NCBI GenBank assembly: GCA_024763275.1
Contig: JANTFT010000004.1
Coordinates: 25,774-89,773, forward strand
Direction: 5' to 3'
Length of the DNA: 64,000 nucleotides
Source of the DNA: Anaerolineales bacterium
GTDB taxonomy: Bacteria; Chloroflexota; Anaerolineae; Anaerolineales; UBA11858
Shown here in pieces: positions 1 through 64,000 of this stretch (positions within the stretch are counted from its first letter, which is position 1; every line of letters begins with the position of its first letter). Under the pieces are notes generated by a model. That model was given only the letters and a program-made list of their open reading frames with translations, did no database searches and was not told where the DNA came from. The position numbers and the translations under genes were made by a program.

Positions 1-11
1 AGAAGATCTTT

Positions 12-734
12 TTGATCGGCTTATTATTTGTGCTGGCGGCCGTTAGTTCAGCAAAAGCTGCTCAGGAAGGCGGCAAGCTTCAGCTTAGACTGACCAGGAA
101 TTTCGGCTATGGGGGTTTTGGGAAGATCGAAGGATATTTCACCCTGAAAATAGTCGACCCTCCCGCTGACCTTGTTGAAGCAACTTTTTATATTGACAAC
201 GAACTTCTGAAAAATGTGGGGGACCCCCCGTTTCAAGCGAAATTCCATACTGCGGAATTCCCGCCCGGGGAGCACCAGCTGAGCGCTAGAGGAAAATTGA
301 CAGACGGCAATCAACTGGAATCCAATACCTTGAGGGAAGTCTTCCTGTCCAGCGAGGAGGCCTGGTCTGATACCCAGAAGATTCTTGTGCCGCTCTTAAT
401 TGGGATGGCTGTTCTGACTATGTTTGGGGTAGCAGTGCCCTTGCTGATTTCCAGGAAAAAGGAGTTTGTGGTTGGGTCCTATGGGCCGGCGGGCGGGGTG
501 GTATGCCCGCGCTGTGGTCTGCCATTTTCAAGGTCGGTGCTGGCTCCTAATTTACTGGTCGGCAAACTGGTTCGCTGTTCCCATTGCGGCAAGGTCAGTG
601 TGCTGGCCCGGGCATCCAGGAGCGAGCTGGAGGCAGCTGAGATGAGATATATCAGTGGAGAAAATTCTCCCGGTTCTCGACTGGAGAAAAGTGAACTCCG
701 GAAAATCCTGGACGAATCCCGCTTTGAGGATTGA
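12..734 (+). CDS. hypothetical single-pass membrane protein with C-terminal zinc-ribbon (CxxC...CxxC)
   Basis: 240-aa ORF. Hydrophobic N-terminus, central TM segment (ILVPLLIGMAVLTMFGVAVPLLI), then CPRCG...CSHCG. The TTG start lies at the window edge, so the true 5' end may be upstream. Confidence 0.5.
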   Translation: MIGLLFVLAAVSSAKAAQEGGKLQLRLTRNFGYGGFGKIEGYFTLKIVDPPADLVEATFYIDNELLKNVGDPPFQAKFHTAEFPPGEHQLSARGKLTDGNQLESNTLREVFLSSEEAWSDTQKILVPLLIGMAVLTMFGVAVPLLISRKKEFVVGSYGPAGGVVCPRCGLPFSRSVLAPNLLVGKLVRCSHCGKVSVLARASRSELEAAEMRYISGENSPGSRLEKSELRKILDESRFED

Positions 735-822
735 TCCGGGCTGGCTATCGAAATTACAAGGTCAATCAGGTCCGCTTGGACTATAATTAAGCTCCGGTAA
801 ATTATTCACAACCTCTCTAACT

Positions 823-2085
823 ATGTTCGATAAACTGACAGCAGCGATCGCCGAACCAGAGATCCGAGAGCAAACGCGCAAGATCGCCCGTTTGGTGGAG
901 ATCAGTGCGATTTTGAATTCCACGCTCAAGCCTGACCTGCTGCTGCAGAATATCCTGCAGTCTGCGGCTGAGCTGCTGGATTGCAGCGTGATCTCTATTT
1001 TGCTCTACGATGAGAGAGAAAAGGAGCTGCGCTTCGCTGCCACTACCAGTGTGAACATCGATCAGCTGGAGCAAATCCCTGTTCCTCTGGACAACAGTCT
1101 GGCGGGAACGATTTACACCGAGAACCGCCATCTGGTGATCAACAACACCAAAGACGATCCCCGCCACTATGATGAGGTTGGGGAGGAAGTGGGTTTGCAG
1201 GTAGAATCCCTGCTGGGTGTGCCCATGCGCATCAAGAACCGGGTCACTGGGGTGATTGAAGCGCTGAATAAGAAGAATGGGATGTTCACCGATTTTGATG
1301 TCCAGCTTCTGCTGGTGATCGCCTCTCAGGCGGCTATCTCCATGCACAACGCCCAGCTGATCCAATCCCTGCATAAGGCTAATGTCGAACTCAGCCAGGC
1401 GGACAAATTAAAGCGGGATCTAATGGCCGTGGCATCCCACGAGCTGCGCACACCCCTGGGCAATATCCTGGGTTATGCTACCCTGTTGTTTGAGGATGCC
1501 ACTGAGGAGAACAAGCCTCTGGCGAAATCGATCTTGAAAGCATCCTCCAAACTCCGGGCAGTTCTGGATGATATCGCGAATATGAATTTGCTTTATACCG
1601 GAGAAGCGGACCTGGACCTGGTCGATTCCACCCTGCAGGAAGTCCTTACTTTTGCCAAAGAAGAGGTGCGCCAAACAGTCTCCCGGAATGACCTGCCAAT
1701 CACCTACCAGATGCCGGAAGAGCCCATCCCTTTGCGGGTTGATCTGCCCAAGATGTGTGTGGTTTTTGTCAACCTGCTCTTGAACGCCCTCCGCTTCACG
1801 CCGGAGGGAGGAAAGATCATCCTCAGTGTGGAGGACCGGGGCGATGAGGTGATGGTTGCCATCAATGACACCGGGAAGGGAATAACTGAGGAAAGCCTGG
1901 AAAAGATCTTCGAGGTGTTTTACCAGGAAGAGGACCATATGACCCGCCGTACCGGAGGCCTGGGGTTGGGGCTGTCAATTGCCCGGGAGCTGGTCCGTCT
2001 GCACGGAGGAAGGATCTGGGCTGAAAGTGAAGGATTGGGGAAAGGAGCAACCTTCCGGGTTGTGCTCCCTAAGCCGGAAGGGTAA
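823..2085 (+). CDS. GAF-domain sensor histidine kinase
   Basis: 420 aa. N-terminal GAF-like region, H-box SHELRTPL, and C-terminal HATPase_c motifs (NLLLNALRFTP, DTGKGI, GGLGLGLSI). Confidence 0.9.
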   Translation: MFDKLTAAIAEPEIREQTRKIARLVEISAILNSTLKPDLLLQNILQSAAELLDCSVISILLYDEREKELRFAATTSVNIDQLEQIPVPLDNSLAGTIYTENRHLVINNTKDDPRHYDEVGEEVGLQVESLLGVPMRIKNRVTGVIEALNKKNGMFTDFDVQLLLVIASQAAISMHNAQLIQSLHKANVELSQADKLKRDLMAVASHELRTPLGNILGYATLLFEDATEENKPLAKSILKASSKLRAVLDDIANMNLLYTGEADLDLVDSTLQEVLTFAKEEVRQTVSRNDLPITYQMPEEPIPLRVDLPKMCVVFVNLLLNALRFTPEGGKIILSVEDRGDEVMVAINDTGKGITEESLEKIFEVFYQEEDHMTRRTGGLGLGLSIARELVRLHGGRIWAESEGLGKGATFRVVLPKPEG

Positions 2086-2096
2086 AGCAGATAAGG

Positions 2097-3095
2097 TCAC
2101 GCTGGCCCGGAAGTTTCCTTATCGATCAAAGACTCGCATATTTCCAAAAAACTATCAAGCGCCACCAGGCGAATCTGATAATCCTTACCGGCAAAACCCA
2201 GGACTGTCAGGGCTTTGATCCAGGGCGCCTGCAGGGCGGTCTGGTCAGGAAGGACACTGACGATTGCCGTCCAGGTAGTCAGCAGCGGCCACAGCCCGTG
2301 GATAGGATTAGGGCTGAGCAGCAGTTTTTCCAGCGCAGCCAGATAATAGGTTTCCTGTTCAACCAGCACGGGGAGGACATCGGGATGTTTCTTGAGGGTA
2401 TCCAGGGCGGCTATCCAGGATCCCAGCCAGTCAGCCAGGGTATCTTTAGAAAGATCGACCCCGCCCAGCAGGTGAGAGAAAGCGCTGCCCAGGCCGGGAG
2501 CACCTACGGCCTCCCCCCGCCGGGAGAACTCCATACCCAGGCGGCGGGTAGCCAGGGGTGGACCGCTGAGCAGGGCAACGGCATTGGCGGCCTGTTCAAG
2601 GGCTGCCAGGAAAGCGGGTAACTCTTCCAGAATATTATGGGGCGGGGAGATCTGGCGATCCATCCAGAACTGGCGGGCCTCTGTGATCAGCTTAGTACTT
2701 CTGGCCCGAATATTTTCAGGAAAAGAGAAATTGCTCCGCACCCCCGATTGCGTATAGTCTAGTAGGTGGCGGGGGTCATAGAGCGGAACGGCATCCTGCA
2801 GGGTCGGTCCGAACCAGGGATCCAGGCGCAGCTCCCGGGGTTTGCGGTAAACCAGCTGGTCGTGGTGTTCAATATCAAAAGTGATTTCCGGAGTCAGCTT
2901 GCGGATTTCTCGCTCCTGCACAGGGGGTGAATTGTGGATGAATACCAGATCGATGTCCCCTGCTCCCCCGATTAGAGGTGAGCCGTATAACAGGGATCCG
3001 CGCAAATAGATGGACAGGAGATCCCGGTTCTTTTTGGATTCCTTCTCTGCCAAAACTTGGGCATGCTGACGGAGAATTTGCGGTGTAAAACGCAT
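2097..3095 (-). CDS. nucleotidyltransferase-domain protein (Pol-beta superfamily)
   Basis: Motif RGSLLYGSPLIGGAGDIDLVF (GS...D-x-D). I moved the start to the internal ATG at 3095 (MRFTPQ...) because the longer ORF overlaps the upstream kinase gene. Confidence 0.6.
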   Translation of the reverse strand: MRFTPQILRQHAQVLAEKESKKNRDLLSIYLRGSLLYGSPLIGGAGDIDLVFIHNSPPVQEREIRKLTPEITFDIEHHDQLVYRKPRELRLDPWFGPTLQDAVPLYDPRHLLDYTQSGVRSNFSFPENIRARSTKLITEARQFWMDRQISPPHNILEELPAFLAALEQAANAVALLSGPPLATRRLGMEFSRRGEAVGAPGLGSAFSHLLGGVDLSKDTLADWLGSWIAALDTLKKHPDVLPVLVEQETYYLAALEKLLLSPNPIHGLWPLLTTWTAIVSVLPDQTALQAPWIKALTVLGFAGKDYQIRLVALDSFLEICESLIDKETSGPA

Positions 3096-3118
3096 TTCTA
3101 TCCTGTCCTTGTTTGGGA

Positions 3119-3754
3119 TCAGGCCTGGCTGAAGAACTGGGTTTGGTAGGGACCCAGTTTTAATGTTTGCCGGATGCGGGCTTCGACCCAATCCAGATCC
3201 TCTTCCCTGGCAACATAATTCAGCTCATTGGTATTGATGCTCAGGACCTGAGCAGCCTTGTGTTCGGCGCTGTAAAACCTCTCATAGGCTTCATTCAAGC
3301 TGTCAATGTAGCTCCGGTCCATATTGCGCTCATAGGGACGATCGCGCAGGGCAATGCGCTGCATCAGTACACTGGTGTCTGCCTGGAGATAAACTATCAG
3401 GTCAGGGGGTGGGAGTTTTTCAGCCAGGGCGTTGTGGACGCTGAAATAAGTGTCCAGCTCATCGCCGTCCAGGGTGAGGCGGGCGAACAGGGCATCCTTT
3501 TCGAATGTGTAATCCGCGATCAGGTCTTTGCCTGATTCCAGCGCCGGGGGGATATCCTGCTGTTGGTGGTAGCGGCTTAGCAAGAAGAAGATCTGGGTTT
3601 GGAAGGCATAAGCGTCCCGGTCAGTGTAAAAATCTGCCAGAAAAGGGTTCTCTTCAAAAACCTCCAGGACCAAATCCGCCTGAAAGCGGGAGGCCAATAA
3701 ACGAGAAAGAGTTGTTTTTCCAACGCCAATTGCGCCTTCGATCGCGATATACAT
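3119..3754 (-). CDS. deoxynucleoside kinase family protein
   Basis: 211 aa. P-loop IAIEGAIGVGKTTL at the N-terminus, with dNK-like ERS/DR motifs (DRPYERN). Confidence 0.85.
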   Translation of the reverse strand: MYIAIEGAIGVGKTTLSRLLASRFQADLVLEVFEENPFLADFYTDRDAYAFQTQIFFLLSRYHQQQDIPPALESGKDLIADYTFEKDALFARLTLDGDELDTYFSVHNALAEKLPPPDLIVYLQADTSVLMQRIALRDRPYERNMDRSYIDSLNEAYERFYSAEHKAAQVLSINTNELNYVAREEDLDWVEARIRQTLKLGPYQTQFFSQA

Positions 3755-3840
3755 GGGGGAGCAGATGTCCTTTTCCTGTGATTAAGATGGTAGCTTTTAC
3801 TCTGCTGCAAATGGGCGTTTCACTCAATTGGAGCAGGTTA

Positions 3841-3870
3841 TTGACAAGCCGGGTTTTTTAACGCTACACT
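3841..3870 (+). promoter_or_regulatory. candidate sigma70-type promoter upstream of ssb
   Basis: TTGACA at 3841-3846, an 18-nt spacer, then TACACT at 3865-3870, about 45 nt upstream of the ssb ATG. Confidence 0.3.
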
Positions 3871-3912
3871 GAAAGCCACGACCTATCAATTATATCTTAT
3901 CAGGAGGGAAAT

Positions 3913-4251
3913 ATGGTGGGCCTGAATCGCATCCAGTTAATCGGAAGGCTGGGGAGAGACCCTGAACTGAAGAACATTAACGGAGGGAAAAAAGTATGTT
4001 CCTTCAGCCTGGCAGTGAACCGGCGCTGGAAGGACCGGGAGGGAGAACCCCGGGAAGTTACCGACTGGTTTAACATCGAAGCCTGGGACCGGCTGGCGGA
4101 GATCTGCGGCGAGTTCCTTAAAAAAGGCAGCCTGATTTTTCTGGAAGGTCGCCTGCAGACGGATTCCTATGAAGAGAATGGATCGCCCCGCTATTTCACC
4201 AAAGTGATCCCTTCCCAAATGCAGATGCTGGAAAAGAAAAATTCCCAGTAA
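3913..4251 (+). CDS. ssb: single-stranded DNA-binding protein (short, no acidic C-terminal tail)
   Basis: 112 aa. OB-fold SSB signature LNRIQLIGRLGRDPELK...WFNIEAW...GSLIFLEGRLQT. SD GGAGGG lies upstream of the ATG. Confidence 0.85.
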   Translation: MVGLNRIQLIGRLGRDPELKNINGGKKVCSFSLAVNRRWKDREGEPREVTDWFNIEAWDRLAEICGEFLKKGSLIFLEGRLQTDSYEENGSPRYFTKVIPSQMQMLEKKNSQ

Positions 4252-4420
4252 GAGGGATCGCCGGAGCAACTACCCTCCCTGAATACCCCACCTTGATTTT
4301 CGGGGGAGTAGGGTCGCCCAATGACTGGCCTTGAGAGAGGGTGAGGGGGAAGGGGTATAATTTCCATAGTACGCAGGTCTTTGCTGGATCTAAGCGAAAT
4401 TTAAGAAAGGAACCTGACCT

Positions 4421-7400
4421 ATGGCTTCCCCCTTTAAGAGACATTTCCCCGTAATTCTTGCTGGAACGCTCCTGCTGGTGGCGGTCGTCACCCTCTCCTG
4501 CAATCTCCCGGCTGCACTGCAGGGAAAGCTTTTTGGATTAGGGGGGTCCCCCGCTCCCACTTTCCAGCCGACCAATACACCTCAGCCGCTCCCGCCCACG
4601 GTGGTGGAATCAGATCCCCCTCAGGGGAGCACCATTTCCCTGGAAGGCCCGATCACCATTTACTTCAATCAAGCCATGGACCAGGATTCAGTCCCCGGGG
4701 CTTTTTCCACTGACCCGCAGGTGCCGGGCTCGCTGGAGTGGATCGACCCGGCGACGGTCCGTTTCCAGCCCAGCGGGGAATTTCCAGCCGGGTCCTCGAT
4801 CCAGCTCCATTTCTCCCCATCTCTCAGCGCAGCTAACGGGCTGACTCTTTCCGGTGAGCTTGCTCTGCAGTACTACACCCCCGAGGAACTGGAACCGGTG
4901 ACCGCCCTGCCCTCACCTGACAGCACAGAGGTTGATCCCCTGTCAGCCATCGTGGTGGCTTTTAATCAGCCAGTGACCGCCCTGGGCGATGCTTTGAGTG
5001 AAGCCCCCCCGGCTTTCAGGGTCAGCCCGGCACCCGCCGGGCAGGGAGAGTGGATCAATCCCAGCACATATCAATTCTCTCCTGACCCCGGTCTCTCCGG
5101 GGGCACGACCTATCAGGTTGAACTTTCCTCGGATCTGGTCAGCACCTGGGGAACTGCTCTGGGAGACCAGGCTCCTCTCAGCTGGACCTTTTCCACCTCC
5201 TATCCCGAAGTGCTTGATTGGGAGCCCCATGATGGAGATGTCGGGGTCCCTCTGGACAAGACCATCCGGCTGAAATTCAATCAGGCTATGGACGCGGACA
5301 GTGTGGCGGAGCATTTTTCCCTTATCAAAGGAGATGGCTCAGCGGTCAACGGCACCTGGGAGTGGTCTGAGGATTTCCGGGAAGCCGAATTTACCGCGGA
5401 CGAGCTCCTGCTCCGGTGGAATAAATATTCCGCTGTTCTGCCAGCGGAAGCTTCTTCCGCAGCCGGAACCCCGCTGGGAGTGGATACCCAATTCGACTTC
5501 CAAACAACCGGGGAATTTCAGTTCCTGGGTACGCCCTCTGGATTGAATTACACCACCTCGATCTATGAGGGTGCCACGCTTTACTTCAACAATCCGGTCG
5601 ATCTTGAAACCGCCACAGAGAACATCAGCTTGACCCCGGAGGTGACGAACATCTGGCCCTCCACGGGGGGCAGTGGAAGTGTGCTCAATATTTACGGTGA
5701 TTTTGAGCCCCTGACGGACTACACTCTGACCTTGAAGGAACCGCTGGCCGATGTTTGGGGCAGCCAGCTGGGATCCGCCCGCACGATCCACTTCACCACA
5801 GAGGCCCTGCCGCCCAATTTGACGGTGACCCAGGGAAACAATATTCTGTTCCTGACCGGATCAGAGAACGCCCTTCCTGTCCGGATTACCAATGTCTATC
5901 AGGTAGCCATTAACGCCGGCAGCATTCCGCGGGACGCTATCCCGATGTTTTTTGGCCCGGGCTACTATACCAATCTGGATGATTACTACCCCCCGGATGT
6001 GCAGTACTGGAACGAGATCGTGAATGTGCCAGGAGATGACGTTTACAACATCAATTTGCCTCTCAACCAAACCGGGACACCGCTGGCCCCCGGCCTTTAC
6101 CGCTACCAGATCTATTCCCAGGAGATCCCTTACAATCCCTCTCCTTATTTGCTGGCGGTTAGCAATCTGCATCTGACCATGAAGACCAGTCCGGAGAACC
6201 TGCTGATATGGGCCCTGGATTTGGGGACAGGGGAAGGGGTCCCTGACGCGGAGATCACTGTCTATGATCAGACAGGCGGTGAGGTTTTCTCAGGAAAAAC
6301 GGACGCTGAGGGGATATTCCAGGCGGAATTCACCTCTCCCATTGACCTGTACGATAACGTCTTTTATGCCATTTCCGGGGAACCCGGACAGGCGGATTTT
6401 GGGATCACTGCCAGCAACTGGGCCTTTGGGACCGAAGCCTATAATTTTGGGTTGCCGTCCGATTACAACCCCCCCCAGGCCCAGACATATATTTATACGG
6501 ACCGCCCCATCTACCGGCCGGGTCAAACGGTTAATTACCGCCTGATCCAGCGGGACCGCCCTGGTGGTGGCTATGCTCTCCCCTCTGAGGATTCCATCAC
6601 GCTTTCCGTTTTCCAGGCTGGCTCTCAAGAACAACAGGTGACTTTACAGCTCTCAGAATACGGCACTGCGGATGGATCGTTTGCGCTTTCTCCCTATGCC
6701 CAGCCGGGGTATTACCGGCTGGAAACTGACTACGGTATGACCCTGTTTCAGGTGGCTGAATACCGCAAACCGGAAATCGATCTGGCTGTTTCCCTGGACA
6801 AAGAGCAGGCTTTGCTCGGGGACGATTGGCAGGGAAGTGTCCAGGCGCGCTATTATTTTGACGCTCCTGCCAGTGAGGTCAAATTGCTGTGGACTCTGCG
6901 GGCTGAACCAAATCCCTTTTATCTGTCTGGCTATCAGGTGGGAGTGCTTGACAGCAACTGGTTCACATACGGCGGTCTGTATTCCCCCATTCACTGGGGC
7001 CCCCGGGTGGCTGAAGGGGAAGCGCTGACTGACCAGAATGGATACTGGGAGCAGGAAGGACAGCTGACAGACCAGGATATTTACGATCGGGAAGTTCGCC
7101 TGCCGGCCAGATACATCCTCAGCGTCACTGCTGAAGATGAAAGCGGTTTTCAGGTCACAAACCAGGCTGAGATGCTGGTTCATCCCAGCGCGTTCTATAT
7201 CGGAGTTCACCCATCGGCCTGGATCGCTGAAGCTGGCCAGGAGGTGACATTTGACCTGCTGGCAGTGGACTGGGACAAACAGCCGGATGGAGTTCATGAC
7301 CTGCGGGCTGAGTTCAATAAAGTAACCTGGACTCATGAGGTTGGAGATATAGGCCAGATCGAATACACCCGGGAAAAAGAGCTCATCAGCGCCGAAGAGA

Positions 7401-10279
7401 TCTCCACAGACCAGGGGGGCAAGGCTGCGATCAGCTTTGTTCCCGAGGAACCCGGCACCTATCAGCTGGATGTGTTTGGTGGGGGTGCCCGCAGCGAAGT
7501 CACGCTCTGGGTTGGTGGGACCGGCACCCCTGTCTGGCCGACGCTGACCAATCAGAAGATCAGATTGATCGCCGATAAGGAAAACTACCAGCCCGGAGAT
7601 ACTGCCACCGTCTTTATTCCCAATCCTTTCCCGGATGGCGCCCAGGCGCTGATCACTACGGAAAGGCAGAGAGTGATTTCTTATCAGACCATGTCCCTCA
7701 CCGGGTCCGGACAGACAGTGGATATCGAACTAGATGACCAGGACGCTCCCAACGTTTACCTTTCAGTGACCCTGATCGGGAATGAACCCGGGGGCGGGAT
7801 CGGCTTCCGGCAGGGCTATCTCAACCTGCTGGTAGACCCCAGGGATAAAATCCTCCAAGTCGAGGTCATCGGAGAACCGCGGCGGGTTGGTCCCGGGGAG
7901 GAAGTTGAGTTCACCGTCCAGGTTACCGACCAGGATGGAAAGCCCCAGCAGGGTGAGTTTTCCCTGGCGGTCGTTGATAAGGCGGTCCTGGCTCTGGCAG
8001 ATCCCTATTCACCGGAGATCGGGGAAGCTTTTTACGGGGTCCAGCCTCTGTCAGTCCGGATGGGTTTTCCGCTGGGCCTGCACGCCGGCCTGATGGTCTT
8101 TGTTCCCGGTGGCTTAGGGGGCGGCGGAGGCGATGTGCCTGACTCCGTCCGGGAGCAGTTTGAGGATACTGCCTACTGGCAGGCTGATATCCAGACCGAT
8201 GAGAACGGCCTGGCGGTGGTGAGCGTGGTCCTGCCGGACAACCTGACCACCTGGCAGGCAGAAGCCCGCGGGGTGACCAAAGATACCGCAGTCGGCCAGG
8301 CAGATGCTGAAGTGATCACCACCAAAGAACTGCTGGTACGGCCGGTAACTCCCAGATTCCTGGTGGCCGGAGACCATCTGGTGCTGGCCGCGGTGGTACA
8401 CAATAACACGGCTGATGCCCTGACCGCGGATGTTTCCCTGCAGGGAAGCGGCTTGCTGCTGGATGCCCCGGAATTTTCAGTCCAGACCGTGGATGTGCCC
8501 GCCGGAGGAAGAGCGAGAGTGGAATGGTGGGTCACAGTAGAGGACACTGACCAGGCGGATATTCTCTTCACCGCTGAGGGGGGGGGACTGCAGGATGCCG
8601 TCAAGCCTTATCAGGGACCACTTCCGGTCCTGAGGTATCTGGCGCCGGTCAGCTTTGGAACTTCAGGAACCCTCGAACAGGCCGGCCACGAGCTGGAAAT
8701 CGTCAGTCTTCCCCGGACGTTCGATCCCTCTCAAGGCTCTCTGGATATCGAGCTTTCGCCTTCCCTGGCTGCTGTTGTATTAAACTCCCTCCAAGCACTT
8801 GAGGAGCGAGAACATTACTCCAACGAAGCTACCATGTCCTACTTCCTGCCTAATGTGGTCACCTACCAGACCTTGAAAGACCTGGACCTGGATTATCCCC
8901 TGCTGGAAAGCCGCCTGGACCGCGTGATACCGGAAACCCTGGCTGCCCTGGCAGCGGAACAGAATGAGGATGGCGGTTGGGGCTGGTGGAAAGGCGGAGC
9001 CAGCGATCCGGAGATCAGTTCATATATCCTGTTCGGGCTGCTTCAGGCCCAGCAGGCAGGCATGTTCGTGGACGAGCTGATGCTCCAGCAGGCCACCGGA
9101 TACCTGATGGCCACGCTGCCGGCGGTGGACATGTTGAGCGAGCCCCGGCAGTACAACCAGCTGGCCTTGAGATATTTTGCGCTGACGGAAGCCGGGATCA
9201 ACCTCAAGGCTGGCATGGAAGCCCTCGCTGAACTGGGGGGGGAGCTGGACCCTGGCTATCAAGCCCTGCTCGCGCTGGCTCTGGAAACCAACCAGTCTGA
9301 AAATGACTGGGCCCGCTCCCTGTTCTCAAATCTGGGAGGAAAGGGCATTCGCACGGCAACCGGCCTGCACTGGGAGAATTCCCCTGGCAGACATTCCTGG
9401 ATGAACAGCGATACTACCGCTACCGCCATGGTTGTTTACGCTCTGGCGAGAGCAGAAAATGCGCCGGAGCTGCTTCCTGAGGCTGTGCGCTATCTGATAT
9501 CCATGAAAACAGGGAAGGGAGATTGGTGGTCCCCTTACGAAACCAGCTGGTCCATCCTGGCCCTGAACGAGGTGCTTAAAAGAGGTGGAGAGCTGAGCAG
9601 CGATTTTGCATTCTCGGCTTCAGTGAACGGCCGTGAGCTGATAAAAGGTGCTGCTGAAGGGCCGGAGCATCTGGAAGCTGCCGCGGCGTCCCTTCCGATT
9701 GAGGACCTATACACGGCTGACCCCAATGCGCTGGTGATCAGCCGTACTGAGGGCAGCGGCTCCCTGTACTACAAAGCCCATCTGCTGGTTTATCAGCCGG
9801 CAGAGGATGTGCGGCCCTTTGGGAAGGGGCTGAGCCTTTCCCGGGTCTATACCAATTTAGGTGACGCGGGGAAATTTATCCAGTCAGGCCAGGCAGGCGA
9901 CCTGATCAAGGTCCAGCTTACCCTGGTCCTGGAAAACGACACTCATTACCTGATGGTCGAGGATTTCATCCCCTCCGGAGCTGAAATCCTGGATACCCGG
10001 CTGAAGACCTCCCGCCAGGATCTGGAAAGCTACCAGGCCTCTACTCCCTTCAGCGAGGGATGGGGCTGGTGGTATTTCAACGATCCCAGGGTACACGATG
10101 AGCGGGTCAGCTGGTCGGCCGATTACCTGCCTGCCGGCACCTATCAGATCACCTATCTGCTCTCGCTGACCCATCCAGGTGAATTCCAGGTGCTGCCGGC
10201 TCACGCCTGGCAGGCCTATTTCCCTGAAGTTCAAGCCATCAGCGCCGGCGACTTATTCGTTATAGAGGCCCAGAAATAG
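4421..10279 (+). CDS. alpha-2-macroglobulin family protein (large, lipobox-bearing, thioester motif absent)
   Basis: 1952 aa. Signal peptide ending VTLSC. N-terminal Big_5/SbsA-like Ig repeats (DPPQGSTISLEGPITIYFNQAMD). A2M core (TAYWQADIQTDENGLAVVSVVLPDNLTTWQAEARGVT). TED-like NEDGGWGWW. YSNEATMS occupies the place of the GC(G/L)EQ thioester site. Confidence 0.85.
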   Translation: MASPFKRHFPVILAGTLLLVAVVTLSCNLPAALQGKLFGLGGSPAPTFQPTNTPQPLPPTVVESDPPQGSTISLEGPITIYFNQAMDQDSVPGAFSTDPQVPGSLEWIDPATVRFQPSGEFPAGSSIQLHFSPSLSAANGLTLSGELALQYYTPEELEPVTALPSPDSTEVDPLSAIVVAFNQPVTALGDALSEAPPAFRVSPAPAGQGEWINPSTYQFSPDPGLSGGTTYQVELSSDLVSTWGTALGDQAPLSWTFSTSYPEVLDWEPHDGDVGVPLDKTIRLKFNQAMDADSVAEHFSLIKGDGSAVNGTWEWSEDFREAEFTADELLLRWNKYSAVLPAEASSAAGTPLGVDTQFDFQTTGEFQFLGTPSGLNYTTSIYEGATLYFNNPVDLETATENISLTPEVTNIWPSTGGSGSVLNIYGDFEPLTDYTLTLKEPLADVWGSQLGSARTIHFTTEALPPNLTVTQGNNILFLTGSENALPVRITNVYQVAINAGSIPRDAIPMFFGPGYYTNLDDYYPPDVQYWNEIVNVPGDDVYNINLPLNQTGTPLAPGLYRYQIYSQEIPYNPSPYLLAVSNLHLTMKTSPENLLIWALDLGTGEGVPDAEITVYDQTGGEVFSGKTDAEGIFQAEFTSPIDLYDNVFYAISGEPGQADFGITASNWAFGTEAYNFGLPSDYNPPQAQTYIYTDRPIYRPGQTVNYRLIQRDRPGGGYALPSEDSITLSVFQAGSQEQQVTLQLSEYGTADGSFALSPYAQPGYYRLETDYGMTLFQVAEYRKPEIDLAVSLDKEQALLGDDWQGSVQARYYFDAPASEVKLLWTLRAEPNPFYLSGYQVGVLDSNWFTYGGLYSPIHWGPRVAEGEALTDQNGYWEQEGQLTDQDIYDREVRLPARYILSVTAEDESGFQVTNQAEMLVHPSAFYIGVHPSAWIAEAGQEVTFDLLAVDWDKQPDGVHDLRAEFNKVTWTHEVGDIGQIEYTREKELISAEEISTDQGGKAAISFVPEEPGTYQLDVFGGGARSEVTLWVGGTGTPVWPTLTNQKIRLIADKENYQPGDTATVFIPNPFPDGAQALITTERQRVISYQTMSLTGSGQTVDIELDDQDAPNVYLSVTLIGNEPGGGIGFRQGYLNLLVDPRDKILQVEVIGEPRRVGPGEEVEFTVQVTDQDGKPQQGEFSLAVVDKAVLALADPYSPEIGEAFYGVQPLSVRMGFPLGLHAGLMVFVPGGLGGGGGDVPDSVREQFEDTAYWQADIQTDENGLAVVSVVLPDNLTTWQAEARGVTKDTAVGQADAEVITTKELLVRPVTPRFLVAGDHLVLAAVVHNNTADALTADVSLQGSGLLLDAPEFSVQTVDVPAGGRARVEWWVTVEDTDQADILFTAEGGGLQDAVKPYQGPLPVLRYLAPVSFGTSGTLEQAGHELEIVSLPRTFDPSQGSLDIELSPSLAAVVLNSLQALEEREHYSNEATMSYFLPNVVTYQTLKDLDLDYPLLESRLDRVIPETLAALAAEQNEDGGWGWWKGGASDPEISSYILFGLLQAQQAGMFVDELMLQQATGYLMATLPAVDMLSEPRQYNQLALRYFALTEAGINLKAGMEALAELGGELDPGYQALLALALETNQSENDWARSLFSNLGGKGIRTATGLHWENSPGRHSWMNSDTTATAMVVYALARAENAPELLPEAVRYLISMKTGKGDWWSPYETSWSILALNEVLKRGGELSSDFAFSASVNGRELIKGAAEGPEHLEAAAASLPIEDLYTADPNALVISRTEGSGSLYYKAHLLVYQPAEDVRPFGKGLSLSRVYTNLGDAGKFIQSGQAGDLIKVQLTLVLENDTHYLMVEDFIPSGAEILDTRLKTSRQDLESYQASTPFSEGWGWWYFNDPRVHDERVSWSADYLPAGTYQITYLLSLTHPGEFQVLPAHAWQAYFPEVQAISAGDLFVIEAQK

Positions 10280-10332
10280 AGGCTGTAACTATTTTTCAGC
10301 GGGAAACGTTTTAATCCCAGCAGCCCTGGACA

Positions 10333-10536
10333 TTAAAATCCAAAATGCAGCCAGTTAGTATTCAGGAGCACCTGGCAGGAAAGGGCGATGAAGACGATCA
10401 GCAGGATAAAACCGCACCCGCAGCCGGTGCAGGAGACCCCTCTTCCAAAACCAAAGGTTCTTTGAAGCCAATCAAAGAGCACGTCCAGCATCAATAGTTT
10501 GAATAAGCCTGCCAAACAGCCCTGACGATTATTCAC
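10333..10536 (-). CDS. hypothetical small Cys-rich membrane protein
   Basis: 67-aa reading frame from a GTG at 10536, preceded by AAGGAG (10549-10544) with a 7-nt spacer. C-terminal TM follows CTGCGCG. No recognised family. Confidence 0.3.
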   Translation of the reverse strand: MNNRQGCLAGLFKLLMLDVLFDWLQRTFGFGRGVSCTGCGCGFILLIVFIALSCQVLLNTNWLHFGF

Positions 10537-10706
10537 GAATAAACTCCTTTGTTCATTCAATGTTCATATACGTTTACGTCGGAGTATTCTAAAAGTTGCA
10601 GTTCAGGATTGGTGACAGCGGGAACTTGATTGCCCTGCTTATACCCAAACACCTAATAATTTGAGGTAAAAAGATACTGGAGATTTACCAGCCAGGAGGT
10701 AGATCC

Positions 10707-11114
10707 ATGAAAGAAATATCGCGAGAAAGCCGCGCAACGGTGATCCTGTATCTGATCCTGGCTTTTTTCGCCATCCCGCACCTGATCGACGATTTCCTTT
10801 ATGACATCCCGGCGGAATTCGGGATCTCTGTCCATTTGAGCCAGTTCCTGGCAGGGGTGTTCATCCTCATCTACCAGGGGATTATGATTCCCCTGGTCAG
10901 GGGGGCAAAGGCGGGTGTTTCTTCTGCAATAGGTATGGGGATCTTCCTGTCTCTGGCAGGAATCCTAAAACATATCCCTTTGATCATTCAGCCGGGCCCC
11001 TACTGGAGCGGCTGGTTCTCGGAAGGATTGATCTACGGTTTGATCCTCTCCGGGATCGGACTGGCCATTGCCGGGGTTCTGGCCTTGCGGGGTGGGGGAG
11101 GCCAGAACCAATAA
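10707..11114 (+). CDS. hypothetical integral membrane protein
   Basis: 135 aa with about four hydrophobic helices. SD GGAGG lies upstream of the ATG. Confidence 0.55.
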   Translation: MKEISRESRATVILYLILAFFAIPHLIDDFLYDIPAEFGISVHLSQFLAGVFILIYQGIMIPLVRGAKAGVSSAIGMGIFLSLAGILKHIPLIIQPGPYWSGWFSEGLIYGLILSGIGLAIAGVLALRGGGGQNQ

Positions 11115-11141
11115 TACAGCACTTCTGACACAGGAGAGATC

Positions 11142-12815
11142 ATGAAGCTAAAGAAATCAAGAAGCCTGGCTTTGATAGCAATTTGCGCTGCTGTCCTTTC
11201 CGGAACAGCATTCTTGCCATTCCGTGGTCAGGGAACCCCTCGCCAGCAGGGGGGTGATCCCCATCCACCTGACAGAGTGGTCAAGTTGATTTTCATCCAC
11301 CACTCTACTGGTGAGAACTGGCTGAACGATGGATACGGGATCCTCGGCAGGACCCTGAGAGAGAATAATTATTTCGTCAGCGACACCAATTATGGCTGGG
11401 GGCCGGACGGGATAGGCGATCGAACCGATCTCCCGGATTGGGAGGAATGGTTCAGGAGCGAGGGCACCGAAACGTATATGGAAGCGCTGTTCAATGAGAC
11501 GGAACAGCACGCCAGCTACACCAGGGATCTGCCTGATCCAGGGGGAGAGAATCAGATCATCATGTTCAAGTCCTGCTTCCCCAACTCTGACCTGGAAGGC
11601 AGCCCAGATGATCCGCCTACTGCGGACGGCTGGCTTTCAGTGGGCCATGCCAAGTATGTCTATAACGAGATCTTGAAATATTTCAAACAGCACCCCGAGA
11701 AGCTGTTCGTCGTGATCACAGCCCCGCCCCTGAGCGACAGGACCAACGCGGCCAATGCCCGGGCCTTTAACCTCTGGCTGATGAATGATTGGCTGGAAGA
11801 GAACGACTATCCCTATCAAAATGTGGCGGTGTTCGATTTCTACAATGTCCTGACCGGCAGGGACGGCCATCATACCTTTGAAAACGGCCGGGTGATCTAC
11901 CAGGTTGCCAGCAAAGATACCCTGTACTATCCCTCCGGGGATGACCATCCCTCCAAAAAGGGCAGTCAAAAAGCGACAGATGAGTTTGTCCCTCTCCTGA
12001 ACTATTTCTACAACCGCTGGCAGGCGGACAACCCTGCCCCGCTGGCGCCTTCCGGGGATGAATCCGGATCGGCTCCTGGCACTGAGGGGGAGGGCGTTTC
12101 CAACCGAACCTCCCCTGGGGAGCTTTTCGGCCTGCTGGATGATTTTGAAGGTGAGCCACCTGCAGGAAGCAGCGGCTGGGAAGCGTACTGGGATGAGGGC
12201 ACACCCACGGAGATGAGCTGCGCTGTGGAACCAGGCGCTGGCGAAAGCGGGGGTGGACTGCGGCTGGATTATCAGATCACCCCCTACAGCTGGGGCGCCT
12301 GTGATCTGTCCTTTGACTCACCCCAGGACTGGAGCGCGGCCAGTGGACTGGCATTTAATATTCACACCGCTCAATCCGGAGATGTGCTGCACGTGGACCT
12401 TTACAGTGAAGGCCCGGAAGGACGGGAATCCTATCTCTACAAGCTGGCACTTGAAGGGGAGGTGAACGGGGATTGGGCCGCGGTTGCTGTCCCCTGGAAT
12501 AGCTTCCAGAGAGTGGAATGGGAGGAGGACGCCGGGGCCGCTTTTAATAGCCCGGATCGGATCTCCGGTCTGTCATTCGGATTTGGCACAGAGGAAGATG
12601 AGATTCAGGGGACCCTGTGGATCGATGACCTGGGCTGGACCGGAGTGGGGGAATCCCCTGGACAGACTGGTGGGGAGAGTGAAGAGATCGTTGACGACAC
12701 CCCGGGAGCGGAATCGAGCGGCTGGGATCTGCCCTGCACCGGAGCGCTGGCCCTGCCGATTGGCCTGGTAGGTTTTGCTGTTTTCCAGAAAAGACGCTCA
12801 GGGGCGGCCGGATAA
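11142..12815 (+). CDS. secreted SGNH-like esterase / CBM-like domain protein with C-terminal LPXTG-type sorting signal
   Basis: 557 aa. Signal peptide, FIHHSTGENW and GDDHPS (DxxH-like) motifs, a Gly/Glu-rich linker, a CBM11/CIA30-like beta-sandwich region, and a C-terminal LPCTG + hydrophobic stretch + KRRSG. Confidence 0.7.
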   Translation: MKLKKSRSLALIAICAAVLSGTAFLPFRGQGTPRQQGGDPHPPDRVVKLIFIHHSTGENWLNDGYGILGRTLRENNYFVSDTNYGWGPDGIGDRTDLPDWEEWFRSEGTETYMEALFNETEQHASYTRDLPDPGGENQIIMFKSCFPNSDLEGSPDDPPTADGWLSVGHAKYVYNEILKYFKQHPEKLFVVITAPPLSDRTNAANARAFNLWLMNDWLEENDYPYQNVAVFDFYNVLTGRDGHHTFENGRVIYQVASKDTLYYPSGDDHPSKKGSQKATDEFVPLLNYFYNRWQADNPAPLAPSGDESGSAPGTEGEGVSNRTSPGELFGLLDDFEGEPPAGSSGWEAYWDEGTPTEMSCAVEPGAGESGGGLRLDYQITPYSWGACDLSFDSPQDWSAASGLAFNIHTAQSGDVLHVDLYSEGPEGRESYLYKLALEGEVNGDWAAVAVPWNSFQRVEWEEDAGAAFNSPDRISGLSFGFGTEEDEIQGTLWIDDLGWTGVGESPGQTGGESEEIVDDTPGAESSGWDLPCTGALALPIGLVGFAVFQKRRSGAAG

Positions 12816-13014
12816 ACACCCCCCGGAAATTATCCAGGAAATCTTGGTATATGCCCTGCAGCTTCGCGAACACGGGGCCTCCGGAATCCAGGCCAGGAGG
12901 GCGATTTTAACATGGAACAGGAACTGGAGAACCACCCGAAAGAATGGTTCGCTGCCCTCTAGATTTTTCATTAAAAGGAAATTCCCCCGCCCTGTTACGG
13001 TTCCATAATCCCAA

Positions 13015-14841
13015 TCAAGGGAGATCCACCGAGGTGAATTCCAGTCCGTATTCCTGGAGAGCTGCTGGAGTTGGCAGGCCGCTGTCAGGGTCCCAGCCGT
13101 GTTCCAGGTAGGCGCCTCTCAGGAGAGTTTTAAGGTCGGGCACAAACCCGCTGGACCCTCCGCCCTGGAATGATTTCAGCATGAAGGCGGGCAGGCGATC
13201 GTCAGCAGCCGTTGAACCCAGCTTGAGGTTGAGCATTCTCTTCAAGGTAAAGATCCGTTTCCCTATCAGGAGCAAGTCTTCCAGGCTGTATTCCTGACCG
13301 GAGGCGGCATTCAGGGCGCGCAGGATCTGGCTTGCGCCGGGGTTCATGAAATGGCACACGATCAAGGCATTATAGACATTACGCCAGGCCTGGGAGCGGG
13401 CGGTGATTTGCCCCTTGTTCTGGGAGTTATCAAAGCGATCGCCGGGCAGGATACCAAGTTCCTCTTCTGGACCCTGGCCGGTATCCACAGCGTACATATC
13501 CCCCTGCAGATGACAGGCTCCCCGGGGTGAGAGGGCATATACTGGCGCTATGCCGCTGAAGGAGCGGGCATCGTGCATGGGGATCTCGAGCTTGCGGACA
13601 GTGGCGGCCATTTCCGGCACACCAAAATGGGCAGCCAGAGCCGCGCTGCCTTCCGCGAGCAGGGCGCCGAAACCCTCCCGTTTTGCGGTCAGCTCGATCA
13701 AATGGTGGGACATCTCTATATCGCCAAAGTGGATCTTAAGGCCCCCGGTATCATCCGCGGTCAGGATGCCCTTCTCAAAAAGGTCGCAAGCCAGGGCGAT
13801 TGTTGAACCAGTGCTGATGGTGTCCATCCCGTACAGATTACAGAGGTGCCCGGCGTAGATCACCCCCTCCAGGTCATCCACCAGGGCCAGCGATCCAAAT
13901 GAGGTGATGGTCTCGTATTCTGGGCCATCTACGGCAGCGACCTTATATTTTACGGTGTGGGTTTCCCTGCCGCAGACGATCGGGCAGCGGTAGCAGGCGG
14001 TTCCGCGATTGAGGAATTCCTCTGCCATCCGCACCCCCGATAGGTGGCTGGCAGGCTCCCATTCGCCCAGCTGGTAGTAGCCGGCCGGCATGTCGCCGAA
14101 CATAGCGCCCATATCGACATAGCTCGCTGTTCCCGCTAATTTGAGCGCTTCGACGGCTATATCCTCAGAGACTTTGCTGAGGATCTCGGAGACAGCCTCC
14201 TTGAAGCCCTGAGGATCATCCAGGGGGGCTTTGCCGGTGCCCCGGAAAGCCAGGGCTTTGAGGTTCTTGGAACCCATCACTGCCCCCATCCCGGTTCTCC
14301 CTGCGGCCCGACCGTGGTCGTTCATGATCGCGGCCATCTTGACCAGGTTCTCGCCAGCGGGACCGATGCAGGAAATCCTCGCTTTGGGATCCTTTAGGAT
14401 CTCCCGGATGGATTCCTGGGTCTGATAGCTGTCCTGCCCCCACAGTGGGGAGGCATCATGGAACTGGACATCGCCGTCGATGATTGAGATCCAGCAGGGT
14501 CGGGTGGATCTTCCGGTGATCAGGACCCCATCAAAACCTGCGAACCGCATCTCTGGTCCAATAAAACCACCAGTATTGGATTCTCCCCACAGTCCGGTCA
14601 GCGGGGAGCGGGCGCAGATCGCACAGCGGCCAGCCGAGGGCATGCTGGTGCCTACCAAAGGGCCGGCCAGATACAATAAGGGGTTGTCCGGGCCGAGAGG
14701 GTCCGTATCCGGGCTGATCCGCTCGTAGAGCAGGCGGGCTGCCAGCCCGCTGCCACCGAGGTAATCTCTGGCCAGCTCGGGGCTGATGCTCTCTTTCCGG
14801 TATGATTTGGAGGTCAGGTCTATCACCAATAGATTTTTCAT
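13015..14841 (-). CDS. aor: aldehyde:ferredoxin oxidoreductase (tungstopterin AOR family)
   Basis: 608 aa. AOR N-terminal signature LARDYLGGSGLAARLLYE. Cluster-binding CYRCPIVCG. GAC near the C-terminal domain. Confidence 0.9.
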   Translation of the reverse strand: MKNLLVIDLTSKSYRKESISPELARDYLGGSGLAARLLYERISPDTDPLGPDNPLLYLAGPLVGTSMPSAGRCAICARSPLTGLWGESNTGGFIGPEMRFAGFDGVLITGRSTRPCWISIIDGDVQFHDASPLWGQDSYQTQESIREILKDPKARISCIGPAGENLVKMAAIMNDHGRAAGRTGMGAVMGSKNLKALAFRGTGKAPLDDPQGFKEAVSEILSKVSEDIAVEALKLAGTASYVDMGAMFGDMPAGYYQLGEWEPASHLSGVRMAEEFLNRGTACYRCPIVCGRETHTVKYKVAAVDGPEYETITSFGSLALVDDLEGVIYAGHLCNLYGMDTISTGSTIALACDLFEKGILTADDTGGLKIHFGDIEMSHHLIELTAKREGFGALLAEGSAALAAHFGVPEMAATVRKLEIPMHDARSFSGIAPVYALSPRGACHLQGDMYAVDTGQGPEEELGILPGDRFDNSQNKGQITARSQAWRNVYNALIVCHFMNPGASQILRALNAASGQEYSLEDLLLIGKRIFTLKRMLNLKLGSTAADDRLPAFMLKSFQGGGSSGFVPDLKTLLRGAYLEHGWDPDSGLPTPAALQEYGLEFTSVDLP

Positions 14842-14894
14842 GAAACCGCTCCGAATAGGTTATCTGATTGGTCTTCTGGCATGCTTACAGGCTG

Positions 14895-16082
14895 TTAGAA
14901 ATCCACCTGCTCCCCGTTGTAAACACACCGGAACAGCCTTTCAAGTTCCTGATAGGAAGGCGCCCGGGGTGAGGTGATGATCTGGGTATCATTGAAAGTA
15001 TCATCTACCAGCTTCTCCAGCTGCTCCTGGAAGGAGACCTCATCCAGCCCCAATTCTGACAGACTGAGAGGGTTTTCGATTTCCCTGGCCAGATTCCTCA
15101 GAGCACCAGCCAGATTCTCTCCTGGAATGGAAGATTCCCCTGTGACGCCCAGCAGCTCTGTCAGGGAAGCGATCCGGGAGCTGTCCTCTCCCAGCCCGGC
15201 GAATTCGATGGTGTAGGGCAAACACAGCCCCACCGCCCGCCCGTGAGGGATGTGGAAAACGGAGCCGAGCACATGGCCCATAGCATGAGCCAGGGATGCC
15301 ATCGAGTTTCCAAACCCCAATCCCGCGCAGGTGGCAGCGTTGTGCATCTTTTCCCGGGCCAGCAGGTACTTTTCCTGTTGGGGATCATCCGCCCGGGAAG
15401 CTTCGTAGGCCTCCGGCAGGAAGCGCAGGACCTGCTGGGCGGCGCCCAGACACAATCCGTCCGTTAGGTCTGTATGCCAGGTGCCGATATAACCCTCTAC
15501 GGCATGGGTCAGTGCGTCCAGACCGGTGTCCGCGGTCAGCCGAGGCGGCATACCGGCAGGCAGGGCTGGATCGACTATCGCCAGGTCAGCAGCGTTTTCA
15601 CGGTTGCCCAGCCCCATTTTGCGTTTGGATTCAGGATCAGTGAGCACGATGGCCCAGGTCGCCTCAGCCCCGGTTCCACTGGTGGTGGGGATGGTGATCA
15701 GGCGGGATTTTTTCCTCAGGCCCAGTTTGATAAAGGGATTGATCCCGGCCGGGATCAGGTCAGGCCGTTCGTACAGCACCCAGATAGCCTTGGCCGCGTC
15801 CAGGGATGAGCCGCCGCCGAGGCCGATGATCCAGTCGGGCTGAAAATCCAACGCCACTCGCTTGCCTTTTTCGACCGCCTCCAGGGTGGGATCCGGCTCT
15901 ACTTCATCGTAGATCAGGATCTCGGCGCCGGAGTTAGCCAGCTGCCCGGATATGCTTTCAACCAGGCCGAGTTCAACCAGGTTGTGATCTGTGACCAGCA
16001 GAGCCCGCGAGATGGGGATCTCATCCAGGTAGGATAAGGAATTTTCACCAAAGACGATCTGGGGAGAAACAAAATACCACAT
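14895..16082 (-). CDS. iron-containing alcohol dehydrogenase
   Basis: 395 aa. Fe-ADH motifs GLGGGSSLDAAKA and HAMGHVLG...HG. Confidence 0.9.
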   Translation of the reverse strand: MWYFVSPQIVFGENSLSYLDEIPISRALLVTDHNLVELGLVESISGQLANSGAEILIYDEVEPDPTLEAVEKGKRVALDFQPDWIIGLGGGSSLDAAKAIWVLYERPDLIPAGINPFIKLGLRKKSRLITIPTTSGTGAEATWAIVLTDPESKRKMGLGNRENAADLAIVDPALPAGMPPRLTADTGLDALTHAVEGYIGTWHTDLTDGLCLGAAQQVLRFLPEAYEASRADDPQQEKYLLAREKMHNAATCAGLGFGNSMASLAHAMGHVLGSVFHIPHGRAVGLCLPYTIEFAGLGEDSSRIASLTELLGVTGESSIPGENLAGALRNLAREIENPLSLSELGLDEVSFQEQLEKLVDDTFNDTQIITSPRAPSYQELERLFRCVYNGEQVDF

Positions 16083-16126
16083 GCTGCACCCCTCCTATAA
16101 AATTACCTCAAGATGACGATTGCGAA

Positions 16127-16531
16127 TTACCAATCAGTGGGGACTTCCGCACAGCAGGAGACTATTTCCTGAGCCGCTTTGGGGTAGCGCATGATTTTCA
16201 TCAGATTACCCTTGAGCTTGAGCTGGCCGGTCATCATCCCCTGGATGGGATCCAGCTTGCCCTCAATCACTTTGCGCCAGGTGCTGAAAGGCGCCTTGAG
16301 AGTGAATTCGGTTTCGGGGAGATTGTCAGGGTCCAGAAGAGAAGCCCCCGGGCTGGAACCGTGATACAGTTCCAGCAGCAGATAAGACCTGTCGGGATAG
16401 GCGTCGTCCGGTTCGATCACGAAGACGAAATCACCTTCCCAGTCCTTAGCTGAGCGCTGGTAGGATTCGCTGGCGTTCAGCCGGTCGCGCAGGGTTTTGA
16501 TCCATTCATCTGAGGGAAATTTAGCAGCCAT
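16127..16531 (-). CDS. SCP2 sterol-carrier-like domain protein
   Basis: 134 aa. C-terminal GKLDPIQGMMTGQLKLKGNLMKIM is typical of SCP2 domains. Confidence 0.75.
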   Translation of the reverse strand: MAAKFPSDEWIKTLRDRLNASESYQRSAKDWEGDFVFVIEPDDAYPDRSYLLLELYHGSSPGASLLDPDNLPETEFTLKAPFSTWRKVIEGKLDPIQGMMTGQLKLKGNLMKIMRYPKAAQEIVSCCAEVPTDW

Positions 16532-16693
16532 CGGGCCTCCTTACTAGGGCATCCTCAATATTATACATCCATCTGACTGGACGATCCTGAGTGAGAGAGC
16601 TGAATGACTCCGGCAGAAGCACTTGGATAGGAACCCTCCAGGATGTTATCATTAGATCAGGTGAAGCGCTAATTAATTTGCAGGGGGCTCGTC

Positions 16694-17557
16694 ATGGAAA
16701 TCATCCACTTTGAGGAGCCGGTCCGCTTTCAGGAGCGGGTCCAATCCAGACTGGGGCGTTACGAAGCTGAGAATAATCTGGTGCTGGGGATACTCGCCAA
16801 TGTGATCGCTGGCGAGTACCAGGATACCAATCTATATCTGGCCCTGGTTCAGGAGGAAGGGGAAATGGTCCTGGCCGCTCTCTGTACGCCGCCTTATCCT
16901 GTCCTGATTTCCTATCAGAATCCCGCCCCTCACCAGGCCCTGCTCCAGGCTTTACTGGATGATCTGGAGAGCCAGCTGGGGGATGATTTCAATGGACTCT
17001 CCGGCAACAAAGAACTCATCACTCCCCTGATAGAACTCTGGCAGCGCAACTCCGGGAAGGAGGCCTGCCTGGAAATGGCCCAGCGGATTTACAAACTGGA
17101 GCGGGTCCTGCCTGTCAGCGGCGTCCCGGGAAGCATCAGACCGGCGGACGAGGATGACCGCCCTCTGCTGCTGGATTGGTTTACCGGCTTCTATAGAGAT
17201 GCCTTGGCAGAAGAAGCAAATCCCAAACGGATCCGCAAACAGGTGAATATCTACCTGGGGGCAGATCCCGGACAGCGGGGGCTGATGATCTGGGAAGTTG
17301 GCGGATCTCCGGTATCGATGGCTGGTTATTCCGGCCCGACGCCCAGCGGTATCCGGGTAGGCGCAGTCTATTCTCCTCCCGGTCAGCGCAGAAAGGGCTA
17401 TGCCAGCGCCTGTACCGGGGAACTGAGCCAGCGTTTGCTGGACAGGGGTTATAAATTCTGTTTCCTGTTCACGGATCTGTTGAACCCGACCTCAAACCAT
17501 ATCTACCAGCAGATCGGATATGAACCGGTCTGCGATGTGGACAGATATCTGTTTTGA
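16694..17557 (+). CDS. GNAT-family acetyltransferase-like protein
   Basis: 287 aa. C-terminal acetyl-CoA motif QRRKGYASA within a GNAT-like fold pattern. Confidence 0.7.
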   Translation: MEIIHFEEPVRFQERVQSRLGRYEAENNLVLGILANVIAGEYQDTNLYLALVQEEGEMVLAALCTPPYPVLISYQNPAPHQALLQALLDDLESQLGDDFNGLSGNKELITPLIELWQRNSGKEACLEMAQRIYKLERVLPVSGVPGSIRPADEDDRPLLLDWFTGFYRDALAEEANPKRIRKQVNIYLGADPGQRGLMIWEVGGSPVSMAGYSGPTPSGIRVGAVYSPPGQRRKGYASACTGELSQRLLDRGYKFCFLFTDLLNPTSNHIYQQIGYEPVCDVDRYLF

Positions 17558-17599
17558 ATCCAGGAAGCTGGACGGAGCAATAAGCTAAGGGAGTGGGAC

Positions 17600-18307
17600 A
17601 TGAAGACAATCGGACTGCTGGGAGGAATGAGCTGGGAGTCCTCCATTGAATATTACCGGATCATCAATCAGGAGGTCCGTTCTGCGCTGGGGGGAGTGCA
17701 TTCCGCCAAAATCGTGCTGGTTTCCCTGGATTTTACAGAAATAGAGGAGCTGCAGATGAAGGGGGATTGGGAAGGGGCCGCCCGGATCTTGATCCAGAGC
17801 GCCAGGGAAATCGAAAACGCCGGAGCTGATTTCCTGCTGATCTGCACCAATACCATGCATTTGCTGGCGGAGGAAGTGCAGGAAGCGGTCGATATTCCCC
17901 TGCTGCACATCGCAGATGCCACAGCCCGGGCGGTCAAGGGAGCCGGCCTGACCCGCGTGGGGCTGCTGGGGACCCGCTTCACCATGGAAAAGGACTTTTA
18001 CCGCGGCAGGCTGGAAAGGGAGCACCAGCTGGAGGTGATCGTACCGGAGAGGGCCGGGCGCGATCTGGTGCATAATGTGATCTATGATGAATTGGTCCAG
18101 GGGCTGATCAAGGACCGTTCCCGGCAGGGCTACCTGGAGGTAATCGGGAAATTGGTGAAAGAGGGCGCCGAGGGGATCGTGCTGGGCTGCACGGAGATCG
18201 GTTTGCTGATCAAGGAGGAAGACGTGGAGGTCCCTGTTTTCGATACCATGGAAATCCATGCCCGGGCGGCGGTTGATGCGGCTTTGGGGAGCTACAAGCT
18301 CGACTGA
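17600..18307 (+). CDS. aspartate/glutamate racemase family protein
   Basis: 235 aa. N-terminal IGLLGGMSWESSIEYY and a second catalytic region, GIVLGCTEIGLL. Confidence 0.85.
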   Translation: MKTIGLLGGMSWESSIEYYRIINQEVRSALGGVHSAKIVLVSLDFTEIEELQMKGDWEGAARILIQSAREIENAGADFLLICTNTMHLLAEEVQEAVDIPLLHIADATARAVKGAGLTRVGLLGTRFTMEKDFYRGRLEREHQLEVIVPERAGRDLVHNVIYDELVQGLIKDRSRQGYLEVIGKLVKEGAEGIVLGCTEIGLLIKEEDVEVPVFDTMEIHARAAVDAALGSYKLD

Positions 18308-18367
18308 GCGGGGCATCCTGTATAATGCTAACAACTGGCAGGAAATGGGAAGAGCCCGGGAGGAAGC

Positions 18368-18877
18368 ATGGATGAGGCTTACTTGAAACGACAGCTGGCG
18401 CTCAACCGCGACCGGGTCGCGGCGCTGGCTCGCGGTGTCCCTGAAGAACAGCAGCGCTGGAAGCCGGATCCAGACTCCTGGTCTATCCTGGAAGTCGTCT
18501 GCCACCTGGCGGACGAGGAAGAGTTCGATTTCCCTGTCCGGCTGAGGATAATCCTGGAAGAATCTGAAAAACCCTGGCCAACCATCGACCCTGACAGCTG
18601 GTTTGAGGAGCATGAGTACCACAAGGCAGAGCTCTACGAAACCTTAAGCCGGTATATGAACCTCCGCAATGCAGCCCTGGCCTGGCTCAACGCTCTGGAA
18701 CCCCCGGACTGGAGCGGGGTGTATCAGACGCCCTTTGGGGAAATGACTGCAGGGGATGTGTTTGCTTCCTGGGCGGCGCATGATTTGCTGCACCTGTGTC
18801 AGCTGGTTGAGCTGCAGCGCCAGTACCTGGTCGAGCAGGCCAAACCCTACCGGCTTGATTACGCCGGGGAGTGGTGA
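18368..18877 (+). CDS. DinB-family protein
   Basis: 169 aa. Four-helix DinB pattern with His triad candidates (VCHLADEE ... HDLLHL). Confidence 0.8.
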   Translation: MDEAYLKRQLALNRDRVAALARGVPEEQQRWKPDPDSWSILEVVCHLADEEEFDFPVRLRIILEESEKPWPTIDPDSWFEEHEYHKAELYETLSRYMNLRNAALAWLNALEPPDWSGVYQTPFGEMTAGDVFASWAAHDLLHLCQLVELQRQYLVEQAKPYRLDYAGEW

Positions 18878-19025
18878 CCCGTCCTCGGTGCGACCGAGGA
18901 CCGGAGACTGAAGATCAAAGGTTTCTAAGGCAATGGCTGAAAAATTACCAGAGATCAACCCCGTCCTCTTTCCTCAATCTTCGGTCCTTCGCGAAGCGAA
19001 GAAGCAGTTTTCAATCCTCAAGTGC

Positions 19026-20093
19026 TTATTTGATGGTGATCTCGTTCCCTTCGACAACCTCACCGATCACCCAAACTGGTTGATCCTTTTTATTTGCCTG
19101 GGCCCGGAACTCGTCCAGCCGGTCGCTGTTGACCGCTAGCAGCAGGCCGCCGCTGGTCTGGGGGTCAAAGAGCAGCATCAGCTCCCCTTCCGACAGGGAT
19201 TTGGGCGCTTTGATGTGGTCGCCGAAAAACAGGCGGTTATCAAAGGCGCCTCCCGGGAAGCTGAACTGCCTGGCATATTCCTTCGCGGGGCTGATGAAGG
19301 GGATCATGTCCCAGTAGATATTCAAACCGACCCTGGAAGCCTCGGCCATCTCCCAGGCATGGCCAAGCAGGCCGAATCCTGTGATATCGGTGGCTCCTTT
19401 AACTCCGTGGGACTGAGCCAGCTCACTGGCTGTGCGGTTGAGCTGTTTCATCCACAGCACAGCCTCAGCGACATGTTCCGGGGAGGCGATCTGGTTTTTC
19501 AGGGCTGTGGTGGTTGTGCCAAAGCCCAGCGGCTTGGTGATCACCAGGGCATCGCCGGGATGGGCGGCGGCTTTGGTCATGATCAGGTCAGGGTGGGCGA
19601 AACCCAGGCAGATCAACCCGTATTTGGGTTCCTGGTCCTGGATGGTGTGGCCGCCCGCTATCACCACCCCGGCTTCCAGGGCTTTTTCAGCCCCGCCCCG
19701 CAGGATCTCTCCAGAGATCTCGGTGGGAAGGTTGGGGGGCAGAGCCGCGATATTCAAGGCCAGGAAGGGCGACCCGCCCATAGCATAGATATCCGACAGA
19801 CTGTTGGCCGCGGAGATCGTGCCGAAGTCGTAGGGGTCATCCACTACCGGCGTGAAAAAATCCGTGGTGACGATCAGAGCCCGGTCGTCATCCAGCAGCC
19901 AGACAGCGGCATCGTCCGGCTCTCCCAGGCCTACCAGGAGATCGGGAAAATTCTTTTGGTCGTAAAGGCCTTCCAGGGGGCGCAGGACCTGCGCCAGCGC
20001 TTCCGCGCTTAATTTGGACGCTCAACCAGCGCAGCTGGAAAGAGCGGTGAGTCGGATTTCCCGTCCGGAAGGTTTCGGTTCTTTATTCGTCAT
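19026..20093 (-). CDS. selD: selenide, water dikinase (selenophosphate synthetase) with in-frame UGA selenocysteine codon at 20024..20022
   Basis: The track ORF (19026-19844) continues in frame upstream through a single TGA to an ATG at 20093: [37 protein letters not shown]... This matches the E. coli SelD N-terminus IRLTQYSHGAGC17GCK20ISPKVLETIL. TTDFF..V.D.P.DFG and AMGG motifs follow. Confidence 0.85.
19979..20009 (-). promoter_or_regulatory. candidate bacterial SECIS hairpins downstream of the selD UGA
   Basis: On the mRNA, AGCGC-GGAA-GCGCU sits 13-26 nt after UGA. GGCGCAG-GUC-CUGCGCC sits 27-43 nt after UGA. Both have G at the start of the apical loop. Confidence 0.5.
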
Positions 20094-20281
20094 ATGGTTA
20101 TCTGTTCCTGCCTGATCAGTACTGATGAAATTCTATCATACCAGCAAGTTTGACGCTGGACGGATGGGATTCTGCGGGCAGCATTCCAACAGCTCTCGCT
20201 GCCTTCGGCTTTCATTCTGGCTCCAGCAAAAAACTGCCCGGATTCCCGGGCAGTTTGCTATGTGTGATTTAGAGAAGCTCT

Positions 20282-21295
20282 TTAGGGAGCCAGCTCAGGC
20301 AGCGGCAGCAGGTAAGGGTTGTCGTTGGGGACCAGCATTACATCGATGCCCGGAGCGAGTTTTTCAATATAGCGGTAGTTCAGCAGCATGGGATTCTCAG
20401 TCAGCACATCGGCGATCAGCTGCAGGGCTTCCGCTTCGGCTTTGGCATTGATCACCGTGGCTTCGGCTTCTCCCTCGGCTTCGATGATGGCAGCGTCTTT
20501 GACACCTTCTGCTACCTGGCGGGCCTGCTCGGCTTCCTGCCGGCGCTGTTCCACGATGTATTCAGCCTGCTGGGCCAGCTGTTCTGCGATCTGCTTCTGC
20601 TCGATCGAGGCGGCATATTCGGGGGTGAAGGTGATATTGCGGAGCACGAAGTTTGAGAGGATCAGTCCGTTCTCTTCCATCTCGGCTGCCATTGTCTTTT
20701 CAATCTGAGTCTTCAGCTCTTCCCGCTTGGTGCTGTAGACCTCGTTGACCCGGAACTGGGAAACAGCATCGCGGATCACGCCCCGCACAGTCGGCCGGAC
20801 CAGACCGTCCACGTAGCGGTCCTGCCAGATGATATGCACGTCCAGAACATGCGCGGGATCCAGAGAAAAGATGATCGAGGCATCGATGTAGACTTCCTGA
20901 CCATCCGCGGTGCGGGCGGCAATGGAGTCATCCCCCTGGATCTCGCCTTCCTGGTGGGCAATGGACATGGTATAGGTGTTCTTCGAGATCGAGTAGATCT
21001 TAACATTTTCAGCGTAAGGGATCACCCAGTGCAGCCCGGGCTGGAGGACATCCTCCCGGTACCCTTTGGGGGCGACGGCGCTGATGACCACCCCGCGTTC
21101 CTGGGGCTGGATGAAGACCAGGCCGGCGCTGACTGAGCTGAAGAGCACAGCGACTGCGGCGGAAATGAAGATCCCGGTTATCGTGCCGCGGGTCTTCTTG
21201 CTCTGACGGGCGCGGACCACGGATAGAGCCAGAAAGGCCACAACCAGCAGCCAAGAAAAAGCCGCCAATGCTGAGACCAGAATAGTGATTTGCAT
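20282..21295 (-). CDS. SPFH/band-7 (prohibitin/HflK-C-like) membrane protein
   Basis: N-terminal TM, SPFH core, and C-terminal coiled coil EAEGEAEATVINAKAEAEA. I placed the start at the ATG at 21295 because the TTG at 21307 lies inside the GGAGGA SD. Confidence 0.85.
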   Translation of the reverse strand: MQITILVSALAAFSWLLVVAFLALSVVRARQSKKTRGTITGIFISAAVAVLFSSVSAGLVFIQPQERGVVISAVAPKGYREDVLQPGLHWVIPYAENVKIYSISKNTYTMSIAHQEGEIQGDDSIAARTADGQEVYIDASIIFSLDPAHVLDVHIIWQDRYVDGLVRPTVRGVIRDAVSQFRVNEVYSTKREELKTQIEKTMAAEMEENGLILSNFVLRNITFTPEYAASIEQKQIAEQLAQQAEYIVEQRRQEAEQARQVAEGVKDAAIIEAEGEAEATVINAKAEAEALQLIADVLTENPMLLNYRYIEKLAPGIDVMLVPNDNPYLLPLPELAP

Positions 21296-21437
21296 CTTTT
21301 CCTCCAATTTGGAAATATGTATTAATTGATCATGGTTCGTTCTTCGCTTAATTATATCCGCATCAGAAGCGCCCTGAGCTGCCAGACAGGGTTCTTATAA
21401 CATATTTACGGGGCTTGTGGTACAGTTTGGTTTTAAT

Positions 21438-22208
21438 ATGAGTGCAATGAACCATTCTTTTCCTGTCCTGGCATTTTTTGCCCATCCTGACGACGAGACC
21501 ATGTTTCTGGGTGGGACGCTGGCGTATCTGTCCCAGGCTGGCGGGGAGCTCCATTTCCTCTCCGCCACCCGGGGAGAGGGCGGTGAGCTGGGGGATCCGC
21601 CTGTCTGCCGGAGGTCTGACCTGGGAAGGGTCAGGGAAGGTGAGCTGCGCTGTGCGGTTGAAGCCCTGGGTGGGGTCAGCCTGGACTTCCTGGGATTTGT
21701 GGATCCCCTGGTTGGGCCCAATGACGAACTATTCCCTTTCAGCCCGGACCTGAACGAGGTGGTCCGCCGATTGAGCGCCAGGATCAGAGAGATCGAACCT
21801 ACAGTGATCCTCTGCCATGGCCCGGCAGGTGAGTACGGGCATCCAGCCCATATCCAGGCTTACCAGGCGCTGATGGCTTCCCTGGGGGAGATTGATTTCC
21901 AGCCCCGGGCAGTTTACGCCCCCTGCTGGCTGTCACGGGAGACCGGCCAATTCACCCCGGCCCCGGATTTTATTGTGGATGTCAGTCCCTGGCTTTCTCA
22001 GAAGACCGCTGCTGCGATCTGCCATCGCTCCCAGCATGACCTGTTCACCCGCCACGGCTCAGCCCGGGCAGGCAGGCCGGTGACCGTTCCCGAGCTGATT
22101 CGTCCTCAGGAAGCCCTCTCCAGGATCTGGCCGGCAGGGGAGGGGTCTGACCCCCTGGAGGACCTGCTGCGGAAAATCACCCTTCCCTCCGGCGAGGCAA
22201 ATCGTTGA
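21438..22208 (+). CDS. PIG-L/LmbE-family deacetylase
   Basis: VLAFFAHPDDE motif and HPAH downstream. I preferred the ATG at 21438 over the GTG at 21417. Confidence 0.8.
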   Translation: MSAMNHSFPVLAFFAHPDDETMFLGGTLAYLSQAGGELHFLSATRGEGGELGDPPVCRRSDLGRVREGELRCAVEALGGVSLDFLGFVDPLVGPNDELFPFSPDLNEVVRRLSARIREIEPTVILCHGPAGEYGHPAHIQAYQALMASLGEIDFQPRAVYAPCWLSRETGQFTPAPDFIVDVSPWLSQKTAAAICHRSQHDLFTRHGSARAGRPVTVPELIRPQEALSRIWPAGEGSDPLEDLLRKITLPSGEANR

Positions 22209-22294
22209 GATCAGACTGTCAGGGTCCTCCCATATACTCCCCCTACTTTGAGTGATAAGTCCGAAAACAAGAAGGATCTCAAGTCTTTGGTAAA

Positions 22295-24178
22295 ATGAAT
22301 TCCATGAAATTTACCTCCCGGCTCACTGGAACCCCGCTCAAAATAACCTTTGCCCTGGTGGGCGGCATCGCCTTATTCGTCATGGCATTAAGCCTGGGGA
22401 CAGTGGGTTTCCGGTCGATTTACCAGGGGCGGATATTTCCCGGGGTTTATCTGGGATGGATCAACCTCAGCGGCCAGACTCCAGTGGACGCGGCCAATCT
22501 GCTGGCGGAAAAGATCACTTATCCGGACGAGGGGCTGATCACCCTCCAGTATGATGATCTCAGCTGGCAGGCGACACCGGCCGAACTGGGTTTGTTCTTC
22601 AGTCCCAACTTCAACGCTGAACAGGCCTTTGCGGCTGGCAGGACGGGCAATCTTGCCCGGCGCCTGGCTGCCCAGATCGAGATCCTGCGCCATGGTTGGG
22701 TGCTGACCCCCCAGTTTGTGATGGATGAAAAGACCGGACTGGAGTATCTGGAGAAAATCGCTGAAGAGGTCAACCAGCCGGTTGTGGAGGCATCCCTCAA
22801 GCTCGAGGGTCTGGACGTGCAGGTTCAGCCGGGGCAGATTGGCAGGGAAATGGATATTCCGGCATCCCTGGAAGTCGTGGCTCTGCAGCTGGAAAGTCTG
22901 CAGAGCGGCAGCATCCCCCTGATTGTTAAAGAAACCTATCCGGATATCCTGGACGTCAGCGCCCAGGCGGAATTTGCCCGGGAGATCCTCAGCCAGCCCC
23001 TGGTCCTGCGGATTCCCGAGGCTGCCGAAAATGACCCCGGACCCTGGACCCTCCAGCCCGACCGGCTGGTGGAAATGATGGTCATTGAGCGCATTTTCAC
23101 GGAAGGTGGGGCGGAATACCGCATCGCGCTGGACTCGGAACAGCTGCGGGCCTATCTGCAGAACAGGGCGGCGCGGATCGACCGGGAACCGACCAACGCC
23201 CGGATGTATTTTGATGACGAGACCCGCGAGCTGGTGCTGATCGAGGCTGAGCAGGTTGGTCTGGAACTGGACGTGGATCAGTCAATCATTGAGATCCAGG
23301 CCCAACTTCAGGAAGGGGCCCACGATATCGCCCTGGTTGTTGAAAAGACCTACCCTGCTGTGACCTCGGAGGCCACCGCTGCTGACCTGGGCATCACCGA
23401 GCTGGTCGGACAGCAAACCACCTATTTTTACGGGTCTGACTCCTCGCGGATCAACAATATCGCCACCGCCGCAGCAAAATTCCACGGGGTCTTTGTCGCT
23501 CCCGGGGAGACCTTTTCGATGGCGGAGGTGCTGGGGGACGTCAGTCTGGACGAGGGCTACTCGGAAGCCTGGATCATCTACGGGGACCGCACTATCAAGG
23601 GGGTGGGTGGCGGTGTCTGCCAGGTGAGCACCACCCTGTTCCGGACGGTCTTCTTTGCCGGCCTGCCAGTCGTGGAGCGCCATCCCCATGCCTACCGGGT
23701 GCTTTATTATGAACAGCGGGCTAATGGGAGCAATAACCCCAGCCTGGCAGGATTGGACGCAACCGTTTATGTCCCCGTGGTGGACTTCAAGTTCACCAAC
23801 GATACCGGCCACTGGCTCTTGATGGAAACCTATGTCTACGGAGACTACCGCCAGCTGACCTGGAAATTTTACGGCACATCGGACGGCAGGACTGTTGACT
23901 GGGATACCACGGGGCTGAAGAATAAAAAGGACCCTCCCGATCCGATCTATGAAGAGAACCCGGATCTTGCCAAGGGAGAGATCAAGCAGGTGGACTGGGC
24001 TGTGGAAGGGGCCACAGTGACAGTGACCCGCGATGTATATCGGGATGGACAACTCCTCTGGGAGGATATTTTCAAAACCAAATACCAGCCCTGGGCGGCT
24101 GTGTGTCAATACGGCCCGGGAACCAAGAACTATCCTCCGGAAAACCCCGACCCCGATAAACCCTGTAAGAAGAAGTAG
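22295..24178 (+). CDS. VanW-domain protein
   Basis: 627 aa. N-terminal TM and a C-terminal VanW core (GGGVCQVSTTLFRTVFFAGLPVVERHPHAYRV). Confidence 0.85.
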   Translation: MNSMKFTSRLTGTPLKITFALVGGIALFVMALSLGTVGFRSIYQGRIFPGVYLGWINLSGQTPVDAANLLAEKITYPDEGLITLQYDDLSWQATPAELGLFFSPNFNAEQAFAAGRTGNLARRLAAQIEILRHGWVLTPQFVMDEKTGLEYLEKIAEEVNQPVVEASLKLEGLDVQVQPGQIGREMDIPASLEVVALQLESLQSGSIPLIVKETYPDILDVSAQAEFAREILSQPLVLRIPEAAENDPGPWTLQPDRLVEMMVIERIFTEGGAEYRIALDSEQLRAYLQNRAARIDREPTNARMYFDDETRELVLIEAEQVGLELDVDQSIIEIQAQLQEGAHDIALVVEKTYPAVTSEATAADLGITELVGQQTTYFYGSDSSRINNIATAAAKFHGVFVAPGETFSMAEVLGDVSLDEGYSEAWIIYGDRTIKGVGGGVCQVSTTLFRTVFFAGLPVVERHPHAYRVLYYEQRANGSNNPSLAGLDATVYVPVVDFKFTNDTGHWLLMETYVYGDYRQLTWKFYGTSDGRTVDWDTTGLKNKKDPPDPIYEENPDLAKGEIKQVDWAVEGATVTVTRDVYRDGQLLWEDIFKTKYQPWAAVCQYGPGTKNYPPENPDPDKPCKKK

Positions 24179-24220
24179 GCTATAATTGAGACGGTAATGC
24201 CACCCGCCGAGGAGGAAGGA

Positions 24221-24439
24221 ATGGTCAGTAAAGAGCTGCTTGAGATCTTACGATGCCCTGCCTGTGTCCAGACCAAGGAGGGCACCCTGGATTATTATAA
24301 AGAAACCTGGCTGGTTTGCCAGGAATGCGGCCGCAAATACCCCATCCGGCAGGACATCCCGGTGATGTTGATCGATGAGGGGGATAAGTGGATTGACACG
24401 GCGGTGGAGGACCTGCCGGTACCCCCGCCTGAGAAATAG
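24221..24439 (+). CDS. Trm112-family (UPF0434) zinc-ribbon protein
   Basis: LEILRCPAC...LVCQECGRKYPIRQDIPVML. The ATG at 24221 is preceded by GAGGAGGAAGGA. Confidence 0.75.
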   Translation: MVSKELLEILRCPACVQTKEGTLDYYKETWLVCQECGRKYPIRQDIPVMLIDEGDKWIDTAVEDLPVPPPEK

Positions 24440-24450
24440 ACTGATCATCA

Positions 24451-24490
24451 AGGGACTGAGTGCTGTAAAAGGACTCAGTCCCTCTTTTTG
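24451..24490 (+). terminator. rho-independent terminator
   Basis: Perfect 11-bp stem AGGGACTGAGT / ACTCAGTCCCT with an 11-nt loop, followed by CTTTTTG. Confidence 0.75.
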
Positions 24491-24491
24491 T

Positions 24492-25145
24492 TTAACCCAG
24501 CACCGCCTTCAGCCAGCAGTCCGTTAGCACCTGGTGGCCGCGCGGTGTGGGGTGGACCCCATCCTCCAGCAGCTGGGGGGCGGGTGTGCCGGAGGCCGCT
24601 GCCTCAGTAAGGGCAGATTGGAAAGGCACAAAGACGGCCTCAAATTCCCGGGCAAGCTTCTCCACGGCAGACTGGCGGCTGGCGATGTCCCGCTGCCATT
24701 CCTCGGTGACTTCCCCGGTGAGCAGCACAAAAGGTTCGCAGAGAACCAGCCTGACATCGGGCAGTTCCCGCAGTGTGTTTTGCAGAAGCTGGCGGTAGAT
24801 ATTCAGGAAACCTTCCGGGCTGGAACCAATTCCCATCAAGAGATAATTCCAGGTGTCGTTGACTCCGATCAGGATACTGATCAGGTCAGGCAGCAGCCGC
24901 AGGGAATCCTGCTCCCAGCGCTGGGACAGATCCTGGATGCGGTCTCCGCTCACGCCCCGGTTGTAGATCTGGAGGTGATGGTCTGGATAGCGCTTCAAGA
25001 GCTGATCAGCGACCAGGTAAGGGTATCCAGAGCCGAGTCCGCTGGGCGAGTTAGGACCGACAGCGGCCCTGCTGCGCCCAGCATCGGTAATGGAATCACC
25101 CTGGAAGAGGAGCACGCTGTGGGGTTTGATATCGATATTGGTCAT
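24492..25145 (-). CDS. SGNH/GDSL-family hydrolase
   Basis: 217 aa. Block I LLFQGDSITD, block III GVND, block V DGVHP. Confidence 0.85.
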   Translation of the reverse strand: MTNIDIKPHSVLLFQGDSITDAGRSRAAVGPNSPSGLGSGYPYLVADQLLKRYPDHHLQIYNRGVSGDRIQDLSQRWEQDSLRLLPDLISILIGVNDTWNYLLMGIGSSPEGFLNIYRQLLQNTLRELPDVRLVLCEPFVLLTGEVTEEWQRDIASRQSAVEKLAREFEAVFVPFQSALTEAAASGTPAPQLLEDGVHPTPRGHQVLTDCWLKAVLG

Positions 25146-25329
25146 GTTGGTTTCCTGAACGAGGATGAAATACCTGGCTAGAGACTTTTTTGGGGAATGG
25201 TATGATTTCCCATGTTATTTCCCCGGGGCTTTTCCTCTCATTGAACGAGGGAATGGTTTGCAATCATCCGTTGTGAGGGTGCTTGAAAGCAGCCCTTACT
25301 TATCACTGATCCCACTCCCGCTGGCAGCG

Positions 25330-26133
25330 TCAGCCCTGTTTCCGGGCGAAAAAGATCAGCTCACCCGGGTAGGTTGAGCCCAGGGGGTTCTTATCATAAT
25401 CAGCGAATATATCCAGCACCTCGAAGCCGCAGCGAGCCAGCAAATGTTCCGCTTCGTAGCGGAACAGGTAGCGCATCGGAAAGGCGTAGACAATGCGCTC
25501 CTTCCGCCCATTGGGATGCCGCAGGTAGTAGATCAGCTCCACGTCCAGAACCTGGTTAAAAAGATCCCGGGCAGCGACCTTGTCCCGGCGCCGCACCTTG
25601 ATGCCATCAGGGGTTGTGAATTCGGGTCCAGAATCCATTTCCTGCCCCAGATCATCTGCCGAGAGATGTTTCAGCGAGGGATTGAAGATATCCAGGATGA
25701 AGGTTCCGTCTGGTTCAAGATGGCGGTGGATGTTTTCCAGGCAGCGAATCTGGTCTTCCGTGGTAATCAGGTGCTGGAAGGGGCGGAAAGGAGTGGTGAC
25801 CAGGGCGAATTTCCTGCCAAGATCAAAATCGCGCATATCTCCCTGTATCAGATCCACCCGTTCCTGGACTTCCCTGGATTCTTTTTTCAGGGCATCCCGG
25901 CAAACATCCAGCATATATTCTGACAGGTCCAACCCTGTGATCGGGATCCCCGCCCGGGCGGTGGGCAGCAGCACCCGTCCGGTACCGCAGCCTACTTCCA
26001 GCACAGGGCCACCGGATTTAAGAGCGGCTTTCACAAACATTTTTACATCCGGCCGATCCCGATAGGGGCCGAACTGGTCATAGAGCTGGGCTACAAGGGG
26101 ATTGGATTGGTAACCGCCAGTATCCTGTGACAT
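25330..26133 (-). CDS. class I SAM-dependent methyltransferase
   Basis: 267 aa. SAM motif I VLEVGCGTGR. Confidence 0.85.
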   Translation of the reverse strand: MSQDTGGYQSNPLVAQLYDQFGPYRDRPDVKMFVKAALKSGGPVLEVGCGTGRVLLPTARAGIPITGLDLSEYMLDVCRDALKKESREVQERVDLIQGDMRDFDLGRKFALVTTPFRPFQHLITTEDQIRCLENIHRHLEPDGTFILDIFNPSLKHLSADDLGQEMDSGPEFTTPDGIKVRRRDKVAARDLFNQVLDVELIYYLRHPNGRKERIVYAFPMRYLFRYEAEHLLARCGFEVLDIFADYDKNPLGSTYPGELIFFARKQG

Positions 26134-26145
26134 AGGTTCTCCTTA

Positions 26146-26640
26146 TTAGTGCACGCCCCAGATGGCCCAAACGGCGATCATGGTCAGGCCGATGGCGAAG
26201 CGCGCCACAAAGGAAAGCCCCCAGCCTGTCAGCAGGCCTTTGGTCACTCTCCAGGCTTCCCTGCTGTCGCGCAGTCGGGCATACTCCAGCAGGAACAGCA
26301 GGGTGGGCGCGGCCGCGATCCCACCAACAGGAGGGAAAGCAAAGGTTCCGACCAATCCGGCCAGCAGTGCCCCGCCGATGGAGATCCAGCTGGCTCCGGC
26401 CTGGCGGGCCTTACCTCCCATCAGGATGTTGTCCACCAGGGTTCCGGCAATCATCAGCAGCGTGATCACCACCAGGACCCAGATCTCCAGGGCCGCAAAC
26501 CCGGTGATCAACCCGTGGATGAGGGCCGCAGCCCAGATGATCACCACACCGGGATAGATGGGCAGGACCATGCCGAAAAGGCCGACGGCCATGATCAGGT
26601 AAGTGAGTACATTGAGAGAGAGATTCAGCCAGTTAGGCAT
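26146..26640 (-). CDS. DUF456-like integral membrane protein
   Basis: 164 aa with four hydrophobic helices and a Gly-rich pattern typical of DUF456. Confidence 0.65.
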   Translation of the reverse strand: MPNWLNLSLNVLTYLIMAVGLFGMVLPIYPGVVIIWAAALIHGLITGFAALEIWVLVVITLLMIAGTLVDNILMGGKARQAGASWISIGGALLAGLVGTFAFPPVGGIAAAPTLLFLLEYARLRDSREAWRVTKGLLTGWGLSFVARFAIGLTMIAVWAIWGVH

Positions 26641-26853
26641 GTCTATTTCCGAGTATGTTTCATTCCGAATTTGTCTGGATAACCATATGGTAAGCAGGTA
26701 GCAGTAAACTGATTTGATCCTAGATGATTGATAACAATGTCTCTGGAACCCGGTCTGTTTACGGCTTACAGAACCACTGCTTACTGTGTAGCAGATCTAG
26801 CCTGTTCTCAGTCCTCCTGTCTCTTCACTCAGAACAGAAGCTGGGTGATCGCT

Positions 26854-28131
26854 CTATCTCGGCCCGATCACTTCGACCCCGCCCATCCAGGGGCGCAGCA
26901 CTTCAGGAATTACCACAGAGCCATCCTCCTGCTGGTTATTCTCTAGGACGGCGATCAGCACCCGCGGCAGCCCCAGGGCGGATCCGTTGAGGGTGTGCAC
27001 AAAGCGGGTGCCCTTGCCGCCTTCCGGGCGGTAGCGGATCGCTGCCCGGCGGGCCTGAAAATCCCGCACGTTGGATACCGAGGAAACCTCCAGCCACTCC
27101 TGGCAGCCGGCTGCCCAGACCTCAATGTCAGCTGTGTAGGAAGCCGCGAAGCCCAGATCGCCGGTGCATTGATTCATCACCCGGTAAGGCAGGCCCAGCA
27201 GCTGGCAGATTCTCTCGGCGTTCTCAAGCATGCGTTCGAACTGGCTTTCCGAGTCCTCCGGTTTGCAGAAGACATACATTTCCACTTTGTCAAACTGGTG
27301 GCCGCGTTTGATGCCGCGGACTTCCCGGCCGGCGCTGAACTTTTCGCGCCGGAAGCAGGGTGTGTAAGCGGTGTAGGAGATCGGGAGGTCGCCTTCCTCC
27401 AGAATCTCGTCTTTATGGAGGCTGGTCAAGGGTACCTCGGCTGTGGGCACCCACCAGAAATCCTCCTCATGGTCATGATAGAGGTTGTCGCCAAATTTTG
27501 GCAGCTGGCCGGAAGCGTAGACTACCTCTTCCTTAACCATAAAGGGAGTATAGCGCTCCTCGTAACCGTGTTTGGTGATAGTGTCCAGCATGAAGCTTAT
27601 CAGAGCCCGCTGCAGCCGGGCGCCGGGGCCGTTTAGGACATAAAAGCGAGTTCCCGAAAGCTTTACACCCCGCTCAAAGTCCAGTATGCCCAGAGCTGGT
27701 CCTATATCCCAGTGCGGCCGGGGTTCGAAGTCAAATTCTGGTTTATCCCCCACCGTTTTGACAACCTGATTTTCGCTGTCGTCAGCGCCCACGGGAACTC
27801 GCTCATCGGGCAGATTGGGGAAGGTGCCCAGCAGCGCTCCCAGGGCAGGCTCCAGTTCTGCCAGCTCTTTTTCCAGCGCGTCCAGCTGATCGCCCAGGGC
27901 GCGCATTGCGGTAATTCTTTCCTGGCGCTGGTCAGGGTCCTTGCTTTGACCGATCTCCTTAGAGGCCTGGTTCTTCTCGGCCCGCAGGGATTCTACCTGC
28001 TGCAGCAGACCCCGGCGTAGCAGGTCCATTTCGATCACCTGATCAACCGCTTCTGTTCCCTGGTGGCGCCTGGCCAAGCCTTCCCGCACCAGATCGGGAT
28101 GATCCCGGAATAATTGAATATCTAACATCAC
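26854..28131 (-). CDS. serS: serine--tRNA ligase
   Basis: 425 aa. N-terminal coiled-coil arm and class II motifs (FRREKFSAGREVRGIKRGHQF, GSALGLPRVLIAVLE). Confidence 0.95.
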   Translation of the reverse strand: MMLDIQLFRDHPDLVREGLARRHQGTEAVDQVIEMDLLRRGLLQQVESLRAEKNQASKEIGQSKDPDQRQERITAMRALGDQLDALEKELAELEPALGALLGTFPNLPDERVPVGADDSENQVVKTVGDKPEFDFEPRPHWDIGPALGILDFERGVKLSGTRFYVLNGPGARLQRALISFMLDTITKHGYEERYTPFMVKEEVVYASGQLPKFGDNLYHDHEEDFWWVPTAEVPLTSLHKDEILEEGDLPISYTAYTPCFRREKFSAGREVRGIKRGHQFDKVEMYVFCKPEDSESQFERMLENAERICQLLGLPYRVMNQCTGDLGFAASYTADIEVWAAGCQEWLEVSSVSNVRDFQARRAAIRYRPEGGKGTRFVHTLNGSALGLPRVLIAVLENNQQEDGSVVIPEVLRPWMGGVEVIGPR

Positions 28132-28149
28132 AGCGCTCCTGAACGTCGT

Positions 28150-28431
28150 TAATTAAAACATCCCCTCGCCAGCAGGACGAGGGGGTGTTCGTGGTGCCAC
28201 CTGCTTTCACCGTTTCAGCGGTCTCATTGTAGGCGCGGTAACGGGCGGTCCGGCTCCCTTACGGCAGCGGGCTGCCCCTGCGGGAGCGATGTCCTCCCCT
28301 GAATGGAGTCGCAGGGAAGAATGCGGAGGGGATTTCTCCAGCGCTGGCCAATCCCCTCTCACCATCCGGGGACTCTCTGGATGGCCAGGATGGATACTGA
28401 TCTCCGCGTCCATCTGTTATTTATGGTCTTC
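28150..28431 (-). promoter_or_regulatory. T-box riboswitch leader of serS (candidate UCC Ser specifier)
   Basis: Read on the minus strand. Stem I carries AGUA / GAA S-turn elements, an AGAGAG bulge and a GGUGAGAG distal loop. The T-box sequence AAAGCAGGTGGCACCACG lies at 28207-28190. A terminator CCCCTCG...CGAGGGG + TGTTTTAATT follows just before the serS SD. Confidence 0.75.
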
Positions 28432-28437
28432 GCTCTC

Positions 28438-28465
28438 ATTATACAGGAAGGTGAGGGATTGACAA
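28438..28465 (-). promoter_or_regulatory. sigma70-type promoter of the serS T-box leader
   Basis: Minus strand: TTGTCA (28465-28460), a 16-nt spacer, then TATAAT (28443-28438). Confidence 0.6.
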
Positions 28466-28592
28466 GTGGAGCGGCATCGGCCCTGAAGTGGGCGTTTGGC
28501 CTCCTTCGGGGAATATGCTATACTTGTTGGGAGTTTGATTCCCGAATTTCCCTCCAGAACAGGGGGAGCGGAACCGCAGCTTGCTATAGACC

Positions 28593-29726
28593 ATGAGATT
28601 TAACCTGAAGTTGTATTTTGAGACCATCAAGTATGCCTTTTTTAAATCCGAAGGCACACCCGCCAGACTGACCCCTAAAAGGTTTTTCATCAATCTGTTC
28701 ATCTTTTTATTCTGGCCGGCCTGGCAGCTCGGTGTCCGGATCGCTTACTTGCTGGACAACCTCTTTTATCCTGAGTACCATGATCAGGCAGTCAAAGAGC
28801 CGGTTTTCATTGTGGGGAATTTCCGCTCCGGCACCACATTTCTGCACCGGATGCTGACCAAGGATGACCAATCAACCAGTTTTACCAGCTGGGAACTTTA
28901 CCTGGCCCCCTCCGTGGTGGGCAGAAAGTTCTACTCCTGGTTGATGAAGATCAATTATGCCCTTGGAAATCCTGTCCGCTGGGTGATCGATATCTTCAAC
29001 CATATTGTGGAGAAAGAGGCCTATATGCACAAGATTGGCCTGACGGAGCCGGAAGAGGACGGCCAGGTGCTGTTCCAGATCTGGTCCTCCTTTGACCTGC
29101 TGGCCTTTTTCCCTTTCCCGAAGCTGATCAGGAAATATATCTATTATGATGACCAGGTCCCGGATGACGTGAAAAGGCGCGATATGGCCTACTATTCCGA
29201 GATCGTCAAGAAACATATCTACGCCCACAACGGCAGACGCTACATCTCCAAGAACCCCAGCCATTCCCCCAAGGTGAAGACCCTCCACCAGCAGTTCCCG
29301 GACGCGAAATTCATCAACCTGGTCCGTAATCCTCTCCAGGTGATCCCTTCCTCGATCAGTCTGTTCTCCAAGCACTGCCGCACTTACGGCAACCCCGAAT
29401 CGGAATATAATCTCCAGGAAGAGGTCATCGAACACAGCAAATACTGGTATTACTATCCCCACCAATATCTTAAAAACCTTCCCCCGGACCAGTATATCCG
29501 GATCCAGTACCGGGATCTGGTGGCGGACCCGAAAGGGACGGTGGAGCGGATCTACCAGCAGCTGAACCTGGATCTCAGCCCAGGCTTTGCCCGGATCCTG
29601 GAGGCAGAAGCGGAGAAGGCCAAATCCTTTAAAAGTGAGCACCACTATTCGCTGCGTAAAATGGGCGTAAGTAAAAAGAGAATCGAGCAGGAATTCAGAT
29701 TTATCAGTGAGCAGCTGGAACCCTGA
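28593..29726 (+). CDS. sulfotransferase-family protein
   Basis: 377 aa. PAPS 5'-phosphosulfate-binding loop VGNFRSGTTFLHRML and a downstream RNP...S region. Confidence 0.8.
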   Translation: MRFNLKLYFETIKYAFFKSEGTPARLTPKRFFINLFIFLFWPAWQLGVRIAYLLDNLFYPEYHDQAVKEPVFIVGNFRSGTTFLHRMLTKDDQSTSFTSWELYLAPSVVGRKFYSWLMKINYALGNPVRWVIDIFNHIVEKEAYMHKIGLTEPEEDGQVLFQIWSSFDLLAFFPFPKLIRKYIYYDDQVPDDVKRRDMAYYSEIVKKHIYAHNGRRYISKNPSHSPKVKTLHQQFPDAKFINLVRNPLQVIPSSISLFSKHCRTYGNPESEYNLQEEVIEHSKYWYYYPHQYLKNLPPDQYIRIQYRDLVADPKGTVERIYQQLNLDLSPGFARILEAEAEKAKSFKSEHHYSLRKMGVSKKRIEQEFRFISEQLEP

Positions 29727-30045
29727 ACCAAGGCATGTGGTTTGCCGTTTTCTCCCCGTGAAGGCAGATGATCGATCCCGGATCGGGAGGGAAGATCCCA
29801 TTGATAATCAGCGTGAACAATTCCCGGGGCAATGGGGCTGCTATTACCAGAGCTTTCGCTGATGTGGTTGTGTTCCAGGCATATAACAGACAGCTGTTAA
29901 GACCCTTTTTTCTGGTTCCTGCGGCAATTTTCAAGACCTGCTCCCGGACAATTTCCCTCAGATTCCCCTCTTGACCCCTTGAGGTTGGGAGATAGTCGCA
30001 AGCCAGGAATATATAACCGGTGAGATACTAAGAGGAGCAATCCAG

Positions 30046-31518
30046 ATGATCAAGACCCCGGACTGGGTGAAGGACGCGGTGTTCTACCAGATATTTCCAG
30101 ATCGTTTCGCGCGGGTTCCCCAACCTGGGGACGAATATCTGAATCTGGAAAGCTGGGATTCTCCACCCACAATCTACGGCTTCAAGGGCGGCAACCTGGC
30201 TGGCGTGCTTGATAAACTGGATTATCTGGCGGATCTGGGGATCACGGCGATCTATTTCAACCCGATCTTTTCCTCCCCGGCCAATCACCGCTACCATACC
30301 TACGATTACTACAACGTGGACCCTTTGCTGGGGGGCAATGAGGTCTTCCGAACACTGCTTGCTGAAGCTCATAAACGCGGCATCCGCATTGTGCTGGATG
30401 GTGTCTTCAATCACGCCAGCAGGGGTTTCTGGCAGTTCAACCACACCCTGGAAAACAAAGCGGCCTCTCCCTATGTGGATTGGTTCCATTTTGATGAGGA
30501 CCGGCTTTCGGGAAAAAAGCCCTGGAACGCTTACGGCGAAGTTTCCCCGGAGGAAGATTCCCTCACGGCCTGTGGATACCAAGCCTGGTGGAACCTGCCG
30601 GCGCTGCCGAAATTCAACTTCAACTTTCCCGCGGTCCGCGCTTTCATCTTAGATGTGGCTGAATACTGGATCGATTTTGGAGTCGACGGCTGGCGGCTGG
30701 ATGTTCCGGAAGAGATCGATGACCCTGAATTCTGGCGGGAGTTCAGAACCCGAGTGAAAGCCATTAACCCACAAGCTTATATCGTGGGCGAGATCTGGCA
30801 CGAGGCCAGGAGCTGGTTGCAGGGGGACCAGTTTGATGCCGTGATGAACTACCCGATCACGCTGGCTTCGCTGGGGTTCTTCGGTAAATCCGGTATAAAT
30901 TTCGATCAGGACAGCCCGGTAGGGGATTACCATCATCCGATCGAACCGCTCACAGGCGAGGAATTCTCTGCCAGGCTCGACCAGATCCTGGGCTGGTATG
31001 ACCCGGAGATCAACCAGGCGCAGTTGAACCTGCTGGAAAGCCATGACACTCCCCGTTTGATCTCTTACGTCGGGGGTGACAGGAATACCCAGAAGCTGGC
31101 TGCCCTGTTGATGTTCACCATTCCGGGAGTGCCCACGATCTACTACGGCTCTGAGATCGGCTTAGATGGACGGAAGGATCCCGATTGCCGGAAATCCTTC
31201 CCCTGGGATGAGCACTTATGGGACCGGGAGCTGCTGAACTACTTTAAATCCCTGATAAAGACCCGCAAACAGCACCCTGCCCTGCGAACCGGGAGCTTCC
31301 AAGCCATCCACGCTGATCTAGAAAGCTATGCTTTCGAGCGCGTCTTGGACGGGGAAAGGCTGATCGCTGCCTTCAACGCCGGAGAGCAGGACCATGTGAT
31401 CTCCCTGCCGGCCGAATCCGGGCAGATTGTGTTTGGAGAGGCTGCTGTCTCTTCCACCCAGCAGGGGCTTGAGCTCCGGATCGGACCCCGCCGGGGAGCT
31501 GTCGTCAAGGTGGAATGA
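30046..31518 (+). CDS. GH13 alpha-amylase-family glycoside hydrolase (neopullulanase/cyclomaltodextrinase-like)
   Basis: 490 aa. GH13 regions DGVFNH, GWRLDVPEE, EIWH and ESHD. Confidence 0.9.
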   Translation: MIKTPDWVKDAVFYQIFPDRFARVPQPGDEYLNLESWDSPPTIYGFKGGNLAGVLDKLDYLADLGITAIYFNPIFSSPANHRYHTYDYYNVDPLLGGNEVFRTLLAEAHKRGIRIVLDGVFNHASRGFWQFNHTLENKAASPYVDWFHFDEDRLSGKKPWNAYGEVSPEEDSLTACGYQAWWNLPALPKFNFNFPAVRAFILDVAEYWIDFGVDGWRLDVPEEIDDPEFWREFRTRVKAINPQAYIVGEIWHEARSWLQGDQFDAVMNYPITLASLGFFGKSGINFDQDSPVGDYHHPIEPLTGEEFSARLDQILGWYDPEINQAQLNLLESHDTPRLISYVGGDRNTQKLAALLMFTIPGVPTIYYGSEIGLDGRKDPDCRKSFPWDEHLWDRELLNYFKSLIKTRKQHPALRTGSFQAIHADLESYAFERVLDGERLIAAFNAGEQDHVISLPAESGQIVFGEAAVSSTQQGLELRIGPRRGAVVKVE

Positions 31519-31671
31519 TATGAAAAGACTCAAAGTGCTGTCTGGATTGCTGCTCGAGCTGTTCTTGTTCTCCCCCTGCGGGTCCCCACAATCAGAACTC
31601 ACTCAAGTTGTCGGGGGGGGTAACCTTGCTTCACCGTGGAGTTGAGCTAAACCGAACTCAGGAGATAATCT

Positions 31672-32484
31672 ATGCCAGAACCTGTTTTCCGTGAAAATGT
31701 CACTATCATCACAGGCGCCTCCAGCGGCATTGGGCGAGAGCTGGCTTACCAGCTGGCCGATCAGGGTGCCTGGCTTGTACTGGCAGCCCGCAATCTTGAA
31801 GCCCTTGAATCGGCTGCTGAAATCTGCCGCCAGCGCGGCGGGCGGGCGATCCCGGTCAAAATAGATGTCTCTGACCAGGGGCAATGCCAGAGGCTGATCC
31901 AGCGCACGGTGGATGAATTTGGCCGGGTTGACACCCTGGTCAACAATGCCGGGATCACGATGTGGGCTCTGTTCGAGAATCTCCCCAATGTGGACCTGAT
32001 CGAAAAGATCATGCGGGTGAATTATTTTGGAAGTGTTTACTGTACGCATTACGCGCTACCTTATCTCAAACAGGCCCGGGGCCGGATCGTTGCTGTGGCC
32101 AGCCTGACCGCCCTTAGCGGCGTGCCCACCCGGACAGGATACGCGGCCAGCAAACACGCTGTGAAGGGGTTCTTCGACTCTTTGAGGATCGAACTGGCCG
32201 GCAGCGGTGTCAGCGTCACGATCTCCTACCCTGATTTTGTCGCCACGGGGATGCGCCAGCGCGCTTATGGCGCAGATGGCCTGCCGCTGGGAGAATCCCC
32301 GCTCGAGGAGAGTAAGGTGATGACCACGGAAACGAGTGTGCGTTCCCTGGTCAGAGCGATGGAGAGGCGCAAGCGGGAAGATAAGCAAAATCTGCGGGGG
32401 AAAATCGGGCCCTGGATAAAAATGATCGCGCCGGGTTTGATCGATAAGATTGCCCGGAATGCTGTTCGGCTGGATGAGGGGTAA
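31672..32484 (+). CDS. short-chain dehydrogenase/reductase (SDR)
   Basis: 270 aa. TGASSGIG cofactor motif, NNAG, and YAASK catalytic motif. Confidence 0.9.
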   Translation: MPEPVFRENVTIITGASSGIGRELAYQLADQGAWLVLAARNLEALESAAEICRQRGGRAIPVKIDVSDQGQCQRLIQRTVDEFGRVDTLVNNAGITMWALFENLPNVDLIEKIMRVNYFGSVYCTHYALPYLKQARGRIVAVASLTALSGVPTRTGYAASKHAVKGFFDSLRIELAGSGVSVTISYPDFVATGMRQRAYGADGLPLGESPLEESKVMTTETSVRSLVRAMERRKREDKQNLRGKIGPWIKMIAPGLIDKIARNAVRLDEG

Positions 32485-32600
32485 TATCCTTTTCTGACAG
32501 CGCGTCAATAGCCCGAATGAAGATCATAATTTCGCCTGGGTAATTATCGGTATAATGAATATCCAGTATTTAAAGGCAACTCAGTTGGAGGTCCAGGAAA

Positions 32601-32972
32601 ATGAGTGATAAGTACAGGGATCTAACCCCTGAAGAGCAATATGTGATCCTGGGAAAGGGAACGGAAAGACCTTTTACAGGAGAATATGACGCCTTTTTCG
32701 AAAAGGGCAGCTACCACTGCCGGCAGTGCGGAGCACTGCTTTACCGCTCAGGTGATAAATTCAGATCCGGCTGCGGCTGGCCCAGCTTTGACGATGAGGT
32801 GGAGGGCGCGGTCACCCGGGTGCCGGACGCTGATGGACGGCGGACGGAGATTCTCTGCGCTAACTGCGGCGGGCATCTGGGCCATGTTTTCATCGGGGAG
32901 GAACTGACGCCCAAGAACACCCGCCACTGCGTGAATTCGATCTCCCTGGTCTTCAAACCGGAGAGTGAGTGA
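32601..32972 (+). CDS. msrB: peptide-methionine (R)-S-oxide reductase
   Basis: 123 aa. CxxC...CxxC zinc site and catalytic RHCVNS. Confidence 0.9.
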
Positions 32973-33457
32973 TGGAAGCTAAAAAAGCCTATTTCGCCGG
33001 GGGCTGTTTCTGGGGAGTGGAGCATCTTTTCCAGGGAAAACCAGGGGTGGTGGAGGCGGTGTCTGGTTATATGGGGGGAAAGATGGAGAATCCCACCTAT
33101 GAGCAGGTTTGTTCAAAAACTACCGGACACCTGGAGACTGTCGAGGTCACTTACGATCCCGAACAGATCAGCTACGAAGAGCTGGCCAGATATTTCTTCG
33201 AGATCCATGACCCCACCCAGGCGGATGGCCAGGGGCCGGACATCGGTCCCCAGTACCTGTCGGCCGTGTTCTACTCCACTGCAGAAGAGCGGGAAATTGC
33301 CGAGAAGCTGATCGAGATCCTGAAAGGGAAAGGCTACCCGGTCATTACCAAATTGGTCCCCGCGGATAAATTCTGGGAGGCGGAAGATTACCACCAGGAT
33401 TACTACATCAGGAAGAATCAGCAGCCCTACTGCCACCGCTACCAGAGCAGGTTCTAG
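32972..33457 (+). CDS. msrA: peptide-methionine (S)-S-oxide reductase
   Basis: Catalytic GGCFWG near the N-terminus. The ATG overlaps the msrB TGA (TGATG); a GTG at 32969 is an alternative start. Confidence 0.9.
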   Translation: MEAKKAYFAGGCFWGVEHLFQGKPGVVEAVSGYMGGKMENPTYEQVCSKTTGHLETVEVTYDPEQISYEELARYFFEIHDPTQADGQGPDIGPQYLSAVFYSTAEEREIAEKLIEILKGKGYPVITKLVPADKFWEAEDYHQDYYIRKNQQPYCHRYQSRF

Positions 33458-33496
33458 AGGAGCCGGCCGCCAGCGGGCGATTCCCGGGAGGCATGG

Positions 33497-34288
33497 ATGG
33501 AGAATTCAGAGGACAGGATCATCCGCGATACGGTCAAAGAGCGCTACGGGGAAATTGCCCGCCAGGGCTCGAAAGACTCTTGCTGCGGGAGCACATCCGG
33601 CCCCCAGGATCTGATCGAGATACAGACCCAATCGGCATTAATGGGGTATTCAGAGGAGGAGCTCGGCAGCCTTCCGGAAGGAGCGGTGATGGGTCTGGGC
33701 TGCGGGAACCCTCAGGCAATTGCCGCCCTCCAGCCAGGGGAAGTGGTCCTCGATCTGGGCAGCGGGGCCGGTATTGATTGTTTCCTGGCCGCCAAACAGG
33801 TCGGTGACGCCGGGAAGGTGATCGGGATCGATATGACCGCGGACATGATCGCGAAAGCGGAGAAGAACGCCAGACAGGGGGGATATGGGAACGTTGAGTT
33901 TCGGTTGGGATTGATCGAAGAAATGCCCGTGGAGGACAACAGCGTTGATGTGATCATTTCCAACTGTGTCATCAACCTCTCCCCTGACAAGCCTGTGGTG
34001 TTTCAAGAGGCCTACCGGGTATTAAAGCCGGGAGGGCGGCTGGCGATATCTGACATGGTAGCCTCAGCTGATCTGCCTCCTGAGATCAGTGAAGATCTCT
34101 CCCTGTATTCTTCCTGCGTGGCCGGCGCGCTCCCCCTTTATGATCTGCGGGATATTCTGGAGACGGCAGGGTTCAAGGAGATTCAGATCAAACCCAAAGA
34201 CGAGAGCAGGGAGTTCATCAAGAATTGGGCCCCGGACATCCCGGTAGAAGATTATGTTGTCTCAGCAACGCTAGAAGCCGTAAAATAA
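33497..34288 (+). CDS. arsM: arsenite S-adenosylmethionine methyltransferase-like protein
   Basis: 263 aa. N-terminal VKERYGEIA...SCCG Cys pair, SAM motif VLDLGSGAGID, and ISNCVINLSPDK. Confidence 0.8.
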   Translation: MENSEDRIIRDTVKERYGEIARQGSKDSCCGSTSGPQDLIEIQTQSALMGYSEEELGSLPEGAVMGLGCGNPQAIAALQPGEVVLDLGSGAGIDCFLAAKQVGDAGKVIGIDMTADMIAKAEKNARQGGYGNVEFRLGLIEEMPVEDNSVDVIISNCVINLSPDKPVVFQEAYRVLKPGGRLAISDMVASADLPPEISEDLSLYSSCVAGALPLYDLRDILETAGFKEIQIKPKDESREFIKNWAPDIPVEDYVVSATLEAVK

Positions 34289-34321
34289 TATAGGCCGCAT
34301 TTTCCAGGACTGAAAACCCAC

Positions 34322-34358
34322 CCCGCCTGCTGGCGACCCGAAGGCGGGTTTTTCTTTT
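34322..34358 (+). terminator. rho-independent terminator after arsM
   Basis: Stem CCCGCCT / AGGCGGG followed by TTTTTCTTTT. Confidence 0.75.
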
Positions 34359-34419
34359 GGTCTCCCCTAATAAAAAGATAAAAGGCGGTTATGATAAAGG
34401 CAGGAGCAGGAGGTCATCC

Positions 34420-35061
34420 ATGAAAACGATCAATCTGGAAGATTGGCCCCGGCGGGACCACTACTTGTTTTTCAAGGAATTCGAATACCCTTATTTCAGC
34501 CTTTGCGCTGATATGGACATCACCCGCTTTCTAGCGTCTATCAAAGGAAAGGGAATCTCCTTTACAGGCTCAATCATGTATCTGATCGCCCGGGTGGCTA
34601 ACAGCATCCCGGAATTCCGCCAGCGTGTCCGGGAAAGAGACCCAATCGAGCACGAAGTAGTCCACCCGTCGGCAACCATCCTTTCCAAGGAAAATTATTT
34701 CACTTTCTGCACAGTGGAATATCACCTTGATTTCGAACGCTTTATCAGTGATGCGGAAAAAGCGATCACGGGGGCTAAAAACCAGCTTTCGCTGGAGGAA
34801 AAATACCCCGATGACAGAGTGCTTTTCATGTCTCCGATGCCCTGGGTATCCTTTACAAGTTTCATGCATCCCCTGAAATTATGTCCGGGAGATTCTGTTC
34901 CCCGTTTTGCCTGGGGAAAATACCGGGAAGAAAACCAGAAAACGGTAATGCCGCTTGCGGTTCAGGGACATCATGCGGTGATGGATGGCCTGCACCTCGG
35001 GCTGTTCTATAAGGAATTTCAGGCCCTGCTCAATGGACCGGAGCTGATTGACGGTCTGTAA
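34420..35061 (+). CDS. cat: chloramphenicol O-acetyltransferase (type A CAT) family protein
   Basis: The ATG at 34420 follows AGGAGG. WPRRDHYLFF at the N-terminus and the catalytic region AVQGHHAVMDGLH. Confidence 0.8.
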   Translation: MKTINLEDWPRRDHYLFFKEFEYPYFSLCADMDITRFLASIKGKGISFTGSIMYLIARVANSIPEFRQRVRERDPIEHEVVHPSATILSKENYFTFCTVEYHLDFERFISDAEKAITGAKNQLSLEEKYPDDRVLFMSPMPWVSFTSFMHPLKLCPGDSVPRFAWGKYREENQKTVMPLAVQGHHAVMDGLHLGLFYKEFQALLNGPELIDGL

Positions 35062-35112
35062 ACTAGAGGGTCGCGGTGTATAATGACGTCATAGATATAA
35101 AAGGAGTTGAAG

Positions 35113-35607
35113 ATGTATGAGAAGAGTATTGAACTGCTGAACAAGGCAGTCGCTGACGAGATCTACGCCGTTCATCAATACATGTACTTCCACTTCCACT
35201 GTGAGGACCAGGGCTACGGGCTGCTGGCCGGGCTGTTCCTGCGAACGGCCATAGAGGAAATGGGGCACGTAGAGCGCTGCGCAGAGAGAATTATCTTCCT
35301 GGGTGGCGATGTGGAAATGGTGGCGTCAGCAGAGGTTAAGAAAGAGCAGGATGTCAAGAAGATGCTTGGGCAGGCCCGCCAGATGGAGGAGAACAGCGTC
35401 AAGGATTACAATGTCTGGGCTAATGAGTGCTCCGCGGACAACGATGCCGGCTCCCGCAAGGTGTTTGAAGGCCTGGTGGCTGACGAAGAGCGCCATTACT
35501 CCCAGTATGATGATGAGGTCCTCAAGATCGAAAAATTCGGGGAGCGCTATCTGGCACTCCAGTCCATGGAGGGCAGCTGGGGTGCCGCTCCTGACAGCGG
35601 AGAGTAA
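35113..35607 (+). CDS. bfr: bacterioferritin / ferritin-like protein
   Basis: LLNKAVADEIYAVHQYMYFH and di-iron ligand pattern E..H (EEMGHVE, EERH). The ATG at 35113 follows AAGGAG. Confidence 0.8.
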   Translation: MYEKSIELLNKAVADEIYAVHQYMYFHFHCEDQGYGLLAGLFLRTAIEEMGHVERCAERIIFLGGDVEMVASAEVKKEQDVKKMLGQARQMEENSVKDYNVWANECSADNDAGSRKVFEGLVADEERHYSQYDDEVLKIEKFGERYLALQSMEGSWGAAPDSGE

Positions 35608-35614
35608 ATCACCA

Positions 35615-35645
35615 GGGACGCCGGCTCCGGCGTCCCTTTTTTTAT
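35615..35645 (+). terminator. rho-independent terminator after bfr
   Basis: GGGACGCC-GGCTCC-GGCGTCCC followed by a T7 run. Confidence 0.8.
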
Positions 35646-35744
35646 TTAATTGGCAGCACTAGGAGCCGAGTAATTTGACATCCCGGCTGTTTTTTTCTAC
35701 AATAAAAATCAGACAGATCCTTTGTTTGCTTTACGGGGGTTTTG

Positions 35745-37067
35745 ATGGCCGCGAACACAAGCGAACCCAACCATTTTTGTATGATCGTATTTCTGCTGCT
35801 AGCAGGAATGGCCTTCCTGCCAGGATGCGGACCTTCTTCAGATGGGAGTAAGGGGCCAGCCAGCCTATATCCCCCAGAACCTGGACCGGCCGCTGTGATC
35901 GTGAAAGATGCCCGCTCTGACGGTGATCATGGAAACTGGAGGAGCCAGTACCTTAACGGGGGAGTCTGGGCGGATGCCTGGTTCGCAAATCAGTATGAAC
36001 GGCCCTTCTCAGCTCTTGATATGGCTTACCAGCCGCAGCTGGACATTCTGGAGGCCCGGGTACGCCCCGGGGAGGATTGGACGGTTTTTGAAGTTCAAGT
36101 CGTTAGCTCGGCGAAGGGAGAAAAAGTATATATCTCTCTGGAGCTGGACACCGACCTGGACAATCGGCCGGACCTACTGATCCTGACCCGGGTCCTGGAA
36201 GAAATAACCTGGAATGATGGCATGATCACAATCCTGGTCGATCCCAACCGGGATGCTGGAGGCGATCGACCCCGGTTGGCAGAACCCTATAATGAGGCCT
36301 GGAACGGTTTTGAGGACAGCTACGATGCCCGACCGGGTGAAGGATCCAAAGCTTTTGTCAGGCGGTCGCCGGAATCGGATTCGACCTACCAGATCGCGCT
36401 GGCGAATGAACTCCTGGGGGGAGGGCGGTTTGTCTGGCGGGTCTGGCTGGAAGGAGGGATCTTTCATCCCGGCTGGGTGGAATATAATGACCACTTCACT
36501 CTGGAAGAAGCGGGCTCACCGTATCTTTTCAGCCCGAATTATCCCCTCAAAGCCCTGGCTTCTCTGGACAACACCTGTTTGCATTTCTATGGCGGAGATT
36601 TAGCTCAACCCCAGGCGGGCTACTGCGGGACGATCATAGGGCTTTCTGGAGAGGAGCTGCTGCCGCCTGACGATCAGTATACCGATCCAGCTGGTGAGGA
36701 ACCGATAGCGATCACATTTCCCGGCGGCAGTGACACTCCGGAGCCGGGCTCATTGGTCTTTGACCCCGGGTATTTTTTCCAGCCCACGCCAACACCTAGG
36801 CCCCACCTGGACGAATTCCCGACCATGGAGTTCGTGGTTCCCAGTGGTCCTCAGGACGGGACGGTTGTCGTTGTCTTGACAACGCCATTAGCGATGGAAG
36901 TGGTGACCACGACGCCATTAATGGTAGGAGTGGTGACTACGACGCCATTAGTGATGGAAATGGTGACTCTAACGCCAACGGATATGTTCGATCCCTATCA
37001 GGGTGCGTCTCCCACGCCAACTCCCCGACCGATCTTTGTTTTTGACACCCCTACCCCCACCCCTTGA
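35745..37067 (+). CDS. hypothetical lipoprotein with C-terminal 10-aa tandem repeats
   Basis: Lipobox FLPGC after a hydrophobic signal. No recognised domain. The C-terminus is Thr/Pro-rich with VTTTPLxxxV repeats. Confidence 0.6.
   Translation: MAANTSEPNHFCMIVFLLLAGMAFLPGCGPSSDGSKGPASLYPPEPGPAAVIVKDARSDGDHGNWRSQYLNGGVWADAWFANQYERPFSALDMAYQPQLDILEARVRPGEDWTVFEVQVVSSAKGEKVYISLELDTDLDNRPDLLILTRVLEEITWNDGMITILVDPNRDAGGDRPRLAEPYNEAWNGFEDSYDARPGEGSKAFVRRSPESDSTYQIALANELLGGGRFVWRVWLEGGIFHPGWVEYNDHFTLEEAGSPYLFSPNYPLKALASLDNTCLHFYGGDLAQPQAGYCGTIIGLSGEELLPPDDQYTDPAGEEPIAITFPGGSDTPEPGSLVFDPGYFFQPTPTPRPHLDEFPTMEFVVPSGPQDGTVVVVLTTPLAMEVVTTTPLMVGVVTTTPLVMEMVTLTPTDMFDPYQGASPTPTPRPIFVFDTPTPTP
36873..36980 (+). 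repeat. 30-bp in-frame tandem repeat (about 3.5 copies) inside the lipoprotein gene
   Basis: Copies start at 36873, 36903, 36933 and 36963 (GTGAC(C/T)ACGACGCCATTA...). They encode VLTTPLAMEV / VTTTPLMVGV / VTTTPLVMEM / VTLTP. Confidence 0.85.
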
Positions 37068-37078
37068 GGGTGGGCCCT

Positions 37079-37990
37079 TTATCTATTTCCAAAATCCTGC
37101 GGTTCCAGCGACATCAGGTATAGATATACCGCCCGCAGCTCCAGATCGGACATATAGCGGTAGGAGGTCCAGGGCATGTAGTCCGGGTGGAGAGCCCGGC
37201 CGTGTTTCTCCCCATCCCGGATGATGTCGATGAAGCCTTCTTCCCCCCAGCCGGGAAGACGGCTCCCCGGCCCTGGAGTCAGGTTGCCAGCCGCCGGCCA
37301 TTCGGGAGGAAAGCCGGGGATCTCACCCCCCGACATGCCCAAACCATGGCATACAGGACAGGAGAGGGACAGGTACTGCCCGTAAGCGGCTGTCAATCCG
37401 GGTTCTGGCGGGATGGGGGGAGGATCGTCGTGGGGGATAAGCTCGGCTGGCAGAAAGGTGATCTCCCTCACCAGGTTCATGGCTATGAATCCGGCCGGGG
37501 AGAGCTGGCTGGACCCCGGCTGATTATCCACTGGCTCCTGACTGCGGATGTAGGCCAGCACCGCTCCCAGATCAGCGTCGGATAGGTAATAGAATTCAGC
37601 GGAGGGCATGAACAGCAGCGGCTTGCCCCGGGGATCCAGGCCATGGCGGATGGCCCGGATCAGGTCCAGGTCGCTGCGCTCATCCCCGATCCCCCCTTCA
37701 CCGCTGGTCAGATTGGGGGTAATCACCAGGCCGACAGCGGGATTATCCAGATAGACCAGGCCCCCCAGATCTTCCCCGTGGCAGGCCTCACAGCCCCGGT
37801 AGCGGAAGATGCGCTGGCCTTCCAGCAGGCTGGAGGGGTCCTTGGGAATGGAGACCAGCCTCGACTGGACTGAGTATGTCCGGTTCAAGCGGTACCAGCC
37901 CAGGCCGTAAAGCACCAGTCCCGGAAGCAGGATCAGGCTCAACAGCCCGCCGGTGACTATTGCCAGCCATTTACGCGAGGGCTTCATCAT
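37079..37990 (-). CDS. membrane-anchored dihaem c-type cytochrome
   Basis: 303 aa. N-terminal TM and two CxxCH sites (CEACH, CPVCH). The ATG overlaps the Rieske stop (ATGA). Confidence 0.8.
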   Translation of the reverse strand: MMKPSRKWLAIVTGGLLSLILLPGLVLYGLGWYRLNRTYSVQSRLVSIPKDPSSLLEGQRIFRYRGCEACHGEDLGGLVYLDNPAVGLVITPNLTSGEGGIGDERSDLDLIRAIRHGLDPRGKPLLFMPSAEFYYLSDADLGAVLAYIRSQEPVDNQPGSSQLSPAGFIAMNLVREITFLPAELIPHDDPPPIPPEPGLTAAYGQYLSLSCPVCHGLGMSGGEIPGFPPEWPAAGNLTPGPGSRLPGWGEEGFIDIIRDGEKHGRALHPDYMPWTSYRYMSDLELRAVYLYLMSLEPQDFGNR

Positions 37991-38427
37991 CCCTCTCCTT
38001 CCTGATGCAGCAACAGATTCCCTTCAGGTGTCAGCTCTACTTTCATCCGGGGCAGATCCGCGGAGGCCGGGCCTCCGGTGACCTTTCCCTCGGCTGAGAA
38101 GCTCGAGCCGTGGCAGGGACAGGAAAAACCTGTCCCGTTTTCTTCCAGGACGCAGCCCAGATGAGTGCAGACCAGGCTGTAGGCTCGATATCCCTCCCCT
38201 GTCCAGTAGATGACAGCCGGGATGTCCAGCCTGATGAGCTTTCCGTCGGGGGGGAATTCCCCGGCGGGTCCCAGATCATAGGTCCTTGTCTGGCTGGACC
38301 CTGGCGAATGGCTGAAGTAGCGGATCAGGCCAGCCAGCCCCAGCCCACCTGCCAGACCCAGGGAGACGCGGGTGAGCAGGCGTAGGAATGTCTGGCGGGA
38401 GAATTTGCGATTATGAATATCCATCAT
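37987..38427 (-). CDS. Rieske [2Fe-2S] protein
   Basis: CTHLGC and CPCHGS boxes. The start at 38427 forms an ATGA overlap with the cytochrome b stop. The N-terminus FSRQTFLRLL plus a hydrophobic stretch resembles a Tat signal/anchor. Confidence 0.85.
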   Translation of the reverse strand: MMDIHNRKFSRQTFLRLLTRVSLGLAGGLGLAGLIRYFSHSPGSSQTRTYDLGPAGEFPPDGKLIRLDIPAVIYWTGEGYRAYSLVCTHLGCVLEENGTGFSCPCHGSSFSAEGKVTGGPASADLPRMKVELTPEGNLLLHQEGEG

Positions 38428-40127
38428 GATAACCATCCCAGCAGGGTCAGCAGGAAAATCAGGGCGATTATTACCAGACCTATCAGCTGGCCAAGACGGT
38501 TTCCTTCTGGCAGCCAGATCCCCCACTCTTCCGGCGCCGCGTTGGGGAGGGCGAAGGGCAGCAGCCCCAGCAGGATCACCGCCAGCAGAGGGAGTCCAAC
38601 ACCCCACAGGAAAGGATCCCCGATCTTTAAGGTTTCCTGGATCCACAGGAAGAACCAGGGAGCACCGCTGTCCCCGGTCGGGTTGGCGCCGCTGATAAGG
38701 GGTTTGGCGAGGGGAGCGGGTGCCAGGGCGGACAGCAGCAGGAGGGCGCCGCTGGCGAGCAGCAGGGCCAGGACTTCCTGGCGGATCAAGGCGGAGCGGG
38801 GAATTCGCTCCCGGGATTCCCGGTGGGCAGGGGGCGGTGCGCTGATTCCCCCGTCCCGCCGGACCCTGAAGATATGCCAGATCGCCACTGCGGAAAAGAT
38901 CACTGTCAAACCGTAGATATGCCAGCTGTAAAAACGGATCAGCGAGGCTGCCCCGGGTCTGGCCCCACCAATCACGAAGCGGTAGAGTGAATCCCCCACC
39001 AGGGGGATGGTTTTCAGCAGGTTGGTGCCCACCACCAGGGCCCAGCGGATGCCTTCGTCCCAGCGCAGCAGGTAACCCGTGAAATCAAGCAGCAGAGCCA
39101 ACACCAGCAGGCTTAACCCCAGCAGGTAGTTGAAGCGCCGGGGCGGGGCGTAAGCTCCGGTGAGGATCACCCGCACCAGGTGGACCATCAGGGTGACCAC
39201 CAGCAGCTGGGCGGACCAGAAATGGATGCTGCGAACCAAATCCCCATTAGGAACAAGAGTGTTGATGGTCTGGATGGTGGCAGCGGCGTCTGGAGGGGAG
39301 GGCTGGTAATAGTAGCTTACCAATACTCCGGTGATCAGCAGGACCAGGCTGAAAAAGACCGCCAGGCCACCAGCGGCGAGGGTGTAGCTGAAGCGGGCCT
39401 GGTCAGCCGGGATGGTAGCAGGATGGAGGTGAAGATAAAAATTTCCCCTGTGGGGAGAGGATGCTCCTGAGAGGGAAAGGCGCCGGTATCCCGCGGCTCC
39501 CGCAAATAGCAGCAGGCTGGTGACCAGGGCCCAGGGCAGGGGTTTTTCCGGCAGGCTGGTCTTCTGGTGAACAGGGATGGCGGCGCTGTTGGTCGTTCCC
39601 AGCACGAACCCGGGGTTGCCGGCGTGGTTGAGATCCAGCAGATAGGCAGTCAGCTCCCAGGCCTGATCCTCAGACAGTGACCCGGTGGGGAAGAGCGGCA
39701 TTTTTTCGTAAATATAAGTCCCCAGTTCAAGTGCTGTGGAGAACCGGGGCAGGGCCCCTGGCCCGGCCAGAGCGGGCGCGCCGGCCGTGGGAATGACGAA
39801 ACCCTTCGGCGGGGCGTCTTCCCCGTGGCAGCCGGCCTGCCAGCAGTCCCGGTAGGCCGGCGCGAACGCTGACCGCCAGTCGGCGGTCAGGCCCTGCCCC
39901 TGGTCCCCGTGGCAGTCCTGGCACATCCCCCAATAGGCCTGGGCCCCGCTGTCTCCCTGGGAAGGCGGGTAGACAGTTGGGGGCGGGCCGGGGCGCTGGT
40001 AATGTGGTGCTGCTTGTAGGGGGGGATTTTCAGGGGAAGAGGCAGCTGCGGGTCCGGCGTAAAGCAGGACGCCTGCCAGGAACAGCACCCCCAAAATGAG
40101 TATAATTATCCGTAACCATGCGGGCAT
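38424..40127 (-). CDS. cytochrome b (b6 + subunit IV-like, fused) with N-terminal c-type haem domain
   Basis: CQDCH haem c site. Helix B H-x13-H (HFWSAQLLVVTLMVH) and helix D H-x14-H (HIYGLTVIFSAVAIWH). I placed the start at the ATG at 40127 (MPAWLR...). Confidence 0.85.
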   Translation of the reverse strand: MPAWLRIIILILGVLFLAGVLLYAGPAAASSPENPPLQAAPHYQRPGPPPTVYPPSQGDSGAQAYWGMCQDCHGDQGQGLTADWRSAFAPAYRDCWQAGCHGEDAPPKGFVIPTAGAPALAGPGALPRFSTALELGTYIYEKMPLFPTGSLSEDQAWELTAYLLDLNHAGNPGFVLGTTNSAAIPVHQKTSLPEKPLPWALVTSLLLFAGAAGYRRLSLSGASSPHRGNFYLHLHPATIPADQARFSYTLAAGGLAVFFSLVLLITGVLVSYYYQPSPPDAAATIQTINTLVPNGDLVRSIHFWSAQLLVVTLMVHLVRVILTGAYAPPRRFNYLLGLSLLVLALLLDFTGYLLRWDEGIRWALVVGTNLLKTIPLVGDSLYRFVIGGARPGAASLIRFYSWHIYGLTVIFSAVAIWHIFRVRRDGGISAPPPAHRESRERIPRSALIRQEVLALLLASGALLLLSALAPAPLAKPLISGANPTGDSGAPWFFLWIQETLKIGDPFLWGVGLPLLAVILLGLLPFALPNAAPEEWGIWLPEGNRLGQLIGLVIIALIFLLTLLGWLS

Positions 40128-40217
40128 GGTGGACCTTTTCTGAATGGCTTTCTGTGGATTATACAACAGCTTGCTGGCAATCATTCTGGGAGGCACTGAA
40201 TGGAAGGAGGGCTGTAA

Positions 40218-40856
40218 ATGACCATCTACCTATTGACGGGAGGCATTCTCCTATCAGGGATCCTGGCTGTCTGGTTTTCCTACCGCCAGCCCCACCCCGG
40301 CTTTTACATCTTGAAACCGCTGACCACCATCCTGATCCTCCTGATTCCCATCCTTGGACGGGGTGAGATTTCCCTCTACGGAAAATTCATCCTGGCCGGG
40401 CTGGGATTTTCCCTGCTGGGGGATATATTCCTGATGCTGCCGGGCGATCGCTTCCTGGCGGGCCTGGGCGCGTTCCTTATCGCCCACCTGGTGTATATCA
40501 TCGCCTTCACGGCTGGGCAGAGGGAGTTTTTCTGGATCCCTGCCCTGCCGATCCTGGGGTTGGCCGGCGGAACGGTTTTGCTGCTTTATCGGTATTTGGG
40601 GAAGATGAGAATACCGGTCTACCTTTATGTAGCTGTGATATCCGGCATGGCCTGGATGGCCTGGTCGCGCTGGATGGGAGAACCCAGGCTGGAAAGCCTG
40701 CTGGCGGCCTGGGGGGGTGTGCTGTTCATGATATCGGATCTGATCCTGGCCCTGGATCGCTTTAAAGGCAAGTTCAAATCAGCCCGGACTTTGAATCTGC
40801 TGACCTATTACGCGGCCCAGTGGCTGATCGCCATCTCGGTCCTGGGTTTTAACTGA
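40218..40856 (+). CDS. YhhN-family (lysoplasmalogenase-like) membrane protein
   Basis: 212 aa, multi-TM, with the LKPLTT motif near TM2 typical of YhhN/TMEM86. Confidence 0.75.
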   Translation: MTIYLLTGGILLSGILAVWFSYRQPHPGFYILKPLTTILILLIPILGRGEISLYGKFILAGLGFSLLGDIFLMLPGDRFLAGLGAFLIAHLVYIIAFTAGQREFFWIPALPILGLAGGTVLLLYRYLGKMRIPVYLYVAVISGMAWMAWSRWMGEPRLESLLAAWGGVLFMISDLILALDRFKGKFKSARTLNLLTYYAAQWLIAISVLGFN

Positions 40857-40895
40857 AGAGTGCCTTGGTGATTGGAGCTGAAGGGCACTGGGAAT

Positions 40896-41090
40896 CTAGT
40901 CGTGATCTACTGGAGTGAGGTTCTCCGCGCCAGGCAGCTGGCCGGTCAATTTTCCGGGCTCGTGGATCAGGAGGGGGAAATGTTCAGTGCAGATCCAGTA
41001 ATCTTCGCCTCGATAGCGAATCCTGGCCAGGGGAACCTGGCTGTCATTGCGTCCGCAGTGCAGACATTGCGGGGAGGGGGTTTTGGTCAT
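40896..41090 (-). CDS. hypothetical small zinc-ribbon-like protein
   Basis: 64 aa with CLHCG ... ICTEH. Last gene of the ECF sigma / anti-sigma transcription unit. Confidence 0.45.
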   Translation of the reverse strand: MTKTPSPQCLHCGRNDSQVPLARIRYRGEDYWICTEHFPLLIHEPGKLTGQLPGAENLTPVDHD

Positions 41091-41132
41091 GGTTTCCTGG
41101 TCTGGGGGGATGGATAGAACGGTCGGGGTTCC

Positions 41133-41369
41133 TCATTTGGAAAGAGCTTTCAGGGCCTCCAGCAGGACCTCGTATTCCTCACGGCAGTCCTGGCAGCGGT
41201 CCAGATGCTCCTGAACCAGAGGCATGGCTTCGGAAGCCTTCTTACCGCTGATTTTCATCTCGATGAACCGGTCCAGTTCATCGTGGCATTGATCACAGGT
41301 CAATTCCTGGTCACGGGTAGATTTGACCGAATTGATCATTTTTCTGACAGTTGCAGTTGACAATTTCAT
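41133..41369 (-). CDS. soluble zinc-finger (zf-HC2/ZAS-type) anti-sigma factor
   Basis: 78 aa with H-x3-C-x2-C (HLDRCQDC) plus an additional CDQCH. No TM segment. Lies immediately downstream of the ECF sigma gene. Confidence 0.65.
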   Translation of the reverse strand: MKLSTATVRKMINSVKSTRDQELTCDQCHDELDRFIEMKISGKKASEAMPLVQEHLDRCQDCREEYEVLLEALKALSK

Positions 41370-41411
41370 GATTTTATCCTGTTTGTTTAGACGTGCCCTG
41401 GAGCCAGATCC

Positions 41412-42035
41412 TTACCCGTTTTCGAATACGGCCAGCACTTCATCTGTGCTGAAGCCTCTTTCAATCAGTCTGTTGCGCATTTGTTTGCGGGCATCGTGCA
41501 GCAGTTTGTAAAGAGCATTGCGGTTGGTGTCCATCCGCCGGGCGACTTCCTCCAGGGGCATCCCGCCGTGCATGATGGCCAGCAGGGCTGTGCGCTGACG
41601 TTCGGAGAGATCTTCCCGCATGATGTCCTCGATCATTTTCAGGAGGGATGCCTGAGTCGCCCGTTTTTCAGGATCCGGGCTGGGGTCTGACAGCGCCAGA
41701 GGGGTGAAGTCGCCGCTGTCCTCCGGTAACAAATCCTCTATGGAAATGTCTTTCCAGCGCTTGCGGCGCATTTCAGTAAAAGCGACCCGGACAGCCACTT
41801 TTTGGGCCCAGGTTGTGAAGTGGCTTTCTCCGCGGAATGAATCCAGCTTGTCCAGGATGCGCAGGATGGCATCCTGGACAAAATCCTCAACCTGGGCTTC
41901 AAGGTCATTGTTGATCCAGCTGGAGAGCGCGTAAAGCAAACCCTTCTTGAGGGTTCTTCTGAGGTCTTCAATGGCTTGCGCTTGATCTTGACCGCGCAGA
42001 TCATCCAGCCATTCCTGATTTGTTCGCTTGTCCAT
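41412..42035 (-). CDS. ECF-family RNA polymerase sigma factor
   Basis: 207 aa. Region 2 (FTTWAQKVAVRVAF) and region 4 HTH (LSERQRTALLAIMHGGMPLEEVARRM). Confidence 0.9.
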   Translation of the reverse strand: MDKRTNQEWLDDLRGQDQAQAIEDLRRTLKKGLLYALSSWINNDLEAQVEDFVQDAILRILDKLDSFRGESHFTTWAQKVAVRVAFTEMRRKRWKDISIEDLLPEDSGDFTPLALSDPSPDPEKRATQASLLKMIEDIMREDLSERQRTALLAIMHGGMPLEEVARRMDTNRNALYKLLHDARKQMRNRLIERGFSTDEVLAVFENG

Positions 42036-42116
42036 GCCTGCCTTCCTCGAGATTGAAGGTATTATAGCATGGAGCCAGGGTGGATGCTGGCTTCCCCCCA
42101 GGGTTCCCCTCCCTGG

Positions 42117-43001
42117 TCAGGGTTCTAGCCTGGTCTTGTTCAGTCCCCAATCATAGGGGTGGAAGACCAGTCGAACTCCTTGAAGCTGTTCCCTGGGAAG
42201 CCCTAGGTGCTCAGCCAAAAACTGCAGGACCCCTAGCCTGCCGCCGAAATCTCCCGCGTACCAGTTGAATATCTTTGAAACCGAAAGCACTTTGTGATCC
42301 TGATCCACAACAGTGTCGCCCTTGACAAAACTGCTAGCTGCCAGGTTCAGCTGCTGATTGATGTTCCCGGGAGTGTATACTCCGATCGGTGGACAGGAAT
42401 TGCTGGCGCAGTTCAGCGCGAAATGGATCCGGGGGTCAAGTGGTCTGATGACTGCTTCCTGACGGGGGTCCCCGGTTGAAAAATGCGGACTGGGAAAATA
42501 AGGGAAACCCAGATTGGCCCTGAGTACACCGTGTTCGATATCGGTCAGGCTGAACCTTTGGCCGTTGACCAGGTATGCGGCTCTCTGGAAGAAACCGACC
42601 ACTCCCAAACGGGTCTCCGTAACGCTGTTTCGCACCCCCTGCTGGATAACAGCATCAATGACCAGCGCATTGTATAGATTGATCCAGAATGCCAGCTGTT
42701 CTGCAAGAGATGGCAGTTCCCGGTAGTCAAAGCTGTTCAGCAGCAGGGTAAGGGACCGGTAGTGCTGATATTCCATACTGCCGGCCAGCTTGGAATAATT
42801 CACTGACCTGCCGTCTCTGGAGATTGCCTTCCCTTTCAGCTGGTTGAGGGCCCTTTTTAGATCTTCACCGATTGAACCTGGACCTTGAATCCCGGTTGGC
42901 CGGGATTCAAGGTGATTCAAGGCAGGGGAAGTTCTGCGGTAAAAAACCCGCTTAAGGATCCTGTCGCGGCCCTTGATATACAGATCGGATATTCTAATCA
43001 T
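42117..43001 (-). CDS. DUF547-domain protein
   Basis: 294 aa with AFWINLYNALVI and IHFALNCASNSCPP motifs typical of DUF547. Confidence 0.75.
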   Translation of the reverse strand: MIRISDLYIKGRDRILKRVFYRRTSPALNHLESRPTGIQGPGSIGEDLKRALNQLKGKAISRDGRSVNYSKLAGSMEYQHYRSLTLLLNSFDYRELPSLAEQLAFWINLYNALVIDAVIQQGVRNSVTETRLGVVGFFQRAAYLVNGQRFSLTDIEHGVLRANLGFPYFPSPHFSTGDPRQEAVIRPLDPRIHFALNCASNSCPPIGVYTPGNINQQLNLAASSFVKGDTVVDQDHKVLSVSKIFNWYAGDFGGRLGVLQFLAEHLGLPREQLQGVRLVFHPYDWGLNKTRLEP

Positions 43002-43004
43002 GGC

Positions 43005-44249
43005 CTATTGGGTCAGGCTTCCCTCAGGCACAAAGGCTGCCCAGGCGAACCAGAAAGTATCGTGGTGGGGCAGCGGGGTAAGCTCACCGCCAGCCAGAGG
43101 GCCATCCAGGGCCCGGCCCAGGATATCCCAGGTGGACCCGGTTTCCTGGTCCCTGAAGGTGCCGTCACCAATAGCGCTGAAGTGCAGCTCCTGATCAGCG
43201 TAGGTCCGTAAGAACACGGTGGTTGTACCGATGTCCCTGCCGTTGGCGATTGAGCTGCTGTCCAGAGCTGAGGCGGTTCCCGGCTTCCAGAAGATCACGA
43301 TAGGAGTATCCCCGATGGTCTCATTGAGGACCTGGCTTTCCTCGATCAGCTCCCGCAGATAGGCTCCTCCCTGGCCATTCTCGAGGGTGATGCCCACTAC
43401 CCTGGCCATGGGGGGAAGCTCCCCGTCCAGATTTCCTGAAAAGGCAAAGGGCAAGTTGTTGACATTGTCGTATCCCGCGTAGGGATTCCTGCCGTAGCTG
43501 CGCCTGAAGCCGGTTTCAATGGATAGAACCTGGCCGTCAGGATACTCGTTTTTGAAATCAGCCCAGGAGATGATTGCGGTTGGAAGGGGTTCCAGGCGGG
43601 TGCCAGTCAGATCGCCGACAATGGCTTCTCCGGTGAACTGCTGCCACCAGGATTCGGTCTGACGGTCCCACATCACCAGGTCGCTGTAGCGCAGGTTGCC
43701 GCTGGTGCCGAAGGTAAGGGTTTCCCCGGCGATGGAGGGTCTGCGGAACACCAGGGCGGTGTTGCACAGCGGGCAGAAGGTGACCGCTACAGGATCGCCC
43801 CCGATCGTGTCATTGACTATTTCATGCCAGGTCATGATCTGCAGGGGATAGGCCCGGGCTTCACCATTGTGAATGAGGGCGATCACCGGTTCCAGATCCT
43901 CTATCCAGCTGTCCGCCGAGGCGATGCTTTCGTAGCGGGGGTTATCGATGGGTGGGATCCCGTCCCGGGGAGGGCCGCCCGAAAAGATCTCATCATAAGG
44001 GATGCTGTGCTTGCAGAAATTGGTTTCCCAGCCTTCAGTGCGAAAAGCCGGGGTTGTTCTGCCAAAAGGATCCTCGCAGATAGCTTCCTCCTCTGTAGTT
44101 GCCGCGAGGGGAAGCGGAGTGTCGGGGTCCCGGGGCTGCTGGGTGGTCTCCGAATCCGGCTGGCTGACAGTATTTGTACCTGCGGCGCAGGCAGACAGCA
44201 GCAGCGCCAGCGTGGGAAGAATTACCCAAAGGAATTTTATTTGTCTCAT
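43005..44249 (-). CDS. DUF3179-domain lipoprotein
   Basis: 414 aa. Lipobox LLSAC, DGIPPIDNP motif and CPLC. Confidence 0.8.
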   Translation of the reverse strand: MRQIKFLWVILPTLALLLSACAAGTNTVSQPDSETTQQPRDPDTPLPLAATTEEEAICEDPFGRTTPAFRTEGWETNFCKHSIPYDEIFSGGPPRDGIPPIDNPRYESIASADSWIEDLEPVIALIHNGEARAYPLQIMTWHEIVNDTIGGDPVAVTFCPLCNTALVFRRPSIAGETLTFGTSGNLRYSDLVMWDRQTESWWQQFTGEAIVGDLTGTRLEPLPTAIISWADFKNEYPDGQVLSIETGFRRSYGRNPYAGYDNVNNLPFAFSGNLDGELPPMARVVGITLENGQGGAYLRELIEESQVLNETIGDTPIVIFWKPGTASALDSSSIANGRDIGTTTVFLRTYADQELHFSAIGDGTFRDQETGSTWDILGRALDGPLAGGELTPLPHHDTFWFAWAAFVPEGSLTQ

Positions 44250-44449
44250 CAGAAACTCCTCTCTGGTAGGCTGGATGGGTTTCCCCGCAGGAGAGCCGGG
44301 TTACATCTTGATGGGCCAAAGGAGATAAAGCTTACTTGAAGTGGATAATTTTAGAGTAAAGATCCCATCTGGCAGCCACTTCCCGGGTAAGAGATTGACA
44401 GGCTGGCTTATCGGAAAGGCGGTAATACTTTGCGATCATGGGAGGATCA

Positions 44450-45694
44450 ATGGCAGTAATTCCTGAAATCACCGTCTACGGGGCCTACTGGTGCCCGGAC
44501 TGCAGCCGCAGCAAACAATTTTTAGGTGAACATCAGATTCCTTACAACTGGGTAGATATCGAGGCCGATCCAGAGGGAGAGGGTTATGTGGTTTCTAAAA
44601 ATGGGGGCAAGAGAATTATCCCGACAATTGAGTTCCCGGATGGGTCCATCCTGGTGGAACCCAGCAACGCTGAACTGGCCCAAAAACTGGGGTTGAAAAC
44701 AGTTGCTGAAAAAAGCCATTATGATCTGATCGTGCTGGGTGGAGGGCCGGCGGGGCTGACCGCGGCGCTGTATACAGCCAGGGAAGGGGTAGACACCCTG
44801 GTAATTGAGCGGGCCGCACTGGGCGGCCAGGCGGCCACGACCCAGTGGCTGGATAATGTCCCTGGATTTTCAGAGGGCATTTCCGGGGCCGACTTTTCCG
44901 GCCAGCTTCAGAAGCAGATTGAGCGCTTTGGGGCCGAACTGCTCCAGGCGCAGGATGTGGTCGGGATTCACAGCCACAGCAATTATCACTGCGTGACCAC
45001 AGCCGACGGCAGCGAATACAGCGCCCGGGCCCTGTTGATCGCCACCGGCAGCCGCTACCGTTTGTTGAATGTGCCTGGCGAAGATGATTTCCTGGGGGCG
45101 GGGATCCATTTTTGCGCCACCTGTGACGGTGTGTTCTACAAGGGGCAGGCGGTCGCTGTGGTTGGCGGTGGCAACAGCGCCACTGAGGAAAGCCTTTTCC
45201 TGACTCGATTCGTTGATCAGGTGACCCTGTTAGTGCGTGAACCTGAGCTGATAGCCAGCCAGATCCTCCAGGATAAGGTCCTCTCCCATCCTCAGATAGA
45301 GGTCCTCTTCAACACGGAAATAGAGAGATTTAACGGCCCGGGAGGGAAGTTGGAGTCAGTCCTCATCAAGAACAATCAAACTGGCGCGGTCAAGGAGATC
45401 ACTCCGGCCGGAGTGTTCATTTTTATCGGCCAGATGCCCAACACTTCCTTCCTGGCCGATTCTGGCGTCCTGCTGGACCGTTGGAAATTCATCGTCACCG
45501 GACACGACCTGGTGCATGACCGGGATGACCTGCCCGGGTTTGAAACACGAGAGCCAGCTGTCCTGGAAACCAGCGTCCCGGGGATTTTTAGCGCCGGCGA
45601 TGTGCGGGCAGGCAGCACAAAACAGGTGGCTTCCGCGGCAGGAGAAGGAGCTACCGCCGCGCTGCTGATCCGGGAATACCTGAAGAGCGTTTAG
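44450..45694 (+). CDS. glutaredoxin-like domain fused to thioredoxin-disulfide reductase
   Basis: N-terminal YGAYWCPDC thioredoxin-fold domain, followed by LGGGPAGLTAA FAD motif, CATCDG redox centre and GGGNSA NADPH motif. The ATG at 44450 follows GGGAGGA. Confidence 0.85.
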   Translation: MAVIPEITVYGAYWCPDCSRSKQFLGEHQIPYNWVDIEADPEGEGYVVSKNGGKRIIPTIEFPDGSILVEPSNAELAQKLGLKTVAEKSHYDLIVLGGGPAGLTAALYTAREGVDTLVIERAALGGQAATTQWLDNVPGFSEGISGADFSGQLQKQIERFGAELLQAQDVVGIHSHSNYHCVTTADGSEYSARALLIATGSRYRLLNVPGEDDFLGAGIHFCATCDGVFYKGQAVAVVGGGNSATEESLFLTRFVDQVTLLVREPELIASQILQDKVLSHPQIEVLFNTEIERFNGPGGKLESVLIKNNQTGAVKEITPAGVFIFIGQMPNTSFLADSGVLLDRWKFIVTGHDLVHDRDDLPGFETREPAVLETSVPGIFSAGDVRAGSTKQVASAAGEGATAALLIREYLKSV

Positions 45695-45786
45695 GGTATA
45701 ATTTTATCCCCGGATATTTTCTGGCACGAATAATACACTGGAAGATCACCGGTCGGTGGCACAGATATTGCCCTGTATTGGTTGTT

Positions 45787-46188
45787 ATGCTAAACGAAAA
45801 AGTCCTCAACTGGATTGAAGGTTATATACTCACCCGGGTGCTGATCTTTGGCGATTTTATCGGCACGGTCAAGCGGGAGCAGCTGCTGTTTGACTTCGAC
45901 ACCACGAGCGAGTACTTCCGTAAATTCGAAGGGCAGAGGATCCAGGCGCTCTCTCTGCCAGTGAAAAGTAGGAGGCTGAGCACCTTGCTGGGGGAAATTG
46001 AGGCCTGCTTTCAGCGAGGCTGGCCGCTGTTGGATGCCGGCGAATGGACGCAGGCTGATTTTGAAGAGGTCTTTGCGTTGAGCCAGGAAATCAGCGCCGA
46101 GATCCAGCTCTTGAGGGAGGAATATCAAGCTGCAGTCCAAAAGACAGATCACCAACTCGAATTGTCTGACAGCCAGGGTTCTCTCTGA
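45787..46188 (+). CDS. hypothetical protein
   Basis: 133-aa ORF from the first ATG. No recognised domain. Confidence 0.4.
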   Translation: MLNEKVLNWIEGYILTRVLIFGDFIGTVKREQLLFDFDTTSEYFRKFEGQRIQALSLPVKSRRLSTLLGEIEACFQRGWPLLDAGEWTQADFEEVFALSQEISAEIQLLREEYQAAVQKTDHQLELSDSQGSL

Positions 46189-46242
46189 GAAACCCACCCC
46201 AGGCCCTCCTTTATGTTACTATTCATTCTTAGAGGAGAGCTG

Positions 46243-47106
46243 ATGGTCCAACCAGAACACTTACTCACGATCGGGAATAAACTGGGGGAGGGTCCGCTCT
46301 GGCATCCAGAGCAGGGGCTGCTTTACTGGGTGGACATTGAAGGTGAGTGTTTTCAGCGCTTTTCCCTGGAAATCGGCACCCTGGAAACGATTCCTGTCGG
46401 GCAGCCTGTCGGCTGCCTGGCTTTTCGTAAATCAGGGGGATTGGTACTGGCTCTCCGGGACGGCCTGGCATTCTGGGACCCGGAAAGCAAGACTATGGAG
46501 ATCATTCAAGATCCTGAAGCGGACCGCGAAAACAGCCGCTTCAATGATGGGCGGGTGGACGTTAAAGGCCGCTTCTGGGCTGGCACACTGGGGGATGATC
46601 AGGGCAGCTCGCTTTACCGGCTGGATCCCGATGGCTCGATCCAGATAATGGAGTCCAGGATCGGTATATCCAATGGCCTTGGTTGGAGCCCGGACAATTC
46701 AGTGATGTATTTTACCGATTCTCCGACCGGCACGATCTACCAGTATGATTTTGATCCGGAATACGGATCGATCTCCAACCCGCGGGTATTTGTCCAGGTT
46801 CCCCCTGAAGATGGTTTCCCTGATGGTCTGGCTGTCGACAGCCAGGGATTTGTCTGGAGCGCCCATTGGGATGGCTGGCGGATCAGCCGCTATGACCCCG
46901 ATGGGGCCATCGAGCGGATGGTCTACCTGCCTGTCCAGCGGCCAACCAGCTGCGCTTTTGGAGGTCCGGACCTGGATCAGCTTTTCATAACCTCGGCCTG
47001 GACAGGGTTGAGCCCGGCTGAGCGCCAGGAGCAGCCGCTGGCAGGGGATCTATTCCTGCTCCCGGTCGATGTGGAAGGGCAGAAGGAGCATTTTTTCGCC
47101 GGCTAG
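46243..47106 (+). CDS. SMP-30/gluconolactonase/LRE-family protein
   Basis: LGEGPLWHP, NDGRVD and DGLAVD beta-propeller motifs. The ATG at 46243 follows AGAGGAG. Confidence 0.85.
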   Translation: MVQPEHLLTIGNKLGEGPLWHPEQGLLYWVDIEGECFQRFSLEIGTLETIPVGQPVGCLAFRKSGGLVLALRDGLAFWDPESKTMEIIQDPEADRENSRFNDGRVDVKGRFWAGTLGDDQGSSLYRLDPDGSIQIMESRIGISNGLGWSPDNSVMYFTDSPTGTIYQYDFDPEYGSISNPRVFVQVPPEDGFPDGLAVDSQGFVWSAHWDGWRISRYDPDGAIERMVYLPVQRPTSCAFGGPDLDQLFITSAWTGLSPAERQEQPLAGDLFLLPVDVEGQKEHFFAG

Positions 47107-47130
47107 TTCAACTTGTCACGGGATGTCATT

Positions 47131-47754
47131 ATGAGGTCTACTGTGATCTTGATCGGCCCGATGAGCACGGGAAAAAGCACTCTGGCCAAGATGCTGGCTA
47201 AAAAGCTGGGTGTGCCGCGCATCGAGCTGGACGAGGTCCGGCAGCGGTTTTACCAGGAGATTGGCTACAACGAGAAATATGCCTCAGAGATTGTTGGCAG
47301 GGAGGGCATGATGGGCTTGATCGATTACTGGAAGCCCTTTGAGGCTCATGCTGTGGAGCGCGCCCTGGAAGTTTACAGGGATTGTGTGATGGATTTCGGG
47401 GCCGGACATTCCGTCTATCAGGACAAAGAGCTCTTCCGCCGGGTGGAACAGGCTCTCCGGCCTTATAAGTTTGTGGTCCTGATCCTGCCCTCCCCGGACC
47501 TGGACCGTTCGGTGGAGATCGTCAACCGGCGCTTTTCAGAGCTGCAGCTTAATGAGGTGGGAAAGATAGATCCTGAGCTGCTGGAATTGAACGAGCATTT
47601 CGTCCGCCATCCTTCTAATCACCTGCTTGCCAAACAAACCTTCTATACCGAGGGCCAGTCAGCTAAAAAGACCTGCCAGGCCATCCTGGATTGGATCGAA
47701 AGCCAGGGAGGGCTTGGTAAATCCACACATTACAGCCAGCTGGAGATGTTTTAG
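47131..47754 (+). CDS. P-loop NTPase (shikimate-kinase-like/AAA_33)
   Basis: Walker A LIGPMSTGKST at the N-terminus when started at the ATG at 47131. Confidence 0.6.
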   Translation: MRSTVILIGPMSTGKSTLAKMLAKKLGVPRIELDEVRQRFYQEIGYNEKYASEIVGREGMMGLIDYWKPFEAHAVERALEVYRDCVMDFGAGHSVYQDKELFRRVEQALRPYKFVVLILPSPDLDRSVEIVNRRFSELQLNEVGKIDPELLELNEHFVRHPSNHLLAKQTFYTEGQSAKKTCQAILDWIESQGGLGKSTHYSQLEMF

Positions 47755-47845
47755 GCGGTCTGTAAGTTCCCCGATCAAACTAATAAAACAGGCAGAGCGT
47801 TATTCAGGAACTCCCCCCTTTTTTTATCCGGGGAGTACAACCCCG

Positions 47846-49033
47846 TTACCTTCTCCGGGCTGCTTCGCGGTTCCGGGGTTTTCTTTTATTCGGCTGATAT
47901 TCCGGTTTAGGGATCGTGTAATCAAAATCGGGAATTGTTTTCCTAGGCAGCTTTTGGTTCATGATCTTCTCGATCTTCTTTACCAGAGGCTGGTCGGCGG
48001 GAGTCATGAACGTGAATGCTTCGCCGGTGTGCTGGGCTCTTCCGGTCCGGCCAATTCGATGGATGTAGGCATCCGCTGTGTCGGGCATGTCGAAGTTGAT
48101 CACATGGGAAATGCCGTCAATGTCCAATCCCCGGGCTGCGATATCCGTCGCCACCATGATCTGGTACCTGCCTTCTTTAAACCCTTTCAAGGCTGCCCGG
48201 CGCTGGCCCTGGGTGCGGTCACCGTGCAAGCTGGTTGCTTTATAGCTGGTGCGCTTGATCTTCTTAAGTAAATTCATGGCCCGGTGTTTTGTCCGGGTGA
48301 AGATCAAGATCGATTTTGTGTCTGTCTGTTCGAGCAGTTTAAGCAGCAGCCTGTTTTTTAAGTGGTGGGGAACAGGGTACAGGGTGTGTTCAACCGTGTG
48401 AGCGGGGCGAACAGCGCCTATGGATACCCGTTCTGGATGCTGGGTGATCTGGGCCGCCAGCTGGTGGACTTCAGCCGGGAAGGTGGCAGAAAACAGCATC
48501 GTTTGCCGTTTCCCGGGCACATGCCGGAGAATTCGCTTGATATCCGGTAAAAACCCCATGTCCAGCATTCGGTCAGCCTCATCCAGGACCAGGACCTCGA
48601 TATTACTTAAATTGGCGATCCGGTTGCGGATATGATCCAGCAGCCGGCCTGGGCAGGCAACAATAATTTCCACACCCCGGTTCAGAGCTTCGATTTGGGG
48701 AGCGGGACCAACCCCGCCGTAGACCGTGGCACTGCGGATACTGGTTCCGTAGCTCAATTGCCCGATGGTCTGGTGGATCTGCTCGGCTAATTCCCGGGTG
48801 GGCGTGATGATCAAAGCCCGGGTTCCCTTCCCGGGAGAGTTGAGCAGTCTCTGGAGAATAGGCAGGACAAAAGCGGCGGTTTTCCCCGTTCCTGTCTGCG
48901 CTGTGCCGATCAGGTCCCGGCCTGCTGTACCAAACGGGATGGCTGTGGTCTGAATGGGAGTGGGTTCATAGTAGCCAGCCCGGCGAACAGCTGTATATAA
49001 ACGCGTGTCAAGATTGAACTGGGTGAAGTCCAT
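47846..49033 (-). CDS. DEAD-box ATP-dependent RNA helicase
   Basis: 395 aa. Q motif, AQTGTGKT, PTRELA, DEAD, SAT, HRIGRTGR, and a basic C-terminal tail. Confidence 0.92.
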   Translation of the reverse strand: MDFTQFNLDTRLYTAVRRAGYYEPTPIQTTAIPFGTAGRDLIGTAQTGTGKTAAFVLPILQRLLNSPGKGTRALIITPTRELAEQIHQTIGQLSYGTSIRSATVYGGVGPAPQIEALNRGVEIIVACPGRLLDHIRNRIANLSNIEVLVLDEADRMLDMGFLPDIKRILRHVPGKRQTMLFSATFPAEVHQLAAQITQHPERVSIGAVRPAHTVEHTLYPVPHHLKNRLLLKLLEQTDTKSILIFTRTKHRAMNLLKKIKRTSYKATSLHGDRTQGQRRAALKGFKEGRYQIMVATDIAARGLDIDGISHVINFDMPDTADAYIHRIGRTGRAQHTGEAFTFMTPADQPLVKKIEKIMNQKLPRKTIPDFDYTIPKPEYQPNKRKPRNREAARRR

Positions 49034-49283
49034 AATTCATAAATCCTTGATATTCATTTTTGTTCAGGTTACCAGGGGAATCAAGCAGCGTTGAAACAAA
49101 ACGGTACCGACTGCCAAGGAGTAACTAACTGATACTACCTGAAAACAGTCGTTTGTCAAGCTAAGCTGCTTCCGGGTGAGCATTACGCTGGCTCGTTTGA
49201 TCTCATGTCAGACTGGGTTTTTAGGGGAGGAAAGGCTATAATCGAGAATTACAGCCGGATTGTTTCCAGGAAGGAGAATTTTC

Positions 49284-49967
49284 ATGACTTTCTACTTTTC
49301 TTCGGATCTGATCATCAAGCTTGCTTTCGCGACCCTGCTGGGAGGTATTCTGGGTCTGGAGCGTGAAATTCACGGCCGGCCCGCCGGCCTGCGCACCCAT
49401 CTGCTGGTCAGCCTTGGCGCGGCGTCATTCATGATCATGTCTCCCCTGGTCGCCAATATGAGCCAGAGGTTCGCCGGGGACCCCGGCCGCATCGCGGCCC
49501 AAATAGTCACCGGGATTGGCTTCCTGGGTGCTGGCGCTATTGTCAAAGAGGGGATCAATATCCGGGGACTGACGACCGCCGCCTGCCTCTGGATCGCCGC
49601 CGCGATCGGTATGGCCAGCGGGGCTGGCCTTTTTACAGAGGCGTTGTTAATCTGTATCCTGGCGATTTTCGCGCTGGTTGCCCTGCCGTTCACCGAGGTG
49701 ATTTTCAAGAAACATTCCTACCGGATCCTGGAAATTGCCCTTCCTCTTGATGCGGATGTGAGTTCGATTATTGACGCGGTGAAATCCAGGAATGTGCGGG
49801 TCATCCGTTGTGATCTGGACCGTGATTACACCAGCGGAACGTTAAAGACAACCTTACTGATCCGCCTGTATCACAGGGGGGTGACTGACAAGCAGGCCCA
49901 TAAGATCATCGGAGAGATCGAGGCCCTGGACCTGTCACCCAGACAGATCGTCTGGCGACCCCGCTAA
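49284..49967 (+). CDS. MgtC/SapB-family membrane protein
   Basis: GLEREIHGRPAGLRTH signature. The ATG at 49284 follows GGAAGGAG. Confidence 0.85.
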   Translation: MTFYFSSDLIIKLAFATLLGGILGLEREIHGRPAGLRTHLLVSLGAASFMIMSPLVANMSQRFAGDPGRIAAQIVTGIGFLGAGAIVKEGINIRGLTTAACLWIAAAIGMASGAGLFTEALLICILAIFALVALPFTEVIFKKHSYRILEIALPLDADVSSIIDAVKSRNVRVIRCDLDRDYTSGTLKTTLLIRLYHRGVTDKQAHKIIGEIEALDLSPRQIVWRPR

Positions 49968-50120
49968 AGGGGACCGGGTACAAATTCGGCATAGTATATT
50001 ATTGTGTCAGGTAATCGGAAACTAAAGCTGGAACTGTCATCAACAGTTCCGGCTTGAACTTTAAACTTTTTCCTGGATTTCACTGTAACTTTATTGCTGA
50101 ACAATCCGGGAAGGCTACTT

Positions 50121-50888
50121 ATGGATCAACAACCTGGTGGGATATTTTCCCGTATCACCGCATCTGGTCTGGTGAAAGCCCTTGGTGTCTACTCCATCCT
50201 GGCGATGGGCTTGATTTCTTTGGTGACACTTTCCTCAGATGCTGGCCCCGATCAAAAAGCCATCATCAAAATGGCCCTGGGGCTGATCCTGGTGTGGGGC
50301 ATTATGGGCGGCTGGCTGATGACCCGTTTCAGGGGACCCATCCGGGATCTAGTGCTGGGAATCCCCCTGCCTTGGTGGTTGAAATTCCCCCTGTTCTGTA
50401 CGCTCCTGGCTCTGCTGGAAGAAGCGGTCGCGGTCTCCCTGACCAATCTGGCCCCTGTCCTGGGTTCGGAGGTGGGAAAGGCCGCAATCACCGCTTCGGC
50501 CAACTACCTGCACACAGTGCTCTTTCACAGCGTGATCGTTTTCATTCCCATGTTCCTGGCCTGGACTGTGCTGCTGCGTTTCTACGATTTTCCTCCCCTT
50601 CATGTATTCCTGCTCTTTGGTTTGACTGGATCCCTGGCTGAGATGAGCATGAGTCCATCCAACATCCTGGGGGGCTTTTGGTTCTTTGTCTACGGTTTGA
50701 TGGTGTATCTGCCGGCCTACTCACTGCCTCGGGATAGGGGCGCAAGGCAGCCCAGGTGGTGGGTCTACCCCCTGGCTGTGGCTCTGCCGCTGTTTTCTCC
50801 TATTCTGCTCTTGCCACTCACCCCCGCCCTCAGATATCTCTGGCAGGTGCTTGATCCGACCTTTTTTGTGGACTCAGCCTGGGATTGA
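50121..50888 (+). CDS. hypothetical integral membrane protein
   Basis: About 255 aa with 6-7 hydrophobic helices. No recognised family. Start uncertain (TTG at 50094 or ATG at 50121). Confidence 0.5.
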   Translation: MDQQPGGIFSRITASGLVKALGVYSILAMGLISLVTLSSDAGPDQKAIIKMALGLILVWGIMGGWLMTRFRGPIRDLVLGIPLPWWLKFPLFCTLLALLEEAVAVSLTNLAPVLGSEVGKAAITASANYLHTVLFHSVIVFIPMFLAWTVLLRFYDFPPLHVFLLFGLTGSLAEMSMSPSNILGGFWFFVYGLMVYLPAYSLPRDRGARQPRWWVYPLAVALPLFSPILLLPLTPALRYLWQVLDPTFFVDSAWD

Positions 50889-50999
50889 TCGTATAGGGCT
50901 GGCCCTTATCTTAGACTGCTCGCTTTTAGGGATCAATGCTTTTGGAAAGGATATACTTAAAGCTGGGAGAAGGCCAGTGGTTTTTCTATGAGGTGGAGA

Positions 51000-51800
51000 A
51001 TGCCGTATTTCAATGCTGGTGAGGTCGAACTTTATTACGAACGAACGGGGGAAGGAGAGCCGCTCTTATTGATCCATGGCTTGGGTTCCAGCAGCAGGGA
51101 TTGGGAGCTGCAGGTGCCAGATTTTGCCGGGCATTTTCAGGTGATTTGCGTGGATCTGCGCGGCCACGGCCGGTCCAGCAAACCATCCGGACCGTACAGT
51201 ATGGAGGTCTTTGCCGGGGATGTTTCCCGGCTGCTGGAAGGCCTGGGAACCGGCCCGGCTCATGCGGTCGGCATCTCGCTGGGAGGGATGGTGGCTTTCC
51301 AGCTGGCCCTTGATCATCCCCGCCAGGTGAGAAAACTGGTCATAGTCAACAGCGTGGCGGAGCTGGTCCCCCACAACCTGGCTGACCGCCTGGGCTTCTG
51401 GCAGCGCTTATTGATCGTCCGCTTGCTGGGAATGGAAAAAATGGGGCAGGTGCTGGCGGAACGCTTTCTTCCCAAGCCTGATCAGGAGGCCCTGCGTGAG
51501 GTGTTCATCCGCCGCTGGGCGGAAAACCACGTGCCCTCTTACCTGGCTTCCCTGAAAGCCGCTTACGGCTGGAGCGTGATCGGGAGGTTGGGTGAGATCC
51601 GGTCACACACCCTGGTGCTGGGATCCGATGGTGATTATTTCCCCACTTCGCAAAAAGAAGCCTATACTGCCCTGATCCCCAATGCCACCCTGACGGTTAT
51701 CAAGAACAGCCGCCACGCCCTGCCGGCGGAAAAACCTGCCGAATTCAACCGGATCGTGCTGGATTTTTTAACCGCCAGCCCCGGAGATGATCCGGGTTAG
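51000..51800 (+). CDS. alpha/beta-fold hydrolase
   Basis: LLLIHGLGSS, nucleophile elbow GISLGG, and a C-terminal His region. The ATG at 51000 follows GAGGTGGAGA. Confidence 0.85.
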   Translation: MPYFNAGEVELYYERTGEGEPLLLIHGLGSSSRDWELQVPDFAGHFQVICVDLRGHGRSSKPSGPYSMEVFAGDVSRLLEGLGTGPAHAVGISLGGMVAFQLALDHPRQVRKLVIVNSVAELVPHNLADRLGFWQRLLIVRLLGMEKMGQVLAERFLPKPDQEALREVFIRRWAENHVPSYLASLKAAYGWSVIGRLGEIRSHTLVLGSDGDYFPTSQKEAYTALIPNATLTVIKNSRHALPAEKPAEFNRIVLDFLTASPGDDPG

Positions 51801-51807
51801 TCCAGAT

Positions 51808-52503
51808 TTATATATAGACCCGTTCAATCCCCTGAATATATTTTGAGCTCCGCGTCATCCGGAAAGGGAAGCCGGAGCTGACCCGGTTCGCCCGGGTATC
51901 ATATTCCCGGTCGTATTTCAGCTCAACCACGATGCTCTGCCGGTCAGCCTGCCTGAACAGGAACTGATTGTCGATTTTATTGAGATGGTAAAAAGTCAGC
52001 CCCGCATCTACTGTAATCCTGAATGCCCGGTCAGGCGTGGCGAAATACCAGCGCAGGTAGCGGTTTACCAGCACTGGCTCGACCGCCATCAGGTAATCGG
52101 CCACCTGATGGGGCAGGTCTGAGGATTGGATCCCCTCTTTGAGGGAAGATTCCGAAAAGCCGTTCTGGAAATCGAAAGCCGGAAAGGGATAGCTTGTCTT
52201 TGTGCCCATCAGGCCTTCTTTGGTTTTGAACTCCAGCATGGAGGAGTCCACCGGCCCGAACAGCTCATGGTACCAGCGGATCCGGGCTTTTTTGCGCAGG
52301 GGTGATCCGTTGACATTGTCAGTGTAGTTCTCTAAGAGGGGAGTGTCAAAGTAGATGTTGTTGATGTAGCGGGGAGGATAGATCTCTGAGAAGAGGGCAG
52401 GATGGCGCTTGACCAGGCTGATCGCCTGTTCAGCGTCCAGCTCGTCGACGAAGAACTTCCTTTCGTAGCGGTACTCGCGCTGGGGCTCTAGTTCTGGCGC
52501 CAT
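51808..52503 (-). CDS. VTC-domain (triphosphate-tunnel, polyphosphate-polymerase-like) protein
   Basis: N-terminal REYRYERKF beta-strand motif typical of CYTH/VTC tunnel enzymes. The ATG at 52503 follows AAGGGAG. Confidence 0.75.
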   Translation of the reverse strand: MAPELEPQREYRYERKFFVDELDAEQAISLVKRHPALFSEIYPPRYINNIYFDTPLLENYTDNVNGSPLRKKARIRWYHELFGPVDSSMLEFKTKEGLMGTKTSYPFPAFDFQNGFSESSLKEGIQSSDLPHQVADYLMAVEPVLVNRYLRWYFATPDRAFRITVDAGLTFYHLNKIDNQFLFRQADRQSIVVELKYDREYDTRANRVSSGFPFRMTRSSKYIQGIERVYI

Positions 52504-52513
52504 GGGGGCTCCC

Positions 52514-53869
52514 TTACCAGACTCCCTTGTTGTCAAGGAAGGAGATCTGCAGGTCATCTGACAGGCCTTGCAGCGCAGCTTTGGCCTGTTTAAGTTGCTT
52601 CATGTCCCGGAATTCAGCCAGGAAGGAGATTTCCTGGGCCTGGCTGGTCTCGTCAAAACGGATCAGCTTCATCTGGGCGCAGTTTTCCTGGAGGGTGTCC
52701 ACGACAGACTCGAAATCGGCTTTGCCTGTTCCTGAGCTGGAGACGGTGATATGCAGGTTAAAATCAGCCTGACGCCCCCGGAAAAGGCGCAGGATGCCCA
52801 GCACCAGGATGGCCGCCGCCAGGGCGATCACCGTGATCATCCGCTGGTTGTCTCCCAGACCGATCCCGATGGCGATGGCGAAGAACAGATATGCCAGCTC
52901 CTCCGGTTCCTTGACCGCGGATCGGAAGCGCACGATTGACAGCGCTCCTACCAGGCCGAGGGAAAGAGCTACTGAGGAGCGGACCACCATGATGATGAAA
53001 GTTGTGGTCACAGTGATCAGGATGAAGTTGGCGGCGAAGCGCCTGCGGTTGGAGAGGGAAGAGCCCCAGTGCACATAGACCCGGCTGAGGATATAGGAAA
53101 GCACCGCGGATAAACCCAGGTTGATCAGCAGTGTGGTTAAGTCGGTAGGACTGACCTGAGAGGTGGTCAGCTCTGAGATCAGGTCCTGGGCGGTGATTCG
53201 CCCATCCCCGGCGGCTTCCGGAGTGGGCTCGGCCGGAGGTTCTTCCTCCACTGCTAGTGGGAGCTCCGCACCTTGAGCTGCTCTCTCCTCAGGAGGAGTC
53301 AGTCCGCTGATCACCAGGTTGTCCAAGGAAGCGGTCCCTTCCCCCTCCACCCAGAAGCCGATCCCTGATCCGCGCAGGACGGTTTCCTCCTGAGTGGTGA
53401 TCAGCACGCTGTCGCCGATGGAGATCTGCTGGCCGTCGGTGTTCAGTTTAACTGTGACTGTTTGCCACTCGCTGGAACTCCCCTCCCAGGGGCTTTCTTG
53501 CAGCAGGGTGGGGGGGCCTTCCCCTCCTTTCTGCAGCACCACCCCCTCATCATGGATGATCAGGGCGTATTCACCGTCGGGACTGATAGCGTAGCGGACG
53601 ATGATCGCCCCGGGTCCGGAGCGCTTGAAATCAAAGGAGATCGATGTGCCTGGAGGTCCTGTAAAGCGGACCGCGAAATTATCGGGAGGTACCTGCAGGG
53701 CTCCTTCTGAGACGAAAACACCTTCGGAGTGGTCCCACCCCTGGAGGGACTCGTTGTCGAAGCTCTCTCTGATCTCATCTGCCTGGGCTGAAACCAGCTG
53801 CGTAGAGCTGGTGGCTACCAGCAGGATTCCGATGATCGCCGCCAGATATTTGATGCGATTTACTTTCAT
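52514..53869 (-). CDS. DUF4956-domain membrane protein with N-terminal extracytoplasmic lectin-like domain
   Basis: Signal peptide. A roughly 200-aa beta-rich domain (FDNESLQGWDHSEG...). DUF4956 core SLGLVGALSIVRFRSAVKEPEELAYLFFAIAIGIGLG. The ATG at 53869 follows GGAGGAG. Confidence 0.75.
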   Translation of the reverse strand: MKVNRIKYLAAIIGILLVATSSTQLVSAQADEIRESFDNESLQGWDHSEGVFVSEGALQVPPDNFAVRFTGPPGTSISFDFKRSGPGAIIVRYAISPDGEYALIIHDEGVVLQKGGEGPPTLLQESPWEGSSSEWQTVTVKLNTDGQQISIGDSVLITTQEETVLRGSGIGFWVEGEGTASLDNLVISGLTPPEERAAQGAELPLAVEEEPPAEPTPEAAGDGRITAQDLISELTTSQVSPTDLTTLLINLGLSAVLSYILSRVYVHWGSSLSNRRRFAANFILITVTTTFIIMVVRSSVALSLGLVGALSIVRFRSAVKEPEELAYLFFAIAIGIGLGDNQRMITVIALAAAILVLGILRLFRGRQADFNLHITVSSSGTGKADFESVVDTLQENCAQMKLIRFDETSQAQEISFLAEFRDMKQLKQAKAALQGLSDDLQISFLDNKGVW

Positions 53870-53903
53870 AAAGCTCCTCCGGGTTGTAAATGACATGAGC
53901 AGG

Positions 53904-55574
53904 TTACTTGATACCTGAATCCAGAACCCCGGAAACGTAATCCGCTCTTCTGGAGGTCAGTTGGATCAGCTCGTTCACTGCCTGGTCGAATTCTTCCAGG
54001 GAAGCCACCGCATCCTCCCCGAAGAACATCTTGTCTCCCTGACCGGCCTGGAGATGAGGGCGCAGCATCCTGGCCCAGCGGCGGGCAATTCCGCCGATAT
54101 TCCGGGCATTGAAATAATTGCGGACCAGCAGATCCACATAAGCCAGATAGGTCTGCCGGTATCTGGGGACCTCAAAGACCTTGGTAAACAGGGGCCGGTA
54201 TTGAAGCGGTCCCAGGCTGGTCTCTGTCCCGAACAGGGGATAGTTGTAATCGCCCCCGAAATGCCCCCAGGAGTTCCCCATATCCCAGGCGATCCATTCA
54301 AAGCGATCACTGCCCGGATTATGGTAGAGATAGTAGTTGTTGCCGGTATCGGGATACTGATCGAAGTTCAGGGTCAGGAAGATCACTGCCAGGTAGCGGA
54401 GGTAAGAATCGACGTTGAAGACCTCTTCCAGGGCAGTTGCGAACTCTTCCGGAGAATCATACTCGGCGCCGTCGATCACGTAACAGAGATCGATGATATC
54501 CTGGTAATCCGCCTTTGAGGGATCCTTGTACATCAGGGCATAAGCCAGTTCCCCGCGTGGTTTGGGGTAGTTTTCGATATCCTCACCGTAATAAGCCAGA
54601 TCGGCAGCGCCCTCCTCGAACCAGGCATCCGCCTTGTAGAGATTTCCCCGATCGTTGGCGGGTCCGAAGCGGTTGGCAAGGTATTTTGTATCCGGCCGCT
54701 CGACCAGGGTATAGACGCCCAGGAAGTCAGCCGGGGCGCTCTCATCCACGATATCCACCCAGACCTCCACGAAAGAGGTGAATCCTCCGTTCGCGCCCGC
54801 AAAGCGCATCATATCGTAAGCCATCTTTTCGCGCAGCAGCGAGATATCGCCGAAATTGTTGTGCAGGAGCAGCATCTTCAGGTTCTTGTATTCCTGCTCC
54901 GAGTGATAGGCGTTGAGATCGATCTTCAGGGGGATCTTGGCAGTAAAACCGATGGTTGAGTTTCCCTTGGGGCTGATGCCGACCTCCTGGAATTCCTCCC
55001 CGAAGATCAGGACGTCGGCTGGGACGAGCCGTTTTGCCATTGGGTCAGCCATCATTTTGTCCCAGTTGGATTGAGTCATCTGGATTTCGATTTTCCGGAT
55101 CCGCTGGTTGTCAAAGACCGTCCAGTAGTCCACGCTGCTGGAAGCGGGGTGTTTCACGGTCACAGAGGTGTGGGCGATAGCGGTTTGGCCCCGGGCATCC
55201 GTAGCCCGTACGCTGATGATGTAGGTCCTGGGTTTGGTGTAGACATAACTGGCGTAACCGCCATTTTCCGTGGCGTCGGTTTCAAAAGAGCCATTCCCGT
55301 CCAGGTCCCATTCCAGACGGGAGATCTCGCTCCCCCCGCCGCCGGTTCCGTAAGCGCTGAAGAAGACCTTGAGTGGTGCCCAGCCGCGGTTGGGCATGGC
55401 GTAGGCGTAGGCTTCCAGATCCACCTGGAGAGACTCTTCCGGGAGGAGCGGGCTCCTCGCCTGGGCGATACCCCACAGGGCAGCAGACAGGCAGAACAGG
55501 GTGATCAGGACAACTTCCAGCTTGCCGATCAGATCTTTCTGCAGGAATTCCTGCCAGGGATTGGATGAGGACAT
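53904..55574 (-). CDS. CotH-family kinase-like protein with N-terminal anchor and PKD-like domain
   Basis: 556 aa. N-terminal hydrophobic anchor, a PKD-like segment (LEWDLDGNGSFETD...YIISVRATD), and a CotH core (LLLHNNFGDISLLREKMAYDMMRFAG). Confidence 0.85.
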   Translation of the reverse strand: MSSSNPWQEFLQKDLIGKLEVVLITLFCLSAALWGIAQARSPLLPEESLQVDLEAYAYAMPNRGWAPLKVFFSAYGTGGGGSEISRLEWDLDGNGSFETDATENGGYASYVYTKPRTYIISVRATDARGQTAIAHTSVTVKHPASSSVDYWTVFDNQRIRKIEIQMTQSNWDKMMADPMAKRLVPADVLIFGEEFQEVGISPKGNSTIGFTAKIPLKIDLNAYHSEQEYKNLKMLLLHNNFGDISLLREKMAYDMMRFAGANGGFTSFVEVWVDIVDESAPADFLGVYTLVERPDTKYLANRFGPANDRGNLYKADAWFEEGAADLAYYGEDIENYPKPRGELAYALMYKDPSKADYQDIIDLCYVIDGAEYDSPEEFATALEEVFNVDSYLRYLAVIFLTLNFDQYPDTGNNYYLYHNPGSDRFEWIAWDMGNSWGHFGGDYNYPLFGTETSLGPLQYRPLFTKVFEVPRYRQTYLAYVDLLVRNYFNARNIGGIARRWARMLRPHLQAGQGDKMFFGEDAVASLEEFDQAVNELIQLTSRRADYVSGVLDSGIK

Positions 55575-55885
55575 ATTTAAGAAGCTGCTGCTGGTGGGTC
55601 AGTTCTATCTGGAATTAGTTTCATTATACATAGAAAACATCTAAAATCCGGCCTGCACAAGGGACCTGCCCCCTGAGAAGGGGGTGATTTGACCGGGATA
55701 TTTCGAGAGCTTAGAAGGTCCTTAGAGATGGGAACGCTCTTGAGGATATTTATAGTGCCAGGGACATTTGGGATGGTTGGCCTTTTGACTCCGTAGTGGG
55801 AGATTCCGCCAGATCAGCAAATCTGCTGCCTCTCAATGCTTCTTCCATTTGGATAGATTCAGGATATTTATCATATACAGCTCTG

Positions 55886-55915
55886 TTGACAGGAGCCAAA
55901 CAATCATATATGATT
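55886..55915 (+). promoter_or_regulatory. sigma70-type promoter with overlapping 14-bp perfect palindrome (candidate GntR operator)
   Basis: TTGACA (55886-55891), a 17-nt spacer, then TATGAT (55909-55914). The palindrome AATCATATATGATT lies at 55902-55915. A related half-site, TATCATATA, lies at about 55869. Confidence 0.55.
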
Positions 55916-55972
55916 AAGTCATAGGACGTCCAACCTCTAAGATTATCAGGTTTAGATCAGAACAGGGCCAGC

Positions 55973-56695
55973 ATGGCTATCTCCACAGATTCGCGATTGA
56001 ATCAGGTAAAAGCGTACATGCTCAGGTATATTGTTCAGAACAACCTCAAGAGCAATGACCAGCTGCCCTCAGAGGCAGCGACTGCCAAGGAGCTTGGAGT
56101 AAGCCGCAACACCCTCCGGGAAGCCTATATCTCTCTGGAAAATGAGGGGATCATTGTCAGAAGGCACGGGATCGGCACCTTTGTGGCCAACCCGCCTCTC
56201 ATTCAGGACTCCTTGAACGATTTTTCCCCCTTTGCCCAGATCATCCAGAGTGTCGGCTACACCCCTGATTTTAAAACCCTGTCTGTGGAACTGGTCGCTC
56301 CCGAGCCGGAGGTGAGCGAGGTGTTGAAATTGAAAAGCAGCAACCAGGTCCGCTATATCAGCCGGCTGGTTTATGCTGACCGCAAACCGGTTATTTACGT
56401 TGAGGATTTCATTCCCCCGGACGTAGATACTCAGATTGGATCCTGGGATGACTTTAAAGGCAATATGGTGGAGGTGCTGTCTTCCGCTCTCCACACCCCC
56501 TTGCACCAGATCCAGTCCCGTATCAGAGCCGGGTCGCTTTCTTCCGAGGTGAGCCATTATCTGGATCTGCCGGTGGGGGCGCCGGTATTAAGTGTCCGGT
56601 CAACTATCTTCAACAAGGAAAATCGCCCGGTCACTTTCAGCAAGCTGTGCTTTGACTCAGATGTGATCGAATTGAATATAGTCCGTATGATTTGA
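55973..56695 (+). CDS. GntR-family (HutC/UTRA subfamily) transcriptional regulator
   Basis: 240 aa. wHTH LPSEAATAKELGVSRNTLREAYISLENEGIIVRRHGIGTFV and a C-terminal UTRA-like domain. Confidence 0.9.
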   Translation: MAISTDSRLNQVKAYMLRYIVQNNLKSNDQLPSEAATAKELGVSRNTLREAYISLENEGIIVRRHGIGTFVANPPLIQDSLNDFSPFAQIIQSVGYTPDFKTLSVELVAPEPEVSEVLKLKSSNQVRYISRLVYADRKPVIYVEDFIPPDVDTQIGSWDDFKGNMVEVLSSALHTPLHQIQSRIRAGSLSSEVSHYLDLPVGAPVLSVRSTIFNKENRPVTFSKLCFDSDVIELNIVRMI

Positions 56696-56733
56696 GGTAC
56701 AGGTCCAATTTTCTACCTAGAAAGGAGAAGAAC

Positions 56734-58128
56734 ATGAAGAAGAAGTTTTTGTATCAGATTTTTGCGCTGCTCCTGATCCTGGGTTTGCTGGCTGGTGCGT
56801 GTGCGCCTGCCAAAGAGCCTGTTCAGGAAAAGCCCGCACAGGCAGAGCCCACGGTGGCAGAAGAAGCCGCCCCGACTGCGGAAGCTGAAGGGGAACAGGC
56901 TGAAGAGCCCGCCATGGAACCGGTCACCATCCAGGTCTTCTATCCTGTCGCGGTGGATGCTCCTATTGCCGAGATCCTGAAAGGCTACATCGAGGATTTC
57001 CAGGCTGAGTATCCCTACATCACCGTTGAGCCAGTCTTCTCTGGTGGATATGGGGATGTGCAAACCGCTATCCAGACCACCATTGACGGCGGCGGTGAGC
57101 CGCCTGCCCTGGCAGTGATGCTGGCAACTGCGCTGTATGACCTCATTAACGCTGACTACATCGTTCCCCTGGATGGTTACATCGCTGGTATGGAAGATGG
57201 CGATGCCTACCTGGCCGATTTCCTGCCTGCCTTCCTGGACAATTCCTACTATGACGACCAGCTCTGGAGCATCCCCTTCCAGCGCAGCGCTGTGGTGATG
57301 TACTACAATGTCGACAAGTTCGCCGAAGCTGGATTGGAACCCCCCACCAGCTGGCAGACCTGGGCGGAAGCTGCCCAGCAGCTGACCACCAAGGAAGGAG
57401 ATGCCACCAATTGGGGTCTGCAGTTCCCGTCCGGATGGCCTTACTGGCTGTTCCAGCCTCTGGCAATCGGCAGCGGACAGAACATCCTCGAGGATGACTG
57501 CACTGTTGTCTTTGACGACCCCGCTGTGATAGAAGCTGTTCAATTCTACATTGATCTGTCTGCTGTTTACGGCGCCATGCCGCCAGGCGTGCAGTCAGTT
57601 TGGCCAACTGCCACAACGGATTTCGCCAGCGGTTCAACCGCTATGATCACCCATTCCTCAGGAAGCTTGACCGGCATCCTCGATCAGGCAGAATTTGAGG
57701 TGGGCGTGATGCCCTATCCCGGTAAGCAGGAAGGCACCTATGCCAGCGTGCCAGGTGGGGGGAACTTCTACATCATGAAAGGCGCTCCCCAGGAAAAACA
57801 GGATGCTGCCTGGCTGTTTGTGGAATTCCTGAGCCGACCGGAATACGTTGCTGATTACAGCATCAACACTGGCTATATTGCCAACCGGGCCAGCGCTTAT
57901 GATACTGAGGCCATGCAGGCCTACACAGCCGAAGTCCCCCAGGCCCTGGCTACCAGAGATGCCCTGCAATACGCCGGAGCTGAACTGGCTACCCAGAACC
58001 TCGGCCAGGTGCGTGGGATCTTCCACGACTACCTGCAGCGGGCGTATAATGGCGAAATGTCCGCCGCTGACGCAATGGCTGCGGCTCAGGCGGAAGCCGA
58101 TACCGCTCTGGCAGATTTCTGCCCCTAG
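56734..58128 (+). CDS. carbohydrate ABC transporter substrate-binding lipoprotein
   Basis: MKKKF... with lipobox LLAGAC, an Ala/Glu/Pro-rich linker, and a family-1 solute-binding protein pattern. Confidence 0.9.
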   Translation: MKKKFLYQIFALLLILGLLAGACAPAKEPVQEKPAQAEPTVAEEAAPTAEAEGEQAEEPAMEPVTIQVFYPVAVDAPIAEILKGYIEDFQAEYPYITVEPVFSGGYGDVQTAIQTTIDGGGEPPALAVMLATALYDLINADYIVPLDGYIAGMEDGDAYLADFLPAFLDNSYYDDQLWSIPFQRSAVVMYYNVDKFAEAGLEPPTSWQTWAEAAQQLTTKEGDATNWGLQFPSGWPYWLFQPLAIGSGQNILEDDCTVVFDDPAVIEAVQFYIDLSAVYGAMPPGVQSVWPTATTDFASGSTAMITHSSGSLTGILDQAEFEVGVMPYPGKQEGTYASVPGGGNFYIMKGAPQEKQDAAWLFVEFLSRPEYVADYSINTGYIANRASAYDTEAMQAYTAEVPQALATRDALQYAGAELATQNLGQVRGIFHDYLQRAYNGEMSAADAMAAAQAEADTALADFCP

Positions 58129-58154
58129 ATCGGATGGATAGTTAAATGATCTAT

Positions 58155-58189
58155 AATGGGGTGACCGGGGGATCTCAGGTCACCCCATT
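58155..58189 (+). other. strong intercistronic hairpin between SBP and permease genes
   Basis: Perfect 12-bp stem AATGGGGTGACC / GGTCACCCCATT with an 11-nt loop and no U tract. Lies 8 nt upstream of the permease SD. Confidence 0.7.
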
Positions 58190-58209
58190 ATCATCACAAG
58201 GAGCCGGCC

Positions 58210-59103
58210 CTGGTCGCTAAAGCCACTCAGAAGCAGTTTAAAGCCCTGCCCTATCTGCTGATCTTTCCAACAGCCGCTTTTGTAGCTCTGTTTACGGCCT
58301 GGCCGGTAATCCTTTCCTTTTACCAGAGTTTCTTTCTTCAGCGGATGAACATCGCCCGCTTCAGGGAACCAACGTTCATTGGCTGGGGAAATTATGTCAA
58401 GCTTTTTTCAGACCCCTATTTCATTCAAGTCATCAAGAACACCCTGGTTTATGTCCTGGGAACTGTGCCGATCAGCATCATTCTGGGTTTTCTGTTCGCG
58501 CTGCTTGTCAACCGCAAGGTGCGCGGAATAGGATTTTTCCGGCTGGCATTTTTCCATCCCATGGTGCTCCCTATGGTTAGCGCGGCAACCATCTGGCTGT
58601 TTCTTTTCACACCAGATTACGGCTTGTTTAACACAGCCCTGCGATTTCTGGGGTATACCGGTCCTGAGAACTGGACAGGAAACCCTAACCTGGCATTATT
58701 ATCGGTCATCATTGTGGCGATCTGGAAGAACTCGGGATACTATATGGTCTTTTATCTGGCCGGGCTCCAAAACCTGCCGGAGGATGTCTTTGAGGCGGCA
58801 GCCCTGGATGGTGCTAACAGCTGGCAGACTTTATGGAAGATCACTTTTCCCATGCTGCGCAGGACCACCCTATTCATAACCATCGTGGCCTTTATTGATT
58901 CTTTCCGCACGGTGGACCATATTTTTGTGCTGACCAGTGGAGGTCCCAGCCGTGCCAGCACTGTGCTGCTCTTTGATCTCTGGTTGGAGCGTTTCGAGTA
59001 CCAGAACATTGGATCTTCCGCTGCGATAACGGTGATCTTTGTTATAGTTCTGCTGGCTTTTACCGTGACGAATTTTATTACCTCAGAGCGCAAGGAGGCC
59101 TGA
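58210..59103 (+). CDS. carbohydrate ABC transporter permease (MalF/UgpA-like), probable CTG start
   Basis: The frame is open from 58165. TM1 (ALPYLLIFPTAAFVALFTAWPVILSF) lies upstream of the first ATG (58345). There is no ATG/GTG/TTG in between. The CTG at 58210 is 6 nt after a perfect AAGGAG. Confidence 0.8.
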   Translation: MVAKATQKQFKALPYLLIFPTAAFVALFTAWPVILSFYQSFFLQRMNIARFREPTFIGWGNYVKLFSDPYFIQVIKNTLVYVLGTVPISIILGFLFALLVNRKVRGIGFFRLAFFHPMVLPMVSAATIWLFLFTPDYGLFNTALRFLGYTGPENWTGNPNLALLSVIIVAIWKNSGYYMVFYLAGLQNLPEDVFEAAALDGANSWQTLWKITFPMLRRTTLFITIVAFIDSFRTVDHIFVLTSGGPSRASTVLLFDLWLERFEYQNIGSSAAITVIFVIVLLAFTVTNFITSERKEA

Positions 59104-59110
59104 AAGAGGA

Positions 59111-59959
59111 ATGGAGAAACCGGGTTTGAGGAAGAGCCTCTGGCAGATCGGCACCTGGCTGACCAATATCCTGGCCACCGGGTTGGCTTTGCTGTGGTCG
59201 GTTCCGGTGATCTGGGCGTTGGTGGCATCCTTTCGCCCGGCCAGTGATGCTTTGAGCCGGGGAGATGTTTGGTTCAGTGACACTCTGACGCTGGAGAATT
59301 ACCTCCACGCCTGGTCCATGGCTCCCTTTGGCCGCTACTATATCAATACCATCCTGGTGGTCCTGACCATCCTGGTTGTGCAGCTGGTCACCATTGTCCT
59401 GGCTGGATTTGCCTTCGCCAACTATCAATTCTTCGGCAAAGGCTGGATCTTCTTTTTTGTGCTGTTGCAGATGATGATTCCCACCTCTGCTTTGCTGGCA
59501 CCCAACTTTTCAACCATTCGCACCCTGGGTATCTTTGATACCAGGCTGGCGATTGCCATTCCCTATTTCGGATCGGCTTTTGGCACCTTCCTGATGCGCC
59601 AGGCCTTTATTAGTGTTCCCAGGGACCTGGTGGATGCCGGGGTCATTGACGGCTGTTCCTGGTGGCAGCTGATTTTCCATGTCTACCTGCCGCCGTCTAT
59701 TCCTTCCCTGGTCGCCTTTGGTCTTTCCTCCGCTACCTGGCACTGGAATGAGTTCCTGTGGCCGCTGATCATCACCAACAGCGATAAAAGCCGGCCGCTG
59801 ACAGCTGGACTGGTCCGCTTTACCCAGCTGGGAGAGATTGGGGCTCAGTGGTCGCTGCTGACAGCGGCCACTTTGATGGTGGCTGCTCCGCTGTTCATTG
59901 TCTTCCTGATCTTCCAGCGCAGATTCATCCAGAGTTTTGTGCATTCCGGTCTGAAATAA
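59111..59959 (+). CDS. carbohydrate ABC transporter permease (MalG/UgpE-like)
   Basis: 282 aa, six TM, with an EAA-like loop (DAGVIDGCSWWQLIFHVYLP). Confidence 0.9.
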   Translation: MEKPGLRKSLWQIGTWLTNILATGLALLWSVPVIWALVASFRPASDALSRGDVWFSDTLTLENYLHAWSMAPFGRYYINTILVVLTILVVQLVTIVLAGFAFANYQFFGKGWIFFFVLLQMMIPTSALLAPNFSTIRTLGIFDTRLAIAIPYFGSAFGTFLMRQAFISVPRDLVDAGVIDGCSWWQLIFHVYLPPSIPSLVAFGLSSATWHWNEFLWPLIITNSDKSRPLTAGLVRFTQLGEIGAQWSLLTAATLMVAAPLFIVFLIFQRRFIQSFVHSGLK

Positions 59960-60105
59960 TCTCACTCACCCAAATTAGAACGCATCAGCCCGGCTGTCTT
60001 TATCCTGCCGTTGGAGTAGGATATACTCGTAAAGGGGATGTTGAAAGTGCCGCTGCCGGAGAGCCCAGTAGCTGGTGTGCTCTCATGTAAGGAGGGAAAA
60101 TTCCG

Positions 60106-60672
60106 ATGAAGAAATCTCTTGGTCCGCAAACCATGGTTTACCCCCTGCCGGTTTGGTGTGTGGGAACCTACGACAAGGCTGGAAAGCCCAACCTGGCCAC
60201 CGTGGCCTGGGCTGGGATCTGCTGTTCTAAACCTCCCTGTGTGGCTGTCTCACTGCGGGAGGCAACTTACACCTACGGAAACATCCTGGAGCGCGGCGCC
60301 TACACGGTCAACGTGCCCTCCGCTGCTTATGCGGCCGAGGCGGATTATTTCGGGATCGCCTCCGGTCGGGATGTCGACAAATTCCAGGAAAGCGGGTTGA
60401 CGCCTGTTCCCTCCGGGTTGGTGGATGCCCCTTATGTGGGGGAATTTCCCCTGGTGCTGGAATGCAAGCTTCTGCAGCATAATCAAATCGGATTGCACAC
60501 TCAGTTCATCGGTGAGATCATGGATGTCAAGGCTGAGGATGCCGTGCTGGGGCAAGACGGCAAGCCGGACATCAAAAGAATAGATCCAATTATCTATGCC
60601 ACCAAGGTCCAGCAATATTATCGAACAGGTGATTTGATCGGCAAGGCCTTTGCGATGGGCCGGAAACGCTGA
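60106..60672 (+). CDS. flavin reductase-like (FMN-binding split-barrel) protein
   Basis: 188 aa with the pattern P.PV..V.T....G.PN..T.AW typical of the flavin reductase domain. SD AAGGAGGG. Confidence 0.85.
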
Positions 60673-60816
60673 GCTGTCCAAAACCACCCCTCTGGGGTTC
60701 GGCAAACTGGCTGAATTTAATTCCACCCAGTGACCCGGGGCCGAGAGCCGTCTTTGTGACTCGAGTCACTGTTTTGCCGCTGGACGCTCCCTGTGCCCAA
60801 AATCAGGGCTTCCATT

Positions 60817-60825
60817 TGATATAAT
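60817..60825 (+). promoter_or_regulatory. candidate extended -10 promoter (TGATATAAT) upstream of the GNAT gene
   Basis: TGnTATAAT at 60817-60825 with no convincing -35. Lies about 80 nt upstream of the TTG start at 60906. Confidence 0.3.
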
Positions 60826-60905
60826 CGATGGCAGTTGGGAAAGGACCCCCGCTCCACTGCTGGATCGACCTCCAGGCAGTTATCTTCCCAACCTAGATTT
60901 GCGAT

Positions 60906-61322
60906 TTGAAGATATCCATCCGACCTTACCGCGAGGAAGACCAGGAAAGCGTTATTGAACTCTGGGATAAAGTATTCCCCGGTACCCCTCCTCTTAATAA
61001 CCCGGTCCGCGACCTCCGTACCAGACAGGAAATCCCCCCGGAGCTCTTTCTGGTCGCTGTCCACGCTGGCAGAATTGTAGGCTCTGTGATGGCCAGCTGC
61101 GACGGTCGGCAGGGCTGGGTCCACTACCTGGGCGTCGATCCTGATTACCGACGCCAGGGGATTGGCACAACCTTGATGAGGAGGATCGAGGCCAGCCTGG
61201 CGGGGATGGGTTGTGAGGACCTTCATTTCCAGATCTGGGCTCACAAAGATGAGGTACAGGCTTTTTATGAAAGCCTGGATTATATCCCGGAAGATCGCTT
61301 GAGCATGGGGAAAAAGCTCTGA
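60906..61322 (+). CDS. GNAT-family N-acetyltransferase (TTG start)
   Basis: 138 aa with acetyl-CoA motif RRQGIGTTLM. An in-frame stop at 60894 leaves TTG at 60906 as the only plausible start. Confidence 0.8.
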   Translation: MKISIRPYREEDQESVIELWDKVFPGTPPLNNPVRDLRTRQEIPPELFLVAVHAGRIVGSVMASCDGRQGWVHYLGVDPDYRRQGIGTTLMRRIEASLAGMGCEDLHFQIWAHKDEVQAFYESLDYIPEDRLSMGKKL

Positions 61323-61343
61323 AAGGCTGAAAAGGAGAGAAAG

Positions 61344-62213
61344 ATGAACATAGTAACTGATAGTGGAACCGATGTGAATTTCACCCCAGAGCAGGCGGCT
61401 GAATACAATGTGCATATTGTGCCTCTGACCGTGACCCTGGACGGGGTATCTTACCAGGAAAAGGTTGATATCCAGCCGGCCGAATTCTACCAGCTGCTGG
61501 AGAAGTCCAGCAGTTTGCCGATCACCTCCCAGCCCTCAGCCGGCCAGTTTGCTGAACTGTACCGGAAGTTAGCTGCAGATGACCCGGACATCCTTTCCAT
61601 CCATATGTCCTCGGGCTTAAGCGGGACGTACAACTCCTCCCTGGCGGGGGCGGAAATGGTCCCGGAAGCCAATGTCACAAATGTGGATACCAAAACCCTT
61701 TCCGCTGCGGCCGGCTGGCAGGTGGAAGCCGCTGCCAGGGCTAACAAGGCTGGCTGGGCCCTGGACCGCATCCTGGACATGCTGAAGCGCATCGGCGAAG
61801 CCTGTGACAGCATTTACACCCTGGATGAGCTCAAATACCTGATTCACGGGGGCAGGATCAGCCACATGAAGGGAATCATAGCCTCCCTGATCAATATCAA
61901 GCCGCTGATTGGCGTTGAAAAGGAGGGCGGAACTTACCGCCAGCTCGGCCAGGTACGGACTTTCAAGGGTGCCTTGAAAGGCCTGATCGAGCAGATCAAG
62001 AAGAGGTACCCTGCAGGGAGCGCGCTCCGGATGCAGGTGCTGCATTCCAACAACCCCGAGGCGGCGGGCTTTCTGAGAGGGGAGATTGATAAAGTGTTTG
62101 ACTGCAGCTGGCTGCCGCTTGGTCACCTGTCCCTGGTGCTGGGTGCGCATACCGGTCCCAGTATGGTCGGAGTCGCTTTTGGAGACTTGCGGGTCTTCGA
62201 TGAAATCCCCTGA
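61344..62213 (+). CDS. DegV-family fatty-acid-binding protein
   Basis: 289 aa. IVTDSGTD N-terminus, TSQPS and SSGLSGTY motifs. Confidence 0.9.
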   Translation: MNIVTDSGTDVNFTPEQAAEYNVHIVPLTVTLDGVSYQEKVDIQPAEFYQLLEKSSSLPITSQPSAGQFAELYRKLAADDPDILSIHMSSGLSGTYNSSLAGAEMVPEANVTNVDTKTLSAAAGWQVEAAARANKAGWALDRILDMLKRIGEACDSIYTLDELKYLIHGGRISHMKGIIASLINIKPLIGVEKEGGTYRQLGQVRTFKGALKGLIEQIKKRYPAGSALRMQVLHSNNPEAAGFLRGEIDKVFDCSWLPLGHLSLVLGAHTGPSMVGVAFGDLRVFDEIP

Positions 62214-62360
62214 TCATCCAGACAGTTAGGGTAATCGGGATGAATGGAGGTTTTTTCCCGGAATCCTGGCCCCTGCTCTCCTGCCCGGATCAGGCCCTCA
62301 GGCCTGGCGGCCGCAGTTCAAGACGGTAAGCATGACCAGTGAAGATAGTGAGGTGTTTAG

Positions 62361-62897
62361 ATGACCAAGTACACAGTTCTGGAGTCCAGCCGGACAGCCC
62401 TGCTGGTGATCGATGTGCAGCGGGCTTTGTTCACCCGCCCAAACCCGGTGTACGAGGAATCTAAAATGATCGGGATCATCAATGGGTTGGTGGAGCGAGC
62501 CCACCTATATGGGGTTCCTGTCGTTTTTATCCAGCATTCCAATGAGAAGATCCTGCAGAAGGGAAGCAATGGCTGGAAATTGCACCCTGCCCTGAATCCT
62601 GAGCCGGATGATTATAAGGTGCAGAAGACCAAGGGCAACTCTTTTCTGGAGCCAGCGCTGATGAGCATCATGGAAGCCCGGGACATCAGAAATGTGATCA
62701 TTACCGGACTGGTGACCCAGAACTGCGTCCGGGCCACCTCTCTGGGAGGCCTTAATCTGGGCTACCAGGTGCTGCTGGTCAAAGGCGGCCACAGCAATTA
62801 CAGCCAGGACCCGACTGTTGTAATTGAAAGGGTTGAGACCGAACTTGAGGGGGCTGGCGTCCACCTTGTGGATCCAGGTGAAATCGCCTTTCGCTAA
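62361..62897 (+). CDS. isochorismatase-family cysteine hydrolase
   Basis: 178 aa. ALLVIDVQ, K...F, and the catalytic TGLVTQNCV motif. Confidence 0.9.
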   Translation: MTKYTVLESSRTALLVIDVQRALFTRPNPVYEESKMIGIINGLVERAHLYGVPVVFIQHSNEKILQKGSNGWKLHPALNPEPDDYKVQKTKGNSFLEPALMSIMEARDIRNVIITGLVTQNCVRATSLGGLNLGYQVLLVKGGHSNYSQDPTVVIERVETELEGAGVHLVDPGEIAFR

Positions 62898-62941
62898 TAT
62901 AAGGTAACCCGCCGGTTTCTCCCTCATATTACCGCGTCTTC

Positions 62942-62975
62942 ACCCCCTGCTGTTAGAAGTGGGGGTTTTATTTTC
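62942..62975 (+). terminator. rho-independent terminator after the isochorismatase gene
   Basis: Stem ACCCCC / GGGGGT with a 13-nt loop, followed by TTTATTTTC. Confidence 0.6.
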
Positions 62976-62976
62976 T

Positions 62977-63063
62977 TACCGGGTAGGGTGACAGGCCCGA
63001 GGTGGAACTGGACGGGCCTGGTGCCAATCAAGGGCAGAGCGCCTGATTGGTACCCTACCCGGT
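62977..63063. other. nested inverted-repeat element predicted to fold as a three-helix junction (unclassified RNA or DNA element)
   Basis: Outer 12-bp perfect stem: 62978-62989 with 63052-63063. Inner 8-bp stem CAGGCCCG/CGGGCCTG: 62992-62999 with 63013-63020. Inner 7-bp stem CCAATCA/TGATTGG: 63024-63030 with 63044-63050. Both inner loops are 13 nt. Confidence 0.5.
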
Positions 63064-63182
63064 GATTAATTCTAGAGAACTGGGTTCTGTATTGATAAAT
63101 CCCTCCTCAGGGGCTGGGAGCGTTTCTCCGGGTACGTTAGAATCCTTGTGTCTGCCTAGCGTCCAGAGCAGTGGGGTGTGTT

Positions 63183-64000
63183 ATGAGATCTCTGTATGTA
63201 AGAATGTGCCTCCTCTTGGGGTGGTTTCTGGTTGCCGGTATAGTATTCTCCGGTGAGTCAGGCGCTGATATTAGAGACGATCTGGTTGTTCGGGATGCTG
63301 GTCTGGGCACCGATCCCTTTCTGGACCCGGGCTGTACGGTGATCTATGCAGCTGATGAGAACCAGGCTCTGGGGGGTAATAATGAGGATTATTCGGATCC
63401 CGACACCATGGTATGGTTCTTGCCGGCTGAAGATGAGCACTTCGGCCGGGTGCTGTTCGGGTATGAGAACTTTATCTGGCAGGGCGGCCTGAACGATCAG
63501 GGGTTGTTCTTTGATGCGCTGGCAACGGATGAGCGCATCTCGGTCTCAAAGGGGGATAAAACCCGCTATCCGGGATCCCTGCCCTGGAAGGCGCTGGCGG
63601 AATGCGCTGACGTAAAGTGCGTTAAGAAAATGTTCGAGGAATACCACGCCTACGATGAGTGGACTTTCCAGTTCATGTTTGGAGATGCCTATGGAAATTC
63701 AGTGATCATAGAACCGCTGACGATGATTGATGGTGGGGCGCCATTTCAAGTTGCAACAAACTTTTACCAATCCCGAACGAATATCACCGACTGCCGTTAT
63801 TGTGATCGCTACTGGACCGCCCGGAATCTCTTTGAAAAATCCCCCGACCTGTCTGTGGAATTGATGAGAGATATCTTAAATGCCGTTCATCTGGAAGGTG
63901 ATTATCCCACACAGTATTCCACCATCTATGATTTGAAGGGAGGACTGGTCTACCTGTACCATTTTCACAACTACAGCAGCGTTGTCATATTTAACCTGGC
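63183..64000 (+). CDS. Ntn-hydrolase (choloylglycine hydrolase / peptidase C45-like) family protein, 3' truncated by window end
   Basis: Not in the ORF track because it runs off the window. Own translation: MRSLYVRMCLLLGWFLVAGIVFSG...DPGCTVIYAADENQALGGNNEDY... This shows a signal peptide, then a Cys nucleophile followed by an NNED motif. Confidence 0.65.
   Translation, partial: MRSLYVRMCLLLGWFLVAGIVFSGESGADIRDDLVVRDAGLGTDPFLDPGCTVIYAADENQALGGNNEDYSDPDTMVWFLPAEDEHFGRVLFGYENFIWQGGLNDQGLFFDALATDERISVSKGDKTRYPGSLPWKALAECADVKCVKKMFEEYHAYDEWTFQFMFGDAYGNSVIIEPLTMIDGGAPFQVATNFYQSRTNITDCRYCDRYWTARNLFEKSPDLSVELMRDILNAVHLEGDYPTQYSTIYDLKGGLVYLYHFHNYSSVVIFNL

Follow-up and report, generated by a model that had tools for sequence, protein, structure and literature searches.

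A predicted selenocysteine-encoding selD gene with a conserved candidate SECIS hairpin in an uncultured Anaerolineales-like Chloroflexota genome

Introduction

In the 64-kb window (the whole stretch of DNA analysed here), ordinary gene calling reports selD on the minus strand as an open reading frame of 272 aa. The locus raises the question of whether this is the complete gene, or whether the gene begins 83 codons further upstream and contains an in-frame UGA that is read as selenocysteine (Sec). Among bacterial selenoproteins, SelD and FdhA are the most widely distributed, and the Chloroflexi were listed among the selenoprotein-bearing groups already in 2006 (PMC1794560).

Reading frame and identity of the selD product

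The selD frame runs on the minus strand from an ATG (20093..20091) to a TAA (19028..19026) over 355 codons, and is composed of 23 sense codons, a TGA (20024..20022, codon 24), 331 sense codons and the TAA. Re-translation of the minus strand reproduced, letter for letter, the protein sequence quoted in the initial annotation, and reading the frame from end to end showed that the TGA is its sole interruption, as had been claimed. For selD, the mechanically produced ORF list has a single entry, 19026..19844: the GTG start of the listed ORF is codon 84, so the reported loss of 83 codons is real. The features of the frame are as follows:

19026..20093, minus strand: full-length selD coding sequence, with the TGA at codon 24 predicted to encode Sec (matches to TIGR00476, NF002098, AIRS + AIRS_C and 3u0o)
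20022..20024, minus strand: in-frame UGA, predicted selenocysteine codon (Sec24), counterpart of Cys17 in E. coli SelD
20013..20015, minus strand: AAA codon, Lys27, equivalent of the essential Lys20 in E. coli SelD
19026..19844, minus strand: truncated ORF of 272 aa from ordinary ORF/gene calling, with its GTG start at codon 84

For protein scoring, the selD TGA was read as Cys (U to C). The product matched TIGR00476 (selD) with 355.7 bits (cutoff 125, E 2e-106), residues 14-324 covering profile positions 1-309, and the equivalog model NF002098 with 341.8 bits (cutoff 299). Its Pfam domains were AIRS (PF00586, 91.8 bits) and AIRS_C (PF02769, 89.8 bits). Among known structures, E. coli SelD (3u0o) was aligned from query 11-348 to chain 4-336 with an E-value of 1.5e-68; for Aquifex aeolicus SelD (2yye/2zod), the E-value was 9e-66. 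The naming of the gene as selD, and its proposed alignment to the TIGR00476 and PF00586 + PF02769 families, are both borne out by these matches, and the product is predicted to be a selenide,water dikinase (selenophosphate synthetase).

The N-terminus was aligned to 3u0o without gaps, which places codon 24 (TGA) on Cys17 and Lys27 on Lys20; the earlier placement of the TGA on the catalytic Cys, with Lys at +3, is therefore correct. When residues 1-83 were compared with the PDB by themselves, the sole match was again E. coli SelD 3u0o (E 1.3e-7, 11-83 to 4-73), so the upstream extension is homologous in its own right. With the full alignment, this establishes homology between the 83 upstream codons and the N-termini of SelD proteins.

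In public databases, protein P0007 is exactly the 272-aa truncated call. This fragment is stored because gene callers treat the UGA as terminating the frame and begin anew at the following GTG.

Conservation of the in-frame UGA

Relatives were scanned with one genome per species, which yielded 80 loci (52-79% identity), almost all from Anaerolineae or other Chloroflexota MAGs; the nearest was labelled 'uncultured Anaerolineales bacterium'. The codon aligned to the window TGA was also TGA in 78 of these 80 species representatives, and was TGC in L041 and TGT in L046. Such recurrence of TGA at one aligned codon is far beyond chance. In full-length Cys orthologues, ...SSCAGCASKL... stands in the place of the window's ...SSCAG*ASKL...

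The same picture was obtained at the protein level, from the 120 nearest proteins in a collection of 5.8 billion (62-84% identity, and 100% for the call from the window itself). Nearly all were 272-334 aa long and covered only 77-92% of the SelD query, and the shortened ones all begin just downstream of the TGA position. The full-length relatives P0100, P0104 and P0120 carry CAGCASKL or CAGCAAKL at the site of CAG*ASKL in the window.

Coding constraint was assessed from codon-position entropies in 74 Sec-type sequences, and was apparent on both sides of the TGA. The peptide of the 11 codons before the TGA is conserved (I-R-L-T-x-L-S-x-C-A-G). In codons -11 to -1, third positions vary (1.0-1.95 bits) and first and second positions of the conserved codons are near 0, a pattern which indicates that the segment before the TGA is translated in the selD frame. 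Downstream of the TGA, Lys occupies the Lys27 position in all 74 aligned sequences.

Two readings of the TGA that do not involve Sec were weighed against these data. According to the first, the TGA arose by an error in sequencing or assembly, or by a recent nonsense mutation, and the locus is a pseudogene or yields a truncated protein from the GTG at 19844; the presence of only the 272-aa call in public databases fits this reading. However, over 3105 bp, TGA included, the Logan assembly of SRR19843167 (L081) shows no difference from the window, which speaks against an error, although L081 may derive from the genome's own read set and then counts as an independent assembly, not as independent data. 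The retention of the TGA across species and the purifying selection seen in the 11 codons before it argue against an error and a recent mutation alike, and translation from codon 84 would give a product devoid of the catalytic Sec/Lys loop and of the conserved DDAAV and TTDFF segments. We consider this reading barely credible.

According to the second, the UGA is decoded without Sec machinery, by near-cognate read-through (Trp/Cys) or under a reassigned code, and the cell makes a SelD with Cys or Trp at this position, or SelD in low abundance. In its favour, the 84 kb examined yielded no selA, selB or selC. Against it, 17 of the 46 long ORFs that the window contains end in TGA, which shows UGA to be in regular use as a stop and not reassigned, and the alternation of UGA and Cys at the catalytic Cys is a signature of Sec. 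Moreover, a covarying hairpin with an invariant GU follows the UGA in the TGA forms only, and a relative that has this hairpin carries selC-selA-selB adjoining selD (both described below). This second reading is highly improbable, if slightly less so than the first.

Taken as a whole, a sequencing error, a pseudogene or a codon reassignment at the selD TGA is very unlikely. From the sequence comparisons, the gene is very probably a Sec-encoding selD, in which the UGA specifies selenocysteine at the catalytic position.

A candidate SECIS hairpin downstream of the UGA

For the analysis of RNA structure, the 63 nt from the TGA onward were aligned in the 74 Sec-type sequences without gaps (alignment A2). 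The best SECIS candidate in the window is:

19979..19995, minus strand: hairpin 2, GGCGCAG-GUC-CUGCGCC, 17 nt with a 7-bp stem

Hairpin 2 (GGCGCAGGUCCUGCGCC) begins 26 nt past the UGA and corresponds to columns 30-46 of A2 (G GCG CAG GUN CUG CGC C; window 19995..19979). The GU of its loop lies at +37/+38 from the U of the UGA, with 33 nt from the UGA to the loop. The hairpin 2 helix was the only one predicted by RNAalifold, for the full set as well as for a divergent subset of 22 sequences. Over the 74 sequences, 94.4% of the pairs in the 7-bp stem are standard, all seven pairs form in 58 sequences, and the loop residues G37 and U38 are invariant.

Several stem pairs covary. At pair 31-45, 45 sequences have G-C, 13 have G-U and 8 have A-U: each of the eight changes of Ala to Thr (GCG to ACG) is matched by a change of CGC to CGU. 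At pair 36-40, 60 sequences have G-C and 4 have A-U (CAA...UUG), and pairs 32-44 and 35-41 show one double change each. The covariation score of the whole structure was higher than that of any of the 500 column shuffles or any slid control, the column shuffle being a permissive control for related sequences. The suppression of synonymous variation at the codon level is more telling evidence for hairpin 2 than the shuffle-tested covariation. The third-position entropies were:

Leu +9, stem of hairpin 2: 0.10 bits
Ala +10, stem of hairpin 2: 0.18 bits
Leu +13, stem of hairpin 2: 0.00 bits
Val +12, loop of hairpin 2: 1.90 bits
Pro +15, just outside the hairpin 2 stem: 1.97 bits
Ala +1, before hairpin 2: 1.67 bits

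The Cys-type orthologues L041, L046, L084 and L085 form 3-5 of the 7 hairpin 2 pairs and carry no loop GU. L084 and L085 are true orthologues, because in both, as in the window, the Band_7 gene lies upstream.

The case for hairpin 2 rests on this comparative evidence. As a single sequence its folding energy is unexceptional (-12.1 kcal/mol, z -1.9), and longer stretches around the hairpins gave z-scores of -0.8 and -1.4. A three-way junction, closed in the minimum free energy (MFE) fold by a lower stem UCCA/UGGA around both hairpin 2 and the hairpin that precedes it, was discarded: its columns are neither conserved nor covarying in the relatives.

The bSECIS model of Zhang & Gladyshev from 2005 reportedly requires a G at the start of the apical loop. 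Hairpin 2 agrees with this model in spacing (33 nt) and loop (GUN). In bacterial SECIS elements, 16-37 nt separate the UGA from the apical loop (PMC10778597), a range that includes the 33 nt of hairpin 2. When the whole window was searched with all 4227 Rfam families, SECIS included, zero matches were obtained at the gathering threshold. A search of 19900-20120 at E<=10 returned only CrfA (E 9.1, noise), which leaves hairpin 2 without a family, and the hairpin 2 motif was not found anywhere else in the window. On comparative grounds, we propose hairpin 2 as the probable SelB-binding SECIS.

The variable segment between the UGA and hairpin 2

A second stem-loop can be drawn on the UGA side of hairpin 2:

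19996..20009, minus strand: hairpin 1, AGCGC-GGAA-GCGCU, 12 nt past the UGA, seen in the MFE fold

Hairpin 1 occupies a variable segment of 14 nt between the UGA and hairpin 2. In the window register, only 71.6% of its cells are paired across the relatives. In a subgroup with the residues N-A-E-T, it is reduced to a 3-bp GCG-GAAA-CGC; in the Pro+6 subgroup (22 more distant sequences), a shifted 4-bp helix is 77.3% paired and shows double changes in 3 of the 4 pairs. Per-sequence folds scatter around no single consistent structure (mean z -1.2). Hairpin 1 as one fixed helix was consequently ruled out, its register varying among subgroups; it may be a spacer, an auxiliary stem or the SECIS itself.

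If hairpin 1 were the functional SECIS, hairpin 2 would be merely auxiliary, or would be kept for another reason at the RNA level, which may be ribosome pausing or mRNA stability. The position of hairpin 1 suits this reading: at about 20 nt from the UGA, its loop lies at the canonical distance known from E. coli; it starts 17 nt past the UGA, near the G23/U24 of fdhF and within the 16-37 nt range (PMC10778597), and the bSECISearch prediction for Acetomicrobium SelD in BSepDB places the SECIS at the hairpin 1 position (PMC13326102). The compensatory changes in the 4-bp version of the Pro+6 subgroup point the same way. On the other hand, pairing in the window register is incomplete, the registers of the subgroups differ, and the N-A-E-T subgroup retains just 3 bp; RNAalifold never predicts hairpin 1, and its loop has no invariant GU. 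Hairpin 1 is also largely kept in the Cys form L084, and is therefore not specific to the Sec form. The stronger covariation, the suppression at synonymous sites and the GU loop all belong to hairpin 2. We judge it unlikely that hairpin 1 is the SECIS, and hairpin 2 remains the preferred candidate.

A further possibility, advanced tentatively and only a little less doubtful, is that the selD SECIS of Anaerolineae-type Chloroflexota is built of two modules: an invariant SelB-binding hairpin, with a GCAGGUC loop like that of fdhF, moved exactly 14 nt downstream of the position in E. coli, and in front of it a variable 14-nt spacer that can itself fold into a small hairpin. With the spacer folded, 12 nt would effectively separate the UGA from the SECIS. 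If so, this would be a distinct SECIS architecture, to which standard models or an E. coli-like SelB geometry might not fit.

Transcription context and selenocysteine machinery

Upstream of selD, the following features were recorded:

20282..21307: Band_7/HflK-like gene upstream of selD, ended by the terminator at 20253..20228
20228..20253, minus strand: intrinsic terminator CUGCCCGG-GAAU-CCGGGCAG followed by U6 (-23.4 kcal/mol, z -4.2)
20106..20109, minus strand: AGGA, possible ribosome-binding site lying 12 nt ahead of ATG 20093

The terminator closes the upstream Band_7 gene, so selD forms its own transcription unit. A consensus scan for a sigma-70-type promoter of selD found none. ATG 20093 is the predicted start site of selD and the AGGA its predicted ribosome-binding site. 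In the window, selD stands among unrelated genes: they include Band_7/HflK-like, BshB-like deacetylase, VanW-like and DinB/YfiT-like genes, an Fe-alcohol dehydrogenase and an aldehyde:ferredoxin oxidoreductase.

No selA, selB or tRNA-Sec was found in the 64-kb window or in the 10 kb beyond each end (L082, L083); ARAGORN called no tRNA in the window, and selA, selB, selU and fdhA were absent from its Pfam annotation. We infer that selA, selB and selC lie elsewhere in this genome. In the relative L073, selD(TGA) is immediately followed by tRNA-Sec (RF01852, 67.7 bits; also called by ARAGORN), selA (TIGR00474, 494 bits) and selB (TIGR00475, 281.5 bits), and its selD carries hairpin 2, retained via an A-U double change. 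In L040, a 95-nt 'tRNA-Cys(aca)' called by ARAGORN beside selD was considered as a mis-called tRNA-Sec and rejected, as Rfam supports no tRNA there.

For the search for other selenoproteins in the window, all stop-to-stop frames with one or two TGAs were inspected, and five TGA-split ORF pairs were translated; no further TGA-split selenoprotein gene was found. All five pairs appear to be separate adjacent genes: a hypothetical and an SMP-30-like gene (by eye), a DUF547-like and a sigma-factor-like gene (both by eye), GNAT and DegV (Pfam), GNAT and Asp/Glu racemase (Pfam), and YhhN (Pfam) with a short ORF. Two members of families with known Sec forms, MsrA (32969-33457) and a glutaredoxin-fused oxidoreductase (44438-45694), are here complete Cys-type ORFs.

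Discussion

The following mechanism is proposed from the sequence evidence. At the selD UGA, SelB carrying Sec-tRNA(Sec) would be recruited to the ribosome by an mRNA hairpin within the coding sequence, for which the stem-loop at 19995..19979, with its invariant loop GU, is the best candidate. Sec would then be inserted at codon 24 in place of termination, giving a SelD enzyme of 355 residues. SelD would make the selenium donor for Sec-tRNA(Sec), and the enzyme would be reliant on its own product. The initial annotation called Sec-containing SelD an autoregulatory hallmark; the idea exists in the literature, but the wording is too strong, since the suggestion that the Sec trait is perhaps maintained for SelD, which supports itself, is offered there as a hypothesis only (PMC1794560).

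The value of the result lies mainly in annotation. The window selD and nearly all of its approximately 100 closest database relatives are stored N-terminally truncated, without the catalytic loop, so a broken SelD enters metabolic reconstructions built from these Anaerolineae MAGs, in which the selenocysteine trait may be overlooked entirely. Where selD has a Sec codon, other UGA-interrupted ORFs of the genome also deserve a check as possible selenoproteins, and the clade-wide hairpin supported by covariation could seed a covariance model for selenoprotein gene finding in Chloroflexota. Biologically, a Sec-containing SelD in the window is unsurprising, because it is among the two most common selenoproteins in bacteria (PMC1794560). 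The correction of the gene model is valid, and the gene itself is an unexceptional example of a familiar selenoprotein that is frequently mis-annotated.

Comparison with known SelD proteins and SECIS elements

The window SelD resembles E. coli SelD in its colinear catalytic loop and in the retention of Lys20. The two differ at the catalytic position, where E. coli has Cys (TGC) and the window selD has UGA, at E. coli Cys19, which is Ser26 in the window protein, and at -3, where the window protein has Cys21.

The E. coli fdhF SECIS was used as the reference for hairpin 2; its sequence was found to be 100% identical within fdhF in >5400 E. coli genomes. The upper stem-loop of the fdhF SECIS (GGUUGCAGGUCUGCACC) and hairpin 2 are both 17 nt long and inside the ORF, have GCAGGUC in common and carry GU in the apical loop. 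According to Liu et al. in 1998 and Heider et al. in 1992, the fdhF hairpin is said to start 11 nt past the UGA and to have a bulged U. Hairpin 2, in contrast, starts 26 nt past the UGA, with its GU at +37/+38 instead of +23/+24, and has a perfect 7-bp stem without a bulge. It therefore departs from the fdhF-type geometry (11-nt start, bulged U) and shares the GU loop and the length of about 17 nt. Unlike the fdhF SECIS, hairpin 2 is preceded by a separate, variable hairpin-forming segment of 14 nt. The GU of hairpin 2 lies exactly 14 nt beyond the position of G23/U24 in fdhF, the same length as the intervening segment; with this segment discounted, a linear spacer of 12 nt remains, one more than the 11 nt of E. 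coli, and the meaning of this agreement is speculative.

Sec-containing bacterial SelD proteins, such as that of Aquifex aeolicus (2zod/2yye, a Cys mutant) and those of the SelD selenoprotein family described in PMC1794560 and BSepDB, have the same family assignment and domain architecture as the window SelD. They likewise have a UGA in the catalytic N-terminal loop, Lys at +3 and, within the ORF, a stem-loop right after the UGA. Their typical mis-annotation as N-terminally truncated proteins also matches the window selD (PMC13326102). The hairpin predicted for Acetomicrobium SelD is nearer to the UGA than the conserved hairpin 2 of the window, and the distance of the putative SECIS loop from the UGA, 14 nt greater than in fdhF, is the sole mild oddity of the window gene. 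Nothing essential otherwise distinguishes the window selD from the Sec-SelD family, of which it is a copy from an uncultured Anaerolineales-like member of the Chloroflexota.

Upstream neighbourhood of selD

Upstream of the window's selD, which is of the selenocysteine (Sec) type and contains the TGA, two features were annotated:
20228-20253, minus strand: intrinsic terminator (8-9 bp GC-rich stem, GAAU loop, U6, z -4.2)
20282-21307, minus strand: Band_7/HflK-like gene, directly upstream of selD

This textbook terminator went unreported when the region was scanned with a terminator consensus. The Band_7/HflK-like gene adjoining selD was kept at the Sec-type locus (the window and L081, the Logan assembly of SRR19843167) and at two Cys-type orthologous loci, L084 and L085, and the Sec/Cys exchange in selD therefore took place in situ, within a syntenic locus.

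Footprint of hairpin 2 in SelD

In the ungapped alignment of 74 Sec-type selD sequences (A2), the peptide L-A-Q-V-L-R-P was nearly invariant (columns 28-48, window 19997-19977); the same segment was relaxed in the Cys-type orthologues (LAKILAP, LRELLQP, LADLLRP, LVELLKP). This conservation is a footprint, at the protein level, of the RNA hairpin (hairpin 2, the candidate SECIS). In a UBA4081 genome, selD was broken by runs of N around 10001-10954 of locus L064 (masked or scaffold gaps), and both the TGA and hairpin 2 were readable despite these runs.

Sec machinery and tRNA calls

Locus L073 carried a compact cluster (10001-14376) in the order selD(TGA)-tRNA-Sec-selA-selB. Its MAG is labelled 'uncultured Spirochaetales bacterium', yet its SelD grouped with Chloroflexota sequences and had their hairpin. 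This combination suggests one of two things: the contig was binned or classified wrongly, or the Sec trait as a whole was transferred horizontally. At the contig end of the selD locus of another relative (L040), ARAGORN called a 95-nt 'tRNA-Cys (aca)' at 4514-4608 on the minus strand, about 120 nt 3' of selD. The call resembles tRNA-Sec in length; Rfam found no tRNA at these coordinates, and the call is probably false.

Other genes of the window

4421-10279, plus strand: bacterial alpha-2-macroglobulin-like protein, 1952 aa (Big_5, MG2, bMG3, bMG6, A2M_BRD, A2M, TED and bMG10 domains)
17585-18622, minus strand: 345-aa ORF, the longest at its place, no family match
17600-18307, plus strand: Asp/Glu racemase, 235-aa ORF (PF01177, 158.6 bits)
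26854-28131, minus strand: serS (seryl-tRNA synthetase), about 7 kb from selD
32969-33457, plus strand: MsrA, uninterrupted Cys-type ORF
44438-45694, plus strand: glutaredoxin-fused pyridine-nucleotide-disulfide oxidoreductase, uninterrupted Cys-type ORF

The 345-aa ORF matches no family and the shorter ORF antisense to it is a clear racemase; a longest-ORF track would choose the wrong strand at 17585-18622. Synthesis of Sec-tRNA(Sec) begins with a reaction carried out by SerRS, but serS is a housekeeping gene; its proximity to selD is not read as meaningful. The MsrA and glutaredoxin-fused oxidoreductase families have selenoprotein members in other bacteria.

Follow-up and report, generated by a model that had tools for sequence, protein, structure and literature searches.

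What might a CotH-family atypical kinase, a DUF4956 membrane protein and a VTC-type tunnel protein do together? The question is raised by three neighboring genes in the window, which is the whole stretch of 64,000 nucleotides analyzed here. The combination itself is not new, being already known as a set of accessory genes of pel operons and of NELoc-2 with no shown function; we describe here its organization, its distribution and its possible role.

Organization of the Locus

The sequence-only reading had described three packed minus-strand genes with gaps of 34 and 10 nt, each with its own Shine-Dalgarno (SD) sequence. The six-frame ORF list bears out the layout, with three co-directional minus-strand ORFs encoding CotH (55574-53904, 556 aa), DUF4956 (53869-52514) and VTC (52503-51808), SD-preceded starts for the last two, and intergenic gaps of 34 nt (CotH/DUF4956) and 10 nt (DUF4956/VTC). 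The DUF4956 ORF may start at 53896 or 53869, and the ATG at 53869, with GGAGGA upstream, gives a protein of 451 aa. Similarly, the VTC ORF may start at 52557 or 52503, and the ATG at 52503, with AGGGAG upstream, gives 231 aa. Nothing SD-like was found upstream of the cotH ATG (...cagcagcttcttaaatATG), so that the claim of one SD per gene stands for two of the three genes only. Homologues of all three proteins number in the hundreds, the closest with E-values down to 1e-110 and beyond, and the three ORFs are therefore real genes and not chance ORFs.

The region between cotH and a divergent GntR-family gene (55575..55972, no strand assigned) is the probable promoter region of the operon. It contains two weak sigma-70-like matches on the minus strand (55932-55903 and 55899-55870), and no Rfam element was found in it. 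The flanks of the trio encode an alpha/beta hydrolase, an MgtC protein, a DEAD helicase, and GntR with a sugar ABC transporter. The bona fide MgtC gene lies at 49260-49967, 2.5 kb from the trio. No polysaccharide genes adjoin the trio in the window, and inspection of the flanks revealed no pel-type genes, DUF4832 glycoside hydrolase, glycosyltransferase or deacetylase. The trio is a self-contained three-gene operon of an Anaerolineae-type Chloroflexota bacterium.

The CotH Protein

The cotH-like gene (53904..55574, minus strand, as are all protein features given below) encodes an N-terminal membrane anchor, a PKD-like domain and a CotH atypical-kinase domain. The kinase domain (aa 200-547, 53934..54977) matched Pfam CotH (PF08757) at 1.4e-55 (189.5 bits vs a cut-off of 23.8) and was aligned to B. 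cereus CotH, the structure of which (5jd9) the protein matched with an E-value of 4e-13. Homologues in Anaerolineae metagenome-assembled genomes share 50-79% identity with it. The catalytic D405 (NFD), N412/N413 and the metal-binding D431 (WD) line up with the B. cereus CotH motifs NFD, HN and WD and are invariant across 47 homologues. In B. subtilis CotH, the inactivating positions are D228, the catalytic Asp, and D251, the metal-binding Asp (PMC7821199). The kept Asp/Asn/Asp set of the kinase predicts that the ectodomain is catalytically intact.

The predicted signal-anchor or TM helix (about aa 15-38, 55461..55532) would leave the N-terminus inside and the C-terminus outside, based on hydropathy and flank charge. 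A single N-terminal TM helix was present in 46 of the 47 homologues, with a charge of +1.2 on the N-flank and -0.9 on the C-flank (hydropathy and charge count). The kinase domain is thus predicted outside the membrane and not in the cytoplasm, in agreement with the extracytoplasmic location that had been read from the sequence. A possible AQA|RS cleavage site is also visible. The PKD-like beta-sandwich (about aa 59-141, 55152..55400), another feature of the initial reading, was recovered through matches to ColH PKD structures (E 0.002-0.005); Pfam PKD itself stayed sub-threshold in the window protein (17.7 bits vs a cut-off of 23.5, E 0.0036), and for most homologues PKD is listed in the precomputed Pfam annotation. 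CotH proteins of other loci carry beta-helix, LTD or CHB_HEX domains. No coat genes were found near the window cotH, the neighbors of which are the DUF4956 and VTC genes.

The DUF4956 Membrane Protein

The DUF4956 gene (52514..53869) encodes a protein that matched Pfam DUF4956 (PF16316) at 1.6e-14 (54.4 bits vs a cut-off of 30.6), a family with 4989 representatives at E<=1e-3 after 50% clustering. A polytopic protein with a secreted lectin-like N-terminal domain had been proposed, and this description held. After a signal peptide (aa 1-30, site VSAQA|DE) comes a concanavalin-like or CBM66-like domain (aa 31-190, 53300..53779), modeled by AlphaFold2 (AF2) with pLDDT >90, for which the best Foldseek match was CBM66 (4b1m, 1.4e-8), along with levanase/GH16-type sandwiches. 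Homologues carry PF06439 at the N-terminus together with PF16316; among the best 150 DUF4956 representatives listed, the form with a signal peptide and a CBM66-like ectodomain was confined to the top 17 or so.

Then follows a five-helix membrane core (aa 241-363, 52781..53149), assigned from invariant columns and helix/loop charges and containing the near-invariant SSVALSLGLVGALSIVRFRSAVKEPEEL. In the homologue alignment the invariant columns span 268-346, and a core of 30 residues is almost invariant from Methanosarcina to Anaerolineae, and also in Saprospiraceae, Planctomycetota and others. In the predicted topology, five TM helices separate an external N-terminal domain from an internal C-terminal domain, and the inner loops are positively charged. 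The cytoplasmic C-terminal domain (aa 370-446, 52532..52762) has the beta-alpha-beta-beta-alpha-beta secondary structure of an ACT-like domain in the AF2 model (pLDDT around 90), and 4 of 64 family members gave Pfam ACT_4 matches. Only the TM part of the AF2 monomer was of low confidence (pLDDT 40-65, no pore modeled), as would be expected for an obligate oligomer.

The DUF4956 protein appears distantly MgtC-like. The window protein scored 14 bits against Pfam MgtC (PF02308), below the cut-off of 31.4, and sub-threshold matches were obtained for 40 of 64 relatives (best E 0.0028). Also, hhalign of the DUF4956 family with MgtC gave an E-value of 0.0015 and a probability of 17% over 165 colinear columns, the MgtC C-domain included.

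The VTC-Like Protein

The third gene (51808..52503) encodes a soluble Vtc4-like triphosphate-tunnel protein, in line with the sequence-only reading. The protein has the motif YRYERKF at aa 11-17, and no TM segment was found in it. Pfam VTC (PF09359) was matched at 3.8e-25 (89.2 bits vs a cut-off of 23) over profile positions 2-234 of 235. The AF2 model has the eight-stranded tunnel fold (pLDDT 89.5), and Foldseek ranks 1-13 were all tunnel domains of yeast Vtc4, Vtc2 and Vtc3 (E 1.5e-10 to 1.5e-8, TMq 0.53-0.64), Vtc4 being the best match at 1.5e-10 and generic TTM/CYTH hydrolases following at 1e-7 or weaker. Identity to Vtc4 is 16-18%.

The catalytic residues were compared with those listed for Vtc4 (bioRxiv 2023.01.27.525886). 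K16, R74, R76, K93, Y149 and R151 correspond to Vtc4 K200, R264, R266, K281, Y359 and R361 in an HMM alignment to 3g3q, and are invariant in 48 homologues. The other three of the nine fit by motif position only: the invariant E194 (VELKY) and S220-K221 (SSKY) would be the counterparts of E426 and S457-K458, a dedicated C-terminal profile search having given no Vtc4 alignment. The expectation that the tunnel residues are present is thus borne out by alignment for six of them, the motifs giving candidate counterparts for the rest. In Vtc4, E426 binds Mn2+ and K458 separates the active Vtc4 from the inactive Vtc2/3 (bioRxiv 2023.01.27.525886). In its modeled fold the protein is nearest to the active yeast polymerase Vtc4, and we regard it as a putative polyphosphate (polyP) polymerase. 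No Pfam match to SPX or VTC1 (DUF202) was found in any of the three proteins.

Distribution of the Trio

A gene-neighborhood census showed that the three families co-occur far beyond chance. All three genes were present in 66 of 80 VTC-seeded loci (species genomes), always on one strand and in three different gene orders; 13 of the remaining loci were cut by contig ends, and a single one was without CotH. The hosts belong to Chloroflexota, Actinomycetota, Syntrophomonadaceae, Planctomycetota, Gemmatimonadota, Saprospiraceae, Verrucomicrobiota, Krumholzibacteriia and Methanosarcina. At least nine phylum-level groups and one archaeon keep the trio, and all flanking genes differ. No conserved fourth gene was detected in the VTC-seeded loci, where no further family occurred in more than 10 loci. 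The same pattern appeared from DUF4956 seeds: among the five of six look-ups with a readable neighbor gene, CotH was adjacent in 4, VTC in 4 and both in 3. Elsewhere, the trio often neighbors polysaccharide genes (Wzy, Wzx, Wzz, polysaccharide deacetylase, glycosyltransferase). CotH/DUF4956/VTC is a stand-alone module recurring across many bacterial phyla and one archaeon.

Published accounts place the trio among the accessory genes of pel operons in Gram-positive bacteria (bioRxiv 768473 = PMC7112168; bioRxiv 2024.04.20.589940), with examples in Streptococcus, Clostridia and Bifidobacterium (SIR_1594, SIR_1593 and SIR_1592 in S. intermedius), and also within C. perfringens NELoc-2 (PMC2879425, PMC11677781). 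According to one pel preprint, the trio does not occur outside such operons, a statement contradicted by the window and by 66 other loci. Single deletions in S. intermedius gave no Pel or aggregation phenotype (pel-operon papers), the authors proposed that polyP stays cytoplasmic, and CDD puts the TM domain of the streptococcal DUF4956 homologue in the MgtC family. The claim that no function has been shown for the bacterial combination agrees with the literature searched, in which no demonstrated function was found; the combination had nevertheless been described before, in pel and NELoc-2.

Possible Role of the Trio

The most likely role, a plausible one that we put forward tentatively, is that the trio makes a phosphate polymer, exports it and uses it to phosphorylate surface material. 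Judging by fold and residues, the VTC-like tunnel enzyme, a soluble protein, would build polyP from ATP on the inner side of the membrane. It could bind an MgtC-like DUF4956 oligomer through the latter's cytoplasmic ACT-like domain and its basic loops (LSNRRR, RFRSAVK, RLFRGR), and this oligomer would pass the chain outside; operon linkage, translational coupling, topology and the extreme conservation of the core suggest this step. The membrane-anchored CotH ectodomain would then take phosphoryl groups from the exported polymer, or couple that polymer to a glycan or protein of the cell surface, a step suggested solely by the linkage and by the absence of another phosphoryl donor outside the cell. 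The CBM66-like, PKD and beta-helix/LTD/CHB_HEX domains, together with the frequent polysaccharide-gene neighbors in other genomes, suggest that the target is a polysaccharide of the cell envelope. In Firmicutes, the linkage to pel was counted toward the same glycan theme.

Several observations count against this scheme. DUF4956 shares no homology with the Vtc1-type channel, the active site of CotH is still that of a canonical ATP kinase, and the window lacks polysaccharide genes adjoining the trio. Some DUF4956-CotH pairs (L086-L088, L091) lack a VTC gene over the nearest 6 kb or so, so that CotH does not strictly need an adjacent polymerase. We know of no CotH that uses polyP. Also, MgtC proteins, the nearest relatives of DUF4956, are known as regulators and not as channels, and the cytoplasmic polyP favored by the S. 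intermedius authors and the lack of phenotype in their deletions point the same way.

Among other explanations, it is possible, if rather doubtful, that polyP stays cytoplasmic, that DUF4956 is an MgtC-related regulator or anchor whose ACT-like and lectin-like domains sense a ligand, and that CotH is a separate, co-regulated surface kinase or adhesin, for example of an envelope or biofilm programme. The MgtC family placement by CDD, the sub-threshold and hhalign similarity to MgtC, and the lack of a Vtc1-type channel or SPX domain in the trio agree with such a scheme. However, it leaves unexplained why, in 66 of 80 loci, the other two genes are tied to one for a surface kinase, in three orders and across domains of life, why the DUF4956 membrane core is near-invariant and flanked by basic loops, and why an extracellular kinase is paired with a phosphate-polymer enzyme. 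The VTC-less pairs, the loci with two DUF4956 copies (L056, L090) and the ATP-type site kept in CotH would fit a DUF4956 protein that serves as the dedicated partner of CotH, either as a conduit for ATP or another nucleotide donor or as a membrane dock or activator, with an optional VTC protein supplying or buffering the donor in some lineages. We consider this unlikely, as VTC adjoins in every complete VTC-seeded locus and in 4 of 5 readable DUF4956-seeded look-ups, the VTC-less pairs were judged within about 6 kb and may have a VTC gene elsewhere in their genomes, and there is no evidence of nucleotide movement by MgtC-like proteins.

More improbable still is that the VTC-like protein is no polymerase but a hydrolase or cyclase of the triphosphate-tunnel type (tripolyphosphatase, NTPase or nucleotide cyclase), with a product or substrate that acts as a signal via the DUF4956 ACT-like domain. 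TTM proteins have diverse functions, the significant structural matches also included YgiF, CYTH cyclases and thiamine triphosphatases, and the identity to Vtc4 is low. Against this, the yeast Vtc proteins fill the top 13 structural matches, two to three orders of magnitude ahead of other TTMs, the Pfam VTC model is matched end to end, and all triphosphate-contact residues of Vtc4 have counterparts, including (by motif position) the Lys missing from the inactive Vtc2/3. That three unrelated genes lie side by side by chance or mere synteny has a negligible probability: the census rejects it through the three gene orders, the at least nine phylum-level groups plus one archaeon, and the different flanking genes.

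Comparison with Known Systems

The window trio shares with the pel accessory set and NELoc-2 the same three Pfam families, contiguous and co-directional. The resemblance to the pel set extends to a secreted or surface-exposed CotH, a soluble VTC-like protein that has catalytic residues, and a DUF4956 protein in which a TM domain is joined to a C-terminal ACT-like domain. Unlike that set, the window has no pelDEA(DA)FG, DUF4832 hydrolase, glycosyltransferase or deacetylase nearby and a Chloroflexota host, its DUF4956 adds the signal peptide and CBM66-like ectodomain, and its CotH carries PKD and not FN3. The spore-coat Ser kinase CotH of Bacillus (5jd9), whose targets in the mother cell are CotB and CotG, belongs to the same fold family and conserves the Asn as well as the catalytic and metal-binding Asp residues, whereas the window protein has an N-terminal anchor and PKD, is predicted extracytoplasmic, comes from a lineage that shows no sporulation context, and is partnered by polyP-related genes and not by CotB or CotG. 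MgtC, the Salmonella/Mycobacterium virulence factor (PF02308), also has a five-helix N-terminal membrane domain and a cytoplasmic ACT-like C-domain, with weak colinear similarity; DUF4956 differs in falling below the Pfam threshold, in its own near-invariant core motif and in its genomic partners.

The trio differs from the yeast VTC complex (Vtc4/Vtc3 or Vtc2/Vtc1) in several ways: it lacks SPX and Vtc1/DUF202 TM domains, its catalytic subunit is a separate soluble protein, its MgtC-like membrane partner DUF4956 bears no relation to Vtc1, the proposed destination is the cell exterior and not the vacuole, and the third component is an ecto-kinase. Nevertheless, a tunnel domain of the Vtc4 type that shares its triphosphate-binding residues is common to both systems, as is a genetic link of this domain to a small membrane protein of several helices. 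This link suggests that synthesis may be coupled to membrane transit. We propose that, in the trio, a surface kinase could be coupled to a prokaryotic analogue of the yeast VTC polyphosphate synthase-translocase.

Gene organization and genomic context

The three genes of the trio follow one another on the minus strand: cotH (ORF 1, 55574-53904, 556 aa, from six-frame ORFs and the sequence), the DUF4956 gene (ORF 2, 53869-52514, 451 aa) and the VTC gene (ORF 3, 52503-51808, 231 aa). Using the starts preceded by a Shine-Dalgarno (SD) sequence, we recovered the co-directional arrangement and the gaps of 34 and 10 nt described in the sequence-only reading. Its claim of a separate SD for every gene is borne out for the DUF4956 gene (GGAGGA before the ATG, with an in-frame ATG 27 nt upstream) and for the VTC gene (AGGGAG before the ATG, with an in-frame ATG 54 nt upstream), but not for cotH, where no SD-like sequence precedes the ATG. 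The family assignments were confirmed by Pfam (CotH, 1.4e-55; DUF4956, 1.6e-14; VTC, 3.8e-25), the VTC match covering about the whole profile length, and none of the three proteins had a match in NCBIfam. Their best homologues all came from Anaerolineae/Anaerolineales metagenome-assembled genomes, on common contigs, which places the host among the Chloroflexota.

The flanking genes in the window encode an alpha/beta hydrolase, MgtC, a DEAD helicase, and GntR with a sugar ABC transporter, all unrelated to the trio, and the annotation of 20 flanking genes ruled out that the trio is part of a pel or other polysaccharide operon there. The 398 bp region between cotH and the divergent GntR-family gene (55973-56695) contained only weak promoter-like matches; promoter and terminator scans of the locus gave weak consensus matches only, and an Rfam scan of the trio locus found nothing. 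Only 7 nt (51798-51810) separate the end of the VTC gene from that of the convergent alpha/beta-hydrolase gene (50988-51800), so any terminator must be inside the opposing coding sequence; the sole terminator-like hairpin seen, at 51729-51710, is weak. At a distance of about 2.5 kb from the DUF4956 gene there is a true MgtC-family gene (49260-49967, plus strand, Pfam 1.4e-36). Also, a 590-aa ORF (38424-40196, minus strand) joins a cytochrome c domain to cytochrome b (b/b6-type) domains and adjoins a separate cytochrome c gene (37079-37990, minus strand), an unusual fused bc-type arrangement.

Distribution of the trio

The VTC alignment was scanned against one genome per GTDB species, which gave 220 relatives, and the best 80 of these 220 loci were analyzed with HMMs built from the three alignments, divergent cases being checked with Pfam. 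The order CotH-DUF4956-VTC was found in 57 of the 80 loci, DUF4956-CotH-VTC in 8 (two with extra CotH paralogues) and DUF4956-VTC-CotH in 1. Another 13 were incomplete, with contig ends at most 2.6 kb from the expected place of the missing gene, and a single Bacteroidales contig of 4.6 kb showed DUF4956-VTC-DUF4956 without CotH. In the complete loci the three genes always shared one strand (66/66), and clustering of all flanking genes revealed no fourth conserved family in more than 10 loci. With 66 of 80 VTC-seeded loci complete, the three families co-occur well above chance.

A second census, seeded with diverse DUF4956 representatives, recovered DUF4956-VTC (on a short contig), DUF4956-CotH-x-VTC, CotH-DUF4956-VTC and DUF4956-CotH-DUF4956-VTC, as well as two cases of DUF4956 and CotH that lacked VTC over some 6 kb around them (L086-L088, 6001-9321; L091, 3442-6724; census loci are numbered and have their own coordinates); one further look-up was an uninformative 1.7 kb contig. 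The L086 pair lies downstream of DAGK_prokar and YbjQ genes, and the L091 pair beside WecG, epimerase and GT4 genes. Taken together, the two censuses indicate that the trio is a portable, self-contained module in which DUF4956 is linked to CotH no less tightly than to VTC. Among the homologues listed there was no VTC-DUF4956, CotH-DUF4956 or CotH-VTC fusion protein, and therefore no Rosetta-stone support.

Outside Chloroflexota the trio often adjoins envelope-polysaccharide genes (Wzy, Wzx, Wzz/BY-kinase, polysaccharide deacetylase, WecG, GT4 glycosyltransferases), and phosphonate-biosynthesis genes are also among its neighbours. For example, in a planctomycetotal locus (L048, 6848-9285) a PEP mutase fused to a cytidylyltransferase and a phosphonopyruvate decarboxylase come directly after the trio; these phosphonate-decoration genes are a second phosphorus-containing surface modification adjoining the module. 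In Saprospiraceae (L073, L080 8740-15810), three more CotH-like paralogues of about 550-870 aa stand in tandem downstream of the trio, and L073 has Wzy and Wzx-type genes upstream. A complete archaeal trio (DUF4956-CotH-VTC; L065, 4564-8696) is carried by the chromosome of Methanosarcina sp. Mfa9, beside a polysaccharide deacetylase and a beta-helix/dockerin surface protein. The near-identity of its DUF4956 core sequence to the bacterial ones suggests inter-domain transfer.

Features of the three proteins

The AlphaFold2 model of the VTC-like protein was confident (pLDDT 89.5), and yeast tunnel domains (Vtc4, Vtc2, Vtc3) took the first 13 places among its PDB matches (E 1.5e-10 to 1.5e-8); YgiF, CYTH cyclases and thiamine triphosphatase ranked lower. 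A profile search was needed at the sequence level, single-sequence phmmer against PDB sequences giving nothing significant. Mutagenesis has defined nine critical VTC residues, K200, R264, R266, K281, Y359, R361, E426, S457 and K458 (bioRxiv 2023.01.27.525886), K458 being the only one absent from the inactive Vtc2/3 (bioRxiv 2023.01.27.525886; cryo-EM study). Profile alignment to 3g3q equated K16, R74, R76, K93, Y149 and R151, all invariant, with the first six. Invariant E194 (VELKY) and S220-K221 (SSKY) occupy the expected places of E426, S457 and K458 by motif-based mapping rather than residue-level alignment; a C-terminal profile (76 residues) aimed at these three positions returned spurious IFI16 matches only. 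Six of the nine tunnel catalytic residues are kept by alignment, and the other three appear to be kept by motif. The protein has no TM segment, SPX domain or Vtc1-type domain.

The DUF4956 protein begins with a Sec-type signal peptide (VSAQA|DE), followed by a 160-residue beta-sandwich modelled with pLDDT > 90. The best matches of this sandwich were CBM66 and related glycan-binding/glycoside-hydrolase sandwiches, and homologues score as PF06439, which bears out the N-terminal secreted lectin-like domain of the sequence-only reading. Then come a disordered acidic/Pro linker, five hydrophobic helices and a last domain of beta-alpha-beta-beta-alpha-beta type (pLDDT about 90). Loop charges (LSNRRR, RFRSAVK, RLFRGR) are consistent with an N-out, C-in topology. 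The membrane core is near-invariant within Anaerolineae, and the core sequence VKSSLALSLGLVGALSIVRFRAAIKEPEEL is almost unchanged in homologues from Methanosarcina, Saprospiraceae, Gemmatimonadota, Planctomycetota, Verrucomicrobiota and Bacteroidales, which are about 40-45% identical elsewhere. The AF2 monomer was poor in the membrane part alone (pLDDT 40-65), which would fit an obligate oligomer. In some loci two DUF4956 paralogues flank VTC or CotH (L056, 1466-3711; L090, 3746-8524), which hints at a hetero-oligomeric membrane component. The family comprises 4989 representatives at 50% clustering (E<=1e-3), mostly of about 225 aa; among the best 150 of these, only the top 17 or so were lectin-fused (about 450 aa). 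Similarity to MgtC was consistent, yet sub-threshold: against the MgtC of the window, hhalign gave a probability of 3.6% with the full-length DUF4956 alignment, and of 17% (E 0.0015, 165 colinear columns) with a broader one. The CDD assignment of a streptococcal DUF4956 homologue to MgtC agrees with this (bioRxiv 2024.04.20.589940).

The solved structure of B. cereus CotH aligned to the window CotH (E 4e-13). B. subtilis CotH is inactivated by mutation at D228 or D251 (PMC7821199), which correspond in our alignment to D405 (NFD) and D431 (WD), the catalytic-loop Asn being N412/N413; these positions are invariant among 47 homologues. A single N-terminal hydrophobic helix, found in 46 of the 47 homologues, has a mean net charge of +1.2 on its N-flank and -0.9 on its C-flank across the set, and is followed by a PKD-like sandwich. 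These features together place the kinase domain, by prediction, outside the cytoplasmic membrane, in agreement with the extracytoplasmic location proposed before. Extracellular accessory domains vary by lineage (PKD, pectate-lyase-like beta-helix, or LTD with CHB_HEX). The CotH proteins of about 870 aa with a beta-helix, from DUF4956-CotH-VTC loci, consistently carry His for the canonical catalytic Asp of NFD (L065 5263-7986, L073 5318-7924, L063 5247-7910, L048 3458-6052, L054, L067, L070, L076), and keep the downstream Asn and a metal-binding Asp or Glu. Judging from these substitutions, this clade may have an altered chemistry, e.g., a phospho-His intermediate.

Proposed mechanism and alternatives

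The trio is most economically read as a prokaryotic analogue of the yeast VTC synthase-translocase that has an unrelated membrane partner and is coupled to an ecto-kinase. The analysis directly supports the linkage of the genes, the predicted topology, the resemblance of the VTC-like protein to Vtc4 in fold and catalytic residues, the intactness of the active site of CotH and the presence of glycan-type ectodomains. The VTC-like protein would synthesize polyphosphate (polyP), which would pass through the DUF4956 protein and be used by CotH; we hold this full chain tentatively, with the balance somewhat against it. Its general form seems to us rather doubtful: a portable machine of bacteria and some archaea in which inorganic polyP, made by a Vtc4-like polymerase, is extruded across the cytoplasmic membrane through DUF4956 as an MgtC-like channel, and the surface CotH takes phosphoryl from it or grafts it onto envelope polysaccharide.

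Against the full chain, the MgtC relatives have a known role as regulators rather than as channels, and deletions of the streptococcal genes are silent: single deletions in S. intermedius gave no Pel or aggregation phenotype, and the same preprint suggests that polyP remains cytoplasmic (bioRxiv 2024.04.20.589940). A model of cytoplasmic polyP with a regulator is unlikely. The DUF4956-CotH pairs without an adjacent VTC gene also speak against the full chain, and a DUF4956-CotH partnership with VTC as an option is, beside the many complete loci, quite improbable. That the VTC-like protein is a non-polymerase TTM we consider very unlikely, given the ranking of its structural matches.

Extracellular CotH-family proteins are widespread, in cellulosomes, on streptococcal surfaces, among Mucorales invasins and in Fe-oxidiser stalk loci. 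To our knowledge, their phosphoryl donor outside the cell has had no explanation to date. Bacterial polyP is ascribed to PPK1 and PPK2. If true, the proposed synthase-translocase would answer how prokaryotic ecto-kinases get energy and reveal a non-PPK route to extracellular polyP; such VTC-type, membrane-coupled delivery to the surface would add a new branch to the phosphate biology of prokaryotes. The consequences would extend to biofilm matrices (cationic Pel with anionic polyP), to virulence loci, for instance NELoc-2 of C. perfringens, and to the part that Anaerolineae play in phosphorus cycling in sediments and wastewater sludge. The near-invariant DUF4956 core is a precise target for mutagenesis.

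Comparison with known systems

Our literature search found no paper demonstrating a function of the trio (the original CotH kinase paper, PMC4922149, lay outside it), as the sequence-only reading had supposed. The annotation in that reading was accurate and its interpretation is partly supported: no bioinformatic check that it named (co-occurrence, outside topology, tunnel residues, published function) spoke against it, but the mechanism is a proposal and the gene combination is already in print and not new. In streptococci, clostridia and bifidobacteria, genes for cotH, a "poly-phosphate polymerase", DUF4956 and DUF4832 directly adjoin pelDEA(DA)FG and are described as accessory to it (bioRxiv 768473; PMC7112168), and NELoc-2 has two VTC-domain genes and cotH beside a glycosyltransferase and a deacetylase (PMC2879425, PMC11677781). 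The 2024 preprint states that it did not find the trio outside pel operons (bioRxiv 2024.04.20.589940). New here are the stand-alone Chloroflexota form, the breadth of the module (three gene orders, and one archaeon among the carriers), the near-invariance of the DUF4956 core and the lectin-fused variant. Because it stands alone in this window, the module cannot be an accessory of Pel as such, and this shifts the direction of its study. The window trio is a variant of a known module, and its models are much like those of SIR_1594, SIR_1593 and SIR_1592 of S. intermedius (bioRxiv 2024.04.20.589940). Compared with the yeast VTC synthase-translocase, it would be a prokaryotic analogue, but with a non-homologous membrane partner and an ecto-kinase.
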